64,000 nt of DNA from a phage, in the sequence record PZ386972.1; one strand, given 5' to 3'. The position numbers and the translations under genes are program-made. How positions within the stretch are numbered: the first letter of the stretch is position 1; each line of letters opens with the position of its first letter. The notes beneath the pieces were generated by a model, which worked only from the letters and a program-made list of their open reading frames with translations, searched no databases and was not told the DNA's origin. Positions 1 through 64,000 of the stretch are shown one piece after another.

Positions 1-2476
1 GCATCTTATGAAAGAATGCAGCTCTATCATTCGGTTTATCTTTGATATATTGTTCAACATGCTCAACCGTTACATCTTTAATAGACTCAAGATGATAATA
101 GCGAACAAGAAGTAGTTTAGCTTCATACGCATCTGCATGGCGGGGGGCACAATAATCAGGAGTTGAGTACAAAATGGCTTTGATTCGCTCTTCTGTATAC
201 TCTTTACCTGCACCTTCGATAGTTCCCCAGCTTTCACTGAAAATATCAATAGTTGCACCCTGATCAAGCAAGTAATAACGTAAAGTACTAGTATAGTTCC
301 TAGACTCCAGCTCCCTGCGACGTGCGTATAATTGCTGTGCTAACTCCAGCCAACCCTCATCAATGTTATATTGTTCAGAACCTGCGGAAAATCCACTCGT
401 AGATTTATCAATAAAATAATAAATGTTCTGAGCGCCACGGTCGCGCCTGATTGCTTGAAAACGCATGTTTGGCGCTTGGTTACTAGTTCTAGTAATAACG
501 AATACGTTATCAAAATAGTTGAAGTCAACACCACTCGTTACGGATGGACTACATAATAAGCAATCAATTTGTTGGTCAATTAGCTCATTAGTTGTGTAAT
601 CCAGAATACGTCGAATATCCACATCAGACGTAGAGTTTGAGTGGATTTCCTTAACTAACGCACCCGTATTACGACGCAATGCCATGCCCTTCTCATTCAG
701 TTCATCCGGACCACAGTCAGATACTAGGATAGATTTCTCACCCATCTCTAGGGAAGTCTGAAGTGCAACCCAAATACTGGATTCATCAGGGAACTCATAA
801 GCATGAGCTTTTGACAGCATTTTACGATGATGATTATAAAATGCAACCGGTTTATCAAACTCAATCAAAGAACCATATGCTTCAATTGTTTCTGCACTAA
901 TATCCCCATCAGATAATATAATGATTTTTGCAGTTGCAAGAATATCCCGAAGAACCTGAATGCACTCGCGACGTTGTTTAACAACCGGGGCGAATAATAG
1001 GTCATTCATTACTGCATCACATTCATCAATAAAGATTGCATCAATTTGACCAATAAAACTCTTGAACTTATGCAAAGAGTGAATAGTTGTGGACATACGG
1101 TCAATAGCACCACGCTTAAAATTAAGCATATCTACAGACTTATCATATTGTCCTGCGCTAAATTTCTTAGCGTTTGAAGATACCAGCGCTCTAGTATTTG
1201 TAACTGCTAAGAAATTACCTTTAATAACTCCTGAATCTAACCAACGCACAACCGCCGTGGTTTTACCTGTACCTAGACTTGCTTTTACAAAAGTCATATA
1301 ACCTTCTGGCGGTACAGTATTTAATTTCAAAAAGTTATCAGTTTCTAGGGAATTAGTTTCTAGCTTTTTAAGTGGAATACCTTTTAAAACATCAGGTATA
1401 TCACGTTTAGAATTATTAACAAACGCTTTCAGAGCCTGTTTACGACCGTTATTAAAGTAATCTTGAATATTACGACTATTATCTTTAGTTGCAATATATT
1501 CTGATAAGGCTGGACGGATTTCTTTTTCTAGCCATGCAAAATCAACACCATCCTCTAAAGCTCTGTGATAGAGTTTAGGTATGATACGTAGATACACTCC
1601 ATCCTCAGCTTCTTCTAGTTCGCTGATAGTTTCCTCTACTTTATCAGAGGCAGCTTTTTTACCTTTAATTTGATCGAGTAAAGAGTAAAACTCCTCCTTA
1701 AACTCACCTCTAGTTGTTTCATAGTCAACCAGATTATTAGGTAAATTTACTTTAGAACCCTTAACAAATACCAGACGTGAAGCACCCTCCGCCTTAAACG
1801 GATCTACTATACCATCAGTAAATAACGGATCTGCAAAATAATGGAGCTGTACGGAAGAGTAATAAGCTAAGTCGGCAATATCAAAGCCATACTTTTGTCT
1901 ACTACTTTCGTTGATAGATGTAAATAAGAATTTGATTTGACCCTGAGTTACTTTAACATTAGATTCTAGTATTAGGTGCATTCGGATACCTGGTTTTAGC
2001 CCAGCCGAAGACGATGCATGAGCGATAAACCCTGCATCGAGAGGAAACATGTCCTCACTAATACTATTTAACATTCTAATAATATGTCGAGCCATGCCAA
2101 CAAGATCAAACTTGTTACAACCACCTGTATCTACAATACCATCCACGTCCATTGCAATTATATGACTTGGATTAGATACATTAAAGTTGCCCTTCTTACG
2201 CCGCACATTATTTTTAGGTGCAAGACATCGACCTCGTACCGCAACGATATGAGGATCAGACGTTAAACGTCTCATAAGAGGGAGCATTTCTACTAGGGTT
2301 TGAGGATCAACTTCATCAATTACATCAAACTTGAAGGGCATTGAAGCTGGTTTACCTTCAGAATGCTTTGAGGAAAATCTTTTAGCAAAAAGATAGTCTT
2401 CTGCTTTAACTTCTCGCCAAATGCCTGTGGCTAAATCGCGATGAAATCCTGCATGACCTTGTAGGATTGAGAACAC
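1..2476 (-). CDS. SF2-type helicase/ATPase with large N-terminal domain (possible replication initiator or origin-binding helicase); 3' end runs past window start
   Basis: Uninterrupted minus-strand frame from GTG at about 2474-2476 (AGGAG 7 nt upstream) to position 1; translation shows Walker A GTGKTT and Walker B FIDECD; absent from ORF track because no stop lies inside the window. Confidence 0.55.
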   Translation of the reverse strand, partial: MFSILQGHAGFHRDLATGIWREVKAEDYLFAKRFSSKHSEGKPASMPFKFDVIDEVDPQTLVEMLPLMRRLTSDPHIVAVRGRCLAPKNNVRRKKGNFNVSNPSHIIAMDVDGIVDTGGCNKFDLVGMARHIIRMLNSISEDMFPLDAGFIAHASSSAGLKPGIRMHLILESNVKVTQGQIKFLFTSINESSRQKYGFDIADLAYYSSVQLHYFADPLFTDGIVDPFKAEGASRLVFVKGSKVNLPNNLVDYETTRGEFKEEFYSLLDQIKGKKAASDKVEETISELEEAEDGVYLRIIPKLYHRALEDGVDFAWLEKEIRPALSEYIATKDNSRNIQDYFNNGRKQALKAFVNNSKRDIPDVLKGIPLKKLETNSLETDNFLKLNTVPPEGYMTFVKASLGTGKTTAVVRWLDSGVIKGNFLAVTNTRALVSSNAKKFSAGQYDKSVDMLNFKRGAIDRMSTTIHSLHKFKSFIGQIDAIFIDECDAVMNDLLFAPVVKQRRECIQVLRDILATAKIIILSDGDISAETIEAYGSLIEFDKPVAFYNHHRKMLSKAHAYEFPDESSIWVALQTSLEMGEKSILVSDCGPDELNEKGMALRRNTGALVKEIHSNSTSDVDIRRILDYTTNELIDQQIDCLLCSPSVTSGVDFNYFDNVFVITRTSNQAPNMRFQAIRRDRGAQNIYYFIDKSTSGFSAGSEQYNIDEGWLELAQQLYARRRELESRNYTSTLRYYLLDQGATIDIFSESWGTIEGAGKEYTEERIKAILYSTPDYCAPRHADAYEAKLLLVRYYHLESIKDVTVEHVEQYIKDKPNDRAAFFHKM

Positions 2477-3095
2477 AACAATACTCCTGTGTTGGAAATG
2501 AAATAAGTTTTCTTTAGGACTATTCAGAAAGAATAGAACAACTGTTACTGTCAATTTCTCAACAAATTAATTGCAAATACTGAAGTGGGGTGGCAACTTC
2601 CACTTTCACGCTGCGCTGCTGCTTTGCTATATCGCACAAATCCTTGAGGATGGCCGCTAAGCCAGATTTGCTCACCTAATGCTTCATATACTAGCTCATA
2701 CTAGATGCAATATAACTTACAGAATCACGTCTCGGAGTTTTTCACTCCTCCCGTCTCACTTCACAACCACCTCTATCTAGGTTGCTTCGAGGCCTTACCA
2801 GGGTTCCTACGGGACGCAGATCGCTAAGTATTCTATTAACTATTTGTTTAAAAACTAACACGTAACAGTTAAAACAACCCTTAATGTGGCAGCCTAACTG
2901 TTCCGTATCGCGGATTGTAAACAAGAAAAATTAGCAAAATCAATTTTTACTAATGTCTCTCAATTCAATATAAATATTATACCAAGATTTTGGGCATCAT
3001 GCAAGTAAAATTTTCCGGATGGTGCTATCATTGGTCTTAAGTACGGATAAAACCGAGCCAAAATGACTCGGTAATCAGAGTTCAGCTAATAAAAA
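2477..3095. other. about 620 nt non-coding spacer, GC-richer than flanks, no ORF of 60 aa or more
   Basis: Only short ORFs in six-frame track; several local inverted repeats visible. Confidence 0.4.
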
Positions 3096-3488
3096 TCATT
3101 CATCATTTAATCCTGGAACATAGATCCCAACACGATTTAATTGTTCTTTAGCTTCTGCGAGAATATCTGGAGTGTACTCCCAAATATCGTCTTCCACCTG
3201 TAAAAGATGGGAAGAACAACCATCATGCGGCACACGACATATGGCCAAACCACGTGGATGGAACAAAGAGAAATTTAGGGCAACAATTAAACCCATAGCA
3301 GACAACTCATTCCAATCCAACTCCCATTCCCCCGCGTAGCCGGATAGGAAAACACCAACACAGGGATCATCTATTTGCTGCTCCGGAAAAGTGAAGGAGG
3401 CTTGTCTTACCCCCAACCAACGTTGTAGCAGCTTCTCCGCACGTTTCACCAAACTAGGATCAATCTGACGCCAATATACTTGTTCCAT
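3096..3488 (-). CDS. hypothetical protein, paralog of the adjacent 3498..3926 gene
   Basis: ORF track; shares DDP/EAPC-G, MGL-ALN-LF-P and PGL motifs with neighbour. Confidence 0.5.
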   Translation of the reverse strand: MEQVYWRQIDPSLVKRAEKLLQRWLGVRQASFTFPEQQIDDPCVGVFLSGYAGEWELDWNELSAMGLIVALNFSLFHPRGLAICRVPHDGCSSHLLQVEDDIWEYTPDILAEAKEQLNRVGIYVPGLNDE

Positions 3489-3497
3489 TCTGCCTCC

Positions 3498-3926
3498 TTA
3501 AGCAGTTAAACCTGGGATCATATACCCGAAACGTCGAAGTTTCTGAATCCCATCATTTACTTCTTCCGGTGAGTAAGACCAACCGTAACGTTCATTAACC
3601 TGAAAACCAGGAGATTCACTAGTTTTATAGTTAACAACAAGGCGATGCTTAGCAGGCATAAACAGCTTATAGTTTAACGCAAAAACTAAGCCCATTTCAT
3701 CTAACTCTTTCCAGCCGACAATTTCTTCAAGACCCTCCTCTACCTGAACAATTAAACCAATACAGGGAGCCTCATCAATATCATCTTTAAAAGCAAAGGA
3801 GATTTCGTTATTCTCACACCATATTTTCAAAGAGTTAATAGCCTCATTATATAGGCTAGCTGGGAGAGTACGCCAAAAGTTAACCAAAATTGGGTTAGCT
3901 TCTTTAGAGAATACATTATTGAACAT
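3498..3926 (-). CDS. hypothetical protein, paralog of 3096..3488
   Basis: ORF track; tandem arrangement with 10 nt spacing; shared motifs with neighbour. Confidence 0.5.
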   Translation of the reverse strand: MFNNVFSKEANPILVNFWRTLPASLYNEAINSLKIWCENNEISFAFKDDIDEAPCIGLIVQVEEGLEEIVGWKELDEMGLVFALNYKLFMPAKHRLVVNYKTSESPGFQVNERYGWSYSPEEVNDGIQKLRRFGYMIPGLTA

Positions 3927-3928
3927 AT

Positions 3929-4435
3929 TTACACCTTAAATTGCTGTAAGGATTTACACATTTCAAGATCCGGACTAAATTCTAGCATATAGCTAACAGC
4001 TTTTAAATCTTGAAGATTTATCCCAGTCCTACCGTTGACTATAACCGTTGGATACTGATACATCATAGCACCCGCATCATCAAGCACACACCAATGTTTG
4101 AGCTTATGCTTTTCAACGAAGCGAAGAACAGAATTACCCCTAGATAATCCACCTCCAGTAAAATCCGTTGTACCAAGAAAGCGATCGATAAGACCTAATC
4201 CGGTCATAATCTGAACGTTCTCCATCTCATTTCTAACAGAGAACCAAGATGATACCCCAACAATCATTATTGGGGAAGGACGAATAAAGTCCTGAAAAGC
4301 CTTGAGAAGTGGTTTGAAAACCCAGTCACTTCCAAAGAAAATCTTTTCATCATCAGGTGCATGATGGTGGGAGATGCTCGAATTGAGCACCCCATCAATA
4401 TCTAGAAAAATAATTGGAGTATTACTTATTTCCAT
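3929..4435 (-). CDS. HAD-superfamily phosphatase (nucleotidase-like)
   Basis: N-terminal FLDIDGVL motif (DxDxV/T) typical of HAD hydrolases. Confidence 0.5.
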   Translation of the reverse strand: MEISNTPIIFLDIDGVLNSSISHHHAPDDEKIFFGSDWVFKPLLKAFQDFIRPSPIMIVGVSSWFSVRNEMENVQIMTGLGLIDRFLGTTDFTGGGLSRGNSVLRFVEKHKLKHWCVLDDAGAMMYQYPTVIVNGRTGINLQDLKAVSYMLEFSPDLEMCKSLQQFKV

Positions 4436-4604
4436 TTTTGTTCCTTTCTAAGAACGTATCATACTCAACCGTATCAACATATATAACACCATAGTCATCG
4501 GATTTATAGTCCATTTCCCACAGCTCACAGCGATAGCACCAACTACCATCAGCCCATACAAATATATCATCGGGATGTGTATAAACAGATTTAACTATGG
4601 ACAT
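4422..4604 (-). CDS. small hypothetical protein with WCYR motif
   Basis: ORF track; motif DIFVWADGSWCYR shared with next ORF. Confidence 0.35.
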   Translation of the reverse strand: MSIVKSVYTHPDDIFVWADGSWCYRCELWEMDYKSDDYGVIYVDTVEYDTFLERNKNGNK

Positions 4605-4780
4605 ACCTGTTTCTCCTCATCTCCAGAGGAGAACCACATATTATCCGTAGTATAGATAATTTTATATGTGTATCCCAACCGTTTTCTTACACTAGGAAAC
4701 CTGTAGGCAAACCTATAACACCAAGTGCCAGACTCAGTTATAAAAATATCCCATTCATTATTTCTTGCTTCTCGACACAT
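4595..4780 (-). CDS. small hypothetical protein with WCYR motif (paralog of 4422..4604)
   Basis: ORF track; motif DIFITESGTWCYR. Confidence 0.35.
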   Translation of the reverse strand: MCREARNNEWDIFITESGTWCYRFAYRFPSVRKRLGYTYKIIYTTDNMWFSSGDEEKQVCP

Positions 4781-5576
4781 AAGGTCTACCCTCTAAATGA
4801 GCTTCTACACGAGCAATAAAATCAGGATCACTGAAAGCATCTACCGCACCCTTACTCCAATAAGGGATACTACGTTCTTCCAGCTGGTACATCTCACTAC
4901 GAGTCATACCCTGATAGCCTGGCTCCGCTGCTAGGGCACTATCATAGTAGTTAACTACCATAAATTTCGCAGCAGTCCTATTAAGAACAGGAAATAATTC
5001 CCAGTAGAAGTTAATTACTTGGTTAGAGCAACCAACCACAACGATCATATCTTGGCTGGTAATACCATCAAAAACATTGTACATTTCTGCATATGCTGGA
5101 GCATGCTCTCCAAAGAAGATTACATTAGGTTTAACCCATTTATAATCATCTGGATCAATAGAAGTATATCCTACATCAATAACCAGTTTATTGCTACTAT
5201 TGTAGCTATCAGCTACAACAACCTCTTTTAAATATCCGTGAATGTGCAGAATGTCACTATGTGGAACGCCAGCACGCTCAATAAGGTCATCGACGTTGGT
5301 AGTCAAGTTTACTACTTGACCTGGATATTGTTTATACCATTCACCAATACGCAAATGCGCAAGATTGGGTTCAACAGTTTTTAGCTCTTCACGACGCTTG
5401 TTGTAAAACATATGGGTTTTATGATAAAAATTACCACGAAAGGCATGAATATTACATACTTCTTCTAGATCATAATCATCCCACAATGCTTTACCACTAG
5501 CAGTATCAGTACGAAAAGCTCGTACACCACTTTCAACACTCAAACCTGCACCGCTAATAATAATTAATCTACGCAT
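4758..5576 (-). CDS. Sir2-family NAD-dependent deacylase/ADP-ribosyltransferase-like protein
   Basis: N-terminal IISGAGLSVESGVRAFR matches the sirtuin GAGxSxxSGIxxFR NAD-binding signature. Confidence 0.65.
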   Translation of the reverse strand: MRRLIIISGAGLSVESGVRAFRTDTASGKALWDDYDLEEVCNIHAFRGNFYHKTHMFYNKRREELKTVEPNLAHLRIGEWYKQYPGQVVNLTTNVDDLIERAGVPHSDILHIHGYLKEVVVADSYNSSNKLVIDVGYTSIDPDDYKWVKPNVIFFGEHAPAYAEMYNVFDGITSQDMIVVVGCSNQVINFYWELFPVLNRTAAKFMVVNYYDSALAAEPGYQGMTRSEMYQLEERSIPYWSKGAVDAFSDPDFIARVEAHLEGRPYVSRSKK

Positions 5577-5790
5577 TTTTCACCTGTTCTCTGAAGTTTT
5601 GCCCAATACTGTCTAATAGCTCAGCTAATTCTTTATTGCCTTTCTCCGTTAAGGTATTAGCAATAACTTCTAGCATAGTAGCGCAGGATTCAACACCGTC
5701 CTTATAGCCAGCTTCCCATTGCTGCATTAATGCGTTTTCCAAAGCAGCGTTTAAACCCTTATCTGGTAGCATCGGCTTCGAGAATGCCAT
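5569..5790 (-). CDS. hypothetical protein
   Basis: ORF track, overlaps start of Sir2 gene by 8 nt (operon-like). Confidence 0.35.
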   Translation of the reverse strand: MAFSKPMLPDKGLNAALENALMQQWEAGYKDGVESCATMLEVIANTLTEKGNKELAELLDSIGQNFREQVKNA

Positions 5791-5977
5791 AAAGTTTCTC
5801 CTCTAGTTCCATAACACGATTTTCATAAGAGGCACGCAACTTTTCAATTGCCAGCGCACGCACTGTAACCTCATTAGAGTTAATAGCTAATTGGGCCAGA
5901 TCTTCTGTTTCCATACGTCCGTTGTAAATTAAGCGATATTTAAGATGTTTTACATTCTTCATAGTTTCTCCTCTCAA
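5759..5977 (-). CDS. hypothetical protein
   Basis: ORF track, RBS-like GGAGA upstream. Confidence 0.35.
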   Translation of the reverse strand: MRGETMKNVKHLKYRLIYNGRMETEDLAQLAINSNEVTVRALAIEKLRASYENRVMELEEKLYGILEADATR

Positions 5978-6060
5978 ATTTATAAATCAATTATACATAA
6001 GTTTTAGCTCGAAAGCAAATAAAATAAAAGCCAGGTCGACTAGCAACCCGGCTGATTAGC

Positions 6061-7935
6061 TTATTTAGCTCGAATATCCTGATGTTTCACCCTACCCATA
6101 ACTTCATGTTGTTTGCCGGGGTTAAATGGACGAGCACCCGGATTTCCAAGATACCCACAAACTCGACGAGTTACTTCAAGAGTTTCTGGGTCATGATTAC
6201 CACAGATAGGGCACTTAAATCCATCTTCGGATGCTATTGTTTCACCTAAGAATCCACATTTACCACAAGAATCTACTGGAGTATTAATACCGAAGTAATG
6301 AACCTTACTAGCAGCATAATTAATAACCCATTCGAGTGCATCTGGGAATCGTTTCATATCCGGTAGTTCTACATAGGAAATACACCCACCAGAAGCAATC
6401 GGAGTAAAGTTAGATTCATAATCAAATTTCACGTTAGGAGCAACTTTACGTTCTACATCAAGGTGATGCGAGTTAGTATAGTATCCTTTGGACAGAATAT
6501 CTTCATGCTCCGGGAAATATTCACGATCTAGACGACAAAAACGGTCACATAGGGACTCTGATGGTGTAGCATACAGGCTATAACCTAACTTAGTTTCTTC
6601 CTTCTTCTGATCTACCCTATCCCGCATGTACTGCAGTACACGCTGAACAAACTTGATGCAGGTCTCGGACATTGTGTCTATATCTTTGCCAAACATGAAC
6701 TGTAGCATTTCATGGCAACCAATATACCCTAGAGATACAGAAGCACGGTTATAGAAATGATCGAATACGTATTCATCAGGCTCCAAGCGCAGTCCAAAGG
6801 CTCCTGACATATAGAGGATGGGTGCAGCTTTAGCTTGAATGTATTTTAAGCGATCAACTCTCCACTCCAATGCTTTTAACGCTGTATCCACACGTAGCTC
6901 AAGCAAATCAAAGAATAGGTCAATATTTCCTTCAGCTTCGATAGCAATTCTAGGCAAGTTTACAGAAACAACACCTAAGTTATTACGACCGGCAGTTTCA
7001 CCATCTTCTGTAGCAGCTAGGAATGAACGGCAGCCCATAGAAACTTTGTAGTCTCCAGTAACTTCTACAACTTTGTCATAGCTGATATAATCTGGATACA
7101 TACGTTCAGCAGTACATTTCATAGCTAACTTCTTGATGTCATAATTAACATCTCCTGGTTTCATATTTACGCCATCACGAAGCACAAATACCAGTTTCGG
7201 GAAGATAGCTGTACGTTTATTGATACCTAAACCATCCATGCGTACTTTCAGTATTGCTTTCTGTACTAGACGTGCTTCCCAAGAAGTTCCTAGACCAAAA
7301 CCAAAGGTAATAAATGGACTCTGACCATTAGAGTTGAACATCGTATTGATTTCATACTCTAGACCCTGACAAGCATCATAGACTTCTTTTTCAGTCATCT
7401 CCGTAGCCATTACTGATGCTTTGGCTTCATCCTTAGTCCAACGTTTTGCAAAGGCATGATTTTTGTCATAGGATTTACGAACATAAGGAGCTAATACCTC
7501 ATCTAATCGGTCTACAGAAGTACCACCATACTGATGGGAGCTAACCTGTGTGATAATCTGAGCTGTAATAGCCGCCGCAGTAGTAATAGAGTTTGGAGTA
7601 CTAATTTCAGCATTACCAACCTTCATACCATTCTTCAACATATCTTCCAGAGCTACCAGACAACAATTAGTCATGCCTAATGCAGCATAATCAGCATCAT
7701 GGAAATGAATATCCCCAATCATATGAGCATTTCGAATCTGAATTGGCATTTCTTCTAGAATCAGATACTTACTCAATTCACCTGCAAGCATATCCCTCTG
7801 TGTAGGGAAACGTTCTGAGGGTTTATTGGCATTATTAAACAGCAGCTCTTCATCTGCTGACCCTTCGATAATCTCTTTGCAGTTTCTAATTAACGCCTGC
7901 ATTTCTTTATACTTTAGTTCTTCATTGCGATTCAT
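6061..7935 (-). CDS. nrdD: anaerobic ribonucleoside-triphosphate reductase (class III RNR)
   Basis: 624 aa; C-terminal glycyl-radical motif RVCGYLG and Cys-rich CxxC...CxxC zinc ribbon; overall NrdD-like sequence. Confidence 0.85.
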   Translation of the reverse strand: MNRNEELKYKEMQALIRNCKEIIEGSADEELLFNNANKPSERFPTQRDMLAGELSKYLILEEMPIQIRNAHMIGDIHFHDADYAALGMTNCCLVALEDMLKNGMKVGNAEISTPNSITTAAAITAQIITQVSSHQYGGTSVDRLDEVLAPYVRKSYDKNHAFAKRWTKDEAKASVMATEMTEKEVYDACQGLEYEINTMFNSNGQSPFITFGFGLGTSWEARLVQKAILKVRMDGLGINKRTAIFPKLVFVLRDGVNMKPGDVNYDIKKLAMKCTAERMYPDYISYDKVVEVTGDYKVSMGCRSFLAATEDGETAGRNNLGVVSVNLPRIAIEAEGNIDLFFDLLELRVDTALKALEWRVDRLKYIQAKAAPILYMSGAFGLRLEPDEYVFDHFYNRASVSLGYIGCHEMLQFMFGKDIDTMSETCIKFVQRVLQYMRDRVDQKKEETKLGYSLYATPSESLCDRFCRLDREYFPEHEDILSKGYYTNSHHLDVERKVAPNVKFDYESNFTPIASGGCISYVELPDMKRFPDALEWVINYAASKVHYFGINTPVDSCGKCGFLGETIASEDGFKCPICGNHDPETLEVTRRVCGYLGNPGARPFNPGKQHEVMGRVKHQDIRAK

Positions 7936-7964
7936 TATACTCTCCTTCTCTAACTAAGACTACT

Positions 7965-7993
7965 ATTATAACTCATTCGAGGGCGGATGTCAA
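7965..7993 (-). promoter_or_regulatory. sigma70 consensus promoter (TTGACA-17-TATAAT on minus strand) driving nrdD
   Basis: Reverse complement of the plus strand reads TTGACA, 17 nt spacer, TATAAT. Confidence 0.6.
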
Positions 7994-8044
7994 CAATATT
8001 TTACTATAAAGTTCTGTAACATGATCTGAGTCAAAAAATTTTAT

Positions 8045-8073
8045 TTGCCAATTTCTATTAAAAATTGTATAAT
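8045..8073 (+). promoter_or_regulatory. promoter TTGCCA-17-TATAAT followed by palindrome CACGCACTCGTGCACGCG
   Basis: Seen in sequence upstream of phoH. Confidence 0.5.
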
Positions 8074-8186
8074 CACGCACTCGTGCACGCGATATAAAAT
8101 GATTATCTAGTATCACACATCTCACGTTAAAAGCAAGCAAATTTTTTATTTAAATGCAATATCATAGGCTTATTTAAAATTGTAGT

Positions 8187-8214
8187 TGCTTTTTACTGTA
8201 TATATTGGTATAAT
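8187..8214 (+). promoter_or_regulatory. T5-type early promoter (TTGCTT-16-TATAAT)
   Basis: Member of the dispersed promoter module family. Confidence 0.55.
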
Positions 8215-8287
8215 ATATTTGTAAGTTGATAAACAAGATCTTTTTGTTGATCCTCTGTTAGCGAAGTACACTATAGGAGTGTTATTT

Positions 8288-9040
8288 ATGGGAAAAGCAC
8301 GTCAAAAAAGAGAGAACCGCAATGGTTCAAGAAAGCGTGGCAACAAATATGAGAATAACGTAATTCAGGCTGATTTTTCTAATGATTACGCTAACCCAGT
8401 TGCTAAATCCCTAGTAGGTAAAAACCGCGAGCAAAAATCATATATCAATATGATCAAGAACAACACAGTGACTGTGGGTATCGGTGAGCCAGGTACTGGT
8501 AAAACCTTTATTCCGTCCGTTCTTGCAGCTCAGGAACTCGTAGACATTCACTCAGATATTGAGCAAGTGATCCTCGTACGTCCTAATGAACCTCTAGGTA
8601 AGTCTCTTGGTATGCTTCCTGGTGATCTAGCAGAAAAGCTAGAGCCTTGGTTGGAGCCAATAGCTGATGGTATGAAATGGGCCATCGGCGAACATGCCTA
8701 TAAGGGATATGTCGAACGTCAGAAAATTAAATTTTTGGCTATCGAACATGCTCGTGGCAGAACTTTCAACAACTCCTATGTAATTGTCGATGAAGCTCAG
8801 AATATTTCCGTTGAGGCAATGATTTGTCTCCTAACTCGTGTAGGACAAGACTGCCGTTTAATTATCTGCGGAGATATAGCTCAGAAAGACATTAAAGGTG
8901 ACTCAGGTCTAGCACTCCTTATGGAAGTCTATGAGAAATACGAAAATGCCCCATTCTCAATGATCGAATTGATTGATAACGTTCGTTCTGTTGAGTCTAA
9001 AGCATTCTATGACATCTTTAAAGACATGGGGAAGGTGTAA
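8288..9040 (+). CDS. phoH: PhoH-like ATPase
   Basis: Walker A GEPGTGKTF and PhoH-like body; start moved to ATG 8288 with AGGAG RBS (track gives GTG 8279). Confidence 0.8.
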   Translation: MGKARQKRENRNGSRKRGNKYENNVIQADFSNDYANPVAKSLVGKNREQKSYINMIKNNTVTVGIGEPGTGKTFIPSVLAAQELVDIHSDIEQVILVRPNEPLGKSLGMLPGDLAEKLEPWLEPIADGMKWAIGEHAYKGYVERQKIKFLAIEHARGRTFNNSYVIVDEAQNISVEAMICLLTRVGQDCRLIICGDIAQKDIKGDSGLALLMEVYEKYENAPFSMIELIDNVRSVESKAFYDIFKDMGKV

Positions 9041-9041
9041 T

Positions 9042-9263
9042 ATGGGAAACGTCGTTCATCTGAGCCGTAAAACTAAAATACATCGTACTTCACTGAGTGC
9101 TGCTAATATGATTACACGTAAGGAAGGGGAAGAAAGTCCTAAGACAACCCTAGCGTGGAAAATTGTAACCTCAAATCCAAATAAACCATTCAATTATAAC
9201 GAGCTGAGCACCTCCATAGATATTCTATTAAAAGAAGTAGCTAGAGCTAAAGTAATTGAATAA
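9042..9263 (+). CDS. hypothetical protein
   Basis: ORF track 8973..9263; internal ATG 9042 preferred because it avoids overlap with phoH. Confidence 0.35.
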   Translation: MGNVVHLSRKTKIHRTSLSAANMITRKEGEESPKTTLAWKIVTSNPNKPFNYNELSTSIDILLKEVARAKVIE

Positions 9264-9405
9264 GCTAAAAAGCTAGACTGGTAATATACAGGGCCTGGGT
9301 ATGAAAATACTCGGGCCTTTTCTATCAGAAAATTTTATTTGCCTAATGACCGATAATAAAGTAGAATATTCCTTAAATCCTGATAACTATAAAAAGGAAA
9401 GCCAA

Positions 9406-11736
9406 ATGAGCCATCGCATTGAAAAAGTAATTAAACGTGACGGTACTGTAGAAGACTTTGCTCCTGAAAAACTCAATGGTTGGGCAGAGTATGGTTGCAA
9501 AACAGTTGATGTAAGTTGGTCCGCCATTACTATGGCTGCTCAAAAAACGCTACCTAAAGGGGTTGTAGATTCCGACACTCTGATGGACGCATTAATTAAA
9601 GCTGCTGAAAGTCTTATCAAAGATAACCCAGCATACGATGTGCCAGCAAAGGAATTACGTCTTGCGCAAATGCGTAAACGCCTTTATGACTCTTTCGAAC
9701 CGCCTTCTCTACGCTTCTTCCATGACCACATGGTTAGCGTAGGTGCATGGGAAGACATGAGTGCATGGATTACCGATGAGCAATTTGAAGCTCTGAATCA
9801 GGTTATCGACCATGATCGTGACCGTCTTTTTACTAGTGGTGGGCTGAAGCAGTTCTTTGATAAGTATTCCCGTCGTAACATAGCCACTGGTGAAATTTAC
9901 GAAACTCCGCAGTTTGCCTACATGGGTATGGCAATGGCGATGCTATCTCAACCTAACTGGACAATTCTAGATGCAATCGACCTCTACAACGCAATGTCAC
10001 TCCACAAAATCAACGTTCCTACGCCGCCACTGGTTGGTCTGCGCTCTAGTGACCGTGGATTTGCTAGTTGCTGCCTCGTGGATTCCACTGACACGTTGGA
10101 TTCAATCGACACCGCCGAGCACATCGTCTTCAAAATGGTCGCAGCCAGAGCGGGAATCGGGTATCATCTTGAAAGCCGATCAATTGCTGATCCGGTGCGA
10201 AATGGGGCATTCCCGCATTCCGGAAAACTGCCATATTATCGACACATTGACCGCTCAGTAAAGGCCAATACTCAGCAAACTCGTGGTGGTTCTGCTACAG
10301 TATCTTATCCATACTTCGACCCTGAAATCATTCAATTGATGCAGGTTAAGCAACAACGTGCTACAGATGAGAATAAAATCGATAAGATGGATTATTCTCT
10401 GAGCTTTAACAACCTTTTGTTAAAACGTTATCTTAAAAACGAAGATATTACGCTAATGTCATACTTCTATGCTCCAGAAGTTCATGAAGCGTTTTATAGT
10501 GATGACGAGGCTAAATTTGAAGAAATCTACGTGGCAGCGGAGAAACGTGTGGCATCTCTTACAAAGATCGACCACGAAGGAAAAACAGTTCCTGCAGCTC
10601 CTAAAGTCTCTGCAAAAGAAATCCTAGATACTTGGCTACGTATCCGAATGGAAACAGGACGTATGTATGCTCACCACATTGGAGAATCTAATCGTCACGG
10701 TAACTTCCTTGATCCGATCCGTATGACAAACCTTTGTGTTGAAATTACTCAGCCTACACGCCCGTTCCATCACATTACAGAGCTGTACAAGACAAAAGAG
10801 CAGCTTGATCAAATGAAGCCGGAGGATATTGGTGAAGTATCTCTGTGTAACTTAGGTGGTGTTGTACTTGGACGCATGGAATCTCTGGCTGAGTGGGAAA
10901 AAACTTGCTACATCCTTCTGAAATTTGTTGACACAATTATTGAAATTCAGGATTATCCGTTCCCAACTATGGAATATACGGCTAAGAAACGTCGTAATGT
11001 TGGTATTGGCCTGATGAACGCAGCGGGTGCAATGGCAGCAGAAGGTCTGGCTTACGAAGGTATTGAAGCCCGTAACTGGATTCACCGTGAGGCTGAAAAA
11101 CTGTCTTACTTCCTGCATAAAGCCTCTGTACGCCTGGCTAAAGAACAGGGTGCATGTGAGTGGTTTGATCGTACTAAACCATCTAAAGGAATTCTAGTAA
11201 TCGACACGTATAAGAAAACTGTTGATGAACTGGTATCCGTAGGTCTAGAAATGGATTGGGAGTCTCTACGTGCAGATATTCTGAAATATGGTATGCGTAA
11301 CTCTGTTCTGACTGCTCAGATGCCGGGAGAAAGTTCTTCTGTTCTGCTAGGAGTTACTAACTCTATTGAACCGCCTCGTAAGATTGTATCTATCAAGGGT
11401 AGTGCAGTGAATAAAGTAATTGCAATTGCTCCGGGTGCAACCGATTGGGAAACGTTAATGAGCTATAAACTGGCTTATGATGTAGATCGTATCGAGTGGA
11501 TCAAATGGGTAGCAACTATGCAAAAATTCTTCAGTCAGTCTATCAGTACGAATATGTACTATGACTACACCAAGTTTGAGAATGAAATCATTCCTGGCCC
11601 AGTAGTAGTTCGTGATTTCATGACTGCTGTTAAGTATGGGTGGAAAACTTTCTACTATGCAAACTTCAATACCGCAAATGGTGGAGGTGCTGGAGAAGAA
11701 GCAGCCGGTTGTGCATCCGGTGGTTGTACTATTTAA
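9406..11736 (+). CDS. nrdA: ribonucleoside-diphosphate reductase alpha subunit (class Ia)
   Basis: ATP-cone N-terminus, NLCVEI active-site region, C-terminal CASGGC; start at ATG 9406 with AAGGAAAG RBS (track start 9301 probably too early). Confidence 0.9.
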   Translation: MSHRIEKVIKRDGTVEDFAPEKLNGWAEYGCKTVDVSWSAITMAAQKTLPKGVVDSDTLMDALIKAAESLIKDNPAYDVPAKELRLAQMRKRLYDSFEPPSLRFFHDHMVSVGAWEDMSAWITDEQFEALNQVIDHDRDRLFTSGGLKQFFDKYSRRNIATGEIYETPQFAYMGMAMAMLSQPNWTILDAIDLYNAMSLHKINVPTPPLVGLRSSDRGFASCCLVDSTDTLDSIDTAEHIVFKMVAARAGIGYHLESRSIADPVRNGAFPHSGKLPYYRHIDRSVKANTQQTRGGSATVSYPYFDPEIIQLMQVKQQRATDENKIDKMDYSLSFNNLLLKRYLKNEDITLMSYFYAPEVHEAFYSDDEAKFEEIYVAAEKRVASLTKIDHEGKTVPAAPKVSAKEILDTWLRIRMETGRMYAHHIGESNRHGNFLDPIRMTNLCVEITQPTRPFHHITELYKTKEQLDQMKPEDIGEVSLCNLGGVVLGRMESLAEWEKTCYILLKFVDTIIEIQDYPFPTMEYTAKKRRNVGIGLMNAAGAMAAEGLAYEGIEARNWIHREAEKLSYFLHKASVRLAKEQGACEWFDRTKPSKGILVIDTYKKTVDELVSVGLEMDWESLRADILKYGMRNSVLTAQMPGESSSVLLGVTNSIEPPRKIVSIKGSAVNKVIAIAPGATDWETLMSYKLAYDVDRIEWIKWVATMQKFFSQSISTNMYYDYTKFENEIIPGPVVVRDFMTAVKYGWKTFYYANFNTANGGGAGEEAAGCASGGCTI

Positions 11737-11745
11737 TAAAAACAA

Positions 11746-11769
11746 GGAGATCTTCGGGTCTCCTTTTTC
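11746..11769 (+). terminator. rho-independent terminator after nrdA
   Basis: GGAGATC-TTCG-GGTCTCC hairpin followed by TTTTTC. Confidence 0.6.
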
Positions 11770-11782
11770 TTTGAAATTTTAC

Positions 11783-11811
11783 TTGCTAATCGCTACCAGA
11801 TTTGCTATAAT
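11783..11811 (+). promoter_or_regulatory. T5-type promoter (TTGCTA-17-TATAAT) immediately upstream of HNH gene
   Basis: Seen in sequence. Confidence 0.5.
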
Positions 11812-11817
11812 ATTTAT

Positions 11818-12315
11818 ATGAAATTAACACAGAGTAGATTAAAAGAGCTAATCTCCTATGATCCTGAAACTGGTGAATTTACCTGGCTTCCAAGAAAAAA
11901 TTTAGCAAAGCATTTATGGAACGCTAAAGCAGGAACCTACGATAAGCTAGGGTATCTTCGTATAAAAGTGGAAGGAGTTCAATACTTAGCTCATCGCCTA
12001 GCCTTCTTGTATATGACTGGAGAAATACCAGAAGGAAAAATTGACCATAAAGATACTAATCCGTCCAATTGTGCCTGGAATAATCTACGTGAAGCCACGA
12101 GTTCCCAAAATTCTATGAACTCATGCGCAAGAGTGGATAACCAGCTTGGAATGAAAAATATTCGTGTAAAAGGCAATTCATTTCAGGTTAGGATAGGCAA
12201 AGACGGTAAATCTTATACAAAAACTTTAAAAACCATAGAAGAAGCTATAGAGTGGAGAGATACCAAACTACTAGAACTTCATGGGGACTTTGCAAACAAC
12301 GGAGAAGCTAAATGA
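11818..12315 (+). CDS. HNH homing endonuclease inserted between nrdA and nrdB
   Basis: 165 aa; HNH-like KDTNPSNCAWNNLREATSSQNSMN region; overlaps nrdB start by 4 nt. Confidence 0.7.
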   Translation: MKLTQSRLKELISYDPETGEFTWLPRKNLAKHLWNAKAGTYDKLGYLRIKVEGVQYLAHRLAFLYMTGEIPEGKIDHKDTNPSNCAWNNLREATSSQNSMNSCARVDNQLGMKNIRVKGNSFQVRIGKDGKSYTKTLKTIEEAIEWRDTKLLELHGDFANNGEAK

Positions 12316-13457
12316 CTACTTTACTTAACTTAGAATGGGATCATACTAACGCTGATCTTTTCCTCGGTGATTCTTTGGGTATCGCAGATTATGTGCGTGT
12401 GGCACATCCCGAACTGGAGCGATTAGCTCTGTTGCAGCGTTCCCAATTCTGGACTGAAACTGAAATTAGTCTTGAAGCTGATAAAAAGCAGTGGGGTAAT
12501 CTCCCGCGTGAAATTCAGGAAATTACACTCCTGAACTTAGCATGGCAAACTCAAACTGATTCCTTTATCAGTCGTGCCCCTGAAGCAGCTATTATGCCGC
12601 TTGTAAGTCGTCCAGAATTGGAAGGTATGCTCAAGCAGTGGAGCTACTTCGAAGATCTGCATAGCCGTGCATATAGTAATATTATTCGTAATGTGCTGAC
12701 TGATCCAGCAGAATTTATTGATTCTGTAACCAAAAACCAGGAAGCATTCGCACGCATCGCTGATTCTGTTGAACTATTCGATGAACTGTATCAGTTAGGT
12801 CAGTATTTCATCGCAGTACGCGATCATCGTGGTGACAATACATATCCAGAAACTGAGTTCCCTGAAGTTAAACGTGAAACTCAGGCTAAACTATTAGACG
12901 CTTACTTTGCGATCTATGGTCTGGAAGCAATGCAGTTTTACGCATCCTTTGCATGTACCTTTGCATTAGCAGAGAACGATATTCTGCAAGGTATTGCTAA
13001 AAATCTGCAATTAATCGCTAAAGATGAAGCTCTGCACACTCAGATGTCCAAAGCAATCATCCAGATTATGTTCCAGCAGTTTGACAAAGATCTGGTGAAT
13101 GAAGCAGTGGCTAAAGCACCAGCACAGCTCCTGAAAACTCTGAAAACTGAAATTGAATGGGGTCATTTCATTTTCAAAGGTCGTAGTCTGATTGGCTTGA
13201 ATGCAGAACTTCTAGAAGAATATCTGTACTTTGTGGGGCGTAATGCATTTATGCACATCGGTGTAGAATGGCCTAGTCATTTACCAGTAATCACCAAGAA
13301 CCCCATTCCGTGGATCATGAACTGGCTGGATACCACTTCTTTACAGCCTGCTCCACAAGAAATCCAGATTGGTGCAGCATATCGTGTAGGTCAGGTAACT
13401 GAGACCTCTACTGATACTCTGAAAGATCTGGGTAATGAATTTGGAGATTTCTTATGA
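12312..13457 (+). CDS. nrdB: ribonucleoside-diphosphate reductase beta subunit
   Basis: 381 aa ferritin-like R2 protein, position directly after nrdA. Confidence 0.85.
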   Translation: MTTLLNLEWDHTNADLFLGDSLGIADYVRVAHPELERLALLQRSQFWTETEISLEADKKQWGNLPREIQEITLLNLAWQTQTDSFISRAPEAAIMPLVSRPELEGMLKQWSYFEDLHSRAYSNIIRNVLTDPAEFIDSVTKNQEAFARIADSVELFDELYQLGQYFIAVRDHRGDNTYPETEFPEVKRETQAKLLDAYFAIYGLEAMQFYASFACTFALAENDILQGIAKNLQLIAKDEALHTQMSKAIIQIMFQQFDKDLVNEAVAKAPAQLLKTLKTEIEWGHFIFKGRSLIGLNAELLEEYLYFVGRNAFMHIGVEWPSHLPVITKNPIPWIMNWLDTTSLQPAPQEIQIGAAYRVGQVTETSTDTLKDLGNEFGDFL

Positions 13458-13987
13458 TTACAGCAATGTATGCAGTTGGGCCGAATGGAGAGTTCGGCCT
13501 CCGCGGTAAACTTCCCTGGGGTTCCTTCAAAGAAGAACTAGATGCCTTCTATTCTCAACTGGACGTGTTGAATCCAGATAACATCATCATTGGTGCTGGT
13601 ACTTATTTAGCTCTTCCATACGCCGTTAGGGAACGTATGATTGGAGCTTCTGATCTATTTATTCGTGCTGATCGTCCACTGCCAGACGATATTACGCATG
13701 ATATTTACACCCCAATTTCAAAGATTGGGGATACATTACCTACTTTTCTAAAAGATCAGCAAACAGTAGTTCTAGGTGGAGCTAATCTTCTTCTAGAAAT
13801 GTACCAACATGGGCATATAGAAAGTGCTTTTGTATCTACAATCTTTAGCGAACAGAAGCTAGAGGCAGATATACACCTAGATAGTATGATACTGGATTAT
13901 AACTATGAATCCACCCGATTAGTCTATGCAGTTGGCGCAAACAGTGATAACAGCCTGCGATTTGTACAGGAATTGGTTACTTATTAA
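13454..13987 (+). CDS. dihydrofolate reductase
   Basis: 177 aa; N-terminal AVGPNGEFGLRGKLPW matches the DHFR NADPH/folate-binding region. Confidence 0.75.
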   Translation: MITAMYAVGPNGEFGLRGKLPWGSFKEELDAFYSQLDVLNPDNIIIGAGTYLALPYAVRERMIGASDLFIRADRPLPDDITHDIYTPISKIGDTLPTFLKDQQTVVLGGANLLLEMYQHGHIESAFVSTIFSEQKLEADIHLDSMILDYNYESTRLVYAVGANSDNSLRFVQELVTY

Positions 13988-14826
13988 TGCAACAATATTT
14001 AAAAATTTTGACAGATGTAATTTTACTAGGTGAACCCCGTAATGACCGTACAGGAACAGGCACAGTTTCAATTTTTGATTCCTATGCTAAGTTCGACCTA
14101 CGTGAAGGGTTCCCGGCTGTAACTACCAAACGCCTGGCCTGGAAATCAGTAGTAGGAGAACTTTTATGGTTCTTGTCTGGTTCCACAAATCTTCATGATC
14201 TACGTGTATTCACATTCGGTCGTGACGAAGGACAGTGGACCATCTGGACTCCAAATTATGAAGACCAAGCCATAAGTATGGGGTATGATAAGGGTAATCT
14301 AGGACCAGTATATGGTAAACAGTGGCGTAACTTTGGTGGGCGAGATCAGATTCTAGAACTTATTGAAGGACTCAAGAATAATCCTCATGGCCGCAGACAT
14401 CTAGTTTCTGCATGGAACGTAGCTGAACTTGATAAAATGGCATTACCACCCTGTCACTACGGCTTCCAGTGCTATGTAAGTAACGAGGGATACCTAGACC
14501 TTAAATGGACACAACGTTCTGTAGATTGTTTCCTCGGTTTACCTTTCAATATTGCTAGTTATGCTTTATTAACGCATATATTAGCAAAACTGACAGGGTT
14601 AAAACCTCGTTATCTTATCTTTAGTGGCGGTGATACTCATATCTATAATGACCACATGGAACAGGTAGAAGAACAGGTAAAACGTAAACCTCGTGCTTTA
14701 CCTACTCTAGTAATGCCAGAGTTTGTAGATCTTTACGATTTATTAGAAAATAATACAGCAGCTTGGTCCTTCCAGCTTGAAGGATATGATCCGCATCCGG
14801 CTCTTAAAGCTAAAATGTCCTCTTAA
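13987..14826 (+). CDS. thyA: thymidylate synthase
   Basis: 279 aa; ThyA motifs WFLSG and active-site PCHYGFQCYV. Confidence 0.9.
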   Translation: MQQYLKILTDVILLGEPRNDRTGTGTVSIFDSYAKFDLREGFPAVTTKRLAWKSVVGELLWFLSGSTNLHDLRVFTFGRDEGQWTIWTPNYEDQAISMGYDKGNLGPVYGKQWRNFGGRDQILELIEGLKNNPHGRRHLVSAWNVAELDKMALPPCHYGFQCYVSNEGYLDLKWTQRSVDCFLGLPFNIASYALLTHILAKLTGLKPRYLIFSGGDTHIYNDHMEQVEEQVKRKPRALPTLVMPEFVDLYDLLENNTAAWSFQLEGYDPHPALKAKMSS

Positions 14827-14832
14827 CTTAAA

Positions 14833-14856
14833 TAGCCCTTCGGGGCTATTATATTT
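14833..14856 (+). terminator. rho-independent terminator after thyA
   Basis: AGCCC-TTCG-GGGCT hairpin followed by AT-rich run. Confidence 0.55.
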
Positions 14857-14865
14857 AAATTTCAT

Positions 14866-14894
14866 TTGCTTATTTAGTGAAATCTAAATATAAT
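14866..14894 (+). promoter_or_regulatory. T5-type early promoter
   Basis: TTGCTT-17-TATAAT inside conserved module. Confidence 0.6.
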
Positions 14895-14919
14895 ATATTT
14901 TATAAATTGGAGGTATACA

Positions 14920-15201
14920 ATGATTTCAGCCAAAGAAGCTCAAGAACTTGCAGGATTAACAGAAGTACCCGCATTTCTAAAGTTTATAGAAGAAAAGATT
15001 GTAGAAGCTGCTAAGTCTGGAAATACAGAAGTAATTATTCGAGATAATCCTTACGCTAGGTGGCTATATAATCCTAGAGAAATGCCAGGAGCAGCTAAAT
15101 CGGTACTAAAAACCTTATCGGATAAGGGGTATCATCTCTCACAATACTACCGAGAAGCCGCCTTTGTAGACATGGGTCTTAAAATTAGTTGGGAGGTATA
15201 A
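14920..15201 (+). CDS. hypothetical protein
   Basis: ORF track, RBS GGAGG upstream. Confidence 0.45.
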   Translation: MISAKEAQELAGLTEVPAFLKFIEEKIVEAAKSGNTEVIIRDNPYARWLYNPREMPGAAKSVLKTLSDKGYHLSQYYREAAFVDMGLKISWEV

Positions 15202-15677
15202 TGTCGGTTTTCCACATTTATACAGATGGTGCTTGTAAGTCTAATCCAGGTCCAGGTGCTTGGGGTTTTATTGTCTATGATGATAACGACGATCGTTTAG
15301 GTTCTAAATCTGGATATAGTCCTAAAACTACAAATAATGAGATGGAACTCACGGCTATTGTAGAAGCTCTACGTTGGTCTGTTAAAAAAGATAATAGACC
15401 AATTGCTATCTATACTGACTCTGCTTATTGCAAAAATGGCATGGAAAGTTGGATGTTTTCTTGGCAAAGGAAAGGCTGGAAGAAAGCAGATGGTGAAGTC
15501 CCTCTTAATCTAGAACTTTGGCAGGAAGCATTTAAATTAACACAGCAGTATATCAACTTTCACAATACTAATCCTACCTTTATTAAGGTTAAAGGACATT
15601 CTGGTATTAGTGGTAATGAAGCTGTAGATGCATTGTGTAACACAGTTATTACTGAGGCTGAAATGGCCGAGATGTGA
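15201..15677 (+). CDS. rnh: ribonuclease H
   Basis: HIYTDGACKSNPGPGAWGF and later DSAYC/HSG motifs typical of RNase HI; start taken at ATG 15201 with GGAGG RBS. Confidence 0.8.
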   Translation: MSVFHIYTDGACKSNPGPGAWGFIVYDDNDDRLGSKSGYSPKTTNNEMELTAIVEALRWSVKKDNRPIAIYTDSAYCKNGMESWMFSWQRKGWKKADGEVPLNLELWQEAFKLTQQYINFHNTNPTFIKVKGHSGISGNEAVDALCNTVITEAEMAEM

Positions 15678-15697
15678 TAAATAAATTAAAAATTTTC

Positions 15698-15726
15698 TTG
15701 CTTAAAGCCACCTAATTTAGTATAAT
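15698..15726 (+). promoter_or_regulatory. T5-type early promoter
   Basis: TTGCTT-17-TATAAT. Confidence 0.6.
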
Positions 15727-15753
15727 ATTCGTATTGAAAGTGAGGAGGGCTTT

Positions 15754-16038
15754 ATGCGAATTTATAACTCAAATTCATTAGGATTTAAACCATTGAGAAA
15801 ACGTGCACAATCACCTCGTCAAATAAGAAAGGCTAATATTGGTGAGCCAGAAACACGTCTTCCACCTCCTCCAGAACAACGTTTAGTTTATCTGGACGAA
15901 GAATTAGCTGAACGCGAAAGAAAAGCTCAAGAAGAGATTGAGCGTAAGAAAATGTGTACTGCCCCAGCCTACTCCAAAGGGGCTTATCAGTATATCTATA
16001 CAGCCGAAGAGGCCAAAGATGCGGGGCGTAAAAAATGA
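15754..16038 (+). CDS. hypothetical protein
   Basis: ORF track, RBS GAGGAGGG upstream. Confidence 0.45.
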   Translation: MRIYNSNSLGFKPLRKRAQSPRQIRKANIGEPETRLPPPPEQRLVYLDEELAERERKAQEEIERKKMCTAPAYSKGAYQYIYTAEEAKDAGRKK

Positions 16039-16484
16039 AGATTACTGAATTTAAAGGTGCTTATAGTTTCTTATCTAACTTTTATTTATCACCAATTACT
16101 TTCGAATATCTGAATGAAATATGGCATGCTGATACTGTAGAACATGCTTTTCAGGCTATGAAATCCGACCAAAAAGATGATGTAGCTCATGTACTACGCT
16201 CCCTAAATGCAGGAGTTGCTAAACGTAGAGGACGTAAATTAATTCTACGCTCTGACTGGGATAAGGTAAAAGATGATGTAATGTTAGAGCTTTTACGGTT
16301 AAAGTTTGCAATCCCTGATTTGAGAGACAAACTGTTAGCAACAGAAAATGCAACTTTGATTGAAGGAAATACCTGGGGGGATACATATTGGGGTGTTTGC
16401 CGAGGCATCGGGGATAATACTTTAGGAGTTCTTTTGATGCAGGTAAGGTCTGAAATTAAAAGAAGCTTACAGTTAATAAATTAA
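16035..16484 (+). CDS. NADAR-domain (YbiA-like) protein
   Basis: FLSNFY...EHAFQAMK motifs characteristic of the NADAR/DUF1768 fold. Confidence 0.55.
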   Translation: MKITEFKGAYSFLSNFYLSPITFEYLNEIWHADTVEHAFQAMKSDQKDDVAHVLRSLNAGVAKRRGRKLILRSDWDKVKDDVMLELLRLKFAIPDLRDKLLATENATLIEGNTWGDTYWGVCRGIGDNTLGVLLMQVRSEIKRSLQLIN

Positions 16485-16492
16485 AAATTCAT

Positions 16493-16521
16493 TTGCTAAA
16501 CGCTTCAAATTCTCGTATAAT
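16493..16521 (+). promoter_or_regulatory. T5-type early promoter
   Basis: AAAAATTCATTTGCTAAA...TATAAT...CATAAATTGA module. Confidence 0.65.
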
Positions 16522-16559
16522 ATACTTCATAAATTGATAAACAAAAAGGAAAATAAATA

Positions 16560-17075
16560 ATGGCTAAGCAGAAAAACGCAAAAACTCAAGCAGCTCCGGC
16601 AGTTAAAACTTTCCCCCAGACTGAGGCTAACCGCAAAGCTCGTCTGGAACGCCACCTGCGTAAGCATCCTACCGATGCTCAGGCTGCGCAAGCACTGAAT
16701 AATCCGGCTCCGATTCGTCAAAAGCCGAAGGCTAAGAACGCTACTCGTTCTGTAGCCCGCCTTGTGACCTATGTACAGGGTTACGGTCACAAATCTGTTC
16801 CCGTAGCACTGAGTTTCAATGCTGGAGCAGAATTGTTCCCTCGTAATGGCATGGCCATGAAAGATTATGAGAAAGCAGTTAACCAGAAACGCAAACCAAC
16901 GGCAGATGTATTGCGTGATACTCGTGGACAGTTTGGTTCTGTTAAGCCAAATATCTTTGGCGTAGAGTATAGTAAAGATAATGTTCGTGCTCTGTGTTAC
17001 GGTGTAGGCATTAAGTTCACGGGTGATTCTGCTCGTAAATCTGCTAAACCAGCTCGTAAACGTAAAGAGAAGTAA
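16560..17075 (+). CDS. basic hypothetical protein (possible nucleic-acid binding)
   Basis: 171 aa, Lys/Arg-rich termini. Confidence 0.45.
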   Translation: MAKQKNAKTQAAPAVKTFPQTEANRKARLERHLRKHPTDAQAAQALNNPAPIRQKPKAKNATRSVARLVTYVQGYGHKSVPVALSFNAGAELFPRNGMAMKDYEKAVNQKRKPTADVLRDTRGQFGSVKPNIFGVEYSKDNVRALCYGVGIKFTGDSARKSAKPARKRKEK

Positions 17076-17138
17076 TAGATAAATAGGGGCTTCTGCCCCT
17101 AGAATCTACTAATTCTCTAACTAATCAAGGATATTTTT

Positions 17139-17354
17139 ATGTTCTCTAAGAAACCACGTTCTGTTACTGAAATCGTTGCTTCCTTTACCACTATCACTGA
17201 TGAGCTTCAAGCTCGTATTGAGGCTGATCAAAAAATTGCTGCGGATATTCAGAAACAGCAGGAAGAACTCGCTTTAAAGTTGGCTGAAACCAACAAGAGT
17301 GAAAAATCTGCCCAAACTATTATGGAAAATATCCTTAAACTGCTGGGCAAGTGA
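17139..17354 (+). CDS. hypothetical protein
   Basis: ORF track. Confidence 0.4.
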   Translation: MFSKKPRSVTEIVASFTTITDELQARIEADQKIAADIQKQQEELALKLAETNKSEKSAQTIMENILKLLGK

Positions 17355-17363
17355 TTTAAATCA

Positions 17364-17388
17364 GGGGGCGAAAGCCCCTCTTATTTGG
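17364..17388 (+). terminator. rho-independent terminator
   Basis: AGGGGGC-GAAA-GCCCCT hairpin then CTTATTTGG. Confidence 0.55.
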
Positions 17389-17395
17389 AGAAACT

Positions 17396-17632
17396 ATGCG
17401 TAATTTTGTAGCAAAGAATGATTTTAACCGTGCTAGCACCCATAAGTCAGCTAGGGATTATACACGACTTTCTAGTCATGAGGTAATGGATGCCTGTTAT
17501 GAAGAGCTGGAAGGTAGCTGGAATGAATGGCCCGACTTCTCTATGGAAGAGAACTGGGATGTCAGTGAGGATATGCTTCCTGGTTTTAAAGACCCCAAGA
17601 AGTGGGAGTCTATTAAAGAGACAGCTCTTTAA
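17396..17632 (+). CDS. hypothetical acidic protein
   Basis: ORF track. Confidence 0.4.
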   Translation: MRNFVAKNDFNRASTHKSARDYTRLSSHEVMDACYEELEGSWNEWPDFSMEENWDVSEDMLPGFKDPKKWESIKETAL

Positions 17633-17660
17633 TAGTTTTCTACACAATAAAGGATAGATT

Positions 17661-18362
17661 ATGAAAGTAAAACCATTTGGTATGCTAGATATTGAATCTC
17701 TAGGAACTCCAGGAGATTGTGGTACTACTCATATCGCAATGCCTTCTTTCGCTTTTGTGGCTATGCATGGGATTGATAAAGACCCTGACTTAGTATTTGT
17801 TACTTTGGATGTGCAGGATCAGCTTAATTCTGGTGCCAAAGTTACAGCATCTACTCTAGCATTCTGGATGGATCAAGCTAAAAATAGCCCCTCTGCTATT
17901 CACATAATGGAAGCTATGAAGGAACGTAATCCAAAACTGATTGCCTTCCAAAATGGTAAACATCATTGCACTAATAAATTAGGCTCAAACTATGCTGCCT
18001 TCTCTATGGCGCAAAATATTATGGAGTTGGCTCTAGGCGAAAATGCTTTGTATTATGGCAATGGCCCAGAGTTTGATATGACTATCTACTCTGCAAACAC
18101 GTTCCATGCTGGAACCAATGAAGAGGTAGTTCCGTGGAAATTCTGGAATTTAGGCAATGTTCGATCTCTTCGTAATCTCTGGATGCAAGCTGGTTATAGT
18201 TACAAAGATCTAGAGGCTGAAGGTATTAGCTGGGCAAAAGCTAAAATGGAAAAGATGGACACCATTCGTTATGGGATCTATCCGGTTAAGCACGACCCAG
18301 CATTCGATGCCCTAGTTGAGGGCTATTGTGTTGCAGCTATGATCGAAAAAATGAAAATTTGA
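17661..18362 (+). CDS. DEDDh-type 3'-5' exonuclease (DnaQ-like)
   Basis: N-terminal MLDIESLG (DxE) and C-terminal HDPAFDA (H-x4-D) motifs. Confidence 0.5.
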   Translation: MKVKPFGMLDIESLGTPGDCGTTHIAMPSFAFVAMHGIDKDPDLVFVTLDVQDQLNSGAKVTASTLAFWMDQAKNSPSAIHIMEAMKERNPKLIAFQNGKHHCTNKLGSNYAAFSMAQNIMELALGENALYYGNGPEFDMTIYSANTFHAGTNEEVVPWKFWNLGNVRSLRNLWMQAGYSYKDLEAEGISWAKAKMEKMDTIRYGIYPVKHDPAFDALVEGYCVAAMIEKMKI

Positions 18363-18363
18363 T

Positions 18364-18392
18364 TTGCTTCCGGCTCCAAAATTCTGTATAAT
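18364..18392 (+). promoter_or_regulatory. T5-type early promoter
   Basis: TTGCTT-17-TATAAT. Confidence 0.6.
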
Positions 18393-18432
18393 ATATTCAT
18401 AAATTTGAGAAAACAATAAAAGGAAAACAAAT

Positions 18433-18615
18433 ATGCCAGTATCTAAAAATGTTCGTAAAAATGGTAAGAAAGCTACTCGTAATCTTGGTATCCGTCGTAT
18501 GGCTGAACGTCAATCAGGTATCCAGAAAATCTTTGATCTGCTAAATCGTGCTAATCCTAAAATTGATAACAGTAACGATACTGTTCTGCGCACTCTGCTG
18601 GCAATTGGTCTGTAA
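18433..18615 (+). CDS. small basic hypothetical protein
   Basis: ORF track, RBS AAGGAAA. Confidence 0.4.
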   Translation: MPVSKNVRKNGKKATRNLGIRRMAERQSGIQKIFDLLNRANPKIDNSNDTVLRTLLAIGL

Positions 18616-18668
18616 TAGACCAAGTTTAAACAAATTCAAATCTCAAACTTCATATAAGGAAGCAAATA

Positions 18669-19307
18669 ATGACTACTCGTATTTCTAAAACTCGTGCTCT
18701 GGCAACCATCAAATCTCTGGAAGCTAAAATCCGTAAAGCTACTGAACAACAGCTCCTGATCGCTGTTGGTGAAGGTAAGGATAAAAATAAGGTTGTAGTT
18801 GGCGCTGCAATCGAAGTAGACGATCTATCTGCTCGTATTAAGGCAGATTTCCAATCTCTCCTAGATATGATGTCCCAGCGTGATCGTATAAAAGCTGCTC
18901 TGATTAAGAGCAATGCGGAAACAGTAGTTGAGATTGGTTCTCGTAAGATGACTGTTGCGGAAGCAATTGAAGCTAAGCGTTCTATGGAACTTAAAGCTCA
19001 ACTGCTGGCTAACATGCGTAAACAGTTCCATGCCGCTACGGTTAAGTTTAATACGCAGAAAGCACAGTTTGATGCTAAATATGAGCGTCTGCAGGATAGC
19101 ATGGCTACCCGCGATAAGAAAACTTCCGAAGATGAAGTTAAAATGCAGCTCAACCTGCTGGAACTCAAGAATACTCCATTCTTGATTGATCCGCTGGAAC
19201 TGGAAAAGCTGATTAAGCAGCATGACGAGGAATATCAGGACTTTGCAACAAATGTTGACTTTGTTCTGTCCGAGTCTAACGCCTCTACCTTCATTGAAGT
19301 AGAGTAA
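18669..19307 (+). CDS. coiled-coil hypothetical protein
   Basis: ORF track; heptad-rich sequence. Confidence 0.45.
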   Translation: MTTRISKTRALATIKSLEAKIRKATEQQLLIAVGEGKDKNKVVVGAAIEVDDLSARIKADFQSLLDMMSQRDRIKAALIKSNAETVVEIGSRKMTVAEAIEAKRSMELKAQLLANMRKQFHAATVKFNTQKAQFDAKYERLQDSMATRDKKTSEDEVKMQLNLLELKNTPFLIDPLELEKLIKQHDEEYQDFATNVDFVLSESNASTFIEVE

Positions 19308-19690
19308 TAATTTAAAAGCTAGTAAATCGGTAGACGAAAGCCCAAGCATCTTACCTCGCAGCAGCGGTTGAAATACGAGGTTAAATAAGACCGCTGACCA
19401 TACTATAAAGTATAATCTATTGGAGATTATGTTTATTACACCAGCCTTTTAAGCTGACACGTAAGAACAAAGCGTCGTTGATATTACCGACACAACTTCA
19501 AAGATCAACATTTAAGTATGAAAGCTGAAAAGTTTAAAGAACTCAAACTTCTAAACTTCTAAAGCTAAAAGATGCAAAGTATTCGTTGATGATTCAAACC
19601 CTAGATCAAAGGTACATGGCTTATAAGATATGGCCTGTGGCGCCTCTAGGCTGTTTATCGGTTTACTAGTTTCACAATTTAAAAATGTAT

Positions 19691-19719
19691 TTGCTAATTT
19701 ACTAAGTTATTTGTATAAT
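19691..19719 (+). promoter_or_regulatory. T5-type early promoter
   Basis: TTGCTA-17-TATAAT. Confidence 0.6.
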
Positions 19720-19749
19720 ATATTTTTAAATTGATGAAACGAGGCTATT

Positions 19750-20067
19750 ATGACTTTTCATATTTTGATTGATGATGTGCGTAATCTTCACGGAATGGAC
19801 ATTATCATTCGAACCCCAGAAGCCGCTGTAGAGTTTCTGAATAAAACTGATACCACAGGCCACTTCGTTTATATGGATAATGACTTGGCTGTAGATGGTA
19901 TGGAAGGTTATCAAATTCTTCGTTTACTATTAGAATTTGGGCAGAGACCAAAGAAAGTGGTACTAGTAACCTCGAACCCAGTAGCTAAGCAAAATATGCG
20001 TAATGATTTGCTTGACTTAGGGTATAAAGAAAATCCCAATCGTGTTGAATATGATTGGCAGGAGTAA
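19750..20067 (+). CDS. hypothetical protein
   Basis: ORF track. Confidence 0.45.
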   Translation: MTFHILIDDVRNLHGMDIIIRTPEAAVEFLNKTDTTGHFVYMDNDLAVDGMEGYQILRLLLEFGQRPKKVVLVTSNPVAKQNMRNDLLDLGYKENPNRVEYDWQE

Positions 20068-20072
20068 AAAGA

Positions 20073-20522
20073 ATGAAGGCAGCTTTGCTTTTAGTAGCTG
20101 CCCTTACCTTCAGCTTTAGTAGTCAGGCATCGCACGATGCAAAAGAAATAGATTGCATTGCTAAAAATATCTATTTCGAGAGTCGTGGTGAGGGCATAAA
20201 GGGAATGACGGCGATAGCACATGTTACTAAAAACCGTGTAAACTCCGGTAAATTCCCAGATTCCTACTGTAAAGTAGTATATCAGTCTAACCAGTTCTCT
20301 TGGGTATCTAAGAGACCAAAAGTTGATAAAACTGATGAGGCTTGGCAAACCGCTAAGAATTTAGCTAGAGTGATATACTACGTTGATTTACCACAAGATC
20401 CTACACATGGAGCACTATACTTCCATAGTGGTAAAGATAAACCTTACTGGACAAAGAAGTTTAAGAAAACAACTAAGATTAAGGGACATACGTTTTATAA
20501 ACCTGTTGTCACTAAAACTTAA
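20073..20522 (+). CDS. secreted SleB-like cell-wall hydrolase
   Basis: Signal peptide MKAALLLVAALTFSFSSQA and NIYFESRGEG...AIAHVTKNRV resembling the SleB/Hydrolase_2 family. Confidence 0.55.
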   Translation: MKAALLLVAALTFSFSSQASHDAKEIDCIAKNIYFESRGEGIKGMTAIAHVTKNRVNSGKFPDSYCKVVYQSNQFSWVSKRPKVDKTDEAWQTAKNLARVIYYVDLPQDPTHGALYFHSGKDKPYWTKKFKKTTKIKGHTFYKPVVTKT

Positions 20523-20530
20523 AAATTTAC

Positions 20531-20559
20531 TTGCTTAAATACTTAAATTTCTGTATAAT
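20531..20559 (+). promoter_or_regulatory. T5-type early promoter
   Basis: TTGCTT-17-TATAAT. Confidence 0.6.
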
Positions 20560-20590
20560 ACTTTCATAAATTAATGAGAGGAAGCGAATT

Positions 20591-20760
20591 ATGAAATCAG
20601 TTGTAATTATTGGTGTTAACACTCGCGGTATTCGTACTACGAAAACTGTTAAAACTTCTAACGTTGCTGAAATCACTACGAACCCTAAAAAGTTTGATTT
20701 CGCCAAAGTCTCAGCAGTTATGACAGAACAATCTTTTAACCAAGCATTGGGGATGAAATA
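20591..20760 (+). CDS. small hypothetical protein (56 aa)
   Basis: ATG 20591 with GAGGAAG RBS; below ORF-track length cutoff. Confidence 0.3.
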
Positions 20761-21195
20761 ATGGGTACGAATATGCTTCGTGTGCTGCGAGAATTAATTG
20801 AAAAAGCTCGCAAACACGGTGATACTGTGTCAGTCAAGCACCTTAGTACGATTTTAGGCGACTTACAACGAATTGATAAAGATTGCGTATCTAGACTAGA
20901 GTTTACTAACTGGGTTAAATCACAGTTCAAAGCAATTGAGAATACAATGACTTCTGCTGCAAAAGCAAATATCGAATATACTCCAGATGCTGAATATCTC
21001 GACTTGTTAGCAGGTCTAGAGCATGAATATGCTCTGGAGCAGTTAACTGAAGTTCAGATTCGTGAGTATTTTGCAGAACTGGTTAAATTAAACCCAGGTA
21101 TTACCAAAGCTCTATTAATGAAAACTATTAAGGCAGAATTTCCTGGACGTTATGATGGTAAAACAACTGCTTTGATTGCTAGTGAATTTTTCTAA
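20761..21195 (+). CDS. hypothetical protein
   Basis: ORF track. Confidence 0.45.
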   Translation: MGTNMLRVLRELIEKARKHGDTVSVKHLSTILGDLQRIDKDCVSRLEFTNWVKSQFKAIENTMTSAAKANIEYTPDAEYLDLLAGLEHEYALEQLTEVQIREYFAELVKLNPGITKALLMKTIKAEFPGRYDGKTTALIASEFF

Positions 21196-21203
21196 AAATT
21201 CAT

Positions 21204-21232
21204 TTGCTAAATACTTATAAATTCTGTATAAT
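21204..21232 (+). promoter_or_regulatory. T5-type early promoter at head of tRNA region
   Basis: AAAAATTCATTTGCTAAA...TATAAT. Confidence 0.6.
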
Positions 21233-21239
21233 ATATTCA

Positions 21240-22029
21240 TAAATTAGGGAACAGCGAGCCGATTACGCTGAGTGCAGAATCCCAACCGGAGCGCATTGAA
21301 TAGAGTCGGTGGGTTAGTTGTAAAACTAGTACACAGGGGGCGGCAATCCCGGTTAGTGGCTAGAACGTGTAAAATGAGGCGTCTGAAACCTCTCCCCTAA
21401 ACTCTTCTCTGATTTATAAATAGTGGGGTGTGGAAATCACTTATGTAGTAACACTGCCGTCCTAGTATAATTGGTATTATCAAGCCGTAACTGGTGGAAG
21501 ATGTAGGTTCGAATCCTACGGTCGGTAAGAACTGGATAACTGATGCTTTTAACGTAAAAGCTTCCTAGGTTAGTTGCGCACTGCCTAAACCACGCGGTAG
21601 TTGGTTCCAGACTAACCAACCAGTCTGCTGAATAGTTTTATTACGATTTAACTATGTCCAGGCTAAAGAAGAACTTTAGAAGGTATTCTAGGATAGTGAA
21701 GTTCTTTCTCCATATCGGAGTAGTTTTTCAAGCTATCCACAAAGTGGGAAATGCTGACATGAGAGATGTCACTAATGGTGCACAATAGCACAGGTAATTC
21801 GCGATAACTCCTGTTGAGTAGCAGCAAAAGGTGGGAAGTCATGACCCCAAGCCTAACCGAGTCCTCAATATACCGCAGGACATAACCACTAAGTCACCCT
21901 GACTTAAACTGGAAAATAATAGACGTTACTGTATTTTGTCTTGAAATACTTAATGAGTGAGACTTATGACTCTCCCGGTATCGTCTGTATTTTTAAGAGT
22001 TTTTACGAGAGTTCTTAAAAATACTTAAA
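21240..22029 (+). ncRNA. about 790 nt structured non-coding transcript region (candidate stable RNAs)
   Basis: No ORF of 60 aa or more on plus strand; multiple hairpins such as AAGAACTT/AAGTTCTT and TTTTTAAGAGT/GAGTTCTTAAAAA; lies between promoter and first tRNA. Confidence 0.3.
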
Positions 22030-22101
22030 CGGGGTGTAGTCTAAGGGAGAGGCAGGAGTCTTCTAAATTCCTTTATGCAGGTTCGAATCCTGTCACCTCG
22101 G
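22030..22101 (+). tRNA. tRNA-Arg (anticodon TCT)
   Basis: Acceptor CGGGGTG/CACCTCG, anticodon loop CTTCTAA, T-arm GCAGG-TTCGAAT-CCTGT, encoded CCA. Confidence 0.7.
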
Positions 22102-22138
22102 CCAATTTTATTAACTGTAACTAAAACAAAGGAAATAT

Positions 22139-23086
22139 ATGTTTAATACTAAAAATATGAAAGAACTGACTTCTGAGCAGAAAGTAATTCGTACTATTAA
22201 ACGTTGGGGTATTGGTGCTGTAGTTGGTTTAGCAGGCTTGATTCTAGCCTTTAATTCATATACTATTGTTTCTGATGGTACGGTTAAAACTCAAACATTC
22301 CTGGGTAAAGTAGATCCTAATCCAGTATTGCCGGGTTTCCATCTTGTAAACCCGTTTGCATCTTTCGATACTTTTAGTACAAAAGATATTGCTGTAAAAT
22401 TAGATAAACTTCAGGTTCCTAGTCAGGATAAGTTTAAATCCACTGTTGACCTGACTGTTATGTTGCAATTTGATGGTTCTAAGGCACCGATTAACCGTAT
22501 TAACGCAGGTACTCAGGATCAGGCACTAGACAAGTATGTAACTGAAAAATTACTGTCTACTATTCGTGAGTTTGGTAAGTCTGTACCTAAAGCACAAGAT
22601 TTGTTTGATGCTAAAATTCAGGCTCAATTGCAAACTGCAATTCAACAGGAAGTTGAAGAGTATGCGCGCCCATATGGTTACACAGTTAAGCAGGTATTCC
22701 TTCAGGATATTACCTTGCCGCCAGTAATCATGGAACAGGTACAGAATACCAAAGTTCGTGAAGAGCAAGTTAATGCTGCGAAAGCTGAACTTGCTCGCGT
22801 TGAACAGGAAGCACAGCAAAAAGTTAAACAAGCAGAAGCAGATCGTGAAGCTCGTAACAACCAAGCTATTGCTAATGAACGTGACGCAGATGCTAAACTG
22901 TACGCAGCTAAGAAAGAAGCTGAAGCTAACGCCGCATTGCAACGTACCATTACTCCTGAAATGATTCGTTGGAAACAACTGGAAGTTGAAATGATCCGTG
23001 CTCAGAAGTATCAAGGTGGTGTACCTCAGACTGTGGTAGGTACTGGCTACGATGGTCAAATGATCATGGATATGCGTAATAAATAA
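22139..23086 (+). CDS. SPFH/band-7 (HflC/prohibitin-like) membrane protein
   Basis: N-terminal TM helix, SPFH-like core, C-terminal Ala/Glu-rich coiled coil. Confidence 0.55.
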   Translation: MFNTKNMKELTSEQKVIRTIKRWGIGAVVGLAGLILAFNSYTIVSDGTVKTQTFLGKVDPNPVLPGFHLVNPFASFDTFSTKDIAVKLDKLQVPSQDKFKSTVDLTVMLQFDGSKAPINRINAGTQDQALDKYVTEKLLSTIREFGKSVPKAQDLFDAKIQAQLQTAIQQEVEEYARPYGYTVKQVFLQDITLPPVIMEQVQNTKVREEQVNAAKAELARVEQEAQQKVKQAEADREARNNQAIANERDADAKLYAAKKEAEANAALQRTITPEMIRWKQLEVEMIRAQKYQGGVPQTVVGTGYDGQMIMDMRNK

Positions 23087-23110
23087 TACCCGCATGTAAC
23101 ATCTGAAGTA

Positions 23111-23146
23111 AGCCCTGCGTTTCCTGGAGAGCGCAGGGCTTTTCTA
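23111..23146 (+). terminator. rho-independent terminator
   Basis: AGCCCTGCG...CGCAGGGCT hairpin followed by TTTTC. Confidence 0.6.
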
Positions 23147-23182
23147 TATAATGTAATTATAAAACTAACTAGGAGATTAAAC

Positions 23183-23701
23183 ATGGGTGTTGATGAATTA
23201 ACACAGCATCTTCTATCTAGAGGATTTGATGCGGATAAATATCATTGCTGGTTAAGTCCGGAAGGATGGCTAACAGTCCCGTTGTATGATTTCTCTGGGA
23301 TGTTGAGGGGCTATCAAACTTATAATCCTTCTGCTCCAAAAGGTCATGGTAAGTGTCCCTTTGAAGCTAAATATTTTACCTATTCTACTACCCAGTGTGT
23401 ATGGGGATTAGAAACTCTCAATGGAGATGAAAAAGTAGTATTGATCGCTGAATCTGTATTTAAGGCAGTTGCGTTACATAATGCTGGTTATCCAGCCCTA
23501 GCAATGTTGGGTTCTTCTCCAGGAAAAGCGTTATTAAAGCAACTGAAATTATTACCTTTTAAATTGGTAGCTGTCGGGGATAACGATCCTGCGGGTGAAA
23601 AATTTGCTAGAAAATTAAACGGCTTTGTTTCTCCTGTAGATGTGGATGAGATGTCTACAGAAAACTTGAAAAATTTTCTTGCTATGAAGCTAAATTTCTA
23701 A
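23183..23701 (+). CDS. Toprim-domain protein
   Basis: Conserved acidic residues LIAESVFKA and VGDNDPAGEKFA resemble the Toprim E and DxD motifs. Confidence 0.4.
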   Translation: MGVDELTQHLLSRGFDADKYHCWLSPEGWLTVPLYDFSGMLRGYQTYNPSAPKGHGKCPFEAKYFTYSTTQCVWGLETLNGDEKVVLIAESVFKAVALHNAGYPALAMLGSSPGKALLKQLKLLPFKLVAVGDNDPAGEKFARKLNGFVSPVDVDEMSTENLKNFLAMKLNF

Positions 23702-23707
23702 TATAAT
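23679..23707 (+). promoter_or_regulatory. T5-type promoter overlapping the 3' end of the upstream CDS
   Basis: TTGCTA-17-TATAAT ending about 15 nt before tRNA-Ser. Confidence 0.5.
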
Positions 23708-23722
23708 ATATCTTATAAATTC

Positions 23723-23808
23723 GGAAGAATAGCATAACGGTATTGCAGCAGATTGCTAATCTGTCGGTTTGAAATATAGCCTTGTGGGTTCGATTCCCAC
23801 TTCTTCCA
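23723..23808 (+). tRNA. tRNA-Ser (anticodon GCT), class II
   Basis: Acceptor GGAAGAA/TTCTTCC, anticodon loop TTGCTAA, long variable arm, T-arm GTGGG-TTCGATT-CCCAC, CCA encoded. Confidence 0.8.
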
Positions 23809-23817
23809 CCAAATTCT

Positions 23818-23892
23818 GGTTCTCAAGCTCATATGGTATGAGCACCCGGCTCATAACCGGAAGGTACGTAGGTTCGAATCCTCGGGGAGCCA
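23818..23892 (+). tRNA. tRNA with CAT anticodon (Met or Ile2)
   Basis: Acceptor GGTTCTC/GGGAGCC with wobbles, D-arm GCTC...GAGC, anticodon loop CTCATAA, TTCGAAT T-loop (imperfect T stem), CCA encoded. Confidence 0.6.
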
Positions 23893-23914
23893 CCAAATTA
23901 AATAAGGACAACTA

Positions 23915-24103
23915 ATGGAATTATTCATAGTTTCTGTTAAATTTGCACAAGATAGAGAACGTTCGGATGAGTTTAAACAAGGGTACAGACTAGTAAAGGC
24001 TACATCTGAACTCCATGCTATGGACAAAGTAGTAGACTATATGTATAATGTAGAAGATGTTTACTACGTCAATGCTTTAGAAGCCTCAAAAGTAATTAAC
24101 TAG
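23915..24103 (+). CDS. hypothetical protein
   Basis: ORF track. Confidence 0.4.
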   Translation: MELFIVSVKFAQDRERSDEFKQGYRLVKATSELHAMDKVVDYMYNVEDVYYVNALEASKVIN

Positions 24104-24112
24104 GGAGACTAT

Positions 24113-24289
24113 ATGTCTAAGTTTCAAGAACTCAAGCAAGAGCTAGAAGAGTGTGCCTGCCCTGAGTGTAGGGGAATTGGTGAAAGTTCTGATGCAGAAG
24201 CAGGAGATACTTTTTGCAATATCTGGGTTTGCCCAAATTGCAGTGGTACAGGTATTAATCCTAACTGCGGTATTTCCCCTAGATATTGA
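24113..24289 (+). CDS. small Cys-rich (zinc-ribbon-like) protein, 58 aa
   Basis: ATG 24113; CxxC...CxxC pairs (CPECRG, CPNCSG); below track cutoff. Confidence 0.35.
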   Translation: MSKFQELKQELEECACPECRGIGESSDAEAGDTFCNIWVCPNCSGTGINPNCGISPRY

Positions 24290-24400
24290 ACGAGGGTAAC
24301 ACCTGTGAAACTAAAAGATTATTATATTGGTTGGTTTGTGGGACTAGTAGTAGGATTTTCACTAGGCTATAATATGTATCAACTAATAAACTGATTACAT

Positions 24401-24474
24401 GGGGGTGTAATCGAATTGGCATAGGTACTGGACTTAAAATTCAGGTTTTGTGGGTTCGAATCCCACCACCCCTA
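24401..24474 (+). tRNA. tRNA with TAA anticodon (Leu by anticodon) but class I architecture
   Basis: Acceptor GGGGGTG/CACCCCT, anticodon stem CTGGA/TTCAG, loop CTTAAAA, 5-nt variable loop, T-arm GTGGG-TTCGAAT-CCCAC, CCA encoded; weak D stem. Confidence 0.5.
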
Positions 24475-24652
24475 CCAACTTAAGGAAATAAGATGTATAG
24501 ACATCCACCTCCGCCAACACGTCGTTCTAGAGAAGTTATCCTCATGGAATTGACGAAAAACTTCAAGGCAACTCTTGAAGATAGAGATCTAGGCACGGAT
24601 GAAGACATTGATTTTATTTGTAGACTATTAAAGATGAAACTGGAGAAACAAC

Positions 24653-24859
24653 ATGGCTAATCCTGAAATTACCGCACAACGTTTCATGCTTAAAGGCATG
24701 ATTGCTGAGGCAGGTATGACCCAAGAGGTTGCAGACTTTCATAAGCAATTTCTTGATATTATAACTCTAGCTAAAGAGACAGGAGAAAGAGAACACGGAG
24801 CAGCAATTATGGCTATATCTCTTATTAGCCTAGACTTAGCTGAAGAATCTGGAGTTTAG
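24653..24859 (+). CDS. hypothetical protein
   Basis: ORF track. Confidence 0.4.
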   Translation: MANPEITAQRFMLKGMIAEAGMTQEVADFHKQFLDIITLAKETGEREHGAAIMAISLISLDLAEESGV

Positions 24860-24889
24860 CTCCTCCAAACAGAATTTTTAAAAATGTAC

Positions 24890-24919
24890 TTGCCTTTTGC
24901 TTTAAATTTCTGGTATAAT
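24890..24919 (+). promoter_or_regulatory. T5-type early promoter
   Basis: TTGCCT-18-TATAAT. Confidence 0.55.
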
Positions 24920-24949
24920 AGTTATATAAATTGATGAAGGAGTTAACGA

Positions 24950-25225
24950 ATGCAAAATCGTGTTATAGCAACTGGTATTGAAAGTGCAATCTGTAAATCC
25001 TGGGAAGGCTGGGAAGGTGAGATTGAATGGCTTTATTTCTACGATGTAGAACTTCTGCCGGAAGTTAAAGCTAAATGTGTTGAAGCTGGCATGGCTCCAG
25101 ATGCAAAAGCTGATATTGATATTTCAATGTCTGAACTTAAAGGTCGTGTAATTACTGTTAGTGATGAGGGCGAAGAAGTTTTCGAACTTCCATTCTCCTT
25201 AACTGTCGCTCCTAAGTTCGACTAA
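24950..25225 (+). CDS. hypothetical acidic protein
   Basis: ORF track. Confidence 0.4.
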   Translation: MQNRVIATGIESAICKSWEGWEGEIEWLYFYDVELLPEVKAKCVEAGMAPDAKADIDISMSELKGRVITVSDEGEEVFELPFSLTVAPKFD

Positions 25226-25261
25226 CTAATACAGCACTGAGCAAGTTCTTTAAAATTTGAC

Positions 25262-25290
25262 TTGCTCAGTGCCATAAAACTTGATATAAT
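25262..25290 (+). promoter_or_regulatory. T5-type promoter; its -35 lies in the 3' arm of a long terminator-like inverted repeat
   Basis: CAGCACTGAGCAAG...CTTGCTCAGTGC inverted repeat at about 25232-25273, then TTGCTC-17-TATAAT. Confidence 0.55.
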
Positions 25291-25353
25291 AGTTATCTAA
25301 TTTGGAAACATATCTAAAAGTGTTTAAACTAGTATTTGAATACTTTTAAATAT

Positions 25354-25438
25354 GGGCGTTTATTCCGTAGATGGTAGCGGAGGGGATTGTAAATCCCTGG
25401 TCATTGCGACTCGAGTGGTTCGACTCCATTAACGCCCA
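25354..25438 (+). tRNA. tRNA-Tyr (anticodon GTA), class II
   Basis: Acceptor GGGCGTT/AACGCCC, anticodon loop TTGTAAA, long variable arm, T-arm GTGG-TTCGACT-CCAT, CCA encoded. Confidence 0.8.
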
Positions 25439-25459
25439 CCAAATTTAAAGGTAAAATAT

Positions 25460-25942
25460 ATGTACACTGATAGAATTGTTCAAGAAGCTGCAAACAGAGG
25501 TCTTATTGATCTGGGATCACCAGTTGATATAACTAAAGAGCTAATAACAGAGAGCCTTACGTTTGGCACAGCTAACTTTGGCCGAGATAGTAACCGTCGG
25601 TATAGCTTGAAACTATCAGCATTATCTTTTATTAAGTACAATAAGAGTATTGGAGAAAAATCAAGTTGTGGTTTTATCTACGCGATAACTAATCCAGCTT
25701 GGACTGATTATGTAAAAATTGGCATGTCTTCTGACCCAAAAACAAGATTAGCCAATTACCAGACATATTCTCCACTACGTGACTATAAGTTAATACATTG
25801 GTCATTTTGGTTTAATGCTAGAGAAGCAGAGAAAATGCTTCATAATAGCTTTCCAAAAAGAATTAATGAATGGGTAGTTTTGGACAGAAGTGTAGATGAA
25901 ACACTTGCTGATTTTAATAAACTATCTAATAAACAATTTTAA
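25460..25942 (+). CDS. T5orf172/GIY-YIG-like domain protein (homing-endonuclease-like) embedded in tRNA cluster
   Basis: GFIYAITNPAWTDYVKIGMSSDPKTRLANYQT matches the GIY-YIG-related T5orf172 signature. Confidence 0.5.
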   Translation: MYTDRIVQEAANRGLIDLGSPVDITKELITESLTFGTANFGRDSNRRYSLKLSALSFIKYNKSIGEKSSCGFIYAITNPAWTDYVKIGMSSDPKTRLANYQTYSPLRDYKLIHWSFWFNAREAEKMLHNSFPKRINEWVVLDRSVDETLADFNKLSNKQF

Positions 25943-25943
25943 T

Positions 25944-26015
25944 GCACCTATCATCTATCGGTTAGGACATCAGGTTTTCAACCTGAGAAGCTTGGTTCGA
26001 TTCCGTGTGGGTGTA
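25944..26015 (+). tRNA. tRNA-Glu (anticodon TTC)
   Basis: Acceptor GCACCTA/TGGGTGT, anticodon stem TCAGG/CCTGA, loop TTTTCAA, TTCGATT T-loop, CCA encoded. Confidence 0.7.
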
Positions 26016-26026
26016 CCAAATTCTGC

Positions 26027-26100
26027 ATTCCTAGAGTGTTACTGGACAGCATGTCGGTCTCCAAAACCGTACGGTCTAGGTTCGAGTCCTAGTAGGTTTG
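26027..26100 (+). tRNA. tRNA-Trp (anticodon CCA)
   Basis: Anticodon loop CTCCAAA, T-arm CTAGG-TTCGAGT-CCTAG, CCA encoded; acceptor stem has two U-U mismatches. Confidence 0.55.
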
Positions 26101-26109
26101 CCAAAATTT

Positions 26110-26181
26110 GCACCTTTAGCTGAGATGGATTAGCGCTTGCCTGAAGAGCTTGAGAGGTTCGTTCGATACGAACAGGGTGCA
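26110..26181 (+). tRNA. tRNA-Phe (anticodon GAA), tentative
   Basis: Acceptor GCACCTT/AGGGTGC, loop CTGAAGA, T-arm GTTCG-TTCGATA-CGAAC, CCA encoded; anticodon stem weak. Confidence 0.5.
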
Positions 26182-26201
26182 CCAAATTGAGGGAGCTGCT
26201 G

Positions 26202-26474
26202 ATGCATCCTGAAAACTTCTTTATTTACTGCGCGGATAAGTTGCTGAAACGTAGAATTAACAAAGTCTATCATTATCGTGCTAGTCAACAGCCTTATGTA
26301 TACGCTTTTGACGGTGATCACATCCCATTAGAACAACTATCTTGTGATTACATGATATTGAAGAACTTTGACGAGACAAAGATCTCAAGCGTTCATAATC
26401 GACAGAATCCCTTAACGTGGAAATATAAGAAGAAAAAGAAAGGCATCAAATTCTTAAAAAATGTAGTTGCTTAG
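26202..26474 (+). CDS. hypothetical protein
   Basis: ORF track (TTG 26187); ATG 26202 with GAGGGAG RBS preferred. Confidence 0.4.
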   Translation: MHPENFFIYCADKLLKRRINKVYHYRASQQPYVYAFDGDHIPLEQLSCDYMILKNFDETKISSVHNRQNPLTWKYKKKKKGIKFLKNVVA

Positions 26475-26495
26475 TTTCCAAAAGTTCTGTATAAT
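26467..26495 (+). promoter_or_regulatory. T5-type early promoter
   Basis: TTGCTT-17-TATAAT. Confidence 0.6.
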
Positions 26496-26523
26496 AATTA
26501 CATAAATTGAACTGGAGAAGCAA

Positions 26524-26811
26524 ATGAAACGATTAGTTAGATTTAAGTGTTGTGGTTCTGAACATATTTTCACACATCTTCGTGAATTTAAAATGTGTGA
26601 TTGTGGTAAATCAGGCTATGACTCAGGAGATGGGTTCTACACCCGTACTCTAGGGAACTTCAATGATCTAGAATTTGAAGATCTCGAAAAACAAGAAAAA
26701 GAATTATGTATCTGTTATGAATGTGGTGATCAAGATTACTACTCTAAAACAGGTAAGAAAGTGTGTAGCAATTGTGGTTCCGATCATGTAGCTACACATT
26801 ATGAAAGATAA
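26524..26811 (+). CDS. zinc-ribbon protein with four CxxC pairs
   Basis: CCGSEH, CDCG, CICYECG, CSNCG motifs. Confidence 0.45.
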   Translation: MKRLVRFKCCGSEHIFTHLREFKMCDCGKSGYDSGDGFYTRTLGNFNDLEFEDLEKQEKELCICYECGDQDYYSKTGKKVCSNCGSDHVATHYER

Positions 26812-26816
26812 TAAAC

Positions 26817-26889
26817 CGACCGTTGGCTGAATGGCTTAGGCGAAGGATTGCAAATCCTTTTTATGTGAGTTCAAATCTCATGCGGTCGT
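26817..26889 (+). tRNA. tRNA-Cys (anticodon GCA)
   Basis: Acceptor CGACCGT/GCGGTCG, anticodon stem AAGGA/TCCTT, loop TTGCAAA, T-arm GTGAG-TTCAAAT-CTCAT, CCA encoded. Confidence 0.75.
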
Positions 26890-26892
26890 CCA

Positions 26893-27044
26893 ATTTGCTG
26901 AAAGAATTGTTAAATCAATTCAGGCACGCGTAGGAACACTGTCTCCGTAATTGAAAGATGAGACACGGTTTGGAGAGGTATGCCGCTACACGCTACGGTG
27001 CTAACTCCGTCTAGGTGAAAATCCTAGTCAGCAATATAAATTTA
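26893..27044 (+). ncRNA. about 150 nt structured spacer between tRNA-Cys and tRNA-Asn (candidate small RNA)
   Basis: Hairpins such as GTCTC...GAGAC; no ORF. Confidence 0.25.
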
Positions 27045-27124
27045 GGGTCGTTAGCCAAGCGGTTTGGCGGTGGACTGTTAATCCATGTCGAAAGACAACG
27101 TAGGTTCGAATCCTACACGGCCCG
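27045..27124 (+). tRNA. tRNA with GTT anticodon (Asn) and unusually long 13-nt variable arm
   Basis: Acceptor GGGTCGT/ACGGCCC, D-arm GCCA...TGGC, anticodon stem GTGGA/TCCAT, loop CTGTTAA, variable GTCGAAAGACAAC, TTCGAAT T-loop, CCA encoded. Confidence 0.65.
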
Positions 27125-27229
27125 CCAAATTCTGTGTAGAGTTAAGTAAACCGGTAGCCAACCAGCTATCATTGCTGACATCGAATTCAGCCACAGATAC
27201 CATTTTCATTAATAACTGAGGAAACAAGC

Positions 27230-27415
27230 ATGTCCAAGAATGTAATTGCACAGTTAGAAGTTCATCGTGATAACACAGCTAATAACATTAAGTGCCGACA
27301 AAAAGATATTGAAGCTCAAAAGGCTGATCTTTTAATGAGTATTCGAGAGCTTAATGTACGAAAAGAGTTTCTTAAAGAACTTAATGCAGCTATTGAAAAA
27401 CTCAAAGCTGAGTAA
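27230..27415 (+). CDS. small coiled-coil protein
   Basis: ORF track. Confidence 0.35.
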   Translation: MSKNVIAQLEVHRDNTANNIKCRQKDIEAQKADLLMSIRELNVRKEFLKELNAAIEKLKAE

Positions 27416-27424
27416 ATGAATTAT

Positions 27425-27498
27425 GCGACCGGGGCTGGCTTGGTAATGGTACTCCCCTGTCACGGGAGGGAATGTGGGTTCGAATCCCATCGGTCGCG
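27425..27498 (+). tRNA. tRNA-Asp (anticodon GTC)
   Basis: Acceptor GCGACCG/CGGTCGC, anticodon stem CTCCC/GGGAG, loop CTGTCAC, T-arm GTGGG-TTCGAAT-CCCAT, CCA encoded. Confidence 0.8.
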
Positions 27499-27678
27499 CC
27501 AAATAAGGTAGGTTAGCTATGGAACGTAGGGAGTTTACTCCGGAAGAGATAGAGCAGATAAAAGAATCTGCTATGAAAAATGCTAGAATATCTCTGTCAC
27601 TGGAAGGTATCATTATAAGTGATGTAAACTTTGAAAAAATCAAAGCCATAGCTGATGAACTGGAAAAAGTAATTTAAT

Positions 27679-27751
27679 ACATCCATAGCTCAATGGTTAG
27701 AGCTACCGCCTCTTAAGCGGAGGGTTCTAGGTTCAAGTCCTAGTGGGTGTA
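27679..27751 (+). tRNA. tRNA-Lys (anticodon CTT)
   Basis: Acceptor ACATCCA/TGGGTGT, D-arm GCTC...GAGC, loop CTCTTAA, T-arm CTAGG-TTCAAGT-CCTAG, CCA encoded. Confidence 0.65.
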
Positions 27752-27780
27752 CCAAACTAAACTAGCACGAGAAATATGCT

Positions 27781-28128
27781 ATGATTAATGCTAAAGAAGA
27801 GTTGTTACTTGCCCTAAAGAATACTAAGTCTGAAGTTAAGTGTATTAAGATAGAATTCGGTTATTATGGGAACAAAGAAGTTTGGATATTACCCGTAGGT
27901 TATACAGAAAAAGATATTGAAGATTTTCTAAATAATCTAGACTTCAAATATGATTCTGGTTTCGGTGGACAATTGCTTTACGGTAACGTATGGTTTACTG
28001 ATGGAACTTGGTTAGAGCGTGGTGAATATGATGGTTCTGAATGGTGGGAGTATAAGACTACACCAGCAATCCCAGAAGAATGCCGAACAATTAATGGTGA
28101 AGTAGATCGTACTTTACTATTAAATTAA
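27781..28128 (+). CDS. hypothetical protein
   Basis: ORF track. Confidence 0.45.
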   Translation: MINAKEELLLALKNTKSEVKCIKIEFGYYGNKEVWILPVGYTEKDIEDFLNNLDFKYDSGFGGQLLYGNVWFTDGTWLERGEYDGSEWWEYKTTPAIPEECRTINGEVDRTLLLN

Positions 28129-28250
28129 CAAAATTTCAGTGCAGAACACGGAGCTAGCAATTCGGAAGTGCTGACTCATGATAGGCTGCCTATGTACTTG
28201 CGAAGCGGTCGTGTCCAAGACTCGGACTCTTGCACTGAAAACAATCAAAC

Positions 28251-28368
28251 ATTCTAGCGTGGTTGATGGGGAAACCAGCTTGGCTAGGGCAGAAGCTCGT
28301 TCGATTCGAGTGAAAGAATGGTTCTCGTAAGTCCGCACAAGTGATAACAGGTTCGAGTCCTGTCTAGA
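28251..28368 (+). ncRNA. 118-nt tRNA-like RNA: perfect 7-bp acceptor-like stem and canonical T-arm, no encoded CCA
   Basis: 5' ATTCTAG pairs with 3' CTAGAAT; T-arm ACAGG-TTCGAGT-CCTGT; internal second TTCGATT hairpin. Confidence 0.35.
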
Positions 28369-28383
28369 ATGACACTATAAAGT

Positions 28384-28494
28384 TTACTTATTATGTAGGT
28401 TCCGATAGATCGGCGGGTCTATTCTGGCATTTAAGAGAGGTCTCGCAAACTTCTTTGTCAGCCGTGGGGTTGATAGCCTCCAGGTGGCCTACAC
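28384..28494 (+). ncRNA. about 110-nt structured RNA closed by terminal helix
   Basis: 5' TGTAGGT pairs with 3' GCCTACA; internal hairpins; no ORF. Confidence 0.3.
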
Positions 28495-28520
28495 AATAAG
28501 TAAATTTATTAAAAATTCAT

Positions 28521-28549
28521 TTGCTATTCTGCTTAATTATCTGTATAAT
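28521..28549 (+). promoter_or_regulatory. T5-type early promoter
   Basis: TTGCTA-17-TATAAT. Confidence 0.6.
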
Positions 28550-28579
28550 ATATTTTATAAAGTGAGTTAACAAAATTAA

Positions 28580-28652
28580 CAGTGCGTAGCGCAGTTGGTA
28601 GCGTGGGAGCCTTGGATGCTTCGGGTCGCAGGTTCGAGTCCTGCCGCACTGA
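28580..28652 (+). tRNA. tRNA-Pro (anticodon TGG)
   Basis: Acceptor CAGTGCG/CGCACTG, D-arm GCGC...GCGT, loop CTTGGAT, T-arm GCAGG-TTCGAGT-CCTGC, CCA encoded. Confidence 0.75.
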
Positions 28653-28661
28653 CCAAACAAT

Positions 28662-28736
28662 TGCGGGTTAGATCTCTGGTAGAGATCGCTAGTCTCATAA
28701 GCTAGAAAGAGGTAGGTTCGATTCCTGCACCCGCTT
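28662..28736 (+). tRNA. tRNA with CAT anticodon (Met or Ile2)
   Basis: D-arm GATC...GATC, anticodon stem CTAGT/GCTAG, loop CTCATAA, TTCGATT T-loop, CCA encoded; 1-72 U-U mismatch. Confidence 0.6.
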
Positions 28737-28759
28737 CCATTTTAATAGAGGATTTCGAA

Positions 28760-28927
28760 ATGAAAGTATTTCGATTAGTAGTAAGTGACAAACGTTTAGG
28801 TAAGAATACCTCAAAATCCTTACTTGCTCATTATGGAAAAGATGAGAAAGAAGTAATGGCGGAGTTTGGGATTAATCACCCTTACTTGAAAGTTCACTCT
28901 ATTAAAGAAGTATATAATGGTTACTAA
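28760..28927 (+). CDS. small hypothetical protein (55 aa)
   Basis: ATG with GAGGA RBS between two tRNAs; below track cutoff. Confidence 0.3.
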   Translation: MKVFRLVVSDKRLGKNTSKSLLAHYGKDEKEVMAEFGINHPYLKVHSIKEVYNGY

Positions 28928-28928
28928 T

Positions 28929-29004
28929 AGATCGCTAGCTCAATAGGTTTAGTAGCATCCGACTTTTAATCGGAAGGTTCTGGGTTCGAGTCCCAGGCGA
29001 TCTA
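28929..29004 (+). tRNA. tRNA-Lys (anticodon TTT)
   Basis: Acceptor AGATCGC/GCGATCT, anticodon stem TCCGA/TCGGA, loop CTTTTAA, T-arm CTGGG-TTCGAGT-CCCAG, CCA encoded. Confidence 0.8.
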
Positions 29005-29026
29005 CCAATTTCAAGAAAAACGCAGT

Positions 29027-29054
29027 TGCTTGATGCTTAATTTCTTGTTATAAT
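29027..29054 (+). promoter_or_regulatory. T5-type early promoter
   Basis: TTGCTT-16-TATAAT. Confidence 0.55.
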
Positions 29055-29104
29055 ATTTATATAAATTGATGAGGATTTCTCCTCATCATAGTTCACTAAG
29101 GTAT

Positions 29105-29268
29105 TAGCTCGACCTAGGACTGGCTGCCAAAAAGCACGATCCCTACGATTCGGGAGAAGTTCTAGATTAGTCCACTAGATTCAGCGGCAACTGAATAGTG
29201 TATCGGGTTTGCGAGATGACGCGGTTCCTTCCGCTCGAAGCGAAGGTGCTGTAGTTACGCCGAGCTAA
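29105..29268 (+). ncRNA. about 165-nt structured RNA closed by TAGCTCG/CGAGCTA helix
   Basis: Long-range complementary 7-mers plus internal hairpins; no ORF. Confidence 0.3.
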
Positions 29269-29292
29269 TAGCCTTAGTAAACTAAAGAATTT

Positions 29293-29368
29293 GGGGAATG
29301 GGTCTGCATGGAGTGGACACCTCGCTTGCACCGAGGACATCAGAACGGTTCGATTCCGTTATTCTCCA
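29293..29368 (+). tRNA. tRNA-Ala (anticodon TGC)
   Basis: Acceptor GGGGAAT/ATTCTCC with G3-U70 wobble, anticodon stem CCTCG/CGAGG, loop CTTGCAC, T-arm AACGG-TTCGATT-CCGTT, CCA encoded. Confidence 0.75.
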
Positions 29369-29376
29369 CCAAATAC

Positions 29377-29450
29377 GCGTGATTGATGGAATTGGCATAC
29401 ATACCGTCCTTAGAAGTCGGGTTTTGAGGGTTCGAATCCCTTGTCACGCA
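29377..29450 (+). tRNA. tRNA with TAG anticodon (Leu by anticodon) but class I architecture
   Basis: Acceptor GCGTGAT/GTCACGC, loop CTTAGAA, 5-nt variable loop, T-arm GAGGG-TTCGAAT-CCCTT, discriminator A, CCA encoded; weak D stem. Confidence 0.5.
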
Positions 29451-29453
29451 CCA

Positions 29454-29565
29454 AATTTGATGGTCAGAGTAAATTAAACCTACTATCTCGGTTGAGCTGT
29501 TTTAATGGGTTCGAATCCCAGCGAGGCGTAACTGCCTGGCGTGATAGAGGCATCATCTTATTATT
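29454..29565 (+). ncRNA. about 110-nt segment containing an orphan T-arm-like hairpin (tRNA-like fragment or small RNA)
   Basis: TGGG-TTCGAAT-CCCA hairpin with no matching acceptor stem or CCA; AGGCGTAACTGCCT hairpin. Confidence 0.25.
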
Positions 29566-29653
29566 GGAAGAGCAAATCGAATTGGCGACGAAAACCGCTT
29601 GGAAAGTGGCTGACTGGTAAAACGGCTTGAGAGTTCAAATCTCTCCTCTTCCG
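29566..29653 (+). tRNA. tRNA-Ser (anticodon GGA), class II
   Basis: Acceptor GGAAGAG/CTCTTCC, loop TTGGAAA, long variable arm, T-arm GAGAG-TTCAAAT-CTCTC, CCA encoded. Confidence 0.7.
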
Positions 29654-29668
29654 CCAAACAATTTATAT

Positions 29669-29760
29669 GGTAGGTCAATCCAATGGCTGGCGCTGGACTC
29701 CGACTTGAAATCGGTTGATCGTAGTGATACGGTGTAAGGGTTCGATCCCCTTACCTACCT
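29669..29760 (+). tRNA. tRNA-Ser (anticodon TGA), class II
   Basis: Acceptor GGTAGGT/ACCTACC, loop CTTGAAA, long variable arm, T-arm AAGGG-TTCGATC-CCCTT, CCA encoded. Confidence 0.7.
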
Positions 29761-29764
29761 CCAA

Positions 29765-29910
29765 GTCTTGAAGTATGCCGGAATCGGTAGACGGGGCTGC
29801 CTAAAAGGTTTATAGGGAACATCCACTCCCTACAACATACCTCATAAAGCGGCTGAGATAAATGGTCTATCTCGTGAAGGTTCAAGTCCTTCTGCTTCTT
29901 GATACATCTA
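29765..29910 (+). ncRNA. about 145-nt structured segment with D-arm-like and T-arm-like hairpins but no complete cloverleaf
   Basis: GAGATA-AATGGTC-TATCTC and GAAGG-TTCAAGT-CCTTC hairpins; no CCA. Confidence 0.25.
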
Positions 29911-30014
29911 TGGCTCAAAGTGTAACGGTGCTATTTGATGCTCTTAGTAAGACTTTCCCGACATGCGTTCGGGAGTAAGCTGCTAAGGCTAGAATAGAAG
30001 AGTTTCTGAGAGCC

Positions 30015-30134
30015 GCCACAATTGAAAATTCGTACTCGTCTTGAGCTGCGTGCAATAGGAGATAACTTGATTAGTATTCTAGAACATGCTAATTGAGGAT
30101 GGTTTCGCTAACCCTGCGAGTTTTCAATTGTGGC
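30015..30134 (+). ncRNA. structured element closed by a perfect 14-bp helix whose 3' strand overlaps the 5' end of tRNA-His
   Basis: GCCACAATTGAAAA at about 30015-30028 is the exact reverse complement of TTTTCAATTGTGGC at about 30121-30134. Confidence 0.4.
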
Positions 30135-30203
30135 TATATCATAATTGGTTAATGATCCTGATTGTGAATCAGGCCTATGTGGATTCGAATTCCACTAGCC
30201 ACC
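30130..30203 (+). tRNA. tRNA-His (anticodon GTG)
   Basis: Acceptor GTGGCTA/TAGCCAC, anticodon stem CCTGA/TCAGG, loop TTGTGAA, T-arm GTGGA-TTCGAAT-TCCAC, discriminator C, CCA encoded. Confidence 0.8.
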
Positions 30204-30231
30204 CCAAATTAACTTAAATAGGAAATAAAAT

Positions 30232-30429
30232 ATGGCTGATTTCTGCAAACAATGCTCCATTGATATGTGGGGCAGAGATACTGGTGATCTTTCTGGTTTG
30301 ATTACAGAAGCTGAGGTCAAAGAAGGTTATGGTGCAGTTGTGATTTGCGAAGGATGCGGAGTTATTCGAGTAGATCATGAAGGCAAACGTTTAGAAGAAC
30401 AGGAAAACTTAGGAGAAACAAATGAGTAA
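30232..30429 (+). CDS. small Cys-containing protein
   Basis: ORF track. Confidence 0.4.
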   Translation: MADFCKQCSIDMWGRDTGDLSGLITEAEVKEGYGAVVICEGCGVIRVDHEGKRLEEQENLGETNE

Positions 30430-30658
30430 TGCTTTAATTAGTGAAATTATGTTAACACGTCTTGCAGAACTGCAAACTCTTCGAGATGAATCTCAGAATA
30501 ACTTAGCCTACCATAAACAGATGGTAGATACTCTTACTACTCGTATTGATACTTACGAGCGTGATATTGCAGCATTACAAGCTCTTTTCTCTGTATCAGC
30601 ACCAGATACGTTAGAACAGCCTGCTGTATCTCAGCCAGTAGAAACAGCATCTAGCTAA
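30422..30658 (+). CDS. hypothetical coiled-coil protein
   Basis: ORF track; overlaps upstream stop. Confidence 0.4.
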   Translation: MSNALISEIMLTRLAELQTLRDESQNNLAYHKQMVDTLTTRIDTYERDIAALQALFSVSAPDTLEQPAVSQPVETASS

Positions 30659-30667
30659 TAGCATTCT

Positions 30668-30740
30668 TGGGATGTAGATCAATTGGCAGATCGTCGGCCT
30701 CTGACTCCGAAGGTTCCACGTTCGATCCGTGGCATCCCAG
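30668..30740 (+). tRNA. tRNA-Gln (anticodon CTG)
   Basis: Acceptor TGGGATG/CATCCCA, D-arm GATC...GATC, loop CTCTGAC, T-arm CCACG-TTCGATC-CGTGG, discriminator G, CCA encoded. Confidence 0.7.
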
Positions 30741-30749
30741 CCAAACAAT

Positions 30750-30822
30750 TGGAGAGTAGTGTAACGGTTAGCACAACGGCCTTTGACTCCGTTAATGGTA
30801 GGTTCGATTCCTCCTTCTCCAG
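30750..30822 (+). tRNA. tRNA-Gln (anticodon TTG)
   Basis: Acceptor TGGAGAG/TTCTCCA, loop CTTTGAC, TTCGATT T-loop, discriminator G, CCA encoded. Confidence 0.65.
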
Positions 30823-30833
30823 CCAAGTAATAA

Positions 30834-30906
30834 GCGGTTAAGCACACGGGTTGTGTCGCAGGCCTTCCAAGCCTCGCTGAGTAGGGTTCGATTCCCTCTA
30901 GCCGCT
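30834..30906 (+). tRNA. tRNA-Gly (anticodon TCC)
   Basis: Acceptor GCGGTTA/TAGCCGC, loop CTTCCAA, TTCGATT T-loop, CCA encoded. Confidence 0.6.
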
Positions 30907-30925
30907 CCAACTTTAAGGAAACATT

Positions 30926-31177
30926 ATGCACGTTTTTGAGTTTCGTAATAAAAGTACCGATAAACGAGTTATTGTTATTGGAGAAACATACCGAGCATAC
31001 GAACAAACTGACGGCTCTGTTATCCTAAACGATGAGAAAGGAGGTTTTAGCTTTTATCCAGAAGAACCTTATGAAGAGTTTCGAAAACAATTTAACCTAG
31101 ACTGGAGAAAGCATTTAAACACTGTTGCTTCATCTGTAGTATTGCCAACTACCAGTACTGTACTCTCTAATGGCTGA
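30926..31177 (+). CDS. hypothetical protein
   Basis: ORF track. Confidence 0.4.
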   Translation: MHVFEFRNKSTDKRVIVIGETYRAYEQTDGSVILNDEKGGFSFYPEEPYEEFRKQFNLDWRKHLNTVASSVVLPTTSTVLSNG

Positions 31178-31342
31178 TAACCTAAAAGTCAAGATCGATA
31201 AACAAAAGAAACGTGTAGAAGTAGAGATTGGTGAAGAACGTGTAGCCTTCACCTTTGAATTTCTACAACAAATGGCAATGGCGGTTATGACTGATAAGTC
31301 TCCTGTTATTGAAAAAGAAATCCCGTTGAAATAACGGGTTCT

Positions 31343-31426
31343 GCTGGGTTGGCAGAATGGTTGAATGCACCTGATTTGTAATCAGGAGGAGTAATCCCGT
31401 TGCAGGTTCGAATCCTGTGCCCAGCA
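31343..31426 (+). tRNA. tRNA with TGT anticodon (Thr) and long 15-nt variable arm
   Basis: Acceptor GCTGGGT/GCCCAGC, anticodon stem CCTGA/TCAGG, loop TTTGTAA, T-arm GCAGG-TTCGAAT-CCTGT, CCA encoded. Confidence 0.55.
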
Positions 31427-31611
31427 CCAACTTAAGGACTATTATGTTTAAATTATTAGTAGTTATCTGGTATAGTCAATCAAATAGAGCGAATACCTCC
31501 CACGTTATAGACTTTAATACTAAAAATGAAGCTGAAAAAGCATATTCTAATTTAATAGAACGTAATAAAGAATCTCGTAGTATAGTTTATGAAGTGACTA
31601 AACTTTATTAA
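31417..31611 (+). CDS. small hypothetical protein (track start overlaps tRNA 3' end; true start probably the internal ATG)
   Basis: ORF track. Confidence 0.3.
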   Translation: MPSTNLRTIMFKLLVVIWYSQSNRANTSHVIDFNTKNEAEKAYSNLIERNKESRSIVYEVTKLY

Positions 31612-31619
31612 AAATTCAT

Positions 31620-31648
31620 TTGCTTTCTCTCTTATTTATTGTTATAAT
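31620..31648 (+). promoter_or_regulatory. T5-type early promoter
   Basis: TTGCTT-17-TATAAT. Confidence 0.6.
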
Positions 31649-31678
31649 ATTTATATAAATTAATGAGAGGGAAGCCAA

Positions 31679-31972
31679 ATGAAACGTTATCTTTCTGTTG
31701 TGTTCCAAACTGGTGGTCAACGCTATACCTATGAATTTCCTGGCTCTTGGAAGATCAAAGAGGGTGATCAAGTAGTAGTGTTAACACCGCGTGAGGGTTT
31801 CAAGGTAGTAACGGTTAAGCAAGTATTTCCAAAAGAGCATGAACCAGCTAAAGGCATTCGCTATAAGATGATTCATGGTGTAGTTCGTCAAGTACCACGA
31901 GCGGAAGTCGAAATCAAAGTAGATAAAGATGGTAGACTTAAATATACCTCTTGCTTAGATGAGCTGCTATAA
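31679..31972 (+). CDS. hypothetical protein
   Basis: ORF track, GAGGGAAG RBS. Confidence 0.45.
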   Translation: MKRYLSVVFQTGGQRYTYEFPGSWKIKEGDQVVVLTPREGFKVVTVKQVFPKEHEPAKGIRYKMIHGVVRQVPRAEVEIKVDKDGRLKYTSCLDELL

Positions 31973-32178
31973 TGAGGATTACTTTCACAGAAAAGATCAT
32001 GAGTAATGGTGTTATGATCATTACTGCATGGGATGGCAATCAGTGGTGTAGTGTTTCAGGTATTAAGCCTGAAGAACAAACACTAGAAAATATCTCAAAG
32101 ATTAAGCGAAGAATGGCAGAACGTGCACGACTTCCAGGTGCACCTAGAAATGGCAAACGTTCTGCTGCAAAATGTTAA
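31972..32178 (+). CDS. hypothetical protein
   Basis: ORF track, ATGA start-stop overlap with upstream gene. Confidence 0.4.
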   Translation: MRITFTEKIMSNGVMIITAWDGNQWCSVSGIKPEEQTLENISKIKRRMAERARLPGAPRNGKRSAAKC

Positions 32179-32179
32179 T

Positions 32180-32253
32180 GCTTCGGTAGCTTAGCGATCT
32201 AAAGCACTCGGCTGATAACCGAGAGATCGGGGGTTTAAATCCCTCCCGGAGTA
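32180..32253 (+). tRNA. tRNA-Ile (anticodon GAT) with atypical TTTAAAT T-loop
   Basis: Acceptor GCTTCGG/CCGGAGT, anticodon stem CTCGG/CCGAG, loop CTGATAA, T-arm GGGGG-TTTAAAT-CCCTC, CCA encoded. Confidence 0.7.
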
Positions 32254-32352
32254 CCAAATTTAGGAATTAAGACTATGCGTCCAGGAAAGTTTAAAAAAGC
32301 TAATTGGTCTAAAGAGTATAAAGAATACTTACTTAGTCTAGTAAAACATAAC

Positions 32353-32425
32353 AGTTAGTTGGCAGAGTGGTTATGCACCTCCTTCATACGGAGCGACTAC
32401 AGTGGTTCAAATCCACTACTAACTA
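32353..32425 (+). tRNA. tRNA with CAT anticodon (Met or Ile2)
   Basis: Acceptor AGTTAGT/ACTAACT, loop TTCATAC, T-arm AGTGG-TTCAAAT-CCACT, CCA encoded. Confidence 0.65.
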
Positions 32426-32465
32426 CCATTAAAAGAGCTAGAGATAGCTAAATTTAGGAGCAGCT

Positions 32466-32660
32466 ATGTTAACAATTAAAATAATGTCAGCCAAGAATGG
32501 TGAACATATCCATACAGGCAAAAGTGTGAGCTTTAATCCTAGAAATAAAAGATTGGCTATAGTTGGAGTAGACCAAGCCATCTTTTTAAAAGAAGATGAA
32601 GTAGCATATGTCATGAACCAAACTGGTAAGACAGTTTCCGTATACTATGGAAAAGTATAA
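32466..32660 (+). CDS. hypothetical protein
   Basis: ORF track. Confidence 0.4.
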   Translation: MLTIKIMSAKNGEHIHTGKSVSFNPRNKRLAIVGVDQAIFLKEDEVAYVMNQTGKTVSVYYGKV

Positions 32661-32702
32661 AGAATAAATAGCTGAGCCAAATTCTAACATCTGGGAGATC
32701 TA

Positions 32703-33071
32703 ATGAAAGCATATCAAAATCTTAAATCTGGCGTAATTAACCTTGTTCATGAAAATCAGATTATTCAGCTATACTCCGACAACGGTGAACTTAAACAGAA
32801 AGTTCTAGTTGAAGATCTAGAAGGTATCACACCACAATTCGATCCCGAAGCCTTCCGTGAAGTCAAAGTGGAAGTCGCCCCTCAAATCGAAGGTGGTCAG
32901 CACCTAAATGTCAATGTGTTAAGCCGTGATCAGCTTTTGGATGCGCAGAAACATCCTGAAAAATATCCTCAGTTGACCATCCGTGTCTCTGGCTACGCTG
33001 TTCGATTTAACGCACTGACTCGTGAACAACAGAACGACGTTATTAGTCGTACATTTACTCAGGCGATGTAA
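32703..33071 (+). CDS. autonomous glycyl-radical cofactor protein (GrcA/YfiD-like)
   Basis: C-terminal [27 protein letters not shown] matches the glycyl-radical domain signature of PFL/GrcA. Confidence 0.6.
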
Positions 33072-33152
33072 TGGGGTTTGGGTACGATTTCTCCGAACTA
33101 CGTGAGGTAGTCGAGCAAACTCCATTTATCTCCCAAGTTTTAGGAGAAATGT

Positions 33153-33467
33153 GTGGATCGAGCATTAAGACGCCATCACCGGCAACGTGTGAAGAACAAC
33201 CGCAGGAAGTATTGGACAGTCTTCCCACATGAAGAAAGCCCTAAGCGGTTAGGTATTATCACTACTACTCCTTGCATCTGTTCTTGTTGGATGTGTGGGA
33301 ACCCTCGCAAATACTATAAGAATAGTAAAGCAGGCATGAAAATTTCGGAGATTAGAAAAATGGAAGCAATGATTATGGGCATCTCAAATGATGAATTTGA
33401 TGGCTTTGTAGGATTCGGAGAAGGAATCAGCTCAAGCTGTTTCGAAGATGAACGCCCCGATCTGTGA
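33153..33467 (+). CDS. hypothetical Arg-rich/Cys-rich protein (alternative overlapping small ORFs exist in the other two frames)
   Basis: ORF track (GTG start); see findings for the overlapping coupled ORFs. Confidence 0.3.
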   Translation: MDRALRRHHRQRVKNNRRKYWTVFPHEESPKRLGIITTTPCICSCWMCGNPRKYYKNSKAGMKISEIRKMEAMIMGISNDEFDGFVGFGEGISSSCFEDERPDL

Positions 33468-33476
33468 TTAATAACA

Positions 33477-33512
33477 AACCCCAGCTATTGAATAAGTAGT
33501 CTGGGGTTTTTC
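33477..33512 (+). terminator. rho-independent terminator
   Basis: AAACCCCAG...CTGGGGTTTTT hairpin. Confidence 0.65.
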
Positions 33513-33588
33513 TGTATATAGGTAAATAATTTATGTATAACAAAATTCATCCACATTAGGTTAATTTAAAAGACTTAATGGAGGTAAT

Positions 33589-33936
33589 ATGAGCCGTACT
33601 TATCGTAAACAATCTGGTGATCAGTGGTGGAAGTCTAAAGAACAATTCTCTCAAGAATATTCTTTCTTCAAAGAAAATGGCTACTGGATTCGTGTTATTT
33701 ATGCTAAATCCTGGGATGATATAAGACAGGAAATGAAGGAAGCAACCATTCGTAATGAGAAAAAGGATGGTTATAACTGGAATTCTATTAGTAAGAATGT
33801 TAAGTGGCATTCTAATAAAATGGTTCGTCAAGGGAATCGTCAAGAACTCCACCGCGTGATGAAAGATCCAGAAAATTACGACTATAATCGCGATCATGAC
33901 ATGCGTAAGCGTGGATTATGGTGGTGCTATGACTAA
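33589..33936 (+). CDS. hypothetical protein
   Basis: ORF track, GGAGG RBS. Confidence 0.45.
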   Translation: MSRTYRKQSGDQWWKSKEQFSQEYSFFKENGYWIRVIYAKSWDDIRQEMKEATIRNEKKDGYNWNSISKNVKWHSNKMVRQGNRQELHRVMKDPENYDYNRDHDMRKRGLWWCYD

Positions 33937-33953
33937 ATTCTGAAATAATTCAT

Positions 33954-33982
33954 TTGCTAAACCTCTCTTTTCTTGATATAAT
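33954..33982 (+). promoter_or_regulatory. T5-type early promoter
   Basis: TTGCTA-17-TATAAT. Confidence 0.6.
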
Positions 33983-34012
33983 ATATTTATAAATTGATGA
34001 GAGAGGTTTGAA

Positions 34013-34294
34013 ATGAAAAATCGCCTAGACTGTGCTGTTCATGTTCTTGAACATGATGTTGTGGGAACCTGTATGTCTTACCATGAAGCAGGTCGTTTAA
34101 TTAAAGAACGTGTGGCAGATGTGTGCGGGTTGAAGATTACTGCTGAGGAAGCTGATGATCTCTTAGGTCAAGCACTGGAGAAAACCGAAATGTTCCTCTG
34201 CGATTCTTGTTCTTGGTGGTGTGAAGCTCACGAACGTTCTTTCAACGATTATGATGTATGTCGTGATTGTAGCGGGGAGGATGAAGATGAATAA
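34013..34294 (+). CDS. Cys-rich hypothetical protein
   Basis: ORF track. Confidence 0.45.
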   Translation: MKNRLDCAVHVLEHDVVGTCMSYHEAGRLIKERVADVCGLKITAEEADDLLGQALEKTEMFLCDSCSWWCEAHERSFNDYDVCRDCSGEDEDE

Positions 34295-34586
34295 GTTTAT
34301 TATTGCACTGATGATCTCCGCAGTTAGTTTCGGTTCTCTGGCATCTACCAAAGTTTCTATGAAAAATGGTAATGTTAAAGTCCAACAGAACGGCATTATT
34401 ACTGAATATGGTAAAGTTCGTGATGTTAAGGAACGTAATGGTAAAGTAGAAATATATACTAATAAAAACTTCTCTACTCCAGCCGTTACTATTAGCAAAC
34501 GCGGTGAAATAACCACTCAACGTACTAATAGCTCTAGTTCTTTTACTTGTCGTTATGATTGCGACTTTGAAGGTGAAGATGAATAA
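34287..34586 (+). CDS. secreted small protein with signal peptide
   Basis: MNKFIIALMISAVSFGSLAST signal sequence; ATG 34287 with GGAGG RBS preferred over track start 34221. Confidence 0.45.
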   Translation: MNKFIIALMISAVSFGSLASTKVSMKNGNVKVQQNGIITEYGKVRDVKERNGKVEIYTNKNFSTPAVTISKRGEITTQRTNSSSSFTCRYDCDFEGEDE

Positions 34587-34998
34587 TTTAGACCCTAGAA
34601 TTAAATTTGCAATTACAGAAATCCAAGATCAAATTGATGAGGACTTCACTGTTTGGTCAAGGTCTGGTAATGGAGAATATTGCCAGCTTTATAGCATGAA
34701 AATGGGTATCTCAATTGAGCTTAATATCAACTCTGAAGGTAGAGTAGAAGCCCAACCCATGTTCAGTGTTCCAGGCTTCTCTGGATTTGTTTCAGGTATA
34801 AAATTGTGTCTACCAAATAACCATCTTCATCGAGTTATTTGTCAGCTAGAGACTATCAAGCATTTCTTGCCAGAAGATAACATTAATGACTACTACCACG
34901 AAGTTATAGCAGCTCATATGATGAAAGAATGTAAACGTCGGAGAGAAGAACGTGAAAAGGCTAAACATCAACAGCACGGTGCAGATTCCAGCAACTAA
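34555..34998 (+). CDS. hypothetical protein
   Basis: ORF track. Confidence 0.45.
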   Translation: MIATLKVKMNNLDPRIKFAITEIQDQIDEDFTVWSRSGNGEYCQLYSMKMGISIELNINSEGRVEAQPMFSVPGFSGFVSGIKLCLPNNHLHRVICQLETIKHFLPEDNINDYYHEVIAAHMMKECKRRREEREKAKHQQHGADSSN

Positions 34999-35248
34999 GG
35001 ATATTTTAACATTCCTACGTAGTGAGAATACCCAGTTTTGGCATGACTATATTCAGGAAAATAAAAATAATCCAGATATAGTTGCTTTTGCCAAGAAACG
35101 TATTGGGGAGTATAAAGATCCAGAGATTAAAGATGGGATGATTACTATGCAGTTATGGATAGCTATGAAAACCTTTGGACCCACTATGAGTCTAGGATTT
35201 ACTCCACTGTTTACTGATATTCTAATTAATGAAAAGGATCTGAAATGA
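34952..35248 (+). CDS. hypothetical protein
   Basis: ORF track. Confidence 0.4.
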   Translation: MKRLNINSTVQIPATKDILTFLRSENTQFWHDYIQENKNNPDIVAFAKKRIGEYKDPEIKDGMITMQLWIAMKTFGPTMSLGFTPLFTDILINEKDLK

Positions 35249-35529
35249 TTATCTCTCCCTTTGCTCTTTGGTTCGTCATCGGGTCTGTGGTTGCTATTTA
35301 CAGCTTGATTGATGATCTATATATTTCTAAGAATAAAGATGTAATATTATACGTTATACATAAAACCCGACCATTAGACCTACCACCTCTTGATGATAAA
35401 ACATTACTCAGGTGTGCTAGATCTATGATATTTATTATGGATATTCTTTTAGGGCCAGCATCTGTACTTTTCTTTTATAGAAAAACTCGTAATATGAAAA
35501 AGTTTAAAGCTGAAATGCGGAATATTTAA
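35245..35529 (+). CDS. small membrane protein
   Basis: ORF track; hydrophobic N-terminal helix. Confidence 0.4.
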   Translation: MIISPFALWFVIGSVVAIYSLIDDLYISKNKDVILYVIHKTRPLDLPPLDDKTLLRCARSMIFIMDILLGPASVLFFYRKTRNMKKFKAEMRNI

Positions 35530-35603
35530 AGAACTCGCGTAGGACCGAGTTGCGTCACCTGCAACTGTTACGGATAAGGGAGTCGTGCCCCTTAGTGCGG
35601 TAA

Positions 35604-35984
35604 GTGGTGAGGTGGCTGCTAGCCATAACTGGAGATGATATGACTATATTACTAATTCTTGTTACAACTTGGTTTTTAATTGGTGCTGGATATGCGATAG
35701 CTATTATTAGACATTTGGACGAATATTCTGCTGAATGGTTTGTTAAGTATCTACGTATTGATGATCAGGAACATGAATTTAAGGATGAAAAGCAGAAAAA
35801 GGCAGTAGAGAAAATGACAGGCAAAGAATGTTTATTCTACATGCGTATTGTAGGATTCTTTGGGTTATTAATTGCTGGCCCAATTGGTTCTACTATTGCT
35901 CCGTACAAAGAAACAGTTGCTGACATCAAATTATGGAGAAATGCAGGGGTACTACGCAAAGCTAGAGAAACTAATATCACATAA
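35604..35984 (+). CDS. membrane protein (2-3 TM helices)
   Basis: ORF track; hydrophobic segments. Confidence 0.4.
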   Translation: MVRWLLAITGDDMTILLILVTTWFLIGAGYAIAIIRHLDEYSAEWFVKYLRIDDQEHEFKDEKQKKAVEKMTGKECLFYMRIVGFFGLLIAGPIGSTIAPYKETVADIKLWRNAGVLRKARETNIT

Positions 35985-36028
35985 GATTGACACTAAGTCA
36001 ACTTACTAGCAAAAGCAAATAATGACAA

Positions 36029-36064
36029 AGCCCAGCCTGCACTTTTGCGACTGGGCTATTTTTG
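36029..36064 (+). terminator. rho-independent terminator
   Basis: AAGCCCAG...CTGGGCT hairpin then ATTTTTG. Confidence 0.6.
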
Positions 36065-36078
36065 TAATAAAATTTTAG

Positions 36079-36107
36079 TTGCATAGATGCCCGAACTTTT
36101 GTATAAT
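36079..36107 (+). promoter_or_regulatory. T5-type early promoter
   Basis: TTGCAT-17-TATAAT. Confidence 0.55.
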
Positions 36108-36138
36108 ATATTCATAGATTGAGGCAAGAGGATTAAAT

Positions 36139-36837
36139 ATGAGGATTATTTCTAAATTCGCAGATGTATATGATTTGCAGAACAGTTTGTTTGATCCCGA
36201 TCGTGTTTGGGAGCGTAAAACTGAAGAGTTACTGGTTAAAGTAACTGATGATGCAGAAAAGAACATCGTGCATAGTCGCCAGGTATTTCGTGAAGATTCA
36301 CTATCTTTCCGTGGAGACTTCGAATACTTTGTAAATCCATTGTTCGTTGCAGGTGAAGTTTACTGGTTACACGAGCTGTACTGCTGGCATCCAGAGTTTA
36401 GCTTCAAAACGTTCGACCTCGACACTATGTTCGATAAAATGGAAGAGATGGGATTGCATGCTCGCTCTTACTTAATGGATAAGAGTCGTGGAGATGTTCG
36501 TGAAACAATGCGTGATTTGCTCGTTGAAGCAAAACCTAAAGCAGAACGTATCTTGTCCGAACTGCGTGTACCGATTGCATATGTGAAAGGTATCAAGAAG
36601 AACGATAACGATGATGTTCGTAACTTCGTGATTCAGACTAACATTCGTTTCCATCAGTCAGGTATTCCGTGGCAGGAAATTGAAAGTAACTTATACCGTT
36701 TACACCAAGTTCTCGAACAGTATATCTTCGGTGTACTAGGAACTGGTGAGCCTGATATGATTAAAGTATCAGATAAAGATAGGTTAGCAGCGCATGGATT
36801 TGATACAAAAACTTCTTTCAGGAATATGGCATGGTAA
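36139..36837 (+). CDS. hypothetical protein
   Basis: ORF track. Confidence 0.5.
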   Translation: MRIISKFADVYDLQNSLFDPDRVWERKTEELLVKVTDDAEKNIVHSRQVFREDSLSFRGDFEYFVNPLFVAGEVYWLHELYCWHPEFSFKTFDLDTMFDKMEEMGLHARSYLMDKSRGDVRETMRDLLVEAKPKAERILSELRVPIAYVKGIKKNDNDDVRNFVIQTNIRFHQSGIPWQEIESNLYRLHQVLEQYIFGVLGTGEPDMIKVSDKDRLAAHGFDTKTSFRNMAW

Positions 36838-37243
36838 GTGGTATATCCTGGGAGCAGGTCTAGCGATAGGCATCGGATTCGGTGCTTATCACTTAGTAGA
36901 TAAAGTGGAGACTTTAGCGGGAGATCTTGCAGTAGCTACTAAAAAGATCTCTTCTCTAGAGACTTCCCTTAATAAGGTGAAAGCTGAAAGCGAACTTCGT
37001 GAGACTAGAATGAATCAGTATTTCACGATGAATAATATTTCTCAAGCAGATCTAGACAAAAAGATTAAGCAGCTAGATAAAGCTCTTAGTCGTCAAGATG
37101 TTATCGCTGCAAAACCTGGATTGGTAACATTAATTGCTAAAAAGCAGAATAAAGAGTTCGAGGAAAGATTAGCGTGTTTAACTGGAAACTTGGAGTACTG
37201 CTCGCAGCCACAATCACAATCACAGGCTGTGCAGAAGAAATAA
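36794..37243 (+). CDS. i-spanin-like protein (N-terminal TM helix plus periplasmic coiled coil)
   Basis: TM segment WYILGAGLAIGIGFGAY followed by heptad-rich region; 3' end overlapped by lipoprotein gene in another frame. Confidence 0.4.
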   Translation: MDLIQKLLSGIWHGKWYILGAGLAIGIGFGAYHLVDKVETLAGDLAVATKKISSLETSLNKVKAESELRETRMNQYFTMNNISQADLDKKIKQLDKALSRQDVIAAKPGLVTLIAKKQNKEFEERLACLTGNLEYCSQPQSQSQAVQKK

Positions 37244-37527
37244 AACCAGAGCCATCTCATGAGTTAAAGCAAGCTCATGTAGATTGGCCTAAAGGACTTC
37301 AACCTTGTAGCTTTGACTTTAAATTTGAAAAGAAATTAGCTACAAATGGGGAAGATGGCGTAGTAGTTGTTATACCATACAAAGATTGGAATGCAAAAGC
37401 AAAATGTGAGGAAGCAGTTTACTCTTACATTTCACGACTGACTGGTATGGTCTGCTTTTATCGTCAAGATTTACAAGAAAAACGTTGCTTAGTTTACTAT
37501 CCACCAATTAACAATAGGAAAGATTAA
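37174..37527 (+). CDS. outer-membrane lipoprotein (o-spanin-like), start embedded in the previous gene
   Basis: Signal peptide with lipobox LLAATITITGC; embedded/overlapping arrangement typical of Rz/Rz1 pairs. Confidence 0.4.
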   Translation: MFNWKLGVLLAATITITGCAEEIKPEPSHELKQAHVDWPKGLQPCSFDFKFEKKLATNGEDGVVVVIPYKDWNAKAKCEEAVYSYISRLTGMVCFYRQDLQEKRCLVYYPPINNRKD

Positions 37528-38279
37528 TGTCAGTATTAGTCGGTTTACATGGTGAAGCTGGTTCGGGAAAAGATACCGTTGCAAAATTAATTATCGATTG
37601 GTGTAATGACACGTATCCAACGTGTTTATCTCGTCGTTATAGTTTTGCTAAGCCCGTTTATGAACTTGCATCCGTAATCCTCGGTGTAACTCCAGAGTTT
37701 CTAGGAGAGCGCAGGGGGAAAGAGATTGACCAATGGTTTACGGTCACACAATCTCAGTTGGAACGAGCCAGGGATGTGTGGTTTAAGTACGGTATCGATA
37801 AGTTTGAAGACTTCTCGTACGTTTGGCCTATTTTTGAGGAAAAATATCTTAATCCTCAACAACTTATCTCAGAGAATAAAGAAGACGGACTTTATAGTTT
37901 ATTTATTTCTCCGAGAAAAATGTTACAGCTCGTAGGGACAGAGCTAGGAAGGCAGCTGGTGCATGAACGCATTTGGCTCATAATTCTGGAGCAATCCATC
38001 GCTAAAGACGACCCAGACGTCGCCGTAATAACAGATGTTAGATTCCCCAATGAAGGAGAGCTACTCAGAGAAACAAACCATTTAGATATGGATTCTTTGA
38101 TAGTAAATGTAGTACCCGCTGAGCAGAAGTTTACTATTAAATCAGATCATCCATCTGAAAGTGGTATTCCTGCAAAATATATTACCCACGAATTAGTTAA
38201 TAAATTCGATGGTATCAATAACCTTAAACTAGAAGTTTATAACTTCTGTGACTTAGAGCTAGAACCACTAGTTGAATAA
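37527..38279 (+). CDS. deoxynucleoside monophosphate kinase
   Basis: 250 aa; P-loop GLHGEAGSGKDT at N-terminus; T5-type dNMP kinase size and position. Confidence 0.6.
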   Translation: MSVLVGLHGEAGSGKDTVAKLIIDWCNDTYPTCLSRRYSFAKPVYELASVILGVTPEFLGERRGKEIDQWFTVTQSQLERARDVWFKYGIDKFEDFSYVWPIFEEKYLNPQQLISENKEDGLYSLFISPRKMLQLVGTELGRQLVHERIWLIILEQSIAKDDPDVAVITDVRFPNEGELLRETNHLDMDSLIVNVVPAEQKFTIKSDHPSESGIPAKYITHELVNKFDGINNLKLEVYNFCDLELEPLVE

Positions 38280-38291
38280 TCAAGGATCGCT

Positions 38292-38891
38292 ATGACTAAT
38301 AAAAAAGAAGAAAAGACTAACCTGTTTCACTCCATTCGCCAATCTAATGAGTATACCTTTTTCTTTGATGAAGAATTAGGCCCGCCGGATGAATACCGTG
38401 ATTTATCAATGGTACTTATGCAGGCAAATGAGGACGACGAAATTAATCTGATGATTAATGGCCCGGGTGGTTATGTTGATACTGCTGCACAGTTATCTAA
38501 CTTAATTGCTAATTGCCGTGGAACAGTTATAGGACATCTGGTTGGTCCTAGTGCTTCTGCTTACTGCACAATTTTCCTATCCTGTCATGGATGGGTGGTA
38601 CATCCACATGCTACGCTAATGGGACACACGTTCTCTGGCGGATTCTGTGAGAAAGGTCAAGAAATCAAGAAAGCCTATGAATCTTACAACAAGTTCGTAG
38701 AAGATATGATGCTAGATGTCTACTATCCGTTCTTCTCAATAGATGAAATCGACGAGATGGTAAAAGACAACAAAAATATCTATCTAGATAGCAAGGAAAT
38801 CCATAAGCGTATTGAAATCTTGGCAAAATATCGATCTGAGCAATATAATAAAGCCCATTTACCTAAATCCGAGAAGCACAACGAAGAGTAA
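38292..38891 (+). CDS. ClpP-like serine peptidase
   Basis: MINGPGGYVDTAAQL resembles the ClpP INSPGG motif; GPSASAY and MGHTFSGG around candidate Ser/His. Confidence 0.5.
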   Translation: MTNKKEEKTNLFHSIRQSNEYTFFFDEELGPPDEYRDLSMVLMQANEDDEINLMINGPGGYVDTAAQLSNLIANCRGTVIGHLVGPSASAYCTIFLSCHGWVVHPHATLMGHTFSGGFCEKGQEIKKAYESYNKFVEDMMLDVYYPFFSIDEIDEMVKDNKNIYLDSKEIHKRIEILAKYRSEQYNKAHLPKSEKHNEE

Positions 38892-38900
38892 GTAATTTTA

Positions 38901-38934
38901 AGCCAGGGTTTAACGACCCTGGCTTTTCTTTTAT
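38901..38934 (+). terminator. rho-independent terminator
   Basis: AGCCAGGG...CCCTGGCT hairpin then TTTCTTTT. Confidence 0.65.
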
Positions 38935-38994
38935 CTAAAATTCTTCTTGACAACGACAAAATTTTATGCTCCAGAAGTGATCTTTAAAAACACA

Positions 38995-39023
38995 TTGTAA
39001 TTTTCCTCCAAAATTAGTATAAT
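38995..39023 (+). promoter_or_regulatory. candidate promoter upstream of holin (TTGTAA-17-TATAAT)
   Basis: Seen in sequence; weaker -35. Confidence 0.35.
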
Positions 39024-39047
39024 GGTAATGGTTAGAGGAGGTTACAA

Positions 39048-39704
39048 TTGGAAAAGTTCTTACAATTATTAACAGTACTGCTCCAAGAAGCGAAAGATCC
39101 AGCATCGCTTCTTAAACGTCTGCTAACTATCTTAGTTGCTGTCATTATTTTCTTATTTGTTAGTAATACTAGCGAGGTGATGTCATTCTTAAAGACTTTC
39201 TCCACGTCTGCGGTTCTACAGGATGTTCAAACTCAAAGGATAGATAACTTTCCCAATGTAGCTAGAGAAAAGAGCATGGTACTCTTTTCTCAAACGGGTG
39301 CGGATGCTGTTTTTGTCGTCAAGTATAAACCCGATGCCATTAATGATTATTCTAACATTATTGCATGGGAAAGCAATGCGCAATTAGATAGGGCTGACTT
39401 GGCCGATAAAGCGGTAAATAAAACGTCTGAGCTATATAGACGTCACTTGGAAGGCTTTAACTACGCATCGGATTTAAGTGTAAAAGTAAATAAATACATG
39501 GGGTTAAATATACCTGCGTTTAAGAACGTTACTTTTAATTACATATACACTTGTCCGTATTTCAATCTAAACAATATCTATGCTGGATATATTGGTATTG
39601 CTTGGAAAGATAATCCTGTAGATGCGGCCGATTCTGAGAAATTTAACGAGTATTTAACAAAGCTCTGTTCTCCACAACAGAGATCTTTAGGTAGATCAAT
39701 ATGA
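39048..39704 (+). CDS. putative holin
   Basis: TTG start with GAGGAGG RBS; TM segment LLTILVAVIIFLFV; immediately upstream of and overlapping the endolysin start. Confidence 0.5.
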   Translation: MEKFLQLLTVLLQEAKDPASLLKRLLTILVAVIIFLFVSNTSEVMSFLKTFSTSAVLQDVQTQRIDNFPNVAREKSMVLFSQTGADAVFVVKYKPDAINDYSNIIAWESNAQLDRADLADKAVNKTSELYRRHLEGFNYASDLSVKVNKYMGLNIPAFKNVTFNYIYTCPYFNLNNIYAGYIGIAWKDNPVDAADSEKFNEYLTKLCSPQQRSLGRSI

Positions 39705-40114
39705 GTTTTAAATTTGGTAAAAATAGCGAAAAACAATTAGCTACCGTTAAGCCAGAGCTACAAAAAGTAGCTCGTAGAGCTTTAGAATTATCTCCATATG
39801 ATTTCACGATCGTACAGGGTATTCGTACAGTAGCACAAAGTGCCCAGAATATTGCTAATGGTACTTCATTTTTAAAAGATCCTAGTAAAAGCAAGCATAT
39901 TACTGGGGATGCCCTTGATTTTGCTCCATACATTAATGGCAAAATTGATTGGAATGATTTAGAAGCATTTTGGGCAGTTAAAAAGGCTTTTGAACAAGCT
40001 GGTAAAGAACTGGGCATTAAACTTCGTTTTGGTGCTGATTGGAATGCTTCGGGAGATTATCACGACGAAATAAAACGTGGTACCTATGATGGTGGTCATG
40101 TCGAACTAGTTTAA
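39701..40114 (+). CDS. lys: endolysin, M15-family L-alanyl-D-glutamate peptidase
   Basis: 137 aa; VanY/M15-like H...D...H zinc-binding pattern (SKHITGDALDF, DGGHVE); matches T5-type endolysin size. Confidence 0.75.
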   Translation: MSFKFGKNSEKQLATVKPELQKVARRALELSPYDFTIVQGIRTVAQSAQNIANGTSFLKDPSKSKHITGDALDFAPYINGKIDWNDLEAFWAVKKAFEQAGKELGIKLRFGADWNASGDYHDEIKRGTYDGGHVELV

Positions 40115-40124
40115 TTAATAACTG

Positions 40125-40148
40125 AGGCGGGGATATTCCCGCCTTTTT
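40125..40148 (+). terminator. rho-independent terminator after endolysin
   Basis: AGGCGGGG...CCCGCCT hairpin then TTTTT. Confidence 0.65.
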
Positions 40149-40191
40149 AGGCAAAGGGGGCTTTAATAATTTTTGAAGATAGGAGAAAGCC

Positions 40192-40608
40192 ATGTTTGCA
40201 GAACTATTCACTATGATGCTGCTAGGTATCTGGAAAATAAGTCTAGTAGTATTCGTTTTAATGATAGTCTTTACTATCATTGCATTAACTACCCGAAATA
40301 GCTTATTAATAAAGGTTATTCACGGACTAGAGTATATAATTATGGGTTCATTCGGCGTTTGTAAATGCAATTGCCATAGAGATACGAAATATTGTTGGTT
40401 ATGGATGGAACTAGAGAATCCTATATCCATAGCTTTGGCTGTTTCATTCGGTATGATTCTTATGGCCCTTACTCTAGCATTAATACCTTTGATGTTAGCT
40501 GGGGGAGTTACAGCGTATTTCACCCTTTTCTCCCCGATACTTATGTACTCAATTTACCCAATAACTATGTATCTAGTTAGGAAAAAATTTATACATACAG
40601 TAGATTAA
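40192..40608 (+). CDS. multi-pass membrane protein
   Basis: ORF track; 3-4 hydrophobic helices. Confidence 0.45.
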   Translation: MFAELFTMMLLGIWKISLVVFVLMIVFTIIALTTRNSLLIKVIHGLEYIIMGSFGVCKCNCHRDTKYCWLWMELENPISIALAVSFGMILMALTLALIPLMLAGGVTAYFTLFSPILMYSIYPITMYLVRKKFIHTVD

Positions 40609-40621
40609 GATAAAAAAGTAG

Positions 40622-40650
40622 TTGACTTTTAGCCCTAGTTATTATATAAT
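40622..40650 (+). promoter_or_regulatory. promoter TTGACT-17-TATAAT
   Basis: Seen in sequence. Confidence 0.55.
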
Positions 40651-40683
40651 ATATACATAAATTAGTTAAGAGAGGTATATATT

Positions 40684-41115
40684 ATGTCTGATCGTTTCTA
40701 TACTCAAATGGCGGAACATTTTCGTATACCACATTACGAGCTAAACATTGCACTCCGTGATCATGACTCTCCTGAGTACAAAAAGCTCGAAAAGAAAGCG
40801 GAAAAATCTATTGATACAAAGGTAGGTGCATCTATGTCTAAGGGCAAAAAGTTAACTCGTCTTGATCTTAATAAAATTTTAACTGAACTTTTGGGTACTG
40901 ATATTGAAGGTGCTAAATTACCGCTTCTTGTATTAGAGACTATGATTAAAAAGGTCAAAAATAAAGAATATAAGAAGGTAGAAGTGCCAGAAGGCAGATT
41001 AAAGGCTCCTTATCAGGAAGCATTAACCGAGTGTTTGGGTGTAAATCTTGATCTGAGCACCGCAACCGTAAAAACTATGAAAAACTTCTTAGAGGCCATT
41101 AATAACTATGAGTAA
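40684..41115 (+). CDS. hypothetical protein
   Basis: ORF track. Confidence 0.45.
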   Translation: MSDRFYTQMAEHFRIPHYELNIALRDHDSPEYKKLEKKAEKSIDTKVGASMSKGKKLTRLDLNKILTELLGTDIEGAKLPLLVLETMIKKVKNKEYKKVEVPEGRLKAPYQEALTECLGVNLDLSTATVKTMKNFLEAINNYE

Positions 41116-41398
41116 ACTAGTATATCTATTGAAAGGTTCCACTTGCAATCCTTGCAAAATGTTTGAGCCAGTATTTGATAAAGTAGTCAATGACTATAAT
41201 TTGGAAATCCATAAAGAGACTGATAACACAGAATTAATGCAGAAATTTGGTGTGCGCCAAGTTCCTGTAGTAGTTCTGGCGGATCGCTTACCTAATGGTC
41301 GAGTAGAAGCTAATCATATTCTGATTGGACGTCAGCTTCGTAAAGAAACTATGCACGAAGCTATTAAAAATTTCCTGGATGATAATCCAGAGGACTAA
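41108..41398 (+). CDS. thioredoxin/glutaredoxin-like redoxin
   Basis: CNPC active-site-like CxxC motif near N-terminus, about 96 aa. Confidence 0.5.
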   Translation: MSKLVYLLKGSTCNPCKMFEPVFDKVVNDYNLEIHKETDNTELMQKFGVRQVPVVVLADRLPNGRVEANHILIGRQLRKETMHEAIKNFLDDNPED

Positions 41399-41403
41399 TA
41401 AAC

Positions 41404-41437
41404 AAAGCCTGATCTTAGCGGATCAGGCTTTTATTTT
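41404..41437 (+). terminator. rho-independent terminator
   Basis: AAGCCTGATC...GATCAGGCTT hairpin then TTATTTT. Confidence 0.65.
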
Positions 41438-41439
41438 AC

Positions 41440-41468
41440 TTGCTTTTTGCTAAAAATTTTGGTATAAT
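41440..41468 (+). promoter_or_regulatory. T5-type early promoter
   Basis: TTGCTT-17-TATAAT. Confidence 0.6.
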
Positions 41469-41495
41469 ATTTATATAAATTGACCGGAGGATTAA

Positions 41496-41741
41496 ATGTT
41501 AGCGGAACAGGCAAAACGTTTAGCCAGAATAAATAGAGCTGCACTTCTTAAAAGCAGAAAGAAACAATATAAGTATGTTAAAAAGAGAATAGTTTCTTCT
41601 GTGGGGATTGGAGGTTCTTTTGTACAGTTTAATCGTGATGAAATTAGTTATGAAGCTATAAAAGCCCTCTATAAAGAGGGTTATACCCTCCAACTATCTA
41701 ATGATTATGGTACAACTATTTTAACTGTTATTTGGGAATAA
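41496..41741 (+). CDS. hypothetical protein
   Basis: ORF track. Confidence 0.4.
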   Translation: MLAEQAKRLARINRAALLKSRKKQYKYVKKRIVSSVGIGGSFVQFNRDEISYEAIKALYKEGYTLQLSNDYGTTILTVIWE

Positions 41742-42607
41742 TTATGAAAAAAGAATTTAATGTACATAAAACTCTAGTAGTGCCGGATGATGCCAACTTG
41801 TTTTTCGTTGGTGATATTCATGGATGCAACGATTTGCTAGAAGATGCGTTGAAATTAGCTGGGTATAATAGCAAAAAAGATTGCGTAGTATGTGTTGGTG
41901 ATTTAATTGACCGAGGCACGCAAAACCTACAAGTTTTAGCCAAATTCCTGTATAATCCACGCTTTATCAGTGTCCGTGGTAATCATGACCAATTTATGAT
42001 TGTGGGAGATTGGGCTAATTGGATGTATAATGGCGGTATGTGGGCCATGAATGAACTAGATGCAGACACCATTAAAAATATTGCCGAAGATATGGCTGAA
42101 AAAATGCCAGTATTCCTAACTGTTAGACATCGTGGTAAGAAGTTTGGTGTTGTTCATGGTGGTGTACCTTTTACATACAAAGAATGTGGTAATGAAGTAG
42201 AAACCCCAGTATGGGATAATCTTATTGCACAAGTAGAAGCAACTAAGGAAGACCCACATGACCATCCGGGATACCATGTTGAACCATATTTATGGGATCG
42301 AGATGTAATCCAAGAAATAGGCTTCTACTTGTCCAAAAATGGTGAGGAACACCCATATTTCCAGCGTTATGCAGGATTTAAAGAAAAATACATGGTAGAA
42401 GTGCCAGAAGTTAAAGGGGTAGATTTCGTATTTCACGGGCATACTGGGGTCCCTTACCCGCTTCTTTATAAAAACCGTGTTTATCTTGATACTGGCGGTG
42501 TTTTCAACGGGCAGTTGACGGTTGCGCAGGTTAATGATGAAACGGGCAAAATCACCACATTTACTACACTCCGGGAAGATAGCTGTGGTGTACAGAGGAT
42601 TCTTTAA
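41732..42607 (+). CDS. Ser/Thr protein phosphatase-like metallophosphoesterase
   Basis: GDIHG, GDLIDRG and GNHD motifs of the calcineurin-like phosphoesterase fold. Confidence 0.65.
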   Translation: MGIIMKKEFNVHKTLVVPDDANLFFVGDIHGCNDLLEDALKLAGYNSKKDCVVCVGDLIDRGTQNLQVLAKFLYNPRFISVRGNHDQFMIVGDWANWMYNGGMWAMNELDADTIKNIAEDMAEKMPVFLTVRHRGKKFGVVHGGVPFTYKECGNEVETPVWDNLIAQVEATKEDPHDHPGYHVEPYLWDRDVIQEIGFYLSKNGEEHPYFQRYAGFKEKYMVEVPEVKGVDFVFHGHTGVPYPLLYKNRVYLDTGGVFNGQLTVAQVNDETGKITTFTTLREDSCGVQRIL

Positions 42608-42906
42608 TGAATGATAGAATGAAAGAAGTACGAGAAGAATTACGAGCAATGCGTATTGATGCCCTTCGTTGGAGGGCATTAGTTAATGCTTTCGTCAAAG
42701 GAGATACTGGGGTAATATATTCTGGGATAGCAGTCAATTTTTGTTTTAATTCTCCTACTGAAATAGAGGTAGAAACAAGGCTTACTACCTATCTTAATGA
42801 GGTAGACCTTAAGGAAGGAGAGACTTCCGAGGAGTTTAAAACCAAAGTGTTAACCTCTTGGGTTGATAGTTTAATACAGAATAAGGAAAAGAGTAATGAA
42901 AGTTAA
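42607..42906 (+). CDS. hypothetical protein
   Basis: ORF track. Confidence 0.4.
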   Translation: MNDRMKEVREELRAMRIDALRWRALVNAFVKGDTGVIYSGIAVNFCFNSPTEIEVETRLTTYLNEVDLKEGETSEEFKTKVLTSWVDSLIQNKEKSNES

Positions 42907-43486
42907 ATTCTGGTCAGACTTGCACCTAGACCACCCTGGAGCGTTACGTTTCCGTCCGTGGTTTAAGAACATGAAGGAGCACGATGAGTATATTCTAGAC
43001 ACTTTGTCCAAGCATATTGGTAAACGAACAAAACTTATTTTGCTAGGGGATATTGCAGTAGGTCGTGAAGGTCTGGCCAAATTAAAGTCGGTTATCCACA
43101 ATGTTCCTAACCAACTTATAATGGGCAACCACGATGCGGAACGTCAAGGACTGAGTATTAGGGACTTAGCAGAAGTTTATGACGATATTCAGGCTCTAGG
43201 TAAACAGACTGGAGGCGGCAAAAAGTTTTGGCTATCTCACTGCCCTTTGCACCATAATGAACTTCGTGGCAAACTAAATATTCACGGACACGTACATACT
43301 ACTTCTCTACGTGATCCACGTTATATCAATGTCTCATTTGAAATGAGTAAAACTCCAATTCCACTAGAAGATATTGTGTCTGGTAAGTTTACTAGTTATG
43401 ATAGAGTAGTTAATTGTACTACCGGCGAGGTATTACAAATAGGGGAAGACGTAGCTGCTGTATTGCGTGGTGATATAAATGTCTGA
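42896..43486 (+). CDS. second calcineurin-like metallophosphoesterase
   Basis: SDLHLD, GDIAVG, GNHD and GHVH motifs. Confidence 0.55.
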   Translation: MKVKFWSDLHLDHPGALRFRPWFKNMKEHDEYILDTLSKHIGKRTKLILLGDIAVGREGLAKLKSVIHNVPNQLIMGNHDAERQGLSIRDLAEVYDDIQALGKQTGGGKKFWLSHCPLHHNELRGKLNIHGHVHTTSLRDPRYINVSFEMSKTPIPLEDIVSGKFTSYDRVVNCTTGEVLQIGEDVAAVLRGDINV

Positions 43487-43594
43487 GTATATAGCTGAGG
43501 CTATTATTAAACGAATTATACAAGCGGTAGCAATACTTATAATCATTTGTATTGCTATTGGCACAGGATTAGGCATTTTAATTAAAAGTTTTAT

Positions 43595-43623
43595 TTGCTA
43601 AAATGCTTAAGTTTCTGTATAAT
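43595..43623 (+). promoter_or_regulatory. T5-type early promoter
   Basis: TTGCTA-17-TATAAT. Confidence 0.6.
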
Positions 43624-43653
43624 TACTTTATAAATTGATGAGAAGGAATCAAA

Positions 43654-44082
43654 ATGAACAAAGTTGATAAAGCTCTAGTTTTCGCAGCAGCAGATAAGTT
43701 TGAACAAGTTAAGGCAACTTTCCGAACCTTGTTCCAGTCTTACGTTCAGGATAAGTCTAACCCTATCTCTGAACGTTTGATGGTCTGGGAATGTTACGCA
43801 ACTGATGCCCTATTAATGGCAGATTACAGAGGTGAGGCAGACGAAGAGATCGAAGAACTCTTTGCTGAAGAAGCACCACGTTACCAGGCAGTTTATTTCC
43901 AGGATCTAGCTGAACGCATCATTCCTGATGATCTTTGGGACAAATACTATGGCAATCCTGAAGATGATGGAATGACACCAGAAGCGTGTATTGAGCTGAT
44001 CTGCAAAGATCATCCTGAAATCGCAGAAAAATTTGAGCAAGTATTGGCTTCTGAGTTTTCAGGTTTCGTTAACGATTGGTAA
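43654..44082 (+). CDS. acidic hypothetical protein
   Basis: ORF track. Confidence 0.45.
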   Translation: MNKVDKALVFAAADKFEQVKATFRTLFQSYVQDKSNPISERLMVWECYATDALLMADYRGEADEEIEELFAEEAPRYQAVYFQDLAERIIPDDLWDKYYGNPEDDGMTPEACIELICKDHPEIAEKFEQVLASEFSGFVNDW

Positions 44083-44099
44083 GTAATTAAAAAATTCAG

Positions 44100-44128
44100 T
44101 TGCTTTAAGCCTTAAAATTCTGTATAAT
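44100..44128 (+). promoter_or_regulatory. T5-type early promoter
   Basis: TTGCTT-17-TATAAT. Confidence 0.6.
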
Positions 44129-44142
44129 AAGTTCATAAATTA

Positions 44143-44412
44143 ATGAGAGAGGAAATTCTAATGGAAAACATGACTAAAAATGAAATGGCTAACGTTCTGG
44201 CAATTCTCCTCGACATGCAGGGTTTTGAGGGCCAGCTCATGAAGATGTCTATTCCGGCAATGAAAAAGATGTATGATTCCCTGAATAAGAATGCTATGGC
44301 GTTCAACCTCGCAAAACAGGAAGCACGTTTTGCGAAAGAACATCAGGCGACTGCCGAACGCCGTGCAGCATCTTTTGAGCGTGAAGTTAAGCAACTGAAA
44401 GGTAAGAAATAA
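44143..44412 (+). CDS. hypothetical protein
   Basis: ORF track. Confidence 0.4.
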   Translation: MREEILMENMTKNEMANVLAILLDMQGFEGQLMKMSIPAMKKMYDSLNKNAMAFNLAKQEARFAKEHQATAERRAASFEREVKQLKGKK

Positions 44413-44575
44413 TGGAAAGAGTATCAATTTCAATACTGTCATTCCTTATAGGAGTACTAATATATAATATGGTTGCTCTTAACATACACTTAACTGAAGT
44501 AGACAAGTCTCTTCATGAGCTAAATGTAGAGATTTGCAAAGTAACTCCAAATAACGAAAAATGTAAGGGTATTTA

Positions 44576-44857
44576 ATGTTAATTGAAATTCTTATTGGAC
44601 TGCTAGTGCTTATGACACTAGCAGCGATTGGTGGAATTATTGGTATTGTAAGCATACGAAAAAATATGGAAGGTATGCTCATTACTAACAGCGGATTGCA
44701 CCACCGTTTACTAGAGCAAGAACAAGATATTGAACTGGCCCAAAGACGCTCAGATATTCTTAAAGAAAAGTTAAATAATATTGAAGTAATAGTTGGAAAT
44801 AATAAATTACCTGCTAAAGTAATGCGTGCGCAGATAATTACGGAGATTAAAAAATGA
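44576..44857 (+). CDS. membrane-anchored coiled-coil protein
   Basis: ORF track; N-terminal TM helix. Confidence 0.4.
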   Translation: MLIEILIGLLVLMTLAAIGGIIGIVSIRKNMEGMLITNSGLHHRLLEQEQDIELAQRRSDILKEKLNNIEVIVGNNKLPAKVMRAQIITEIKK

Positions 44858-45099
44858 TGATGTTTATTCTCGCATTTTATTTAGTTGTGGTTGGTGTACT
44901 AGTTACTAAATACCACACATGGACACCAAAGAATGTAGCTAAGGTAGCTTTATTTGTTATTCCAGTACCTTTTATTATCTTCTCTATGTTACTGGTAATG
45001 CTAATTGGTAAAGTAACAAAAACCGATGTTAAACGTATTGCTGATGAATTGCAACAGTCTTGTGATATGGTAGAGGATATTATTAAAGATGAAGCTTAA
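44854..45099 (+). CDS. small membrane protein (2 TM)
   Basis: ORF track. Confidence 0.4.
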   Translation: MMMFILAFYLVVVGVLVTKYHTWTPKNVAKVALFVIPVPFIIFSMLLVMLIGKVTKTDVKRIADELQQSCDMVEDIIKDEA

Positions 45100-45415
45100 T
45101 TTTAATGAATTAAATACCTTACATGAGATATTACAGTTTGTGAATAATAATATTAGTATTCCGGATGATACAGTAGAAGTTCTCAAGATAATTGAGAAAA
45201 AAGTAGGAATTGAGATTGAGGACTCCTGGAAGCCACTTTCTGTATTAACACCTCTTAATATGAAAGTGATAGTTAAAAATATTGATACTGGTGAAGAATG
45301 TGAAATGATTCGTAAAGAACTAGCTGATAGCTATTCACCAAAGTCTGTAGTAATGTACCATGATGATACCGCTAAGATTCTACAGACAGCTAATTACGTA
45401 TGGCGTCTCCCATGA
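45089..45415 (+). CDS. hypothetical protein
   Basis: ORF track. Confidence 0.4.
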   Translation: MKLNFNELNTLHEILQFVNNNISIPDDTVEVLKIIEKKVGIEIEDSWKPLSVLTPLNMKVIVKNIDTGEECEMIRKELADSYSPKSVVMYHDDTAKILQTANYVWRLP

Positions 45416-45514
45416 TTGATTTAGTACCAATTACTGCGGGGCTAATAGCACTATTAGTGCTCGCAGTTTTTATTATTGTGGAGCAGGCCAAAGTAATAAG
45501 GAGACTTAAAAACA

Positions 45515-45715
45515 ATGATTGATTTTTATAACCCTAACATTCCCACAGCAGCAACAGAGTATTGTGTATTGCTCCCTTTTGCCGCTCTGTTAGCAGCACT
45601 CTTTAATATAGTTTTTAAAACAATAGGTCTAGATGTTCCTCCATATTATATTTCTGACCTCATTCCTTATATGTATGAGATGCTTCCAGTAGCGTTTAAT
45701 GGAGTTCGTAAATGA
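45515..45715 (+). CDS. small membrane protein
   Basis: ORF track. Confidence 0.35.
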   Translation: MIDFYNPNIPTAATEYCVLLPFAALLAALFNIVFKTIGLDVPPYYISDLIPYMYEMLPVAFNGVRK

Positions 45716-46173
45716 CAGCACTACAACAACTACAGAATTACTGGTTTGATAATCAATTTAACGATCTCTTTATCCAGTTATTTGTCGAAACGAACGGACG
45801 CTTCAACTACCGATTCTTTAATAAGTTTCACGAAACAAAATTCTCTCATACAGAAATTAATGCAGCGATCCAAGACCTAACGGGTTCTAAAGTAATTCAG
45901 TATCGTGAAGTAGACTTCACACCAGATTGTTTTGGGTTTGAATTGTTTAAGAAAGCGTATAAATTTGGTAAGTTTGAGGATGCTCGTCAATGGGTTCACG
46001 ATTTCTGGTACAACACTGATATTGTTCCTAGTCGTGTACTGATTCTTAACTGGATTGCTAAACAACATCCACCTAAAATGCAGTCATCCTTCTTACCAAC
46101 TGACACAGGAAACCTCTACCATGACAGAAAAGAAAAATCCATTGCTGGAGCAGATGAAGGAATGGGAGAGTAA
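45712..46173 (+). CDS. hypothetical protein
   Basis: ORF track. Confidence 0.45.
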   Translation: MTALQQLQNYWFDNQFNDLFIQLFVETNGRFNYRFFNKFHETKFSHTEINAAIQDLTGSKVIQYREVDFTPDCFGFELFKKAYKFGKFEDARQWVHDFWYNTDIVPSRVLILNWIAKQHPPKMQSSFLPTDTGNLYHDRKEKSIAGADEGMGE

Positions 46174-46492
46174 TATTGAATCTGGTCTAGTAGACGGAGA
46201 AGATATTGTTAACTCTATGCTAGAAATAACAATAGATAATGTTAACCCTATCTTGGCCAGTGAAACCTCAGATCTTATAGGACTTTCTAGTACTTTCGAT
46301 TCTTTAGCTAAATTAGCTTTAGATAATGAAGAGATAACCAAAGAAGATCTCGCCTCAGCTATGAATATGGCTATTAACGCTTACATTGGCAAACGTACCG
46401 ATGAACTTGACAAACAAATCAAAAAGCGTGATACAACGTTAAATCTTATGGAAACGGCCACTATTTTAAGAAGTGGTAAACAACTTCATTAA
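46121..46492 (+). CDS. acidic hypothetical protein
   Basis: ORF track 46055..46492; internal ATG 46121 preferred. Confidence 0.4.
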   Translation: MTEKKNPLLEQMKEWESNIESGLVDGEDIVNSMLEITIDNVNPILASETSDLIGLSSTFDSLAKLALDNEEITKEDLASAMNMAINAYIGKRTDELDKQIKKRDTTLNLMETATILRSGKQLH

Positions 46493-46498
46493 TTTTAG

Positions 46499-46530
46499 AG
46501 GCCAGGACTTAATTGTTCTGGCCTTTTGTG
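46499..46530 (+). terminator. rho-independent terminator
   Basis: AGGCCAGGA...TCTGGCC hairpin then TTTTGTG. Confidence 0.6.
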
Positions 46531-46750
46531 TTTCAAGGAACTTCAAATGCAAGTATATGTCCTTACTAGAGATATAAATGAGTATAATCAGGATGGTGAG
46601 TATTTTGTAAAAGTATTCGCTGAAAAGCCAAGTAAACAACAATTATTAGATGCTGGAGTACCAGAAGACCAGGCTAAGTGTATACTACAAGATAAAGAGT
46701 TTACTGGTGATGCTTACGAATGTTTCTACCTTAGCTGTGAGAATATCTAA
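46526..46750 (+). CDS. hypothetical protein
   Basis: ORF track. Confidence 0.4.
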   Translation: MCFKELQMQVYVLTRDINEYNQDGEYFVKVFAEKPSKQQLLDAGVPEDQAKCILQDKEFTGDAYECFYLSCENI

Positions 46751-47192
46751 TATGAGAGAAAAAGTAAATGAATTACTAATCAAGGAAGCTAACAACTTTC
46801 CAATAAATAGATTCATCAAATCGGATGGATCTATTAATAGAACTAAGATTAAGCAGCTACATCCCGACTTTCAACAAGAAGCACTAAACCTTATATTTAT
46901 CAAGAAAGCTGTTGCAGCTCATGGAGCTTTCTTTGGGTATGAGCGTGTAAATTACAAAACAATGCAACAGCAAGTAGAAATCTATTGTCCAGATCATGAA
47001 GGATATTACTGGCAAACTGCTAGATCTCATTTAGAAGGGCACGGTTGTCGACTGTGTGCACACAAGGTTGTGCAGCGTGTCACGGATTATGGAACTTATA
47101 CCGTACCAGCATGTTATCATAAATTTGTAATTGACGATAATCACATAGTTTGGTATAATAAGTTTTCAAAGTTAAGAATGGAGATAAAATAA
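46751..47192 (+). CDS. hypothetical Cys/His-rich protein (possible nuclease or DNA-binding)
   Basis: Internal start of track ORF 46650..47192; CPDHEG...HGCRLCAH cluster. Confidence 0.35.
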
Positions 47193-47377
47193 TGGAAACT
47201 CTTTTTATTTTAATGCTAGTAGGTTCCTTGCTAGTTATACTAGCACTTCTATTTATTTGCAGTCTTCTTAATAAAGAGAACCTAGAGTTAAAGTGTGAGA
47301 ACCAAATCCTTAATCGTGAACTTGAACAATATAACCTAGCAGCCCATAAACTGTTAGACAAACTGGAGAATAAATAA
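47192..47377 (+). CDS. small membrane protein
   Basis: ORF track. Confidence 0.4.
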   Translation: METLFILMLVGSLLVILALLFICSLLNKENLELKCENQILNRELEQYNLAAHKLLDKLENK

Positions 47378-47982
47378 TGACTTTTAATGCACAACAATCT
47401 ATTCAAGTAGTACCGGATCATGAATTGAATACGTGGGATTATAGCTTTAAAGATTTAACTGCTACTGTACAATTCAAATCTATGAAGCTAACATTTGCAC
47501 ACGCTGACATTAGCGCCTGTAAAGATCTTGAAAGTAAGCTCGAAGATGCTCGTAAGATTTTTGGTACGGCTCGCATCCCCGCTGATAACCTGATTAATGC
47601 ACTGATCGATGCAGGGTACAAACTCGTGAAGACCGAGGTGAACCGCCCTAGTACTCCAGTGACTATTAGAGATCCGTGGCAATCAGGGTCAATCGCACTG
47701 TTAAATAAATCATCGGATTTGCACAATATTCCATGCGGTGGTACGCTGTCATCTAACCAATCCTATCGAGTTGGGGAAGATTATGGCCCTTCTGTACAGT
47801 TGAAACATACTCAAGAAGCTTTTGAATCTGATATGCGAAGCGTAGCACCTGCGGATGCTGGAGTTTCTAGGAGTTCTGTTTGTACTATTCATTTTAATAA
47901 TCCTGGTAAACATGGAAGTTTAGAGGATGCTATTATGGAGGCGTTGGGAGCTGCTATTAACGAGAGTAAAAAAGATCAATAA
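47377..47982 (+). CDS. hypothetical protein
   Basis: ORF track. Confidence 0.45.
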   Translation: MTFNAQQSIQVVPDHELNTWDYSFKDLTATVQFKSMKLTFAHADISACKDLESKLEDARKIFGTARIPADNLINALIDAGYKLVKTEVNRPSTPVTIRDPWQSGSIALLNKSSDLHNIPCGGTLSSNQSYRVGEDYGPSVQLKHTQEAFESDMRSVAPADAGVSRSSVCTIHFNNPGKHGSLEDAIMEALGAAINESKKDQ

Positions 47983-48054
47983 AGATCGTTAACTAATTTA
48001 TAGGTCTACGCCTCTCCAGACCTTTTATTAGGGGAGGCACATTAGGAGAATAAT

Positions 48055-48438
48055 ATGTTACATTACACAATCGCATTAAATCGTCAAATAACTAGTCAAA
48101 CTCGTGTTATCATTCGTGAGCTGGATGCAAATAGAGTCCATCCAGAAGAGGAGGGAATAATCATAGAAGTATCTTTAGTTACTAATGGAGTGGATGAAGT
48201 AATCTATGAATCTCAAGCCTTAGCTGTACATCAGGTTGAAGATGCAAAAAAGATCCTAGAGATTTTGGTAGAAGAAATCATAAAGCTCAAACCTAATCGT
48301 AAGATCTTCAAAGAGTCTTTTATTAATGAACTGCGTTATATCCAGAATACTGCTGATTACTTAAGTTTTGAGTTCTTTACTGCTCACTACAATTCACTAG
48401 AAGATTTCTATCCGGCAGACAAAGTTCAGGAGGCTTAA
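48055..48438 (+). CDS. hypothetical protein
   Basis: ORF track. Confidence 0.45.
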   Translation: MLHYTIALNRQITSQTRVIIRELDANRVHPEEEGIIIEVSLVTNGVDEVIYESQALAVHQVEDAKKILEILVEEIIKLKPNRKIFKESFINELRYIQNTADYLSFEFFTAHYNSLEDFYPADKVQEA

Positions 48439-48439
48439 T

Positions 48440-49171
48440 ATGAGTATTAGTGAGAATTTAAAGACTATTATTAAGCTGGCTAAGAATGCAGACGGCAAAT
48501 GTGTTTCTGAACTAACTCCTGATGAAGCTCATGCAGTAGCATTCTGTTCTGAGTTTCATCCCGCAGCTTATACAGAAGCTGGAATTGTTAAATATAATAA
48601 AGAAGAAAAATTCGTAACTCTATCTCCTTCTTATATTGCAATGAGAAAGATCATCAATTCTGTTGGTGATAAGATTGTAGGGTTCAAGGCAGATTCATAT
48701 CATGTCTTTGCAGATCAGGAACTTCCAGTATTTAAAGAAGGAAATGTTAGAGTTGCACTAGAATTATATCCCGAGGAAAAGTTCATTCCACCTAAACGTT
48801 GTGAATATGATCATCTTCCTAGACTCCAAAGAAAAGATACTGGATTCCCTTATACAAAAGATGAAGTGTTGCTAGGGATTGCTTCTACGATTGCGCAGGT
48901 TCATCTATGTCTCGAAAAGAACCTAGAGATGCCATTAATCTTACAGTCTGCACATAAAGCAATGTTAAATGACTGGGATCAATTCTTTAAGATTATAGGA
49001 GCTGTCGGATTAGCACGTTTACTTCCTGCATTTGAGAACTCTGAAGTATTTGGCGAAGGTTCTTTCGGAACTGTAGATTATGATGCGCTAAAATCCCCAC
49101 ACTCCTATCTTGCAACTTTTCTCTTCATGGTCTCGAAGGGTATCGTTCTCAAATACAAGCGGAAGGAATAA
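48440..49171 (+). CDS. hypothetical protein
   Basis: ORF track. Confidence 0.45.
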   Translation: MSISENLKTIIKLAKNADGKCVSELTPDEAHAVAFCSEFHPAAYTEAGIVKYNKEEKFVTLSPSYIAMRKIINSVGDKIVGFKADSYHVFADQELPVFKEGNVRVALELYPEEKFIPPKRCEYDHLPRLQRKDTGFPYTKDEVLLGIASTIAQVHLCLEKNLEMPLILQSAHKAMLNDWDQFFKIIGAVGLARLLPAFENSEVFGEGSFGTVDYDALKSPHSYLATFLFMVSKGIVLKYKRKE

Positions 49172-49188
49172 ACGTTAACAAAATCTTC

Positions 49189-49218
49189 TTGACAACTCAT
49201 TAAGGTACATGTTATAAT
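49189..49218 (+). promoter_or_regulatory. promoter TTGACA-18-TATAAT directed into the gene-poor repeat locus
   Basis: Consensus hexamers; downstream 1.3 kb has no convincing plus-strand ORF. Confidence 0.5.
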
Positions 49219-49254
49219 AATCTCATAGATTAAAAACAACTTCTGTTTTTAGCT

Positions 49255-49536
49255 CTAGGCAACAAGATTATTGCTATCCCAACTCGAAGAGTACACCAGA
49301 GCCCCTGGCGCTAGGATGTATTCTGCAGCAGTTTTCACGGGATTAGCATACAGATCTTGAACGCCTAGAGCAGCAGACTTACGAGATTGGGGGATCTTAT
49401 ATTTAAAATAAAAGTAAAACTTTTGACCACATAATTTACATTCAAGATGATACACCTGTTGCCGCTCATCTGCTAGGATGGCACAACACTTTCCTAGAAA
49501 CTCCAGAGTTCTCACGAAATAATCACGAGATACCAC
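49255..49536 (-). CDS. small hypothetical protein (possible Zn-binding regulator), doubtful
   Basis: ORF track; CKLCGQKF motif; sits antisense to a promoter-driven region, so may be spurious. Confidence 0.3.
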   Translation of the reverse strand: MVSRDYFVRTLEFLGKCCAILADERQQVYHLECKLCGQKFYFYFKYKIPQSRKSAALGVQDLYANPVKTAAEYILAPGALVYSSSWDSNNLVA

Positions 49537-49544
49537 TCTTTCTA

Positions 49545-49625
49545 GGGCGGTTCTCCTAAGTTTCTAGGAACATATACTAGGCGGTTTAATACAGGGCGGT
49601 TATTGGGAGGGCGGTTATTTCTAGG
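49545..49625 (+). repeat. short direct repeats GGGCGGTT (x4) interleaved with TTTCTAGG(A) (x3)
   Basis: Seen in sequence. Confidence 0.6.
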
Positions 49626-49660
49626 AGACATTTTTTGAAAACACATTTCCAGAAATTACT

Positions 49661-50260
49661 GTCGGATTTGCACATTGTGTTTCTAGAAATTTATGGTCGG
49701 ATTTGCACAATCGCCTAAGTTTTTAGGAACATATAATCTCTTGAAAATGGCAGCATTATTTCGGGCCGAAGGCCCATGATTGCCTGAGTTTTTAGAGCCA
49801 CAAGAATTTTCACTTGTCAAGCTATTTTGCCCCATTTTGCTAATAAAATTTTACTTTATCTGCACTTATCTCAAATTAACCCAAATCTTCTCAACTCTTC
49901 TCCAAAATCCCCGCAAATCAGGTGCTCCGCACCAAACATGCGCCCCTCCCGCAGTTCCCCCAAATTTCTCTCGCTCTCTCAACTTCTCCCCAAACTCACA
50001 CAATCACACACCCTCTAATCGAAGTCACAAAAATCTTGTCGGATTCGCACATCTTAATCCTAGAAAAACCATGTCGGATTTGCACATACCCCACAGGATT
50101 CGAACGCAGTTCGTGATTGCTGGAGTTTTTAGGAAAATTCATTGTCGGATTTGCACACTATAAAAATTTTTCGGGTCGGATTTGCACACTACCAAAAATT
50201 GTCGGATTTGCACATACACGCCCCCGCGTAATCCATGGGGGCAAATGTCGGTTTTGCACA
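49661..50260 (+). repeat. array of 8 direct copies of the 14-mer GTCGGATTTGCACA (two with single substitutions), irregular spacing
   Basis: Copies at about 49661, 49696, 50038, 50073, 50144, 50175, 50201, 50247. Confidence 0.8.
49800..50035 (+). other. G-depleted, C/A-rich low-complexity tract on the plus strand
   Basis: About 235 nt with almost no G on the plus strand. Confidence 0.6.
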
Positions 50261-50285
50261 AAAGCGCAGGGCAATTGCCCTGCCC

Positions 50286-50450
50286 ACCTGAATGCAAATA
50301 AAAATGAGAATCGTTTGCATTTAAAAAGTGAAATGAGAATGATAATGATTCGCATTTAGAAAGTGAAATGATTCTCATTTAGAAAGTGGAATGATTCTCA
50401 TTTAGATAGTGAAATACAAATGATAATGATTCGCATTTAAGAACGGAAGT
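50286..50450 (+). repeat. iteron-like repeat cluster (ATGATTCTCATTTAGAAAGTG and GATAATGATTCGCATTTA units)
   Basis: Three to four tandem or inverted copies of about 20-bp units rich in AATGAGAAT/ATTCTCATT. Confidence 0.7.
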
Positions 50451-50470
50451 GAGAAACACTATTATTTAAG

Positions 50471-50479
50471 TTATCCACA
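50471..50479 (+). promoter_or_regulatory. DnaA box TTATCCACA
   Basis: Exact consensus 9-mer. Confidence 0.6.
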
Positions 50480-50543
50480 GACTTATTAACAGCACGATTT
50501 GACTTGACAGAATCCTAGCCATTTTGAGGCGTTATTAACAGAC

Positions 50544-50552
50544 TTATCCACA
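50544..50552 (+). promoter_or_regulatory. DnaA box TTATCCACA
   Basis: Exact consensus 9-mer; adjacent CTTATCCTA variant. Confidence 0.6.
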
Positions 50553-50945
50553 GCTTATCCTACTGTATAAATATACAGTATTCCTACGCAGTGAATAATT
50601 CTAATATAGCGTTAAAACGTCCTAGATCGCATTCTAACGCGTTTAATTTTGGTGGGGATACTAAAACAAGGGCAAAATTGGAGGAGGCTTGAAAATTAGT
50701 TAGCTCGCTAACGATCACACAAGGCGACACGTAACATCCTAATCATTAGCAGGCTAACCATCGCGGGCGCGGTCAAATAAGAATGATTCTCATTTGAGAA
50801 TTGGGGCACTTCCTGATAGTTGCGCCCCGTGATTATTACAGTAGTGGGCAACCGTTACGCTTTGCCCATTCCCGCCACTCATCTTGATGTCTAGACTTGC
50901 GACGGCGTACTAAAAACCGTTTATACCAGTGATTAAACCATCGTT

Positions 50946-51179
50946 TCATAAATCCTCCTCCGGTAGTCGATGCGTGATTTTTTCCTCCTCCCCATAGGAA
51001 TCCGCCAAATGCTGATAATAACCCTCGTGATCATAAATCACTTTATCATACTCGCCACGCTCGACCGCTTGCCGATTCTCTGGCGTATCGGGCACGTAAA
51101 AAACGTCTACCATCGTAGTAGTTTTGGTCACAATAATTTTATTGCTCATAGTAACTCCTAGTAAATATATTTTTGCCAA
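50946..51179 (-). CDS. hypothetical acidic protein
   Basis: ORF track; GGAGG RBS. Confidence 0.4.
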   Translation of the reverse strand: MAKIYLLGVTMSNKIIVTKTTTMVDVFYVPDTPENRQAVERGEYDKVIYDHEGYYQHLADSYGEEEKITHRLPEEDL

Positions 51180-51249
51180 TAGTGGCGAACGTTATCGCCA
51201 CCAGCGGAATCATTAGCTGCCTCAACATTACCAACGAAAATATATAATT

Positions 51250-51609
51250 TCATTGCGCCACCTTTCGAAACGCTGTTTCAATACTATCAGCCGTGGATTG
51301 AATATACGCGCCTTTCATTATCAGGCGCTCGGTGCATACCTTGCGGAAAATATTAATAAAATCCTCTTCATTTTCTGCAATCAATGCTTCCCCCATGACC
51401 TGAATATCACAAGATGCAAAGGTCAAAAATTGAAATGCTAGTTCACGGGCAACGACCGCATTGATTTTATAATGCGCCTTGCCCTCATAAATATTAATAA
51501 CGCCCTTGTAAGCTGGGGAAAGCTGATTTAAGTAATTTGCTAGTAATGCCGGACGGCAATTAGCAACAAAGCGATTGCCTTCATAAATTATCATTTGCAT
51601 AGCTCCCAA
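51250..51609 (-). CDS. hypothetical protein
   Basis: ORF track. Confidence 0.4.
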   Translation of the reverse strand: MGAMQMIIYEGNRFVANCRPALLANYLNQLSPAYKGVINIYEGKAHYKINAVVARELAFQFLTFASCDIQVMGEALIAENEEDFINIFRKVCTERLIMKGAYIQSTADSIETAFRKVAQ

Positions 51610-51836
51610 ATAGTTCCGCCGATGATCATTAGCTGACTAATAATTATCAGAATAAAACCAATTGAAGGCAGGACGCCCCAATATTGGAACGCCCTTTTAA
51701 TTTGTTGAATCATTTGTTAGCCTCCCAATCAGATAGCCAGATAAAAGCATAAAAATCCCCAATGAAAGGGGATCATTTTTAAATAAGGTGGCGGTAAAAC
51801 CGCCAACCATTGCAAGGATAATAATAATAACGCTTT

Positions 51837-52049
51837 TCATAGTACCCCACGAAAGGCCGCGTAAAAGGTGGCAAAGTGTTTAACCGTTTCAGCGATAACG
51901 TTGCCGCGCTTATCAAATTTCTTTTCTGTAACACGGAAGGCGTTTTTATTCCGCGCTACATATTCGATTTTACAATCAGGACGCTCAAACGTGTTTACAT
52001 CCACCAGCTTAAAGCCTTTCGAACGTGCAAGGGAAACGTTGCGAATCAT
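51837..52049 (-). CDS. hypothetical basic protein
   Basis: ORF track. Confidence 0.35.
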   Translation of the reverse strand: MIRNVSLARSKGFKLVDVNTFERPDCKIEYVARNKNAFRVTEKKFDKRGNVIAETVKHFATFYAAFRGVL

Positions 52050-52248
52050 TTTTTATTCTCCTTTACTAGTCATGCAGCCCAGCAGATAAGAAAATGCAGC
52101 GATACCCGCGCCAATAATAACCGCGTGGACACCGAAAGCTATTGCAAAAAGGGATAAAATAGCGCCCAAGATACCTGCTAGAATAGCTCGAAAAATAACC
52201 ATTTTCATTCTCCTAGTTAGTGGGGCGAAAGTAACGCCCCGTTATTAA

Positions 52249-52557
52249 TTACATTAAAACAATTTTAGCGGCTTGTTTTTTAGTACAGTGTTCCGCTTTC
52301 AGGGTATCCAGCAAAAAGCCCGCCGTTTGCTGATCGATTTTATCGGCATTATATAGTTCCTGAATGGTGTTATAGGTTTTAGCAATGCCGAACTCCTGCA
52401 CCATTTCATGAATGATGACGCGATTAGATACCCAACCTTGCGCGGTGAACAGATGACTAGCAGAAGAATAAGCAACCATTTTAAGCCTCCAAATTTTTGG
52501 GAAAATTTTTAATCCACCGTTTTGGTGTAAAGGCATTATAACAAAAAAGGCCACCAT
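52249..52557 (-). CDS. hypothetical protein (start uncertain, may be an internal ATG)
   Basis: ORF track; hairpin GGGGCG...CGCCCC just downstream. Confidence 0.35.
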   Translation of the reverse strand: MVAFFVIMPLHQNGGLKIFPKIWRLKMVAYSSASHLFTAQGWVSNRVIIHEMVQEFGIAKTYNTIQELYNADKIDQQTAGFLLDTLKAEHCTKKQAAKIVLM

Positions 52558-52584
52558 AAAAGGCGACCTTTACAAAACTTTACA

Positions 52585-53079
52585 TTAAACTACCTGTAAG
52601 GATTCAATATTGAAACATCGTTTCAATTCGTCATGCAAAACAGCATATTCCTCCCATCGGGTACTATCAGGAATATAAACAAGCTGTTTTAATCGGTTTG
52701 CATATATTACCGCTTTGTTATCGACTATCTCGACGCCGCCATATTTAATAATTAATTTCATGACGGAATTAATAGGATCTCCGCCGTTTACATATGTGCC
52801 GGATTTACTTAGCTGATAATGATAAAGGCTTGCATATACGTTTTCATTTTCATACCATTCGCCAGTTTCTTCGTCTTCATAGCCATCGCTACCAAAACGA
52901 GAAGCATTATCAACAGCCATTTCATGAGCAAAAGCGTCCAGATCCGTACCAGCAGGAACAAAATATTCCTCGGTATTCCCTTCCCCGCAATAGCCAGTAT
53001 GACAATCGACCAAAATGATCATATCATGTTTTGCCGTGCTCACTTCCCCTAGCGAGAAGCCGTATTTTTCCTCAGCCAT
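52585..53079 (-). CDS. hypothetical acidic protein
   Basis: ORF track, AGGAGG RBS. Confidence 0.45.
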   Translation of the reverse strand: MAEEKYGFSLGEVSTAKHDMIILVDCHTGYCGEGNTEEYFVPAGTDLDAFAHEMAVDNASRFGSDGYEDEETGEWYENENVYASLYHYQLSKSGTYVNGGDPINSVMKLIIKYGGVEIVDNKAVIYANRLKQLVYIPDSTRWEEYAVLHDELKRCFNIESLQVV

Positions 53080-53144
53080 TTATTAGCCTCCTATTAGTTA
53101 ACAAGGGAATAGTAGAGCGGGGAAATAATCCCCGCTAGTTATTA

Positions 53145-54155
53145 TTACTCGCTTTCGGTGCTAGTGGTAAAAGTAGAAATATCAATACCTTTTACCATTT
53201 CATCAATCATTTCAGCGATGTTAAAACTTTGCACCATTTCTAGCATTGCCGCCTCCATAGCTGCACCTGCCACCGCTTTCGCCTTTTGGTTAGTCGGGGC
53301 GTACTGGTCAACCGCTACACTTAGCAGGTTAGCGATCACTACACGACCAATCGGCGTATCAATATAACCTTTAATCATGAACGGCGCTTTTTTAGCCGCT
53401 ACTTTCGTGATTTGAGTCAGTGCAATTTTACCCGCTTCCAGTTTTGCAGCATTTACAACAGCGGATTTATTGGCGGCAACGATGTTAGCAATCTTGGTCA
53501 TGGTATTTTTTCCTTTGTTTTCAGTAGTTTGAGTGTTAACGCTTTGAGTGTTAGAATTTACATCATGTTTTTCTATATTGTCAATAGGCTGATTTTCATC
53601 TTTCCAGAAAGAAAAACCAGCGCTTTCAATATCTCCGTCATAAATATACGAGTATAGTTCCGAGGGTAACAAAAAATTACCATCGCCATCAAAAGCCATT
53701 ACAGCGGTATATTGAGATCCGTCATCATCCGGCTTATGCCACCCAGCGGGTAAATACTTCCAGATAACATTTAAAAATCCCTCAATACTAGAAAGTCCAT
53801 TTATCAGATCAAGTCCAATAAGCTCAAAACCATTTATATTAAATGATTGACGGCCTGAATTGCTATGATACGCAACAATATTATTGCCCTGCGCAATAAT
53901 AAAATCGGCATCCGGCCCCGCTCCCCTGCCTGTAAAGATATGGCAATCCCGATTATATAAAACTAACGTTGCCCCTTGCTTATATAGTGGTAGAAAACTA
54001 TCAATATCATAAGCGTCATAATCATCAAAAAAGTTTTGATGAATAGTTTCAGCCTTGTTAATAAAATGTTTAATACTGGTTGTCCTGCTACCGTCCAGCA
54101 GGTTGCGCAATGCACCTTTTAAAACGGTGGCATTATCAGGTTTATAAAGCCTCAT
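53145..54155 (-). CDS. hypothetical protein (336 aa), first gene of the minus-strand pre-early block
   Basis: ORF track, GAGGGAGG RBS; terminator-like hairpin GCGGGGA...TCCCCGC downstream. Confidence 0.5.
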   Translation of the reverse strand: MRLYKPDNATVLKGALRNLLDGSRTTSIKHFINKAETIHQNFFDDYDAYDIDSFLPLYKQGATLVLYNRDCHIFTGRGAGPDADFIIAQGNNIVAYHSNSGRQSFNINGFELIGLDLINGLSSIEGFLNVIWKYLPAGWHKPDDDGSQYTAVMAFDGDGNFLLPSELYSYIYDGDIESAGFSFWKDENQPIDNIEKHDVNSNTQSVNTQTTENKGKNTMTKIANIVAANKSAVVNAAKLEAGKIALTQITKVAAKKAPFMIKGYIDTPIGRVVIANLLSVAVDQYAPTNQKAKAVAGAAMEAAMLEMVQSFNIAEMIDEMVKGIDISTFTTSTESE

Positions 54156-54456
54156 TTGTTCGGCCTCCCTCGTTAATCGGTGAGTGAATGATATAGATAT
54201 TTTCTTTCTAGGGGCAAATATTATTTTACCTTTTTACCTTTTTATTTTCCTTGCCTAGCGCCTAGTTTTATGCTAACCGCGCAGCGGTGCAATAAAGAGC
54301 AAAACACGGCGAAGCCACCAGGGCGACGGGTGAAGGCTTTACTTTAATATTACTCCACCGCATTTAGCTCGTTAGAAAGCGTTTTAGGCCGCTTAAAATT
54401 GATTGCAGTTGTTAACACTACCTTTCTACCCTGTATATTTATACAGTAGAATAACC

Positions 54457-54465
54457 TGTGGATAA
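54457..54465 (-). promoter_or_regulatory. DnaA box (TGTGGATAA on plus strand)
   Basis: Exact consensus. Confidence 0.6.
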
Positions 54466-54468
54466 GTC

Positions 54469-54477
54469 TGTGGATAA
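54469..54477 (-). promoter_or_regulatory. DnaA box (TGTGGATAA on plus strand)
   Basis: Exact consensus, 12 nt from the previous box. Confidence 0.6.
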
Positions 54478-54529
54478 GTCTTTATATCGCCGCCTATCGT
54501 GTCAAATCATTTTGTGCTGTTAATAAACT

Positions 54530-54538
54530 TGTGGATAA
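54530..54538 (-). promoter_or_regulatory. DnaA box (TGTGGATAA on plus strand)
   Basis: Exact consensus. Confidence 0.6.
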
Positions 54539-54649
54539 CTTAAATGATAGTGGTTCTCACTTAGGCCGATAGTTTCTTATAGTTATTATTTCTCATTAAT
54601 TTATATGTATATTATATATCATGAAATAGTTAGTTGGCTAATGAGATTT

Positions 54650-54830
54650 TCCGTGATTAATAGTCTGCTAATAGTTTAAGCCGTTACAATCCACCAGCAT
54701 GATTATCATCCTAGCAATTATTAGTCTGCTATCTTTCCGATGCATACTAACAAATAAAAGTCAATTAATTTATTTCATAAAATAAGTAGTTATCCACTGG
54801 AAAATAAAAGTCAAGTGGATAACTAGGAAA
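54650..54830 (+). repeat. AT-rich control region with direct repeats (ATTAnTAGTCTGCTA x2, AATAAAAGTCAA x2) and two convergent DnaA-like boxes
   Basis: TTATCCACT at about 54790 and its inverse AGTGGATAA at about 54814. Confidence 0.55.
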
Positions 54831-55280
54831 ATTTCATTTTTGCTTTTGGGGATAAGTTATCAACAAGGCTAGAATGCGCCTAAAACGCCCTAGAATGCGA
54901 TGAAAGTTTTAGTCATGCCATTGCATTGCCTACCCTCGTTTATCGCTACCACGAGCTTTTTAGGTTTTGTCAAGTAGGGCAAAGCAAATATAAATGAAAA
55001 AATTACTTGCCTATCTGCTATGTTTTGTGGTATTCGCGCGCCCGTTTCTTTTAATTTTAGTGCGCCGCGCCCAGGTCGCCGCACGCCGTCCGGTGGATCG
55101 TGTCTTTACATTTCTTTACAAAATTAAGGTTGCGCCCTTTTCGGGAATCCCCTATTATTTATCACGTAGGGCGGCAATGACGAACTACACGGCGGGAAGT
55201 TTACCGCCGCGCTCTTTAAAAATTGGGTACATCTTAAAGCCTATCGGCGGTAAACTTATACATTATAAGGAATCGACGAT

Positions 55281-55484
55281 ATGAAACAAACTTTATTGAT
55301 CACTGGTAAACCTAGCAAGGCACTGGACAGCAAAACAAAAAATTTGTTGACAGTAGCGCAAAGATCGGTAAAATATCGATTTAAGCAGTACAAGAAAGGT
55401 CGCCAGCAAGGTCTGGAAATGATCTGGCGAAATATTATGATTGACCTGAAAGAAAATCATAAAAAATCTCAAAAAATTGTTTGA
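55281..55484 (+). CDS. small basic protein
   Basis: ORF track. Confidence 0.4.
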   Translation: MKQTLLITGKPSKALDSKTKNLLTVAQRSVKYRFKQYKKGRQQGLEMIWRNIMIDLKENHKKSQKIV

Positions 55485-55711
55485 CAACCTAGCCGATAGG
55501 TTTTAAGATGTACTCAGTTCGATAAGAGCGATAACTTGATAAAATTTGACGGTCGGTGCTTACCATAATGCATCCCGCCCCCTAACTGGGATATAGCGGC
55601 CTACGTGGAGTTCTTTAAATTGAATATACTGGCGAGCGGATTGTTACTTATTACCTGCTACTTTCTAGCAGGTAATGCGGAACAATCCCCAAATAACTAG
55701 GAGTTTATATT

Positions 55712-55963
55712 ATGCAAAACGTTATCACCGCGCCGAAAGTTGGTCAGTCTGTTTTTATTCCTTTCGTTACTAAAACGGATGAACTAACCGGAAAAGCCGA
55801 ACGTATTAAAGGTGCGGCGCTTATGCCGTTTGATACAATCGACGCGGTATATGCTGAAAATGAACGCAGTAACAACGGCAAAACCGTTTTTAGCGTTCGG
55901 GTTAAATCCGGCGATGTTGTAAAGGTTGTTCAACGCAACGAAAAATGGGAAGCTGTTTTATAA
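55712..55963 (+). CDS. hypothetical protein
   Basis: ORF track, AGGAG RBS. Confidence 0.45.
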   Translation: MQNVITAPKVGQSVFIPFVTKTDELTGKAERIKGAALMPFDTIDAVYAENERSNNGKTVFSVRVKSGDVVKVVQRNEKWEAVL

Positions 55964-56061
55964 TTTAGTGTTAACTTTATATACCCCAGTAGTTAGGGGT
56001 ATATAACGATTAACATTATGTTAATCTTATCCCTTAAATTAAACTAATAGGAGTTTTTACC

Positions 56062-56469
56062 ATGACTAACGTTAAAACCGCAAAATTCGCTTGGAATGAA
56101 GAAAACACCCAGAAAGCTGTTTCTATGTACCAGCAGTTAATCAATGAAAACGGTTTAGATTTCGCAAATAGTGACGGGCTGAAAGAGATTGCAAAAGCAG
56201 TAGGCGCGGCTTCTCCCGTGTCAGTTCGCTCAAAATTGACCAGTGCAAAAGCCTACCAAAAAAGCGATAAGCCTCGTAAAGTTGGCGGCGGTAGTTCTGT
56301 ACGCAAGGCGCATTATGTGCGCGTTATCGCTAAACACGCCATTGATTCCGGCATTATCAAAGACGCTGATGATCTGGCAAGTCTGGAAAGTGCAAAACTT
56401 GAAACGCTGGATGCGGTAGCGCAACTGTTAGGCGTTGCTGATGAAGTGAAACAAGCCGCAGGAGAATAA
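56062..56469 (+). CDS. hypothetical protein
   Basis: ORF track, AGGAG RBS. Confidence 0.45.
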   Translation: MTNVKTAKFAWNEENTQKAVSMYQQLINENGLDFANSDGLKEIAKAVGAASPVSVRSKLTSAKAYQKSDKPRKVGGGSSVRKAHYVRVIAKHAIDSGIIKDADDLASLESAKLETLDAVAQLLGVADEVKQAAGE

Positions 56470-56477
56470 TTATATAC

Positions 56478-56508
56478 CTTGCCCCCTTCTAGTGAGGGGG
56501 CAATAATA
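56478..56508 (+). terminator. rho-independent terminator
   Basis: CTTGCCCCC...GGGGGCAA hairpin. Confidence 0.55.
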
Positions 56509-56558
56509 TAACTGTTTAGCGATAGTTATTTTCTTCCCTTAAATCAGGAGTTTTAAAA

Positions 56559-56756
56559 ATGATTTTCTTTCCTACTGAATCCTTAATTCTAGGCTTGTTT
56601 ATTATGGCGGCCTCGTTATTGTTCGCTTATTTTCAAAATGATTTAGATTCGTATTATTTTAAACGTAAATCTAAGTTAGCAAAACGTTTGGGCTTGCTTT
56701 GTTTTATCGCTGCCGTTGCTTGTGGTGTTAGTTCTAGCCTTATGCCTTTAAATTAA
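56559..56756 (+). CDS. small membrane protein (2 TM)
   Basis: ORF track. Confidence 0.4.
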   Translation: MIFFPTESLILGLFIMAASLLFAYFQNDLDSYYFKRKSKLAKRLGLLCFIAAVACGVSSSLMPLN

Positions 56757-56846
56757 TGTTGCAAATTATAACGCCTATTATTCGAGGCGTTATATTTGGC
56801 AATATTGCCGTTATTAATCTAATCCCTTTAATGGAGTTTTATTATT

Positions 56847-58511
56847 ATGATTATTTCCGCAGAAAAACAAACCGTTATCCTGAAAATGGCCGCTGACTTT
56901 AATTTCTATGGTAAACGTCTGCGCGCCACTAAACTGGAGGTCTGCGACGATATATCAAAAGCGGTATATGATACTACAAAACACTCGACCGCTATCTGCG
57001 ACTGGCTGGAAGCAAATAAACCAGTTAAACCGAAAGCGGCGAAAGTAGCAAAAGCCATTAAAAACGATGAGCGTCCAGAAGCGGCGGGGATTGTTTCTAG
57101 CACGGTTGAACAGTGGGAAGTAAAACAAGGCAAACGCTTTATTATTACGTCGATTCAGAATAATACTTTCCCGCATAAAAACTTTTTAGCCTCATTGGAA
57201 AAATTCGCTGAATATATCGGTGCTGATTTGCTTGTTTCTAAGTATATTTATAATAAAAACGGCTTCCAAAATGGCGAGGGTGCGGATGGAATCAAATATG
57301 ATTCCGCGTTCGATAAATATATTTGCAGCAAAAACGTGTTTTTAAATAACCGCCGTTTTGCTTTCATGGCTGAAATTAACGTGTTACCAACCGCAGACTA
57401 TCCGCTTTCTGGATTCGCTGAAACTGCAACGGCGCTTAATCTGGAAGGTCTGGCAATCGGTCACGCTAAAATCACCGCTGAAAGCGTGCCAGCTCTCAAA
57501 GGTGAAGTAGTACGCCGTATGTATTCAACGGGCACGGCAACGCTCAAAAACTACATTCAGCAAAAAGCAGGGCAAAAAGCGGAGGCGCTTCATAACTTTG
57601 GTGCGCTGATTGTCGAGTTCGATGATGATGGTGAGTTTTTTGTGCGCCAGCTTGAAACAATGGATGAAAGCGGGGTGTTTTATGATCTGAATGTTTGCGC
57701 TACTCCCGCAGGATGCTATGAAACATCGGGGCATGTGCTAGGCTTGCAATATGGTGACATACACGCCGAAAAACTGGATGATGATTGTGCCGTTGCGTCA
57801 TGGGCTGGCGAAAATAGCTTGCTTGATATTCTTAAACCAAAATATCAGTTTATCCATGACGTGCATGATTTTACATCCCGCAATCATCATAATCGTGCAT
57901 CCGGTGTATTCCTAGCTAAACAATACGCCGCCGGACGTGATAAAGTTCTGGATGATCTTATCGATACTGGTCGCGTGCTGGAATCGATGGAACGTGATTT
58001 TAGTCAAACGATTATTGTGGAATCTAACCATGATTTAGCGTTATCCCGCTGGTTGGATGATCGTAATGCTAACATTAAAGACGATCCAGCAAACGCGGAA
58101 CTATATCACCGCCTGAATGCCGCGATTTACGGAGCTATTGCAGAAAAAGACGATACTTTCAACGTGCTAGATTATGCATTGCGCAAGGTTGCAGGTTGTG
58201 AGTTTAACGCCATTTTCCTAACAACTGACCAATCATTTAAAATTGCAGGCATCGAGTGTGGCGTACACGGTCACAACGGCATTAACGGCAGCCGTGGCAA
58301 TCCTAAACAATTTAAGAAATTGGGCAAATTGAACACCGGACACACTCACACCGCCAGCATTTACGGCGGGGTATATACCGCTGGCGTTGCTGGTAGTCTC
58401 GATATGGGTTACAACGTTGGCGCGTCAAGCTGGACGCAAACGCATTTAATTACCTATGCAAACGGGCAGCGCACTTTGATCGATTTTAAGAATGGTAAAT
58501 TCTTTGCGTAA
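56847..58511 (+). CDS. A1: A1-like pre-early protein, metallophosphoesterase-fold nuclease
   Basis: 554 aa; calcineurin-like motifs GDIHAE, ESNHD, GHTHT; size and placement beside dmp-like gene match T5 A1 (from memory). Confidence 0.6.
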   Translation: MIISAEKQTVILKMAADFNFYGKRLRATKLEVCDDISKAVYDTTKHSTAICDWLEANKPVKPKAAKVAKAIKNDERPEAAGIVSSTVEQWEVKQGKRFIITSIQNNTFPHKNFLASLEKFAEYIGADLLVSKYIYNKNGFQNGEGADGIKYDSAFDKYICSKNVFLNNRRFAFMAEINVLPTADYPLSGFAETATALNLEGLAIGHAKITAESVPALKGEVVRRMYSTGTATLKNYIQQKAGQKAEALHNFGALIVEFDDDGEFFVRQLETMDESGVFYDLNVCATPAGCYETSGHVLGLQYGDIHAEKLDDDCAVASWAGENSLLDILKPKYQFIHDVHDFTSRNHHNRASGVFLAKQYAAGRDKVLDDLIDTGRVLESMERDFSQTIIVESNHDLALSRWLDDRNANIKDDPANAELYHRLNAAIYGAIAEKDDTFNVLDYALRKVAGCEFNAIFLTTDQSFKIAGIECGVHGHNGINGSRGNPKQFKKLGKLNTGHTHTASIYGGVYTAGVAGSLDMGYNVGASSWTQTHLITYANGQRTLIDFKNGKFFA

Positions 58512-58564
58512 TTAAATTATTCCCTAGCGGCTTGAAATATAGCCGCTATCACAGGAGTCAAAAA

Positions 58565-58822
58565 ATGAAAGTTACATTACCCAAAACATTGGACGAAAAA
58601 GTATTCATTTCACCGGATGAAATGGAATCTGATAAAGTTTACAGCTTCGGGCCTATCCTAGCCGCCAAAACTAATACGGATGGTATTATTTCCGTCGATT
58701 CCCGTGATAACGATATTGTCCCTTTTGATGATGATGGTGCTTTTTATGAGTGGCTAAGCGATAATAATTTACCCGTAAACGGTGAATTAACGCCATACCA
58801 GATGCAGATTATTATCAAATAA
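58565..58822 (+). CDS. hypothetical acidic protein
   Basis: Internal ATG of track ORF 58532..58822 with GGAG RBS. Confidence 0.4.
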   Translation: MKVTLPKTLDEKVFISPDEMESDKVYSFGPILAAKTNTDGIISVDSRDNDIVPFDDDGAFYEWLSDNNLPVNGELTPYQMQIIIK

Positions 58823-58860
58823 ATTAAATCCATTATCAAACTAACTGGAGTTTTATAAAT

Positions 58861-59259
58861 ATGAAAAAGCAAAATATCCCATTCGATCGCGCTCAGTCCT
58901 CAATTGTTCTGGTTTATTCTAATGGCGAACGTTACCACGTCGAGGCGGGGCACGTTATTGATGACCTATTAGATTTCAATGACGCTTTGCAGGTTACTAC
59001 CTTTGCCTATACGCAAGGCAAACTAACCAGCCATATTAAGGCAAAAGGCGTTTATGTTGACACGGTGAAACAAGAAACGGTTATCATCGATGCCGTAAAA
59101 TCCGGCCTAGCCTTTGCAGTTGTCGCGCCTTGCCTCGCTTGCCTTGATGATCAATTGATTAGTGCAAAGGTCTACACATGTGCGGGGATTCGTTCTAGCG
59201 TATCCGGTGAGGATGTTAGTTTTATCGCTGATGCTCTCGCTTTTGGTCTGGCGTTCTAA
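58861..59259 (+). CDS. hypothetical protein (132 aa; possibly A2-like)
   Basis: ORF track; position between A1-like and dmp-like genes. Confidence 0.35.
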   Translation: MKKQNIPFDRAQSSIVLVYSNGERYHVEAGHVIDDLLDFNDALQVTTFAYTQGKLTSHIKAKGVYVDTVKQETVIIDAVKSGLAFAVVAPCLACLDDQLISAKVYTCAGIRSSVSGEDVSFIADALAFGLAF

Positions 59260-59273
59260 TAGTTAATTGAACA

Positions 59274-59306
59274 TAGCCCACTAATAAAATATAATTAGTG
59301 GGCTAG
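59274..59306 (+). terminator. hairpin, possible terminator
   Basis: AGCCCACTAAT...ATTAGTGGGCT inverted repeat, no clear U-run. Confidence 0.35.
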
Positions 59307-59346
59307 ATTGAATTAATCTAATCCCTTAAATGGAGAACGTAACAAA

Positions 59347-60081
59347 ATGAATCAAGTTAAAACGAATATTACCCGTAATTTCCCGCATATTTCCCGCGTC
59401 ATGATTTGGGATTTAGACGGCACTATCGTTAATTCCTTCCATCGTGTAGCGCCTTGCTTTGATAGCGAGGGCAATTTAGATTTAAATAAGTATAAAAATG
59501 AAGCCTGCAAACATCATTTAATAATGCAAGATACTTTATTGCCATTAGTTGAATATATGCGCCAGTGCATGAATGACGCAAATACTTTAAACATTATTTG
59601 CACCGCTCGACTAATGAGCAAGTCGGACTATTATTATTTGCGCAAACAAGGCTTGCGCGGTCGTGGTAATAGTAATATTCGCGTGTTTTCCCGTGATACA
59701 CTGCATAAATATTTTGAGGCTGATAAAGTTAGCGAAATATACCACAGCAAGGACGCAGTATATAAATCTTATTATTTTGAATTATTTAAACAACTATATC
59801 CGAACGCTGATTTTACAATGATTGATGATCATAAAGGCGTGCTATCAGCGGCAGCATCATACGGATTTAAAACGCTGGACGCGCAAGCCGTTAACGATAT
59901 TCTATCAATCGGCGTGACATTAATAGGTGAAACCTTTATTGATGAATCTCTCGACGATGATAATGATTATCAATTCCTAGCTGACCGCTTAAAGCTATGC
60001 TGGGAAGGTATGACCGAGGAAGAACGCGCAGAATATAGTTGCAGCCCGCAACAATATATCGAGAAATTAAAAGTTGCGTAA
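59347..60081 (+). CDS. dmp: HAD-type 5'-deoxyribonucleotidase (dmp-like)
   Basis: 244 aa with WDLDGTI HAD motif; size matches T5 dmp (from memory). Confidence 0.6.
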   Translation: MNQVKTNITRNFPHISRVMIWDLDGTIVNSFHRVAPCFDSEGNLDLNKYKNEACKHHLIMQDTLLPLVEYMRQCMNDANTLNIICTARLMSKSDYYYLRKQGLRGRGNSNIRVFSRDTLHKYFEADKVSEIYHSKDAVYKSYYFELFKQLYPNADFTMIDDHKGVLSAAASYGFKTLDAQAVNDILSIGVTLIGETFIDESLDDDNDYQFLADRLKLCWEGMTEEERAEYSCSPQQYIEKLKVA

Positions 60082-60099
60082 TAATTAAAGTTGAAATAG

Positions 60100-60136
60100 T
60101 TTCATCCTGCAATTAAAATGATTGCAGGATGAAACA
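60100..60136. terminator. bidirectional terminator hairpin between convergent gene blocks
   Basis: GTTTCATCCTGCAAT...ATTGCAGGATGAAAC perfect 15-bp inverted repeat. Confidence 0.65.
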
Positions 60137-60245
60137 ATTACCCTGCTAATAGTAACGGGGGTGGCGGTTAGCAGACTAAGTATTTTCGCCGGAGGCAGTG
60201 GACACACCTCCATGTGTAATCTTATGAAATTTGGCAAAAGTCAGA

Positions 60246-60491
60246 TTAGCGCATAGAAGGGTCATCAAACCGATGTTCAGGTCTAAACTCACGAAATCTC
60301 TTCCGCGACGCCCGAGATCCATCCGACCACTCCCGCTCAAACTCCACACGTTTCTCGTCAAACTTCCGCTCCCTTTCCGCAATCTCCCGCGTCACTCCCG
60401 CAATATATTCCCGATGTTTATTGATTGCCGCAGTTGTCCCGAAAACTCCCGCGAGTATCCCGATAATAAAAGCAATTATAATACTAAACAT
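60246..60491 (-). CDS. small single-pass membrane protein
   Basis: ORF track; N-terminal TM helix. Confidence 0.4.
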   Translation of the reverse strand: MFSIIIAFIIGILAGVFGTTAAINKHREYIAGVTREIAERERKFDEKRVEFEREWSDGSRASRKRFREFRPEHRFDDPSMR

Positions 60492-60681
60492 CTAATTCCT
60501 TCTCAATTTGCAGAATACGGGTGCTATCACAACGTTGCAGTAGTACTAGCTTTTCTAGAATAACTTGTTGTTGTTGTTTCACCTGAGCTTCTAGAGTTTT
60601 TAGGCGGAGATACACGACACGAGAGACAATGAGGATTACCCATACTAATATTACTATTAGTGTAACTGCCGCTTCCATCAT
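60484..60681 (-). CDS. small single-pass membrane protein (paralog family)
   Basis: ORF track; TM helix plus coiled-coil tail. Confidence 0.4.
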   Translation of the reverse strand: MMEAAVTLIVILVWVILIVSRVVYLRLKTLEAQVKQQQQVILEKLVLLQRCDSTRILQIEKELDV

Positions 60682-60784
60682 TTACGTTTCCCCGATAGTA
60701 AGGTTTCGATTCTAGCTAAGTGATTATCTAAAATACACTGCCCAATAATCACAATCCCCAGTAGTGCAATAATTACCCATTCCA

Positions 60785-60970
60785 TTATTTACGCTCCTCT
60801 AATAAAGTTTCAATTCTAGATAGTCTATTGCTCAACTGCATTAATTTAATTTCTGTTTGGGTTACAGAGGTATCTATTACACGTAAGCCTATAAAGAGAA
60901 GTATCAATAAGACGAATATGCCAATAATTACCCATTCCATTAAATCCACCCCGCCATAGCTGCTAACCAA
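60785..60970 (-). CDS. small single-pass membrane protein (paralog family, MEWVII N-terminus)
   Basis: ORF track; an unlisted 34-aa sibling MEWVIIALLGIVIIG... lies at about 60690-60790. Confidence 0.4.
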   Translation of the reverse strand: MVSSYGGVDLMEWVIIGIFVLLILLFIGLRVIDTSVTQTEIKLMQLSNRLSRIETLLEERK

Positions 60971-61015
60971 AAACCTACGAAAATTAGGAATAATACAAAA
61001 CCAAATCCGTAAATA

Positions 61016-61348
61016 TTAATCCACGCTTCGTACACTTCTCCGCGCCTGTTCTTTCTTTTGTTTGACATATCTTTCATGCTCCCGTAAATGTGGTATTTGG
61101 AATATTCTAGCAATTGCACGAACCATTATAACTGTTCCTATGAGATCCATCATTTCATCAAATCCAGATTCTTCTAGAAGAAATGATGTTCCCATTACAT
61201 CTTCCATAGTGTCTTGTATGACGTCCTGAATGATTTCATTAACTGCATTGTGAACCGCTTTTGCTCTAGGAGTCATCTCAAGTGGCATAGGTTCCTGGAA
61301 GGGCTTCTCATTTTCTTGCATAGTGTTTTCTGCCAGTACACCATCCAA
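61016..61348 (-). CDS. hypothetical protein
   Basis: ORF track. Confidence 0.4.
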   Translation of the reverse strand: MDGVLAENTMQENEKPFQEPMPLEMTPRAKAVHNAVNEIIQDVIQDTMEDVMGTSFLLEESGFDEMMDLIGTVIMVRAIARIFQIPHLREHERYVKQKKEQARRSVRSVD

Positions 61349-61395
61349 GAAATAAAAAATTTAGTTTACTTGGATGTCTTTTTGTTTTATACTAA

Positions 61396-61662
61396 TTACA
61401 GGTAATTAGATTGTTCTAGTTTAAATTTACAATTACCATATTTAAGGTCAAACTGACTGAGATCCCACCATCCAAACTTAGTACGGAGCTGTACTACTGG
61501 AAAGCGATCTCCCTTAATACGAACTTTTTGAACCTTGAGACCGTAATGTTCTTCTCCCGCACCACCAAAAGATTTTACAAATCCCGTACAAAATGGTTTG
61601 GGAGCAGGTGCACAACCAGATAACATAACTGCGGCAACTAGTGCAATCACAAACTTTTTCAT
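61396..61662 (-). CDS. llp: Llp-like lipoprotein (candidate receptor-blocking superinfection-exclusion protein)
   Basis: Signal peptide with lipobox LSGC; small size; divergent from the adjacent receptor-binding-protein-like gene, as for T5 llp/oad. Confidence 0.5.
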   Translation of the reverse strand: MKKFVIALVAAVMLSGCAPAPKPFCTGFVKSFGGAGEEHYGLKVQKVRIKGDRFPVVQLRTKFGWWDLSQFDLKYGNCKFKLEQSNYL

Positions 61663-61747
61663 ATTTATCTCTCCATTTCTAATTTATGAATCTATTATAG
61701 CAAAATAGAGGGATGAAAGCAAATACATTTTTATAATAGGAGATTAT

Positions 61748-63508
61748 ATGGGTTTTTTCGCTGGAAAATATAGTGATGGTAAAACTGTATTATCACTAAA
61801 TACTGCTAGTGGTGGAGATATTAATGCTCATAAAAACCCTAGTACTAATACTATTTTTCATTCTGATATGCCCTTCGTATTAGTAGAAAGCACTTATGAG
61901 AGTGCATTAAGTAGTGCTGGGAATGGTTTCTATGTATGCCAGATGCCTTCTGCAATAGCTAACTTAAAGAGTAATGATCCTGGTAGAGTTATACTAACAG
62001 CTATAGAAGTTAATGGTACTCATCGTGGTTTTTTGAATGGTACTCAATCTCAAGTTGGGCAGTTTCTTTCTTCTACTCAGGCCGATCCTTTTAGATCATT
62101 TGCTAGCTTAAGTCAAACTGCTGGATTTGCTTTTGGTAATAGTCTAGCTTCAGGTACTTATTCCTATAATAGTTCTCTAGGGCATGAAGAATCTATAGCT
62201 AGAAGTGGTACTGGCGGTACTGTACTACATAGTACTTATCATGGTGTTGTAAGACCAGGTGGTGGTGCACCTGTAGGTGCTACTGTAGCTGAAACTTTCA
62301 AACAACTAGGGTATCCTATAGGAAGTACTTCTGTTCCTATATCTTCAGGTGATACGTACTATTGGGATCCTAACTGGATGGCTCCAATGGGGGCTGGTAA
62401 ACGTGGCCATAACTGGTTTTATGTATGTAATTCTAATATTAGGGGGTATGCTGGATACAAACAAACAATCCCTAGCAATATAGTACAGCACTTTAGTGAT
62501 GGGGGGTATAGATATGTTTGTAGAGGTTCTACTACTAAGTTAGTAAGTCAATCAGCTAATACAAAAATAGTTCAAGATGGCTACGGAGTAACCCCTACAA
62601 AAGTTATATGGTATGTACTAAACCTAAGGTATTCTAATGGTGGTATGTCTGTTTCTAGCAATCCCTTTACAGGTTCTGACATAATAATTTCTCCGTCCAA
62701 CTTTACTATTAAGGGAGTTAAGTTATCTACTACTGGTTGGAAGTTTATTAATCAGAATGCTCTAGGGAATCTAAGTTCTCGTGCTGATATGGAGTATATT
62801 GGAGTAAACGCTGCGCATGGTGGAGTGTTTGGGGATACTACTGGAAGATGTGAATTTGTATGCTCTAACAAAGGATCTATATGGGCACCAGTCAACTATA
62901 GTGGTACAAGAGCACAACTTAGTATTTATAAGTTCTCTGCTAGTAAGACCTGGTATGTAAACTCTAATAATAATACTATTGGTAATGAGAATGGTGTTGT
63001 CTGGGGACCTTCATCAATACCTTTACGCCTATTATCCGGTAATGTGGCTAGTGCCTATATTGGTAATGATATTACTCCGACCTATCCGGGCACTGGTAAT
63101 GTTTATAAATCCCTAGCAACAGTTGGATTAGGCCTACCCAATAATAACTCTACTGTTATACTAACTAGTGAAATATTATCGGGTAACCTTAATGTTGCTG
63201 GGTTACCAGTAAATACGTGGAATGGTAGTGTTTTTCAGGTGCAAGGAAGAAAATCACAAAGTTATACAGGAGGAGATGCTATATTTCACCAAATTTTAGT
63301 TCTTCCTCCCGGAAAGTTAGTACCTTTCCACACTACCTCCGCCTATAAATATACTCCAGATAGCGGAGCTTTTAGTAGAAACAGTTTTATATATACAATA
63401 AAAAATCTTGGTAATGGTAATGCAGAATTAGGTGTTATACTACACGTTAGTTTAGGTTCCGCAGTTTTCTTACCGAGACTACGAGTAACAGTTCAACGCC
63501 TTACCTAA
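61748..63508 (+). CDS. receptor-binding tail protein (pb5/Oad-like), by synteny
   Basis: 586 aa, Gly/Ser/Thr/Asn-rich; adjacent and divergent to llp-like gene. Confidence 0.45.
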
Positions 63509-63518
63509 AGGAGGAAAT

Positions 63519-64000
63519 ATGGCAAATGATGTATTAGTACCAGATCTTATGTCCCCTGAAGGGATGGATGTGATTGAAGCTTATTTACAGTGTGGCAGCG
63601 ATGTGCCTTCTGCCGCACGTAGTCTTGGAATGTCCGAAATTGCTTTCCGAGATATTATGAATCGTAGTGAAGTTAAGAACTACTTAAACGATATTTTTAT
63701 GGAAAGTGGTTTCCGTAACAGAGACCGTTTGTTCGGTGTTCTAGATGAAGTTATTAAACGTAAGCTGGAGGAACTGGAAGAAACTGGCATGGGTTCTGAC
63801 CAGGATATTATGGATATTCTCTGGAAGGCACATAAAATGAAGATGGAAGAGATGAAAATGATGGTGGAGCTAGAAAAAGCTAAAGCTGCTGTCCGAGCTC
63901 CTGCTAGTCAGACCAATATCCAGAATAATATTATTGCTGGAGCTGGGGATCAAAACTACATGGACTTAATTACTTCCCTAGCTACTGGAGGTAAGAAGTA
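63519..64000 (+). CDS. HTH-containing protein (possible terminase small subunit or DNA-binding protein), 3' end beyond window
   Basis: Reading frame from ATG 63519 with GGAGG RBS runs to window end; [16 protein letters not shown] helix-turn-helix-like segment. Confidence 0.35.

What the first reader, a model, noticed from the sequence alone, without database searches (positions are those of the whole stretch)
11783..12315. HNH homing endonuclease wedged between nrdA and nrdB with its own promoter
A 165-aa HNH gene interrupts the otherwise contiguous RNR operon, preceded by a terminator and a promoter and overlapping the nrdB start by 4 nt. This is the classic footprint of a free-standing homing endonuclease that has invaded a conserved gene junction.
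Basis: partly seen in the sequence, partly recalled or inferred. Interest (0 to 1): 0.4.

Follow-up and report, generated by a model that had tools for sequence, protein, structure and literature searches.

The report
Homing endonuclease gene riding nrdB's promoter
This is an ordinary, already annotated selfish homing-endonuclease gene lying between the two ribonucleotide-reductase genes of a T5-like phage; the one fresh detail is that it uses the reductase gene's own promoter and probably starts translation at the very first base of its messenger RNA.

Summary
ORF 11818-12315 (165 aa) is an intact HNH_3 / I-HmuI-like endonuclease with a C-terminal AP2-like DNA-binding domain. It sits between nrdA and nrdB of a T5-like phage and overlaps the nrdB start by 4 nt (ATGA).

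Comparative evidence supports homing:
- Most relatives lack the gene at exactly this point.
- The gene plus the first ~185 nt of nrdB form one cassette. It is 97-98% identical across phage genera whose backbones are only 87-90% identical.
- The window's own backbone is 97% identical to insert-free phages, but only 82% identical to them inside that nrdB block.
- dN/dS is 0.04-0.18, so the protein is under purifying selection.

The claim "its own promoter" is wrong. The terminator and the TTGCTA-N17-TATAAT promoter are identical in insert-free genomes. They are the resident nrdA terminator and nrdB promoter. The insert replaced nrdB's 31-nt leader, and its 3' end supplies a new GGAG for nrdB.

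The ATG lies exactly 6 nt after the -10 box and has no Shine-Dalgarno sequence. This spacing is conserved in four diverged lineages, which suggests a leaderless mRNA (inferred, not shown).

The same gene is annotated in GenBank (AKFV33 orf096, Spc35) and discussed in a 2012 paper. Low novelty.

The parts
9301..11736 (+). nrdA, the class Ia ribonucleotide reductase large subunit. The true start is possibly 9406.
   Evidence: Pfam Ribonuc_red_lgC E 2e-119. An upstream hairpin, a promoter-like site at 9339-9367 and an AGGAA before the ATG at 9406 suggest the shorter form.
11744..11765 (+). Resident nrdA intrinsic terminator. It is not part of the insert.
   Evidence: 9-bp stem, UUCG loop, T-run, dG -12.5. 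Identical in the insert-free mar004NP2.
11783..11811 (+). Resident nrdB promoter of T5 early type: TTGCTA-17-TATAAT with TG before the -10. The endonuclease gene now lies directly behind it.
   Evidence: The same 29-mer (0-3 mismatches) is present in all empty and occupied loci. The motif class occurs 21 times against 0.11 expected.
11814..12496 (+). The mobile cassette: the endonuclease gene plus the co-converted first ~185 nt of nrdB. It replaces the native 31-nt nrdB leader.
   Evidence: The left boundary falls right after TATAATAT. There are 27 diagnostic SNPs at nrdB nt 15-185, none in the 1300 nt upstream and none at nt 186-1500. Diversity and divergence profile; identity table.
11818..12315 (+). 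HNH homing endonuclease gene, 165 aa. The ATG lies 6 nt after the -10 hexamer and has no Shine-Dalgarno sequence (predicted leaderless).
   Evidence: AF2 model pLDDT 94.2. dN/dS 0.04-0.18. The 6-nt spacing is conserved in 10 close alleles and in Sugarland, L043 and L044.
11983..12117 (+). HNH_3 (beta-beta-alpha-metal) catalytic core, residues 56-100. D76 and H77 are encoded at 12043-12048, N89 at 12082-12084 and N98 at 12109-12111.
12154..12291 (+). C-terminal AP2-like DNA-binding domain, residues ~113-158: three strands plus a helix.
12301..12304 (+). GGAG inside the endonuclease gene's last codons, 7 nt before the nrdB ATG. It substitutes as the Shine-Dalgarno sequence for nrdB.
   Evidence: The equivalent GGAG is kept at the 3' end of all five allele types and in Sugarland, L043 and L044.
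12312..13457 (+). nrdB, the class Ia RNR small subunit. Its first ~185 nt belong to the cassette.
   Evidence: Pfam Ribonuc_red_sm E 5e-36..

Best explanation
ORF 11818-12315 is a free-standing homing endonuclease gene (HEG) of the I-HmuI-like HNH_3 family. It has a C-terminal AP2-type DNA-binding domain and sits in the nrdA-nrdB spacer of a T5-like phage (Tequintavirus/Epseptimavirus group).

It has no expression signals of its own. It lies between the -10 box of the pre-existing nrdB promoter and the nrdB start codon, where it replaced nrdB's 31-nt leader.

Inferred expression. The nrdB promoter now transcribes HEG and nrdB as one unit. Transcription most likely begins at the A of the HEG's ATG, giving a leaderless and probably weakly translated endonuclease message. 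nrdB is then translated from a GGAG embedded in the HEG's last codons, and/or by coupling through the ATGA overlap.

Inferred mobility. In a mixed infection the enzyme would nick or cut the HEG-less allele, either in the nrdB leader or within the first ~190 nt of nrdB. Recombinational repair from the HEG-carrying genome would then copy the HEG together with the first ~185 nt of the donor's nrdB. The donor's block carries about 27 mostly synonymous differences, which plausibly make it resistant to cleavage.

Shown: gene identity, fold, catalytic residues, purifying selection, presence/absence polymorphism, cassette boundaries, and the fact that the promoter and terminator are resident features.

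Inferred: cleavage activity, target position, leaderless start, current mobility.
For: Identity of the protein
- Pfam HNH_3 at 58.7 bits and PHROG 99 at 6.6e-60.
- D76, H77 and N98 are invariant in 60 homologs.

Resident signals
- The terminator and promoter are identical in the empty mar004NP2.
- The promoter is present in all 33 loci where the region could be read.

Polymorphism
- Among 27 IMG/VR loci, 19 have the 31-nt leader at this position, 2 carry this allele, 5 the T5 allele and 1 the HZ allele.
- In GenBank phages, 447 records hold the region. 29 carry this allele, 75 the T5 type, 34 the HZ type and 3 the phiLLS type.

Cassette and horizontal spread
- There are 27 diagnostic SNPs, all at nrdB nt 15-185, and none in 1300 nt upstream or at nt 186-1500.
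- Within-type diversity in the block is 0.02, against divergence to empties of 0.15-0.21. In the flanks both values are about 0.07.
- The window is 97% identical to HEG-less phages in the backbone but 82% in the block. It is 97-98% identical in the block to Epseptimaviruses whose backbones are 87-90% identical.

Functional constraint
- dN/dS is 0.04-0.18.

Leaderless start
- The ATG is exactly 6 nt after TATAAT in 10 close alleles, in Sugarland, in L043 and in L044, even though the 6-nt spacer and the promoters differ.
- Most of the other 20 T5-type promoters in the window carry an ATAAATT-like box 6 nt after the -10, and wherever a downstream ORF could be assigned it follows a 12-64 nt leader, usually with a purine-rich SD. 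The HEG's ATGAAATTA aligns with that box.
- The sister alleles at the same site instead have AAGGAG plus a TTG or GTG start.

Functional analogue
- T4 MobE nicks T2 nrdB at nt 122-126, with a recombination point within the first 189 nt (PMC2790892).
Against: - No biochemical or genetic test of this protein, or of T5 hegH, was found.
- The target site cannot be located by comparison alone. The fixed 185-nt block could mark the cleavage position, or it could simply be a diverged segment that resists crossovers.
- The transcription start is inferred from promoter geometry, from conserved spacing and from textbook knowledge of T5 P_N25. No start-site data for T5-like phages were found.
- Read-through of the nrdA terminator could also provide transcripts.
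- Counts of GenBank records include RefSeq/GenBank duplicates.
Confidence: 0.85

Rival explanations
1. A self-contained HEG module brought its own terminator and promoter into a previously contiguous nrdA-nrdB operon.
For: A terminator and a strong promoter do lie immediately upstream of the ORF. The AKFV33 GenBank record lists them next to the gene.
Against: Both elements are identical in genomes without the insert. The promoter is conserved in all loci, whether empty or occupied by any of five different HEG alleles. The heterologous DNA begins only after TATAATAT.
Confidence: 0.03
2. The HEG is translated from an internal start codon on longer transcripts rather than from a leaderless mRNA. 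Those transcripts would come from read-through of the nrdA terminator, or from a start a few bases upstream. Initiation would be SD-independent and helped by the A/U-rich upstream sequence.
For: The terminator is modest (dG -12.5). T4 mobE is expressed purely by read-through from nrdA. The upstream sequence is A/T-rich.
Against: The exact 6-nt distance from -10 to ATG is conserved in four diverged lineages with different spacers and promoters. This clade uses ATG, while SD-led sister alleles use TTG or GTG. Leaderless initiation requires AUG (established knowledge). The ATG aligns with the conserved box downstream of the -10.
Confidence: 0.3
3. The ORF is an untranslated relic with no ribosome-binding site. 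It persists only by hitch-hiking with nrdB.
For: There is no Shine-Dalgarno sequence.
Against: All 10 close alleles and the variants at 71-78% identity are intact and full length. dN/dS is 0.04-0.18 with dS up to 0.53. The catalytic residues are conserved.
Confidence: 0.04
4. The enzyme is domesticated. It would serve the phage, for example by producing the site-specific nicks of T5 virion DNA or by excluding competing phages, and would not act as a selfish mobile element.
For: T5-family HNH enzymes such as F-TflI, II and IV are site-specific endonucleases (cited). T5 DNA carries specific nicks. The gene is under purifying selection.
Against: Only 29 of 447 related records carry this allele, and most relatives have nothing at this site. 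It is therefore dispensable. The cassette phylogeny is discordant with the backbone, as expected for a selfish element. Competitor exclusion is not really distinct from homing.
Confidence: 0.07

Closest known systems
AKFV33 orf096, Spc35 SPC35_0087, and the HNH endonucleases of phages Th1, fuchur and falkor (same allele)
   Same: The genes are 95-98% identical in nucleotides and occupy the same position. The AKFV33 GenBank record annotates the same terminator and promoter. The gene was described as a putative homing endonuclease between nrdA and nrdB and likened to mobE.
   Different: Nothing substantive; the window carries another copy of this allele. Published descriptions do not note that the promoter is nrdB's own, that there is no leader or Shine-Dalgarno sequence, or that 185 nt of nrdB travel with the gene.
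T5 hegH (T5.095, 'putative H-N-H-endonuclease P-TflVIII'; annotated 'F-TflVIII' in DT57C)
   Same: It occupies the same insertion point, between the nrdB -10 box and the nrdB ATG. It belongs to the same protein family (HNH_3), shares the post-promoter ATCT..AT motif, and has its own co-converted nrdB block.
   Different: It is only about 43% identical in protein and 174 aa long. It has an AAGGAG Shine-Dalgarno sequence with a TTG start about 25 nt after the -10. Its nrdB block ends near nt 127. It is a separate lineage competing for the same site.
Phage T4 MobE
   Same: It is a free-standing HNH HEG between nrdA and nrdB with no promoter of its own. It nicks the 5' region of HEG-less nrdB at nt 122-126, with recombination points within the first 189 nt. 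This closely parallels the ~185-nt block seen here.
   Different: There is no detectable sequence similarity (blastp). MobE is a different HNH subfamily without an AP2 domain. It is expressed by read-through from nrdA and is regulated by an internal terminator, rather than sitting behind the nrdB promoter. The shared niche is convergent.
I-HmuI (PDB 1u3e), an intron-encoded HNH nicking endonuclease of Bacillus phage SPO1
   Same: It is the best structural and sequence match for residues ~1-105. It shares the DH...N...N catalytic motif and the N-terminal beta-sheet DNA-binding region.
   Different: I-HmuI is intron-encoded and has a C-terminal helix-turn-helix. This protein is free-standing and has an AP2-like C-terminal domain instead.
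HNH-AP2 endonucleases (bacterial and phage proteins that combine Pfam HNH_3 with the AP2 domain)
   Same: The domain order is the same. Over 30 of the 118 homologs found carry PF00847 plus PF13392. The C-terminal fold matches plant AP2/ERF domains.
   Different: The query's own AP2 region falls below Pfam detection, with no hit at E<=10. The assignment rests on the fold and on homologs.

Membership tests
HNH_3 / I-HmuI-like His-Me finger endonucleases | Profile match above the curated threshold | tested here: met
   PF13392 at 58.7 bits against a cutoff of 24.8, covering the full 46-position profile.
HNH_3 / I-HmuI-like His-Me finger endonucleases | Catalytic Asp-His general base and metal-binding or structural Asn residues | tested here: met
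   D76, H77 and N98 are invariant and N89 is nearly invariant in 60 homologs. They align with the I-HmuI DHKD...N...N motif.
HNH_3 / I-HmuI-like His-Me finger endonucleases | Beta-beta-alpha-metal fold | tested here: met
HNH_3 / I-HmuI-like His-Me finger endonucleases | Mg/Mn-dependent DNA nicking or cleavage | not testable with these tools
   This needs purified protein.
Free-standing homing endonuclease gene | Presence/absence polymorphism at a precise site among close relatives, outside any intron or intein | tested here: met
   The boundaries are identical in all 10 carriers. 19 of 27 sampled loci have the bare 31-nt leader at this position.
Free-standing homing endonuclease gene | Co-conversion of flanking markers, with cassette history discordant with the backbone | tested here: met
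   27 diagnostic SNPs are confined to nrdB nt 15-185. Diversity and divergence profile; identity table.
Free-standing homing endonuclease gene | Site-specific cleavage of the HEG-less allele and immunity of the HEG-carrying allele | not testable with these tools
   Only candidate regions can be named: the nrdB leader and start, and the SNP clusters at nt 15-24 and nt 111-138.
Free-standing homing endonuclease gene | Preferential inheritance in mixed infection that depends on the nuclease | not testable with these tools
   This needs phage crosses.
HNH-AP2 endonucleases | AP2-type DNA-binding domain C-terminal to the HNH domain | tested here: met
T4 MobE family | Sequence homology to MobE | tested here: not met
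   blastp found no hit at E<=10. It works like MobE but is not a member of that family.
Leaderless bacterial mRNAs | Transcription start coincides with the A of an AUG start codon, with no 5' UTR or Shine-Dalgarno sequence | tested here: inconclusive
   The geometry fits: -10, then 6 nt, then ATG, conserved in four lineages, an ATG start (not TTG or GTG) and no Shine-Dalgarno sequence. No start-site data exist.

The most novel reading that the evidence does not exclude
This HEG lineage has fused its start codon to the +1 position of the captured nrdB promoter and lost the Shine-Dalgarno sequence that its sister alleles keep. The endonuclease would then be made only from a leaderless AUG. That would be a built-in throttle on a potentially toxic nuclease, while the HEG's 3' codons rebuild the ribosome-binding site of the essential downstream nrdB. 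It would be a previously undescribed way for a selfish nuclease gene to integrate into host-gene expression.
Probability: 0.5. Interest if true: 0.4.

Novelty: already known. Interest (0 to 1): 0.22.

Why it matters
As a gene, it adds nothing new. HNH homing endonucleases between nrdA and nrdB are annotated in T5 and many relatives and are well studied in T4 (mobE).

The comparative picture is a tidy natural example of several points:
- The nrdA-nrdB spacer of T5-like phages is a contested landing pad. It holds at least five endonuclease lineages at two sub-positions.
- The mobile unit includes about 185 nt of the essential neighbouring gene.
- The element depends on, and rewires, the expression signals of that neighbour.

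If the leaderless start is confirmed, it would give a simple, testable case of how a selfish nuclease keeps its own dosage low without harming the host gene downstream.

The enzyme's target is probably a conserved sequence at the start of nrdB. It could also be of minor interest as a site-specific nickase.

Tried and rejected
- A single-sequence AlphaFold run gave pLDDT 46 and was unusable. It was replaced by a run with a 60-sequence alignment.
- tblastn of the protein against the window found no paralog.
- I tested whether the cassette's nrdB block came from a Sugarland-like phage. It did not: 62% identity, the same as for empty alleles.
- I tested MobE for homology and found none.
- Literature searches found no biochemical work on P-TflVIII/hegH or on this allele, and no transcription-start maps for T5-like phages.
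- TATAAT-N6-ATG as a bare pattern is not itself rare in the window: 3 found against 1.6 expected. The leaderless argument therefore rests on cross-lineage conservation and on comparison with the window's other promoters, not on pattern frequency.
- The cleavage site could not be pinned down from polymorphism alone.

Full report
**1. What is there**

The window is from a T5-like phage. The local gene order is phoH, nrdA, nrdB, frd, thy. The window holds 22 tRNA genes and 21 T5-type promoters. The closest records are Salmonella and E. coli Tequintavirus/Epseptimavirus phages at about 97% identity.

ORF 11818-12315 (+) encodes 165 aa. nrdA ends at 11736. A hairpin terminator lies at 11744-11765 (dG -12.5 kcal/mol). 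A promoter, TTGCTA-17-TATAAT, lies at 11783-11811. The promoter belongs to a class that is hugely over-represented in the window, 21 found against 0.11 expected. It is therefore not a chance consensus match.

**2. The protein**

- It matches Pfam HNH_3 at 58.7 bits against a cutoff of 24.8 and PHROG 99 'HNH endonuclease' at 6.6e-60.
- The only meaningful PDB sequence hit is I-HmuI (1u3e, E 0.001). The alignment runs across the DHKD...N...N motif.
- In a 60-sequence family alignment, D76, H77 and N98 are invariant and N89 is nearly so.
- An AlphaFold model built on that alignment has mean pLDDT 94.2. The single-sequence model was useless.
- Many homologs carry Pfam AP2 next to HNH_3.

The protein is therefore an I-HmuI-like HNH nuclease core followed by an AP2-type DNA-binding domain. 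Its characterised relatives (I-HmuI, the T5 F-Tfl enzymes, T4 MobE) are strand-specific nickases. The I-HmuI and F-Tfl part rests on established knowledge; MobE is from PMC2790892. Nicking is the likeliest chemistry here, but it is inferred.

**3. The promoter and terminator are not the gene's own**

I aligned the junction with an insert-free relative, mar004NP2. The nrdA stop, the terminator and the whole promoter through TATAATAT are identical. In the empty genome the -10 box is followed by a 31-nt leader, ATTCCTGAAATAGTGAGAAAGAGGAAAATCA, and then the nrdB ATG. In the window that leader is replaced by 500 nt that begin 'ATTTAT ATG...'.

The same 29-nt promoter (0-3 mismatches) is present in every related locus examined, whether empty or occupied. 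So the terminator is nrdA's and the promoter is nrdB's. The endonuclease gene sits between nrdB and its promoter. 'Otherwise contiguous operon' is also inexact, because nrdA and nrdB are separate units even without the insert.

**4. Evidence for homing**

(a) Presence/absence polymorphism. Among 27 IMG/VR T5-like loci:
- 19 have the bare 31-nt leader;
- 2 carry this allele;
- 5 carry the T5 hegH allele;
- 1 carries a third allele.

In GenBank phages the region is found in 447 records:
- 29 carry this allele at 90% identity or more;
- 75 carry the T5 type;
- 34 carry the HZ_ZJUN2 type;
- 3 carry the phiLLS type.

These counts include RefSeq duplicates.

(b) Discordant history. I compared 10 carriers of this allele with 20 genomes empty at this position.
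- Sites nearly fixed in carriers and rare in empties number 27. All lie at nrdB nt 15-185.
- There are none in the 1300 nt upstream and none at nrdB nt 186-1500.
- In nrdB nt 1-200, carriers differ from each other by 0.02 but from empties by 0.15-0.21 (minimum 0.11).
- Elsewhere, within-group and between-group values are equal at about 0.07, and some carrier/empty pairs are identical.
- The window's backbone is 97% identical to HEG-less Tequintaviruses, yet only 82% identical to them in nrdB nt 1-185.
- In that block the window is 97-98% identical to Epseptimavirus carriers whose backbones are 87-90% identical.

The mobile unit is therefore about 11814-12496: the gene plus the first ~185 nt of nrdB. 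It is bounded sharply on the left by the -10 box. Only two amino-acid changes accompany the block, N8E and P62G.

(c) The gene is alive. dN/dS is 0.04-0.18, with dS up to 0.53.

The homing interpretation is supported as far as sequence comparison can take it.

**5. A contested site**

Four alleles occupy exactly this point: the window type, the T5 hegH type, the phiLLS type and the HZ_ZJUN2 type. All match HNH_3, and they are 35-67% identical in protein to the window's gene. A fifth allele of 160 aa sits between the nrdA stop and the promoter, where it replaces the terminator. It is found in L008, L027, L031 and L032, and in 43 GenBank records including FFH_1.

The window-type lineage also occurs between nrdA and nrdB in three more distant settings:
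- Klebsiella Sugarlandvirus, 74% nucleotide identity;
- a metagenomic T5-like contig, 71% amino-acid identity;
- a short Sugarland-like scaffold, 78% amino-acid identity.

**6. Expression: the one non-routine feature**

The ATG lies 6 nt after TATAAT and has no Shine-Dalgarno sequence. The same spacing holds in several places, although the spacer sequences and the promoters differ:
- all 10 close alleles, with spacers ATTTAT, ATCTAT or ATCTAC;
- Sugarland, with ATTCAC;
- L044, with ATTCTC;
- L043, with ATCTGT.

Most of the other 20 T5-type promoters in the window carry an ATAAATT-like box beginning 6 nt after the -10. Wherever a downstream ORF could be assigned (17 of 20), it follows a leader of 12-64 nt, usually with a purine-rich ribosome-binding site. 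The endonuclease gene's ATGAAATTA lines up with that box. For T5 P_N25, whose sequence is confirmed, the A of this box is the mapped transcription start (established knowledge, not tested here).

The three sister alleles at the same site keep an AAGGAG/GGGAG sequence and start with TTG or GTG. Only the SD-less clade uses ATG, which is what leaderless initiation requires.

I therefore infer, at about 50-60% confidence, that the message is leaderless. The main alternative is SD-independent initiation on read-through transcripts.

At the other end, the last codons (..AAC GGA GAA..) place a GGAG 7 nt before the nrdB ATG. This motif is retained at the 3' end of every allele. It replaces the lost native ribosome-binding site of nrdB.

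**7. Comparison with known systems**

The same allele is annotated in GenBank. AKFV33 orf096 is listed as 'putative homing endonuclease', with the terminator and promoter recorded beside it. Spc35, Th1, fuchur and others carry it too. Niu et al. 2012 discussed it as a counterpart of T5 P-TflVIII, located between nrdA and nrdB, 42% identical to the T5 protein, and comparable to T4 mobE (PMC3326045).

T4 MobE is the best functional analogue. It is a promoterless HNH gene between nrdA and nrdB. It nicks T2 nrdB at nt 122-126, and recombination points fall within the first 189 nt (PMC2790892). MobE shows no sequence similarity to this protein, so the shared niche is convergent.

The MobE nick position corresponds to about nt 119-123 of T5-type nrdB. 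That lies inside a dense cluster of cassette SNPs at nt 111-138, and the T5-type cassette ends at nt 127. This is suggestive for target location but not decisive.

**8. Verdict**

This is a real and correctly recognised homing endonuclease gene, and it is already annotated and published. Novelty is low. The leaderless and ribosome-binding-site-donation anatomy and the defined 185-nt co-converted block are modest additions that need wet-lab confirmation.

Noticed in passing
L008:1452-1934 (also L027, L031, L032; GenBank FFH_1, KJ190157): A fifth HNH endonuclease allele of 160 aa occupies a second sub-position in the same spacer. It lies between the nrdA stop and the nrdB promoter and replaces the nrdA terminator. 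It is present in 43 GenBank records.
   Followed up: partly
L031:2001-2190 (nrdB 5' end): This is a mosaic locus. There is no insert between the promoter and nrdB. Even so, nrdB nt 1-127 carry the T5-type cassette SNPs and nt ~160-185 carry the window-type SNPs, and the upstream-position HNH is also present. It looks like the product of successive conversion events or of HEG loss.
   Followed up: no
Insert-free loci L002, L008-L020, L025, L027, L029-L032: the 31 nt after TATAAT: The native nrdB leader, ATTCCTGAAATAGTGAGAAAGAGGAAAATCA, is 100% identical in all 20 insert-free genomes. The first 14 nt of nrdB are identical in 19 of them (the mosaic L031 differs at nt 6). The flanking coding DNA differs by 5-10%. 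This could reflect regulatory constraint, or it could be (part of) the endonuclease target.
   Followed up: no
window, 21 sites, e.g. 14866-14894, 31620-31648, 41440-41468: TTGCT-N18-TATAAT promoters occur 21 times against 0.11 expected. Most are followed, 6 nt after the -10, by an ATAAATT-like box and then a purine-rich ribosome-binding site. This is the T5 early-promoter architecture.
   Followed up: partly
window 9301-9410: The long nrdA ORF start at 9301 lies inside a terminator-like hairpin. A promoter-like site (TTGCCT-17-TAGAAT, 9339-9367) and an AGGAA precede a second ATG at 9406. GenBank records disagree on the length, giving 2436 or 2331 nt. The shorter form looks more likely.
   Followed up: partly
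T5-type loci L021-L024, L028: nrdB nt 110-127: The T5 hegH cassette's block of nrdB differences ends abruptly at nt 127 and includes a Q41A change. This position is homologous to the mapped MobE nicking site in T2 nrdB (nt 122-126). Unrelated endonucleases may target the same conserved stretch of nrdB.
   Followed up: partly
GenBank MG065692 'Campylobacter phage C13' (hit H75): A record labelled as a Campylobacter phage carries the phiLLS-type T5-like endonuclease allele at the same identity as phiLLS. It is probably a mislabelled or contaminant T5-like coliphage genome.
   Followed up: no
window 22030-32428: This is a cluster of 22 tRNA genes, typical of T5-like phages. In T5 this region houses the characterised F-Tfl HNH endonucleases. 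tblastn found no paralog of the nrd-spacer endonuclease there.
   Followed up: partly

What the first reader, a model, noticed from the sequence alone, without database searches (positions are those of the whole stretch)
16035..16484. NADAR-domain protein: candidate ADP-ribose hydrolase / anti-DarT factor
FLSNFY and EHAFQAMK motifs place this 149-aa protein in the NADAR (YbiA-like) family, whose members process ADP-ribose derivatives and have been reported to reverse DNA ADP-ribosylation. In a lytic phage this is a plausible counter-defence gene against DarTG-like systems or a riboflavin/ADP-ribose salvage enzyme.
Basis: partly seen in the sequence, partly recalled or inferred. Interest (0 to 1): 0.55.

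Follow-up and report, generated by a model that had tools for sequence, protein, structure and literature searches.

The report
Known phage anti-DarT1 NADAR enzyme (AdfN)

Summary
The ORF at 16035..16484 (+) is real and encodes a 149-aa NADAR-domain protein. It scores 77 bits against Pfam PF08719 (cut-off 35). Its AlphaFold2 model has pLDDT 96.5, and the only significant PDB matches are the three solved NADAR structures. The catalytic residues E36, K43, E110, D116 and W119 are all present. Eight orthologues show purifying selection (pN/pS mostly 0.03-0.2).

The window is a T5-like phage (Markadamsvirinae). The protein is 148/149 identical (I70T) to bas32_0066 of phage IrisVonRoten (Bas32). I showed that bas32_0066 is the only NADAR in that genome, so it is the AdfN-Bas32 of Johannesman et al., Nat Commun 2025. 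In that study, ectopic expression neutralised DarT1 toxicity and rescued RB69, T5 and Bas25 on DarTG1 hosts, but did not rescue T5 on DarTG2.

T5 itself lacks the gene. It sits in a roughly 0.5-kb accessory module between the T5.090 homologue and the P-H207 early promoter, and about one fifth of T5-like genomes carry it.

A riboflavin or salvage role is unlikely to be the selected function. Verdict: already known, low interest. One point is still untested: the YbiA-type glutamate (E110) may also allow removal of cytidine-ADP-ribose.

The parts
16035..16484 (+). adfN-type NADAR gene (149 aa). It is predicted to be a DNA guanine-ADP-ribose glycohydrolase. Catalytic and ligand-binding residues are E36, K43, E110, D116 and W119.
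   Evidence: ORF. Pfam NADAR 77 bits. AF2 pLDDT 96.5, with Foldseek top matches YbiA 2b3w (TM 0.82), PnNADAR 8bau (TM 0.75) and G. lovleyi NADAR 8bat. 148/149 identical to Bas32 bas32_0066. Residues invariant in a 45-sequence MSA and in 71-72 of 72 phage homologues.
15754..16038 (+). Upstream cistron: the 94-aa homologue of T5.090 (phrog_4593, function unknown). Its stop codon overlaps the NADAR start (ATGA), so the two are probably co-transcribed and translationally coupled. It is a core T5-like gene, not a NADAR-specific partner.
   Evidence: The junction is conserved in 8 loci. The gene family occurs in 541 phage records whether or not a NADAR is present.
15972..16484 (+). Accessory segment relative to phage T5: a divergent last ~20 codons of the T5.090 homologue plus the whole NADAR gene. 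The flanks on both sides are nearly identical to T5.
   Evidence: DNA alignment of the window, T5 and Bas32. T5 annotation shows T5.090 followed by promoter P-H207 and then T5.089, with no NADAR. The 94-aa C-terminal variant co-occurs with the NADAR: 97 records against 96.
15698..15726 (+). Sigma-70-type promoter (TTGCTT, 17-nt spacer, TATAAT) upstream of the T5.090 homologue. It is the likely early promoter that drives the two-gene unit including the NADAR.
   Evidence: The sequence is identical in T5, where this stretch is annotated as a promoter (record 46337-46411). The expression timing is inferred, not measured.
16493..16521 (+). Equivalent of T5 early promoter P-H207 (TTGCTA, 17-nt spacer, TATAAT), which drives the downstream DUF7022 gene (16560..17075). 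It marks the 3' boundary of the NADAR module.
   Evidence: Promoter scan. Identical sequence in T5, annotated there as promoter P-H 207. Downstream gene identified by Pfam DUF7022.

Best explanation
The gene encodes an orphan, antitoxin-like NADAR enzyme of the AdfN class (anti-DarT factor NADAR).

Proposed mechanism: when the phage infects a host carrying the DarTG1 toxin-antitoxin defence, the DarT1 toxin uses NAD+ to attach ADP-ribose to the N2 amino group of guanines in phage DNA, and this blocks replication. The phage enzyme is probably transcribed early from the promoter in front of the T5.090 homologue and translated by coupling to that gene. It hydrolyses the N-glycosidic bond between the ADP-ribose and the guanine, which restores the base so that replication can proceed. 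It acts on the modification rather than on the toxin, so it needs no contact with DarT1.

Shown in the literature for a protein differing at one residue: it neutralises DarT1 toxicity in uninfected E. coli, it rescues RB69, T5 and Bas25 on DarTG1 hosts, and it has no effect on DarTG2.

Shown here: sequence near-identity, NADAR fold, an intact active site, purifying selection, accessory distribution, and absence from DarTG1-sensitive T5.

Inferred: the I70 variant behaves the same way, the native gene is expressed early, and it protects this particular phage. The exact chemistry is also inferred, because in vitro hydrolysis has been demonstrated for DarG1, PnNADAR, YbiA and T4 AdfN but I found no in vitro data for the Bas32-type protein.
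For: The window protein is 148/149 identical to bas32_0066. bas32_0066 is the only NADAR found in any of the six frames of the complete Bas32 genome, so it must be the published AdfN-Bas32.

AdfN-Bas32 neutralises DarT1 and restores plaquing of RB69, T5 and Bas25 on DarTG1, but does not restore T5 on DarTG2 (PMC11825919).

The single difference, I70T, lies at a family-variable position in a loop. The I70 form also occurs in other phages: L014, and vB_EcoS_HASG4 and EASG3, which encode a 100% identical protein.

The E-x6-K pair (E36, K43) and E110, D116 and W119 correspond to PnNADAR E43, K50, E125, D130 and W133, which contact ADP-ribose. They are invariant in homologues.

The fold is NADAR.

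T5, the DarTG1-sensitive test phage, lacks the gene at an otherwise identical locus.

One GenBank record (Salmonella phage WP85) already labels the orthologue 'antitoxin-like enzyme'.
Against: In the text I could read, there is no deletion mutant of Bas32 or Bas33, no test of native DarTG1 resistance in these phages, and no in vitro assay of this clade's enzyme. Necessity in the native phage and the precise chemistry are therefore inferred.

The closest characterised relative by sequence, E. coli YbiA (40% identity), hydrolyses G-ADPr in vitro but does not rescue cells from DarT1 (PMC11125620). In vivo potency therefore cannot be predicted from family membership alone and rests on the 148/149 identity.

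The protein lacks both the basic N-terminal extension proposed to bind ssDNA in DarG1 and DarG1's catalytic Asp. How it engages DNA is unexplained.
Confidence: 0.87

Rival explanations
1. It is a YbiA-type metabolic 'damage pre-emption' enzyme: an N-glycosidase that destroys reactive riboflavin-pathway intermediates, or it takes part in ADP-ribose or NAD salvage. On this view it is carried by the phage for nucleotide and cofactor housekeeping alongside thymidylate synthase, DHFR and ribonucleotide reductase.
For: E. coli YbiA is the best match by sequence and structure (40% identity, E = 1e-20; PDB 2b3w, TM 0.82). The protein hits TIGR02464 'riboflavin biosynthesis intermediates N-glycosidase' at 65.4 bits. 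It has the YbiA-type glutamate, E110. It lies in a block of nucleotide-metabolism genes.
Against: The TIGR02464 score is below the curated cut-off of 73.7, and far below YbiA's own 169.5. No riboflavin or NAD-salvage genes flank it. The gene is accessory, present in about one fifth of T5-like phages and absent from T5, which fits a conditional counter-defence gene better than housekeeping. The near-identical protein has a demonstrated anti-DarT1 phenotype, which YbiA lacks. A side activity on riboflavin intermediates is not excluded.
Confidence: 0.05
2. Its main natural substrates are not DarT1-modified DNA. Instead it acts on soluble ADP-ribose-derived immune signals, or on ADP-ribosylated RNA or cytidine produced by other ADP-ribosyltransferases. 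On this view the anti-DarT1 effect is one facet, or a by-product, of a broader de-ADP-ribosylase.
For: Iyer et al. [quoted passage not shown] All NADAR families remove G-ADPr from RNA as well as DNA. NADARs with Glu at the third catalytic position (the NADAR and YbiA families) also remove cytidine-ADPr, whereas the Asp-type DarG1 and the His-type T4 enzyme do not (PMC12945103). The window protein and 72 of 72 related phage NADARs have Glu at that position.
Against: No such activity has been tested for this clade. No cytidine-directed or RNA-directed ADP-ribosylating defence of enterobacteria against T5-like phages is documented in what I read. The one function that has been demonstrated is anti-DarTG1.
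Confidence: 0.08

Closest known systems
AdfN-Bas32 (anti-DarT factor NADAR of Escherichia phages IrisVonRoten/Bas32 and HildyBeyeler/Bas33; bas32_0066, QXV80247.1; Johannesman et al., Nat Commun 2025, PMC11825919)
   Same: 148/149 identical to the Bas32 protein and 146/149 to the Bas33 protein. Same locus, same ATGA overlap with the upstream gene and same flanking promoters. Same phage group (Tequintavirus, Markadamsvirinae).
   Different: There is one substitution, I70 instead of T70, at a non-conserved loop position. This I70 form is also found in other phages.
E. coli YbiA (N-glycosidase of riboflavin intermediates; PDB 2B3W; TIGR02464)
   Same: Closest solved structure and closest characterised sequence: 40% identity and TM 0.82. 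It has the same E-x6-K motif and the same YbiA-type catalytic Glu, together with D and W. YbiA also hydrolyses G-ADPr in vitro.
   Different: The window protein scores below the equivalog cut-off (65.4 against 73.7; YbiA scores 169.5). It lacks YbiA's ~15 N-terminal residues. It carries clade-specific conserved residues that YbiA lacks: Y/W17, K63, N112 and W114. YbiA does not rescue cells from DarT1 in vivo, whereas AdfN-Bas32 does.
AdfN-T4 (gp30.3; Pfam PF08010 Phage_30_3)
   Same: Same functional class: a phage orphan NADAR that reverses DarT1 guanine ADP-ribosylation. It shares the E36 and K43 catalytic pair, at the same numbering.
   Different: There is no detectable BLASTP similarity, and it belongs to a different Pfam family. 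It has His instead of Glu at the third catalytic position. AdfN-T4 needs a T-even infection context and cannot neutralise DarT1 on its own, whereas the Bas32-type protein can.
DarG1 (the DarT1-associated NADAR antitoxin, e.g. from E. coli C7 or Geobacter lovleyi, PDB 8BAT)
   Same: Same superfamily fold and the same reaction, guanine-ADPr hydrolysis. Both are functionally type IV antitoxin-like, acting on the modification and not on the toxin.
   Different: The window gene is not adjacent to a DarT1 gene. The protein has no basic N-terminal beta1-beta2-alpha1 extension. It uses Glu (E110) rather than DarG1's Asp two residues upstream, where the window protein has L108. Structural similarity is weak (TM 0.52, Foldseek E = 0.73) and no sequence hit was found.

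Membership tests
NADAR superfamily (Pfam PF08719 / DUF1768) | Profile HMM match above the curated gathering threshold across the domain | tested here: met
   77.2 bits against a cut-off of 35.1, E = 2.3e-21, residues 9-142 matching profile positions 9-163 of 163.
NADAR superfamily (Pfam PF08719 / DUF1768) | Alpha-helical core flanked by small beta-sheets (the YbiA-like fold) | tested here: met
   AF2 model with pLDDT 96.5 and pTM 0.91. The only PDB matches with E <= 0.001 are YbiA 2b3w (TM 0.82) and PnNADAR 8bau (TM 0.75), and the third-ranked match is G. lovleyi NADAR 8bat.
NADAR superfamily (Pfam PF08719 / DUF1768) | Conserved catalytic Glu and Lys (E-x6-K) plus a third acidic residue, and the D and W that bind ADP-ribose | tested here: met
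   E36, K43, E110, D116 and W119 align with PnNADAR E43, K50, E125, D130 and W133. They are invariant in a 45-sequence MSA and in 71-72 of 72 phage homologues.
AdfN (phage anti-DarT factor NADAR; a functional class) | Phage-encoded orphan NADAR with no adjacent DarT toxin gene | tested here: met
   The window is a T5-like lytic phage. The neighbours are thy, rnh, the T5.090 homologue, DUF7022 and an exonuclease. There is a single NADAR in the window.
AdfN (phage anti-DarT factor NADAR; a functional class) | Neutralises DarT1 and restores phage growth on DarTG1 hosts, with no effect on DarTG2 | not testable with these tools
   Shown experimentally for AdfN-Bas32 (PMC11825919), which is 148/149 identical and is the only NADAR in Bas32. 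Not shown for the I70 variant or for this phage.
YbiA-type riboflavin-intermediate N-glycosidase (NCBIfam TIGR02464, equivalog domain) | Score at or above the curated equivalog cut-off (73.7 bits) | tested here: not met
   65.4 bits. E. coli YbiA scores 169.5. The 60%-identical phage relative P0005 only just passes at 76.5.
DarG1 antitoxin (DarT1-associated NADAR, BC4488 subfamily) | Encoded next to DarT1, with a basic N-terminal extension and a catalytic Asp in place of the YbiA-type Glu | tested here: not met
   No DarT neighbour. The NADAR core starts at about residue 3 of 149, so there is no extension. The protein has L108 and E110 where DarG1 has D171 and E173. PADLOC gave no DarG hit. 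8bat matched only at TM 0.52.
T4-type phage NADAR (Pfam PF08010 Phage_30_3) | PF08010 profile match, with His replacing the conserved Glu | tested here: not met
   No PF08010 hit for the window protein, whereas T4 gp30.3 scores 237 bits. BLASTP against gp30.3 gives E = 1.1. E110 is retained.
NADAR family anti-phage protein DS32_2 (NCBIfam NF053876) | Score at or above the curated cut-off (240 bits) | tested here: not met
   43.6 bits. This is generic NADAR similarity only.

The most novel reading that the evidence does not exclude
The T5-like AdfN is a minimal NADAR core of 149 aa with a YbiA-type glutamate, unlike the Asp-type DarG1 and the His-type T4 enzyme. It may therefore be a broad-spectrum nucleic-acid de-ADP-ribosylase that removes cytidine-ADPr and RNA-linked ADPr as well as guanine-ADPr. 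If so, it could protect the phage against ADP-ribosylating defences not yet described, beyond DarTG1. Residues conserved in this phage clade but absent from YbiA (Y/W17, K63, N112, W114) would then explain why it works in vivo without any phage cofactor while the 40%-identical YbiA does not.
Probability: 0.25. Interest if true: 0.45.

Novelty: already known. Interest (0 to 1): 0.15.

Why it matters
The practical value is mainly annotation. Most GenBank records still call this gene 'hypothetical protein', 'swarming motility protein YbiA' or even 'GTP cyclohydrolase II'. It should be named adfN, an anti-DarTG1 NADAR. Its presence in roughly one fifth of T5-like phages predicts which therapeutic or typing phages of E. 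coli and Salmonella can grow on DarTG1-carrying strains. Scientifically nothing here is new, because the function was established in 2025 for a protein that differs by one residue. Three questions remain open. Does the native gene confer resistance? What makes this clade effective in vivo when YbiA is not? Does its Glu-type active site widen the substrate range?

Tried and rejected
1. I looked for the AdfN-Bas32 accession in the supplements of both the paper and the preprint. None are held as text. I replaced this with a six-frame HMM/phmmer scan of the complete Bas32 genome, which found a single NADAR.

2. I considered membership in the DarG1, T4-type (PF08010), DS32_2 anti-phage NADAR and TIGR02464 equivalog families. 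All were rejected on tested criteria.

3. I tested for foreign base composition as a sign of recent acquisition. GC of the gene is 0.37-0.38, against 0.35-0.43 in the flanks, so there is no signal.

4. I followed Escherichia phage EP_H11 (43% identity) as a possible third T5-like NADAR lineage. Its genome layout is unrelated, so I dropped it.

5. I tried to map SCO5665 Trp53, proposed as a base contact, onto the window protein. It lies in an N-terminal segment that this 149-aa protein does not have, and the W53S mutant had no effect anyway.

6. The antisense ORFs inside the gene (16187..16408 and 16219..16386, minus strand) were treated as spurious. They lie wholly within a coding region under purifying selection, and I did not examine them further.

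7. A literature search for newer AdfN work found nothing specific to the T5-like protein.

Full report
OBSERVATION. The quoted motifs are present, FLSNFY at residues 12-17 and EHAFQAMK at residues 36-43. The start codon overlaps the stop codon of the upstream 94-aa ORF (ATGA at 16035-16038), and a GGGG run lies 8 nt upstream. The two antisense ORFs inside the gene are almost certainly spurious.

FAMILY AND FOLD. Pfam assigns the NADAR domain (PF08719) with 77.2 bits against a gathering cut-off of 35.1 (E = 2.3e-21, residues 9-142). PHROGs assigns phrog_1017, of unknown function, at E = 1.5e-44. A sequence search of the PDB finds E. coli YbiA (2B3W, E = 7e-15) and the Phytophthora NADAR bound to ADP-ribose (8BAU, E = 1e-6). 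An AlphaFold2 model built on a 45-sequence alignment is very confident (pLDDT 96.5, pTM 0.91). Foldseek against the PDB returns as its top three matches exactly the three solved NADAR structures: 2B3W at TM 0.82, 8BAU at TM 0.75 and 8BAT at TM 0.52. Everything else is noise.

ACTIVE SITE. Schuller et al. 2023 (PMC11543638) identified the ADP-ribose-contacting and catalytic residues of PnNADAR as E43, K50, E125, D130 and W133. They also identified E88, K95 and D171 in the E. coli C7 DarG1. From the alignments, the window protein has the same E-x6-K pair (E36, K43), the YbiA-type glutamate (E110, equivalent to PnNADAR E125), D116 and W119. All five are invariant in my 45-sequence alignment. Across 72 divergent phage NADARs from IMG/VR, E36 and E110 are present in 72 of 72, and K43, D116 and W119 each in 71 of 72. 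The third catalytic position defines the subfamily: Glu in the YbiA and general NADAR families, Asp (two residues upstream) in DarG1, and His in T4-type phage NADARs. This protein is the Glu type.

WHAT THE WINDOW IS. The surrounding 5 kb is 94-96% identical to many T5-like phages (Demerecviridae, Markadamsvirinae, Tequintavirus) of Salmonella and E. coli. These include the BASEL phages IrisVonRoten (Bas32) and HildyBeyeler (Bas33). The local gene order is nrdB, frd, thy, a 93-aa ORF, rnh, the T5.090 homologue, NADAR, a DUF7022 gene (T5.089 homologue), small ORFs, and an Rv2179c-like exonuclease (T5.087 homologue).

THE DECISIVE LINK TO PUBLISHED WORK. Johannesman et al. (Nat Commun 2025, PMC11825919) described the 'anti-DarT factor NADAR' (AdfN). 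Besides the T4 protein gp30.3, they found a NADAR in Bas32 and Bas33, which they named AdfN-Bas32. They showed that it neutralises DarT1 toxicity in uninfected E. coli. They showed that ectopic expression restores plaquing of RB69, T5 and Bas25 on DarTG1 hosts. They also showed that it does not help T5 against DarTG2, which modifies thymine. The window protein is 148/149 identical to Bas32 bas32_0066 (QXV80247.1), the only difference being I70 in place of T70. The paper's accession table was not available to me. I therefore scanned all six reading frames of the complete Bas32 genome with a NADAR HMM, with YbiA and with T4 gp30.3. bas32_0066 is the only NADAR in that genome, and the window likewise contains only one. 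The window gene is thus an orthologue of an experimentally characterised counter-defence gene.

Position 70 is a variable column of the family and falls between helices H59-67 and H75-90 in the model. The I70 form also occurs in another orthologue, L014. A 100% identical protein is encoded by phages vB_EcoS_HASG4 and EASG3.

SELECTION AND DISTRIBUTION. Eight orthologous genes give pN/pS mostly between 0.03 and 0.2. Only nine residue positions vary among them, and none is catalytic. 96 phage records encode a protein at least 95% identical, always as one copy per record. The upstream core gene family (T5.090, phrog_4593) occurs in 541 records. About one fifth of T5-like genomes therefore carry this NADAR.

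Phage T5, which the paper uses as a DarTG1-sensitive phage, lacks the gene. In T5, T5.090 is followed directly by the early promoter P-H207 and then T5.089. A three-way DNA alignment shows nearly identical flanks and a clean extra segment in the window at about 15972-16484. This segment comprises a divergent 3' end of the T5.090 homologue plus the whole NADAR gene. The 94-aa C-terminal variant of the upstream protein tracks with the NADAR (97 records at >=95% identity against 96 for the NADAR), whereas T5 has the 92-aa form. Base composition is unremarkable.

A different T5-like phage, Salmonella phage vB_SenS_UTK0009, carries a NADAR that is only 60% identical, in a different slot of the same neighbourhood (rnh, then NADAR, then the T5.090-like gene). 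This suggests repeated acquisition in this region.

EXPRESSION (inferred). The stretch TTGCTT-17 nt-TATAAT at 15698-15726 is identical to a promoter annotated in T5 upstream of T5.090. TTGCTA-17 nt-TATAAT at 16493-16521 is the P-H207 equivalent. No terminator-like site separates the T5.090 homologue from the NADAR. The gene is therefore most likely the second cistron of a short early transcript that sits among replication and nucleotide-metabolism genes. That timing suits an enzyme that must keep replicating DNA free of adducts.

MECHANISM. The best-supported model runs as follows. DarT1 ADP-ribosylates guanine N2 in phage DNA. The NADAR hydrolyses the ribosyl-guanine N-glycosidic bond, using E36, K43 and E110 together with D116 and W119 for ribose and pyrophosphate binding, and this restores replication. 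The phenotype is shown for the one-residue variant. The chemistry is shown in vitro for DarG1, PnNADAR, YbiA, the sigma-70-linked E. coli NADAR and T4 gp30.3, but I found no in vitro assay for the Bas32-type enzyme. I also found no Bas32 deletion mutant and no test of native Bas32 or Bas33 resistance. Those steps are inference.

COMPARISON WITH KNOWN FAMILIES. By sequence the protein is closest to YbiA (40% identity, E = 1e-20). It nevertheless fails the curated equivalog threshold for the riboflavin-intermediate N-glycosidase, scoring 65.4 bits against a cut-off of 73.7, whereas YbiA scores 169.5. YbiA, although active on G-ADPr in vitro, does not rescue cells from DarT1.

The protein has no detectable similarity to AdfN-T4, which belongs to a separate Pfam family, PF08010, and carries His at the third catalytic position. 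It is not a DarG1 either: there is no adjacent DarT, no N-terminal extension and no catalytic Asp, the structural match is weak, and PADLOC gives no DarG hit.

The authors place AdfN-Bas32 near two archaeal NADARs and outside the YbiA group. My data only say that, among characterised proteins, YbiA is the nearest. Several positions are conserved in the phage clade and differ from YbiA: Y/W17, K63, N112 and W114. They are candidates for the functional difference, but this is speculative.

RIVALS. A housekeeping riboflavin or salvage role is unlikely to be the selected function. The equivalog score is sub-threshold, the context lacks pathway genes, the gene is accessory, and a DarT1 phenotype has been demonstrated.

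A broader substrate range remains open. Iyer et al. 2022 argued that phage NADARs mostly target soluble ADPr derivatives. A 2026 study showed that Glu-type NADAR and YbiA enzymes also remove cytidine-ADPr from DNA and RNA, whereas DarG1 and T4 gp30.3 do not. This protein is Glu-type, so cytidine-ADPr or RNA activity is plausible but untested.

VERDICT. The finding is already known. A protein differing at one non-conserved residue has been characterised and named, and at least one GenBank record already annotates the orthologue as 'antitoxin-like enzyme'. Interest is low. The remaining value lies in correcting widespread mis-annotation ('swarming motility protein YbiA', 'GTP cyclohydrolase II', 'hypothetical protein') and in the open questions about native necessity and substrate breadth.

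Noticed in passing
L001:3536-3985 (Bas32) versus L002:3536-3985 (Bas33): The paper states that Bas32 and Bas33 encode identical NADAR proteins. The GenBank records differ at two residues, A9T and E104K. The difference is minor and both positions are non-catalytic.
   Followed up: partly
L011:3501-3950 (Salmonella phage vB_SenS_UTK0009, OQ359889.1): A second NADAR lineage in T5-like phages, 60% identical to the window protein. It sits in a different slot of the same neighbourhood (rnh, then NADAR, then the T5.090-like gene, then DUF7022). This implies independent insertion, or an accessory-gene hot spot, next to rnh.
   Followed up: partly
window 15754..16038 (+): The 90%-identity protein cluster that contains the NADAR also lists 92-aa and 94-aa proteins that are in fact the unrelated upstream gene (T5.090 homologues). 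This is probably a clustering artefact, perhaps bridged by a read-through or fusion gene call across the ATGA overlap. No fusion sequence was seen.
   Followed up: partly
window 14920..15201 (+) and 17139..17354 (+): Two further small accessory ORFs are present or absent in different relatives. The 93-aa ORF (phrog_5321) between thy and rnh is present in Bas33 and absent from Bas32 and T5. The 71-aa ORF is present in Bas32 and absent from Bas33 and T5. The early region is a mosaic of small cassettes of unknown function.
   Followed up: no
window 4761..5576 (-) and 3932..4435 (-): There is a Sir2-family protein (PF02146, 87 bits; T5.102 homologue) and a HAD_SAK_2 'Swiss Army Knife RNA repair' HAD-domain protein. 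The latter is the T5.105 homologue, which the T5 record annotates as Sir2. These are further NAD/ADPr- or RNA-repair-related genes in the same phage, and their roles are unexamined.
   Followed up: no
window 22030..32428 (+): A cluster of 22 tRNA genes, typical of T5-like phages.
   Followed up: no
GenBank records OR847649.1, OR848833.1 and OR848924.1 ('Listeria phage LM 4-11-1' and 'LM 4-14-1'): Two short records (2-3.5 kb), OR847649.1 and OR848833.1, are labelled as Listeria phages but encode a protein 100% identical to the window's T5.090 homologue. A third record with the same label, OR848924.1, holds a NADAR only 38% identical to the window protein. The first two are likely mislabelled or contaminant fragments rather than true Listeria phages.
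   Followed up: no
window 15189..15677 (+): The longest rnh ORF starts at TTG 15189, but the annotated homologues (477 bp) correspond to the ATG at 15201. That ATG overlaps the stop of the preceding 93-aa ORF, which is another tightly packed junction.
   Followed up: no

What the first reader, a model, noticed from the sequence alone, without database searches (positions are those of the whole stretch)
21240..22029. 790-nt promoter-proximal non-coding region at the head of the tRNA cluster
A T5-type promoter at 21204-21232 is followed by about 800 nt with no ORF and many hairpins before the first tRNA (Arg, 22030). A transcribed region this long without coding capacity in a compact phage genome suggests one or more stable small RNAs or a large processed leader.
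Basis: seen in the sequence. Interest (0 to 1): 0.6.

Follow-up and report, generated by a model that had tools for sequence, protein, structure and literature searches.

The report
T5 "RNAX": large structured phage RNA
The 790-base gap at the head of this T5-like phage's tRNA cluster is the already annotated stable "RNAX", which comparison shows to be a large, many-domain folded RNA conserved across the T5 phage family, with function still unknown.

Summary
A consensus-like promoter (TTGCTA-17-TATAAT, 21204-21232) is followed by about 790 nt without a credible ORF, ending at tRNA-Arg (22030). The region is not new: the GenBank records of T5, BF23, phage 5 and DT571/2 annotate it as misc_RNA "rnaX / RNAX, stable RNA with unknown functions", driven by promoter P16-17. 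No Rfam family matches except tRNA, which hits an embedded tRNA-like arm (21456-21527).

Comparison across phage genomes and metagenome contigs adds the following. RNAX is a string of independently closed structural domains with invariant junctions and swappable peripheral hairpins. Homologues of 0.6-1.3 kb occur in Tequintavirus, Epseptimavirus, Sugarlandvirus, Pantoea and Erwinia phages, Pectobacterium DU_PP_V and Proteus PM135. Covariation is strong: 89-90% of cells are paired against 32-51% in slid controls, and 17 pairs carry double changes in each of two blocks. The core is better conserved than silent sites of the neighbouring genes.

The tRNA-like arm has no conserved anticodon loop and is replaced by plain hairpins in some phages, so it is not a decoding tRNA.

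The most likely reading is a trans-acting folded RNA cut from the tRNA-Arg precursor, analogous to GOLLD and ROOL. What it does remains open.

The parts
21204..21232 (+). Promoter P16-17 (-35 TTGCTA, 17-nt spacer, -10 TATAAT)
   Evidence: Consensus scan gives 10 of 12 matches. Annotated as promoter P16-17 in BF23 and T5. The same layout is seen in FZ41, DU_PP_V and PM135.
21246..22029 (+). RNAX transcript as annotated in BF23 (784 nt). From the -10 position the true start may be about 21239.
   Evidence: BF23 misc_RNA rnaX maps to window 21246-22029 (97.9% identity). The start was not determined here.
21246..21410 (+). Domain 1 (5' domain). Closing helix AGGGAA (21246-51) / TTCTCT (21405-10). 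Hairpin CAGCG (21252-56) / CGCTG (21266-70). Its loop GCCGA (21258-62) pairs with TCGGT (21306-10).
   Evidence: Covariation. Closing helix: AGAGAA/TTCTCT, AAAGAA/TTCTTT (DU_PP_V), AGGGTA/TACCCT (PM135). Hairpin: CAGCA/TGCTG. Loop pairing: GCAGA/TCTGT. The interior is deleted in T5 and DT571/2 and replaced by an HNH gene in JLBYU43 and MET.
21423..21593 (+). Domain 2 (conserved core). Closing helix P1 is GTGG (21423-26) / CCAC (21590-93). Invariant joiners are GGGTG..CGAA, AACACTG, TAAGA and AAACCAC.
   Evidence: Alignment A2: 41 pairs, 90% of cells paired against 32-41% when slid, 0 of 500 shuffles as high. P1 covaries to ACGG/CCGT (DU_PP_V) and ATGGG/CCCAT (PM135).
21436..21544 (+). Long arm P2. 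It is a 12-bp leader-trailer helix (21436-49 with 21531-44) with conserved C.C and G.G mismatches, carrying the tRNA-like element at its tip.
   Evidence: All cells paired and 5 pairs with double changes. RNAalifold recovers it independently. The centre TTAT/ATAA becomes CAC/GTG in DU_PP_V.
21456..21527 (+). tRNA-like arm. It has a tRNA-type acceptor stem with a U.U mismatch at 5:68, a D arm and a T arm (GTAGG TTCGAAT CCTAC). The 'anticodon' arm is irregular, and no CCA is encoded.
   Evidence: Rfam tRNA 35.5 bits; ARAGORN does not call it. Acceptor and T stems covary. The anticodon arm is hypervariable and the whole arm is replaced in Eps7, SH9 and PM135.
21545..21586 (+). Hairpins P3 (21545-51 / 21555-61) and P4 (21567-73 / 21581-86)
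   Evidence: P3 pair 2:16 switches between C-G and G-C, and pair 5:13 is U-A, A-U or C-G. P4 expands into several hairpins in EscoHU1, Eps7 and Sugarlandvirus.
21597..21740 (+). Domain 3 (variable middle). Hairpins at 21600-06/21614-20, 21632-37/21650-55, 21663-68/21674-79, and 21691-96/21733-38 enclosing 21708-11/21717-20.
   Evidence: Compensatory changes are seen by eye: GTTGATT/AATCAAC, AAAGTA/TACTTT, GGTAG/CTACC. Whole modules are swapped between lineages.
21744..21889 (+). Domain 4. Closing helix GTGG (21744-47) / CCAC (21886-89). Hairpins at 21755-60/21766-71, 21790-94/21810-14, 21833-35/21845-47 and 21861-65/21877-81.
   Evidence: Alignment A3: 89% paired against 34-51% when slid; 17 pairs with double changes against 3-8. 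The closing helix becomes ATGG/CCGT in DU_PP_V.
21838..21845 (+). Invariant palindromic loop GUCAUGAC
   Evidence: Present in every homologue examined across all clades.
21799..21804 (+). Palindrome UCGCGA in the loop of hairpin 21790-21814
   Evidence: The palindrome is kept with different sequences: CGCGCG (T5), CTCGAG (26175I, SB13), TCCGCGGA (Sugarlandvirus). Only CGCG remains in AAS21 and L026, and none in DU_PP_V.
21892..22024 (+). 3' domain. Hairpin AGTCA/TGACT (21892-96 / 21900-04), closing helix AGACG/CGTCT (21921-25 / 21982-86), and a terminal 17-bp hairpin (21987-22003 / 22008-22024) with a UACG loop.
   Evidence: The terminal hairpin is 96.7% paired. It is conserved in Sugarlandvirus, AAS21 and DU_PP_V even where an ORF follows instead of the tRNA. 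The closing helix covaries by eye (GACGG/CCGTC, GACTG/CAGTC), but MAFFT misaligns it (47.5% paired).
22030..22104 (+). tRNA-Arg(UCU), whose 5' processing site defines the annotated 3' end of RNAX
   Evidence: ARAGORN, Rfam 49.3 bits, and the T5 and BF23 annotations.

Best explanation
The interval is the gene for RNAX, a stable, non-coding, multi-domain structured RNA of T5-like phages.

Shown here:
- It lies on the + strand behind a strong sigma-70 promoter and runs up to tRNA-Arg.
- It has no conserved reading frame.
- It folds into a string of independently closed domains: a 5' domain, a four-helix core bearing a tRNA-like arm, a variable middle, a second GTGG/CCAC-closed domain and a 3' domain with a long terminal hairpin.
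- These helices are maintained by compensatory substitutions across at least five clades of Demerecviridae.
- The junction sequences are invariant, while peripheral hairpins are exchanged, lost or expanded.

Inferred:
- The primary transcript continues into tRNA-Arg.
- RNase P cleavage at the tRNA 5' end sets the RNAX 3' end. In phages with an intervening ORF, endonuclease cutting plus 3' trimming back to the terminal hairpin would do this instead.
- The 5' and 3' terminal helices protect the RNA, so it accumulates early in infection.
- It then acts in trans as a folded particle, either RNA-only or bound to protein, rather than by antisense pairing or as a leader.

Most speculative step:
- The constant position at the head of the tRNA cluster, the tRNA-elbow mimic and the neighbouring YqeY-type gene point to an activity linked to tRNA handling or tRNA-directed host factors.
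- The invariant self-complementary loops point to self-association, as in GOLLD, ROOL and OLE.
For: Identity with the annotated RNAX:
- 97.9% to BF23 and 93% to T5 over the shared part, with the same promoter and tRNA-Arg boundary.

Non-coding:
- The longest ORF is 60 aa, the random expectation.
- Modules differ by indels and swaps that no frame survives.

Structure:
- Block A: 90% of 818 cells paired against 32-41% when slid; 17 pairs with double changes against 1-4; 0 of 500 shuffles as high.
- Block C: 89% against 34-51%; 17 against 3-8; 0 of 500.
- RNAalifold independently finds P2, the acceptor stem, the T stem and P3.
- Distant clades add fully compensated versions of P1, P2b, P3 and the 5'-domain helices.

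Selection:
- The core is 75% identical between the window and Epseptimavirus, where third codon positions of the flanking genes are 41-66% identical.
- Block A is still about 75% identical to Pantoea phage AAS21, where flanking third positions are 34-42% identical.

Breadth:
- 526 phage records match.
- Full-length homologues: FZ41, about 1.27 kb, AAS21 and KEY, DU_PP_V, PM135.
- None in 185,579 bacterial and archaeal genomes.

Strand:
- Numerous G-U pairs, the promoter and the tRNA orientation all fit the + strand.

Analogy:
- GOLLD and ROOL are phage-encoded, often near tRNA islands, have a less conserved 5' region, and sometimes carry tRNAs in the linker (PMC12286853).
Against: - No expression or stability data were available here. 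'Stable RNA' rests on the depositors' annotation.
- The MFE z-score is weak (-1.13).
- Large parts are dispensable in nature. The 5' domain is absent in T5 itself, the tRNA-like arm is absent in Eps7, SH9 and PM135, and module order differs in PM135. No single architecture is obligatory.
- The T5 tRNA region tolerates large deletions in the laboratory (PMC12483538). Whether any of them remove rnaX was not checked.
- The sequence sample is dominated by close relatives, and the covariation counts are not corrected for phylogeny.
- The link to tRNA metabolism is circumstantial. The YqeY gene is not adjacent in Sugarlandvirus.
- The second palindromic loop is lost in DU_PP_V.
Confidence: 0.65

Rival explanations
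1. The transcript is a polycistronic precursor of several independent small stable RNAs. These would be one per closed domain, including an excised tRNA-like RNA that receives CCA. It would not be one large functional RNA.
For: - The domains are closed separately and can be lost, swapped or reordered independently. This is how tRNA clusters behave.
- The same cluster encodes other small stable RNAs: RNA I, III, IV and 2H, and the tRNA-like RNAs 1-3.
- The tRNA-like arm has a 7-bp acceptor stem, which could be an RNase P substrate.
Against: - The depositors annotate one RNA of 636-784 nt.
- The tRNA-like arm is held inside a conserved 12-bp leader-trailer helix with invariant flanks, which looks like an arm of a larger fold.
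- Its 1:72 position is unpaired in half of the sequences.
- Domain order is the same in four of the five clades.
Confidence: 0.22
2. It is a cis-acting leader. Its only role would be to control the processing, stability or yield of tRNA-Arg and the downstream SPFH lipoprotein mRNA.
For: - It sits directly between the promoter and tRNA-Arg, with the SPFH gene next, as one transcription unit up to terminator ter1.
- 21960-21976 is 82% complementary to the D/anticodon region of tRNA-Arg.
Against: - In MET, 26175I, FZ41, AAS21, KEY and PM135 an ORF separates the RNA from tRNA-Arg, yet the RNA and its terminal hairpin are kept.
- The complementarity to tRNA-Arg is absent in the Epseptimavirus-type 3' domain.
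- 0.6-1.3 kb of covarying multi-domain structure far exceeds known tRNA leaders.
Confidence: 0.08
3. It is non-functional debris, made of decayed tRNA genes and scars of homing-endonuclease traffic in a recombination hot spot.
For: - It contains a tRNA-shaped pseudogene-like element.
- HNH genes insert here.
- The T5 tRNA region is described as a deletion hot spot (PMC12483538).
Against: - Compensatory changes keep about 90% of the proposed pairs intact.
- Invariant 8-20 nt junction motifs persist across clades whose flanking genes are near saturation at silent sites.
Confidence: 0.03
4. It is a DNA-level element, such as a replication origin, a packaging or nick signal, or a protein-binding array built from inverted repeats and palindromes.
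For: GC-rich palindromes and many inverted repeats are present.
Against: - Helices contain many G-U pairs, which would be A-C mismatches on the other strand or irrelevant in duplex DNA.
- Long-range nested pairings with conserved asymmetric junctions fit an RNA fold.
- The region lies inside a mapped transcription unit.
Confidence: 0.02

Closest known systems
rnaX / RNAX of phages T5, BF23, phage 5 and DT571/2 (GenBank misc_RNA, 'stable RNA with unknown functions')
   Same: It has the same locus, promoter P16-17 and tRNA-Arg boundary, with 93-98% identity. The window carries the BF23-type full-length form with the 5' domain.
   Different: Nothing essential differs; this is that gene. The records give no structure, family or function. 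The held literature has no description of it, and Rfam has no family for it.
GOLLD (RF01998) and ROOL (RF03087), the large 'ornate' phage RNAs
   Same: All are 0.6-1.3 kb, phage-encoded and located at tRNA islands. All have many covarying helices and a variable 5' part with a more constant rest. A tRNA or tRNA-like element can sit inside, loops capable of kissing are present, and function is unknown (PMC12286853; PMC7567579).
   Different: cmscan finds no match at E up to 10, so homology is not detectable. The hosts are strictly lytic enterobacterial siphoviruses. Oligomerisation has not been tested.
Other small stable RNAs co-transcribed with phage tRNAs: T5/BF23 RNA I, III, IV and 2H, the tRNA-like RNAs 1-3, and T4 species 1 and 2 RNAs (the last from my own knowledge)
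   Same: They lie in the same transcription and processing context, and their function is also unknown.
   Different: They are 70-170 nt. RNAX is 4-10 times larger and multi-domain. No paralogy was found within the window beyond the T-arm.
tRNA mimics inside larger RNAs: bacterial YrlA Y RNAs and the tmRNA tRNA-like domain
   Same: A conserved T arm, D arm and acceptor stem occur without a decoding anticodon arm (PMC4201824).
   Different: In YrlA the arms are permuted and the protein-binding stem sits at the anticodon position. It is encoded next to Ro60, which these phages lack. ARAGORN finds no tmRNA.

Membership tests
RNAX (T5/BF23 annotated stable RNA) | Located between promoter P16-17 and tRNA-Arg(UCU), downstream of the phrog_1460 gene and upstream of the SPFH lipoprotein gene | tested here: met
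   The gene order is the same as in the BF23, T5 and DT571/2 records.
RNAX (T5/BF23 annotated stable RNA) | Sequence homology to the annotated rnaX | tested here: met
   97.9% identity to BF23 over 798 nt. 93% to T5 and 95.7% to DT571/2 over the 3' 79%.
RNAX (T5/BF23 annotated stable RNA) | Accumulates as a stable RNA in infected cells | not testable with these tools
   Only the depositors' note supports this. No RNA-seq or northern data were reachable.
tRNA (RF00005), for the element at 21456-21527 | Cloverleaf scoring above the Rfam gathering threshold | tested here: met
   35.5 bits against 29. Relatives score 26.6-39.2 bits. ARAGORN does not call it.
tRNA (RF00005), for the element at 21456-21527 | Conserved 5-bp anticodon stem with a 7-nt loop and a constant anticodon | tested here: not met
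   The loops and stems differ completely between lineages. Forms include GTAACT, CTTCACC, tetraloop-capped stems, a 35-nt extended arm, and replacement of the whole arm.
tRNA (RF00005), for the element at 21456-21527 | Free acceptor end with a paired 1:72 and a 3' CCA or a processable trailer | tested here: inconclusive
   1:72 is G-U in 10 sequences and unpaired in the other 10 of 20. No CCA is encoded. The stem continues into a conserved leader-trailer helix.
GOLLD / ROOL | Match to the Rfam covariance models | tested here: not met
   No hit at E up to 1 in the window or at E up to 10 in four diverse homologues.
GOLLD / ROOL | Large phage-encoded RNA with extensive covarying structure next to tRNA genes | tested here: met
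   This is a resemblance in kind, not homology.
GOLLD / ROOL | Homo-oligomeric assembly through conserved intermolecular contacts | not testable with these tools
   The only lead is two self-complementary loops: GUCAUGAC, which is invariant, and UCGCGA, CGCGCG, CUCGAG or UCCGCGGA.
tmRNA, RNase P RNA, group I/II introns, riboswitches, known ribozymes | Match to the family model | tested here: not met
   No Rfam hit. No tmRNA by ARAGORN.
YrlA / Y RNA | Permuted T-AS-D arrangement, a Ro60-binding stem, and a neighbouring Ro60 gene | tested here: not met
   The arm order is tRNA-like, not permuted. The neighbours are YqeY-like and SPFH genes (PMC4201824).

The most novel reading that the evidence does not exclude
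RNAX is the enterobacterial-phage counterpart of GOLLD and ROOL, a new class of large 'ornate' RNA. It would self-assemble through its conserved palindromic loops (GUCAUGAC, UCGCGA) into a dimer or higher particle. It would use its tRNA-elbow arm, possibly with the adjacent phage YqeY protein, to engage tRNAs or tRNA-directed host enzymes or defences early in infection. Because it sits in T5, an E. coli model phage, the unknown biology of tRNA-island-associated giant phage RNAs would become genetically testable.
Probability: 0.2. Interest if true: 0.85.

Novelty: already known. Interest (0 to 1): 0.5.

Why it matters
The existence of the RNA is not news, since it has been in the T5 and BF23 GenBank records for about two decades. 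Neither the searched literature nor Rfam holds any structure, family definition or function for it.

The comparison here shows one of the larger conserved structured RNAs of any well-studied coliphage. It is 0.6-1.3 kb, found across the Demerecviridae, and under stronger constraint than its protein-coding neighbours.

It shares the unexplained hallmarks of GOLLD and ROOL: it is phage-borne, sits at a tRNA island, has a variable 5' part and contains an embedded tRNA-like element. If the resemblance is functional, T5 and E. coli offer deletion genetics, defence-system panels and easy biochemistry for a question that has had structures but no function.

It also has a practical side. Many T5-like genome records place spurious small CDSs or 'tRNA-Sec/Pro/OTHER' calls on this RNA.

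Tried and rejected
- Rfam at permissive thresholds on the window and four diverse homologues gave only tRNA hits. RNase P RNA, tmRNA, introns, riboswitches, ribozymes, GOLLD, ROOL and YrlA are therefore rejected as memberships.
- Coding potential is rejected. ORFs are no longer than chance and are not conserved.
- CsrA-type GGA sponge: my hand tally of GGA motifs in the sequence (about 11) is close to a rough composition-based expectation (about 11). No tool was run for this.
- Hammerhead or k-turn readings of the CUGA...UGAAUAGA motif in the 5' domain were not pursued, as no model supports them.
- A pseudoknot CAGAC/GTCTG around 21608-21626 is not conserved outside Tequintavirus.
- Complementarity of 21960-76 to tRNA-Arg is lineage-specific.
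- Paralogous modules elsewhere in the window: none beyond T-arms.
- RNAalifold's alternative pairing of GTGGGGTG with the P4 region is rejected in favour of P1 with AAACCAC. Only P1 covaries in DU_PP_V and PM135.
- IMG/VR and metagenome scans added few new lineages. Most metagenome hits and all genome hits of the 20-mer were chance.
- Literature searches for RNAX and T5 stable RNAs found nothing in the held library. The Glukhov 2018 deletion paper is not held.
- An apparent ORF-free stretch at 1-3095 was an artefact of a gene running off the window.

Full report
**What is in the window.** The window is a T5-like phage, 99.6% identical to Escherichia phage slur09 over 21150-22150.
- A promoter-like site, TTGCTA-17-TATAAT, lies at 21204-21232.
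- ARAGORN's first tRNA is Arg(tct) at 22030-22104.
- Between them the longest ORF on either strand is 60 aa. That is what shuffled sequence gives (mean 64.5).
Rfam's tRNA model scores 35.5 bits (threshold 29) at 21456-21527, and several records label this element tRNA-OTHER or Pseudo.

**It is already annotated.**
- The curated record of the BF23 tRNA region (NC_042564) carries misc_RNA 'rnaX, RNAX, stable RNA with unknown functions'. It runs from within 'promoter P16-17' to the base before tRNA-Arg, 784 nt, equal to window 21246-22029.
- T5 (AY543070) has the same feature at 719 nt, DT571/2 at 636 nt, and Salmonella phage 5 also has it.
- The same BF23 record lists other stable RNAs in the cluster: RNA I, III, IV and 2H, and the tRNA-like RNAs 1-3.
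- I found no paper on RNAX in the held library.
- No Rfam family other than tRNA hits it.

**Distribution.**
- BLAST finds the region in 526 phage records.
- The part from 21419 onward is shared at about 75% identity with Epseptimavirus.
- Shorter blocks reach Klebsiella Sugarlandvirus, Pantoea AAS21 and Erwinia KEY.
- Reading those loci shows full-length homologues with the same motif order:
  - about 1.27 kb in FZ41, from a similar promoter to the same terminal hairpin;
  - AAS21 and KEY;
  - Pectobacterium DU_PP_V, of the Mccorquodalevirinae;
  - Proteus PM135, of Novosibvirus, with a different module order.
- A 20-mer from the core finds only T5-like contigs in metagenomes and nothing genuine in 185,579 bacterial and archaeal genomes.
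- The RNA is thus a feature of the lytic Demerecviridae.

**Architecture.** Alignments show a chain of separately closed domains.
- Domain 1 (21246-21410) is closed by AGGGAA/TTCTCT.
  - This helix becomes AGAGAA/TTCTCT, AAAGAA/TTCTTT (DU_PP_V) and AGGGTA/TACCCT (PM135).
  - It contains the hairpin CAGCG/CGCTG (CAGCA/TGCTG elsewhere). The loop GCCGA of that hairpin pairs with TCGGT 45 nt downstream (GCAGA/TCTGT elsewhere).
  - Its interior is deleted in T5 and DT571/2 and replaced by an HNH gene in JLBYU43 and MET.
- Domain 2 (21423-21593) is the best conserved.
  - P1 is GTGG/CCAC, changing to ACGG/CCGT and ATGGG/CCCAT.
  - It has a 12-bp arm P2 (21436-49 with 21531-44) and hairpins P3 and P4.
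  - The joiners are invariant: GGGTG..CGAA, AACACTG, TAAGA and AAACCAC.
- Domain 3 (21597-21740) is a set of exchangeable hairpins.
- Domain 4 (21744-21889) is again closed by GTGG/CCAC (ATGG/CCGT in DU_PP_V). It carries the invariant loop GUCAUGAC.
- The 3' domain ends in a 17-bp hairpin with a UACG loop (21987-22024), five bases before tRNA-Arg.

**Covariation tests.** Both counts were made on MAFFT alignments that were not fitted to the structure.

| Block | Alignment | Pairs | Sequences | Cells paired | Paired when slid | Pairs with double changes | Same when slid | Shuffles as high |
|---|---|---|---|---|---|---|---|---|
| A | A2 | 41 | 20 | 90.0% | 32-41% | 17 | 1-4 | 0 of 500 |
| C | A3 | 50 | 16 | 89.3% | 34-51% | 17 | 3-8 | 0 of 500 |

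- The P2 arm is 100% paired, with five double-change pairs.
- RNAalifold recovers P2, the acceptor stem, the T stem and P3 without guidance.
- One proposed helix (21921-25 with 21982-86) fails on the alignment (47.5% paired) because MAFFT shifts it. By eye it covaries.
- G-U pairs are frequent, which fits an RNA of the + strand.
- The counts are not corrected for phylogeny, and close relatives dominate the sample.

**Selection.**
- Between the window and Epseptimavirus phages, third codon positions of the flanking genes are 41-66% identical. The RNAX core is 75% identical.
- Against AAS21, flanking third positions are 34-42% identical. Block A is still about 75% identical, with long invariant runs.
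- The RNA is therefore more constrained than its neighbours.

**The tRNA-like arm.**
- The acceptor and T stems covary like a tRNA's. A U.U mismatch at 5:68 recurs even in DU_PP_V.
- The 'anticodon arm' has no constant form. Variants are a 6-nt loop (window), a 7-nt loop read as tRNA-Sec(tca) (MET), tetraloop-capped stems (AAS21, DU_PP_V) and a long extended arm (Sugarlandvirus, L075).
- In Eps7, SH9 and PM135 the whole cloverleaf is replaced by a plain hairpin on the same closing stem.
- The 1:72 position is unpaired in half of the sequences, and the stem continues into the conserved P2 helix.
- It is therefore a peripheral tRNA-shaped arm of a larger fold, not a decoding tRNA.

**Leads on function.**
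- The upstream gene (20761-21195; phrog_1460, labelled 'tRNA amidotransferase') is a full-length YqeY homologue. A profile search against PDB sequences hits B. subtilis YqeY 1ng6 at E = 2.7e-6.
- The YqeY-type tail domain of GatB and GatE is implicated in tRNA D-loop recognition, and the YqeY domain of Deinococcus GlnRS enhances tRNA binding (PMC2811023, PMC1865053).
- This gene sits next to the RNAX promoter in most clades, but not in Sugarlandvirus.
- Two loops are self-complementary.
  - GUCAUGAC is invariant everywhere.
  - The loop of hairpin 21790-21814 keeps a GC-rich palindrome with different sequences: TCGCGA, CGCGCG, CTCGAG and TCCGCGGA. It is reduced to CGCG in AAS21 and L026 and absent in DU_PP_V.
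- Six-base palindromes are common by chance, so this is suggestive only.
- GOLLD and ROOL share several traits with RNAX. They are phage-borne, lie near tRNA islands, have a less conserved 5' region, sometimes carry tRNAs in the linker, and assemble through kissing loops (PMC12286853).

**Verdict.**
- The object is already known as RNAX, so novelty is low.
- What remains open, and is sharpened here, is that RNAX is a family-wide, multi-domain structured RNA of unknown function, absent from Rfam.
- My best mechanistic reading has four steps:
  - transcription from P16-17;
  - release from the tRNA-Arg precursor by RNase P, or by trimming to the terminal hairpin where an ORF intervenes;
  - accumulation;
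  - action in trans as a folded particle, probably connected with tRNA handling.
- Only the fold, the conservation and the genomic context are shown. Processing, stability, partners and self-association are inferred.

Noticed in passing
window 20761-21195: The gene just upstream of the RNAX promoter (phrog_1460, 'tRNA amidotransferase') is a full-length YqeY homologue (PDB 1ng6, E = 2.7e-6 with a 7-sequence profile). YqeY-type domains are implicated in tRNA D-loop binding. The gene keeps this position in T5-like, Epseptimavirus, AAS21/KEY and PM135 phages, and lies one gene further upstream in DU_PP_V, but is not adjacent in Sugarlandvirus.
   Followed up: partly
L007 717-1199; L008 717-1199 and 1787-2296; L009 2168-2677: Homing-endonuclease traffic occurs around RNAX. 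An HNH gene replaces the promoter and 5' domain in JLBYU43 and MET_P1_137_112. A 169-aa ORF is inserted between RNAX and tRNA-Arg in MET and 26175I.
   Followed up: no
L011 1312-2226; L013 1725-1951; L016 1335-2369; L001 1623-2193: Many small 'hypothetical protein' CDSs, and tRNA-Sec/Pro/OTHER calls, are annotated on top of RNAX in public records (SB13, AAS21, KEY, Torridgeon, Sugarland, MM-1). They overlap covarying helices and are probably spurious.
   Followed up: partly
window 21960-21976 and 22045-22061: A 17-nt stretch of the RNAX 3' domain is 82% complementary to the D-loop/anticodon-stem region of the adjacent tRNA-Arg. It is present only in the Tequintavirus-type 3' domain.
   Followed up: partly
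window 21892-21904 and 21838-21845: The hairpin AGUCA-CCC-UGACU is the invariant loop palindrome GUCAUGAC split by a loop. DU_PP_V has AAGUC-UACGC-AUGACUU. This might allow alternative or intermolecular pairing; it is unexplained.
   Followed up: no
window 23818-23892, 29669-29759, 30833-30906: Further tRNA-like Rfam hits in the tRNA cluster are not called by ARAGORN (40.3, 37.6 and 30.9 bits). BF23 annotates extra tRNAs and stable or tRNA-like RNAs in this cluster (RNA I, III, IV, 2H, 1-3), to which these hits may correspond.
   Followed up: no
L106 6958-7290: Proteus phage PM135 has an unannotated 110-aa ORF between its RNAX-like RNA and tRNA-Arg. The whole 2.1-kb stretch 6143-8270 is unannotated, although it holds the RNA and at least four tRNAs.
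   Followed up: no
window 23110-23141: A strong terminator-like hairpin (13 bp) sits downstream of the SPFH gene. It matches the 'bidirectional terminator ter1' of the BF23 and T5 records and marks the end of the RNAX-tRNA-Arg-SPFH transcription unit.
   Followed up: no
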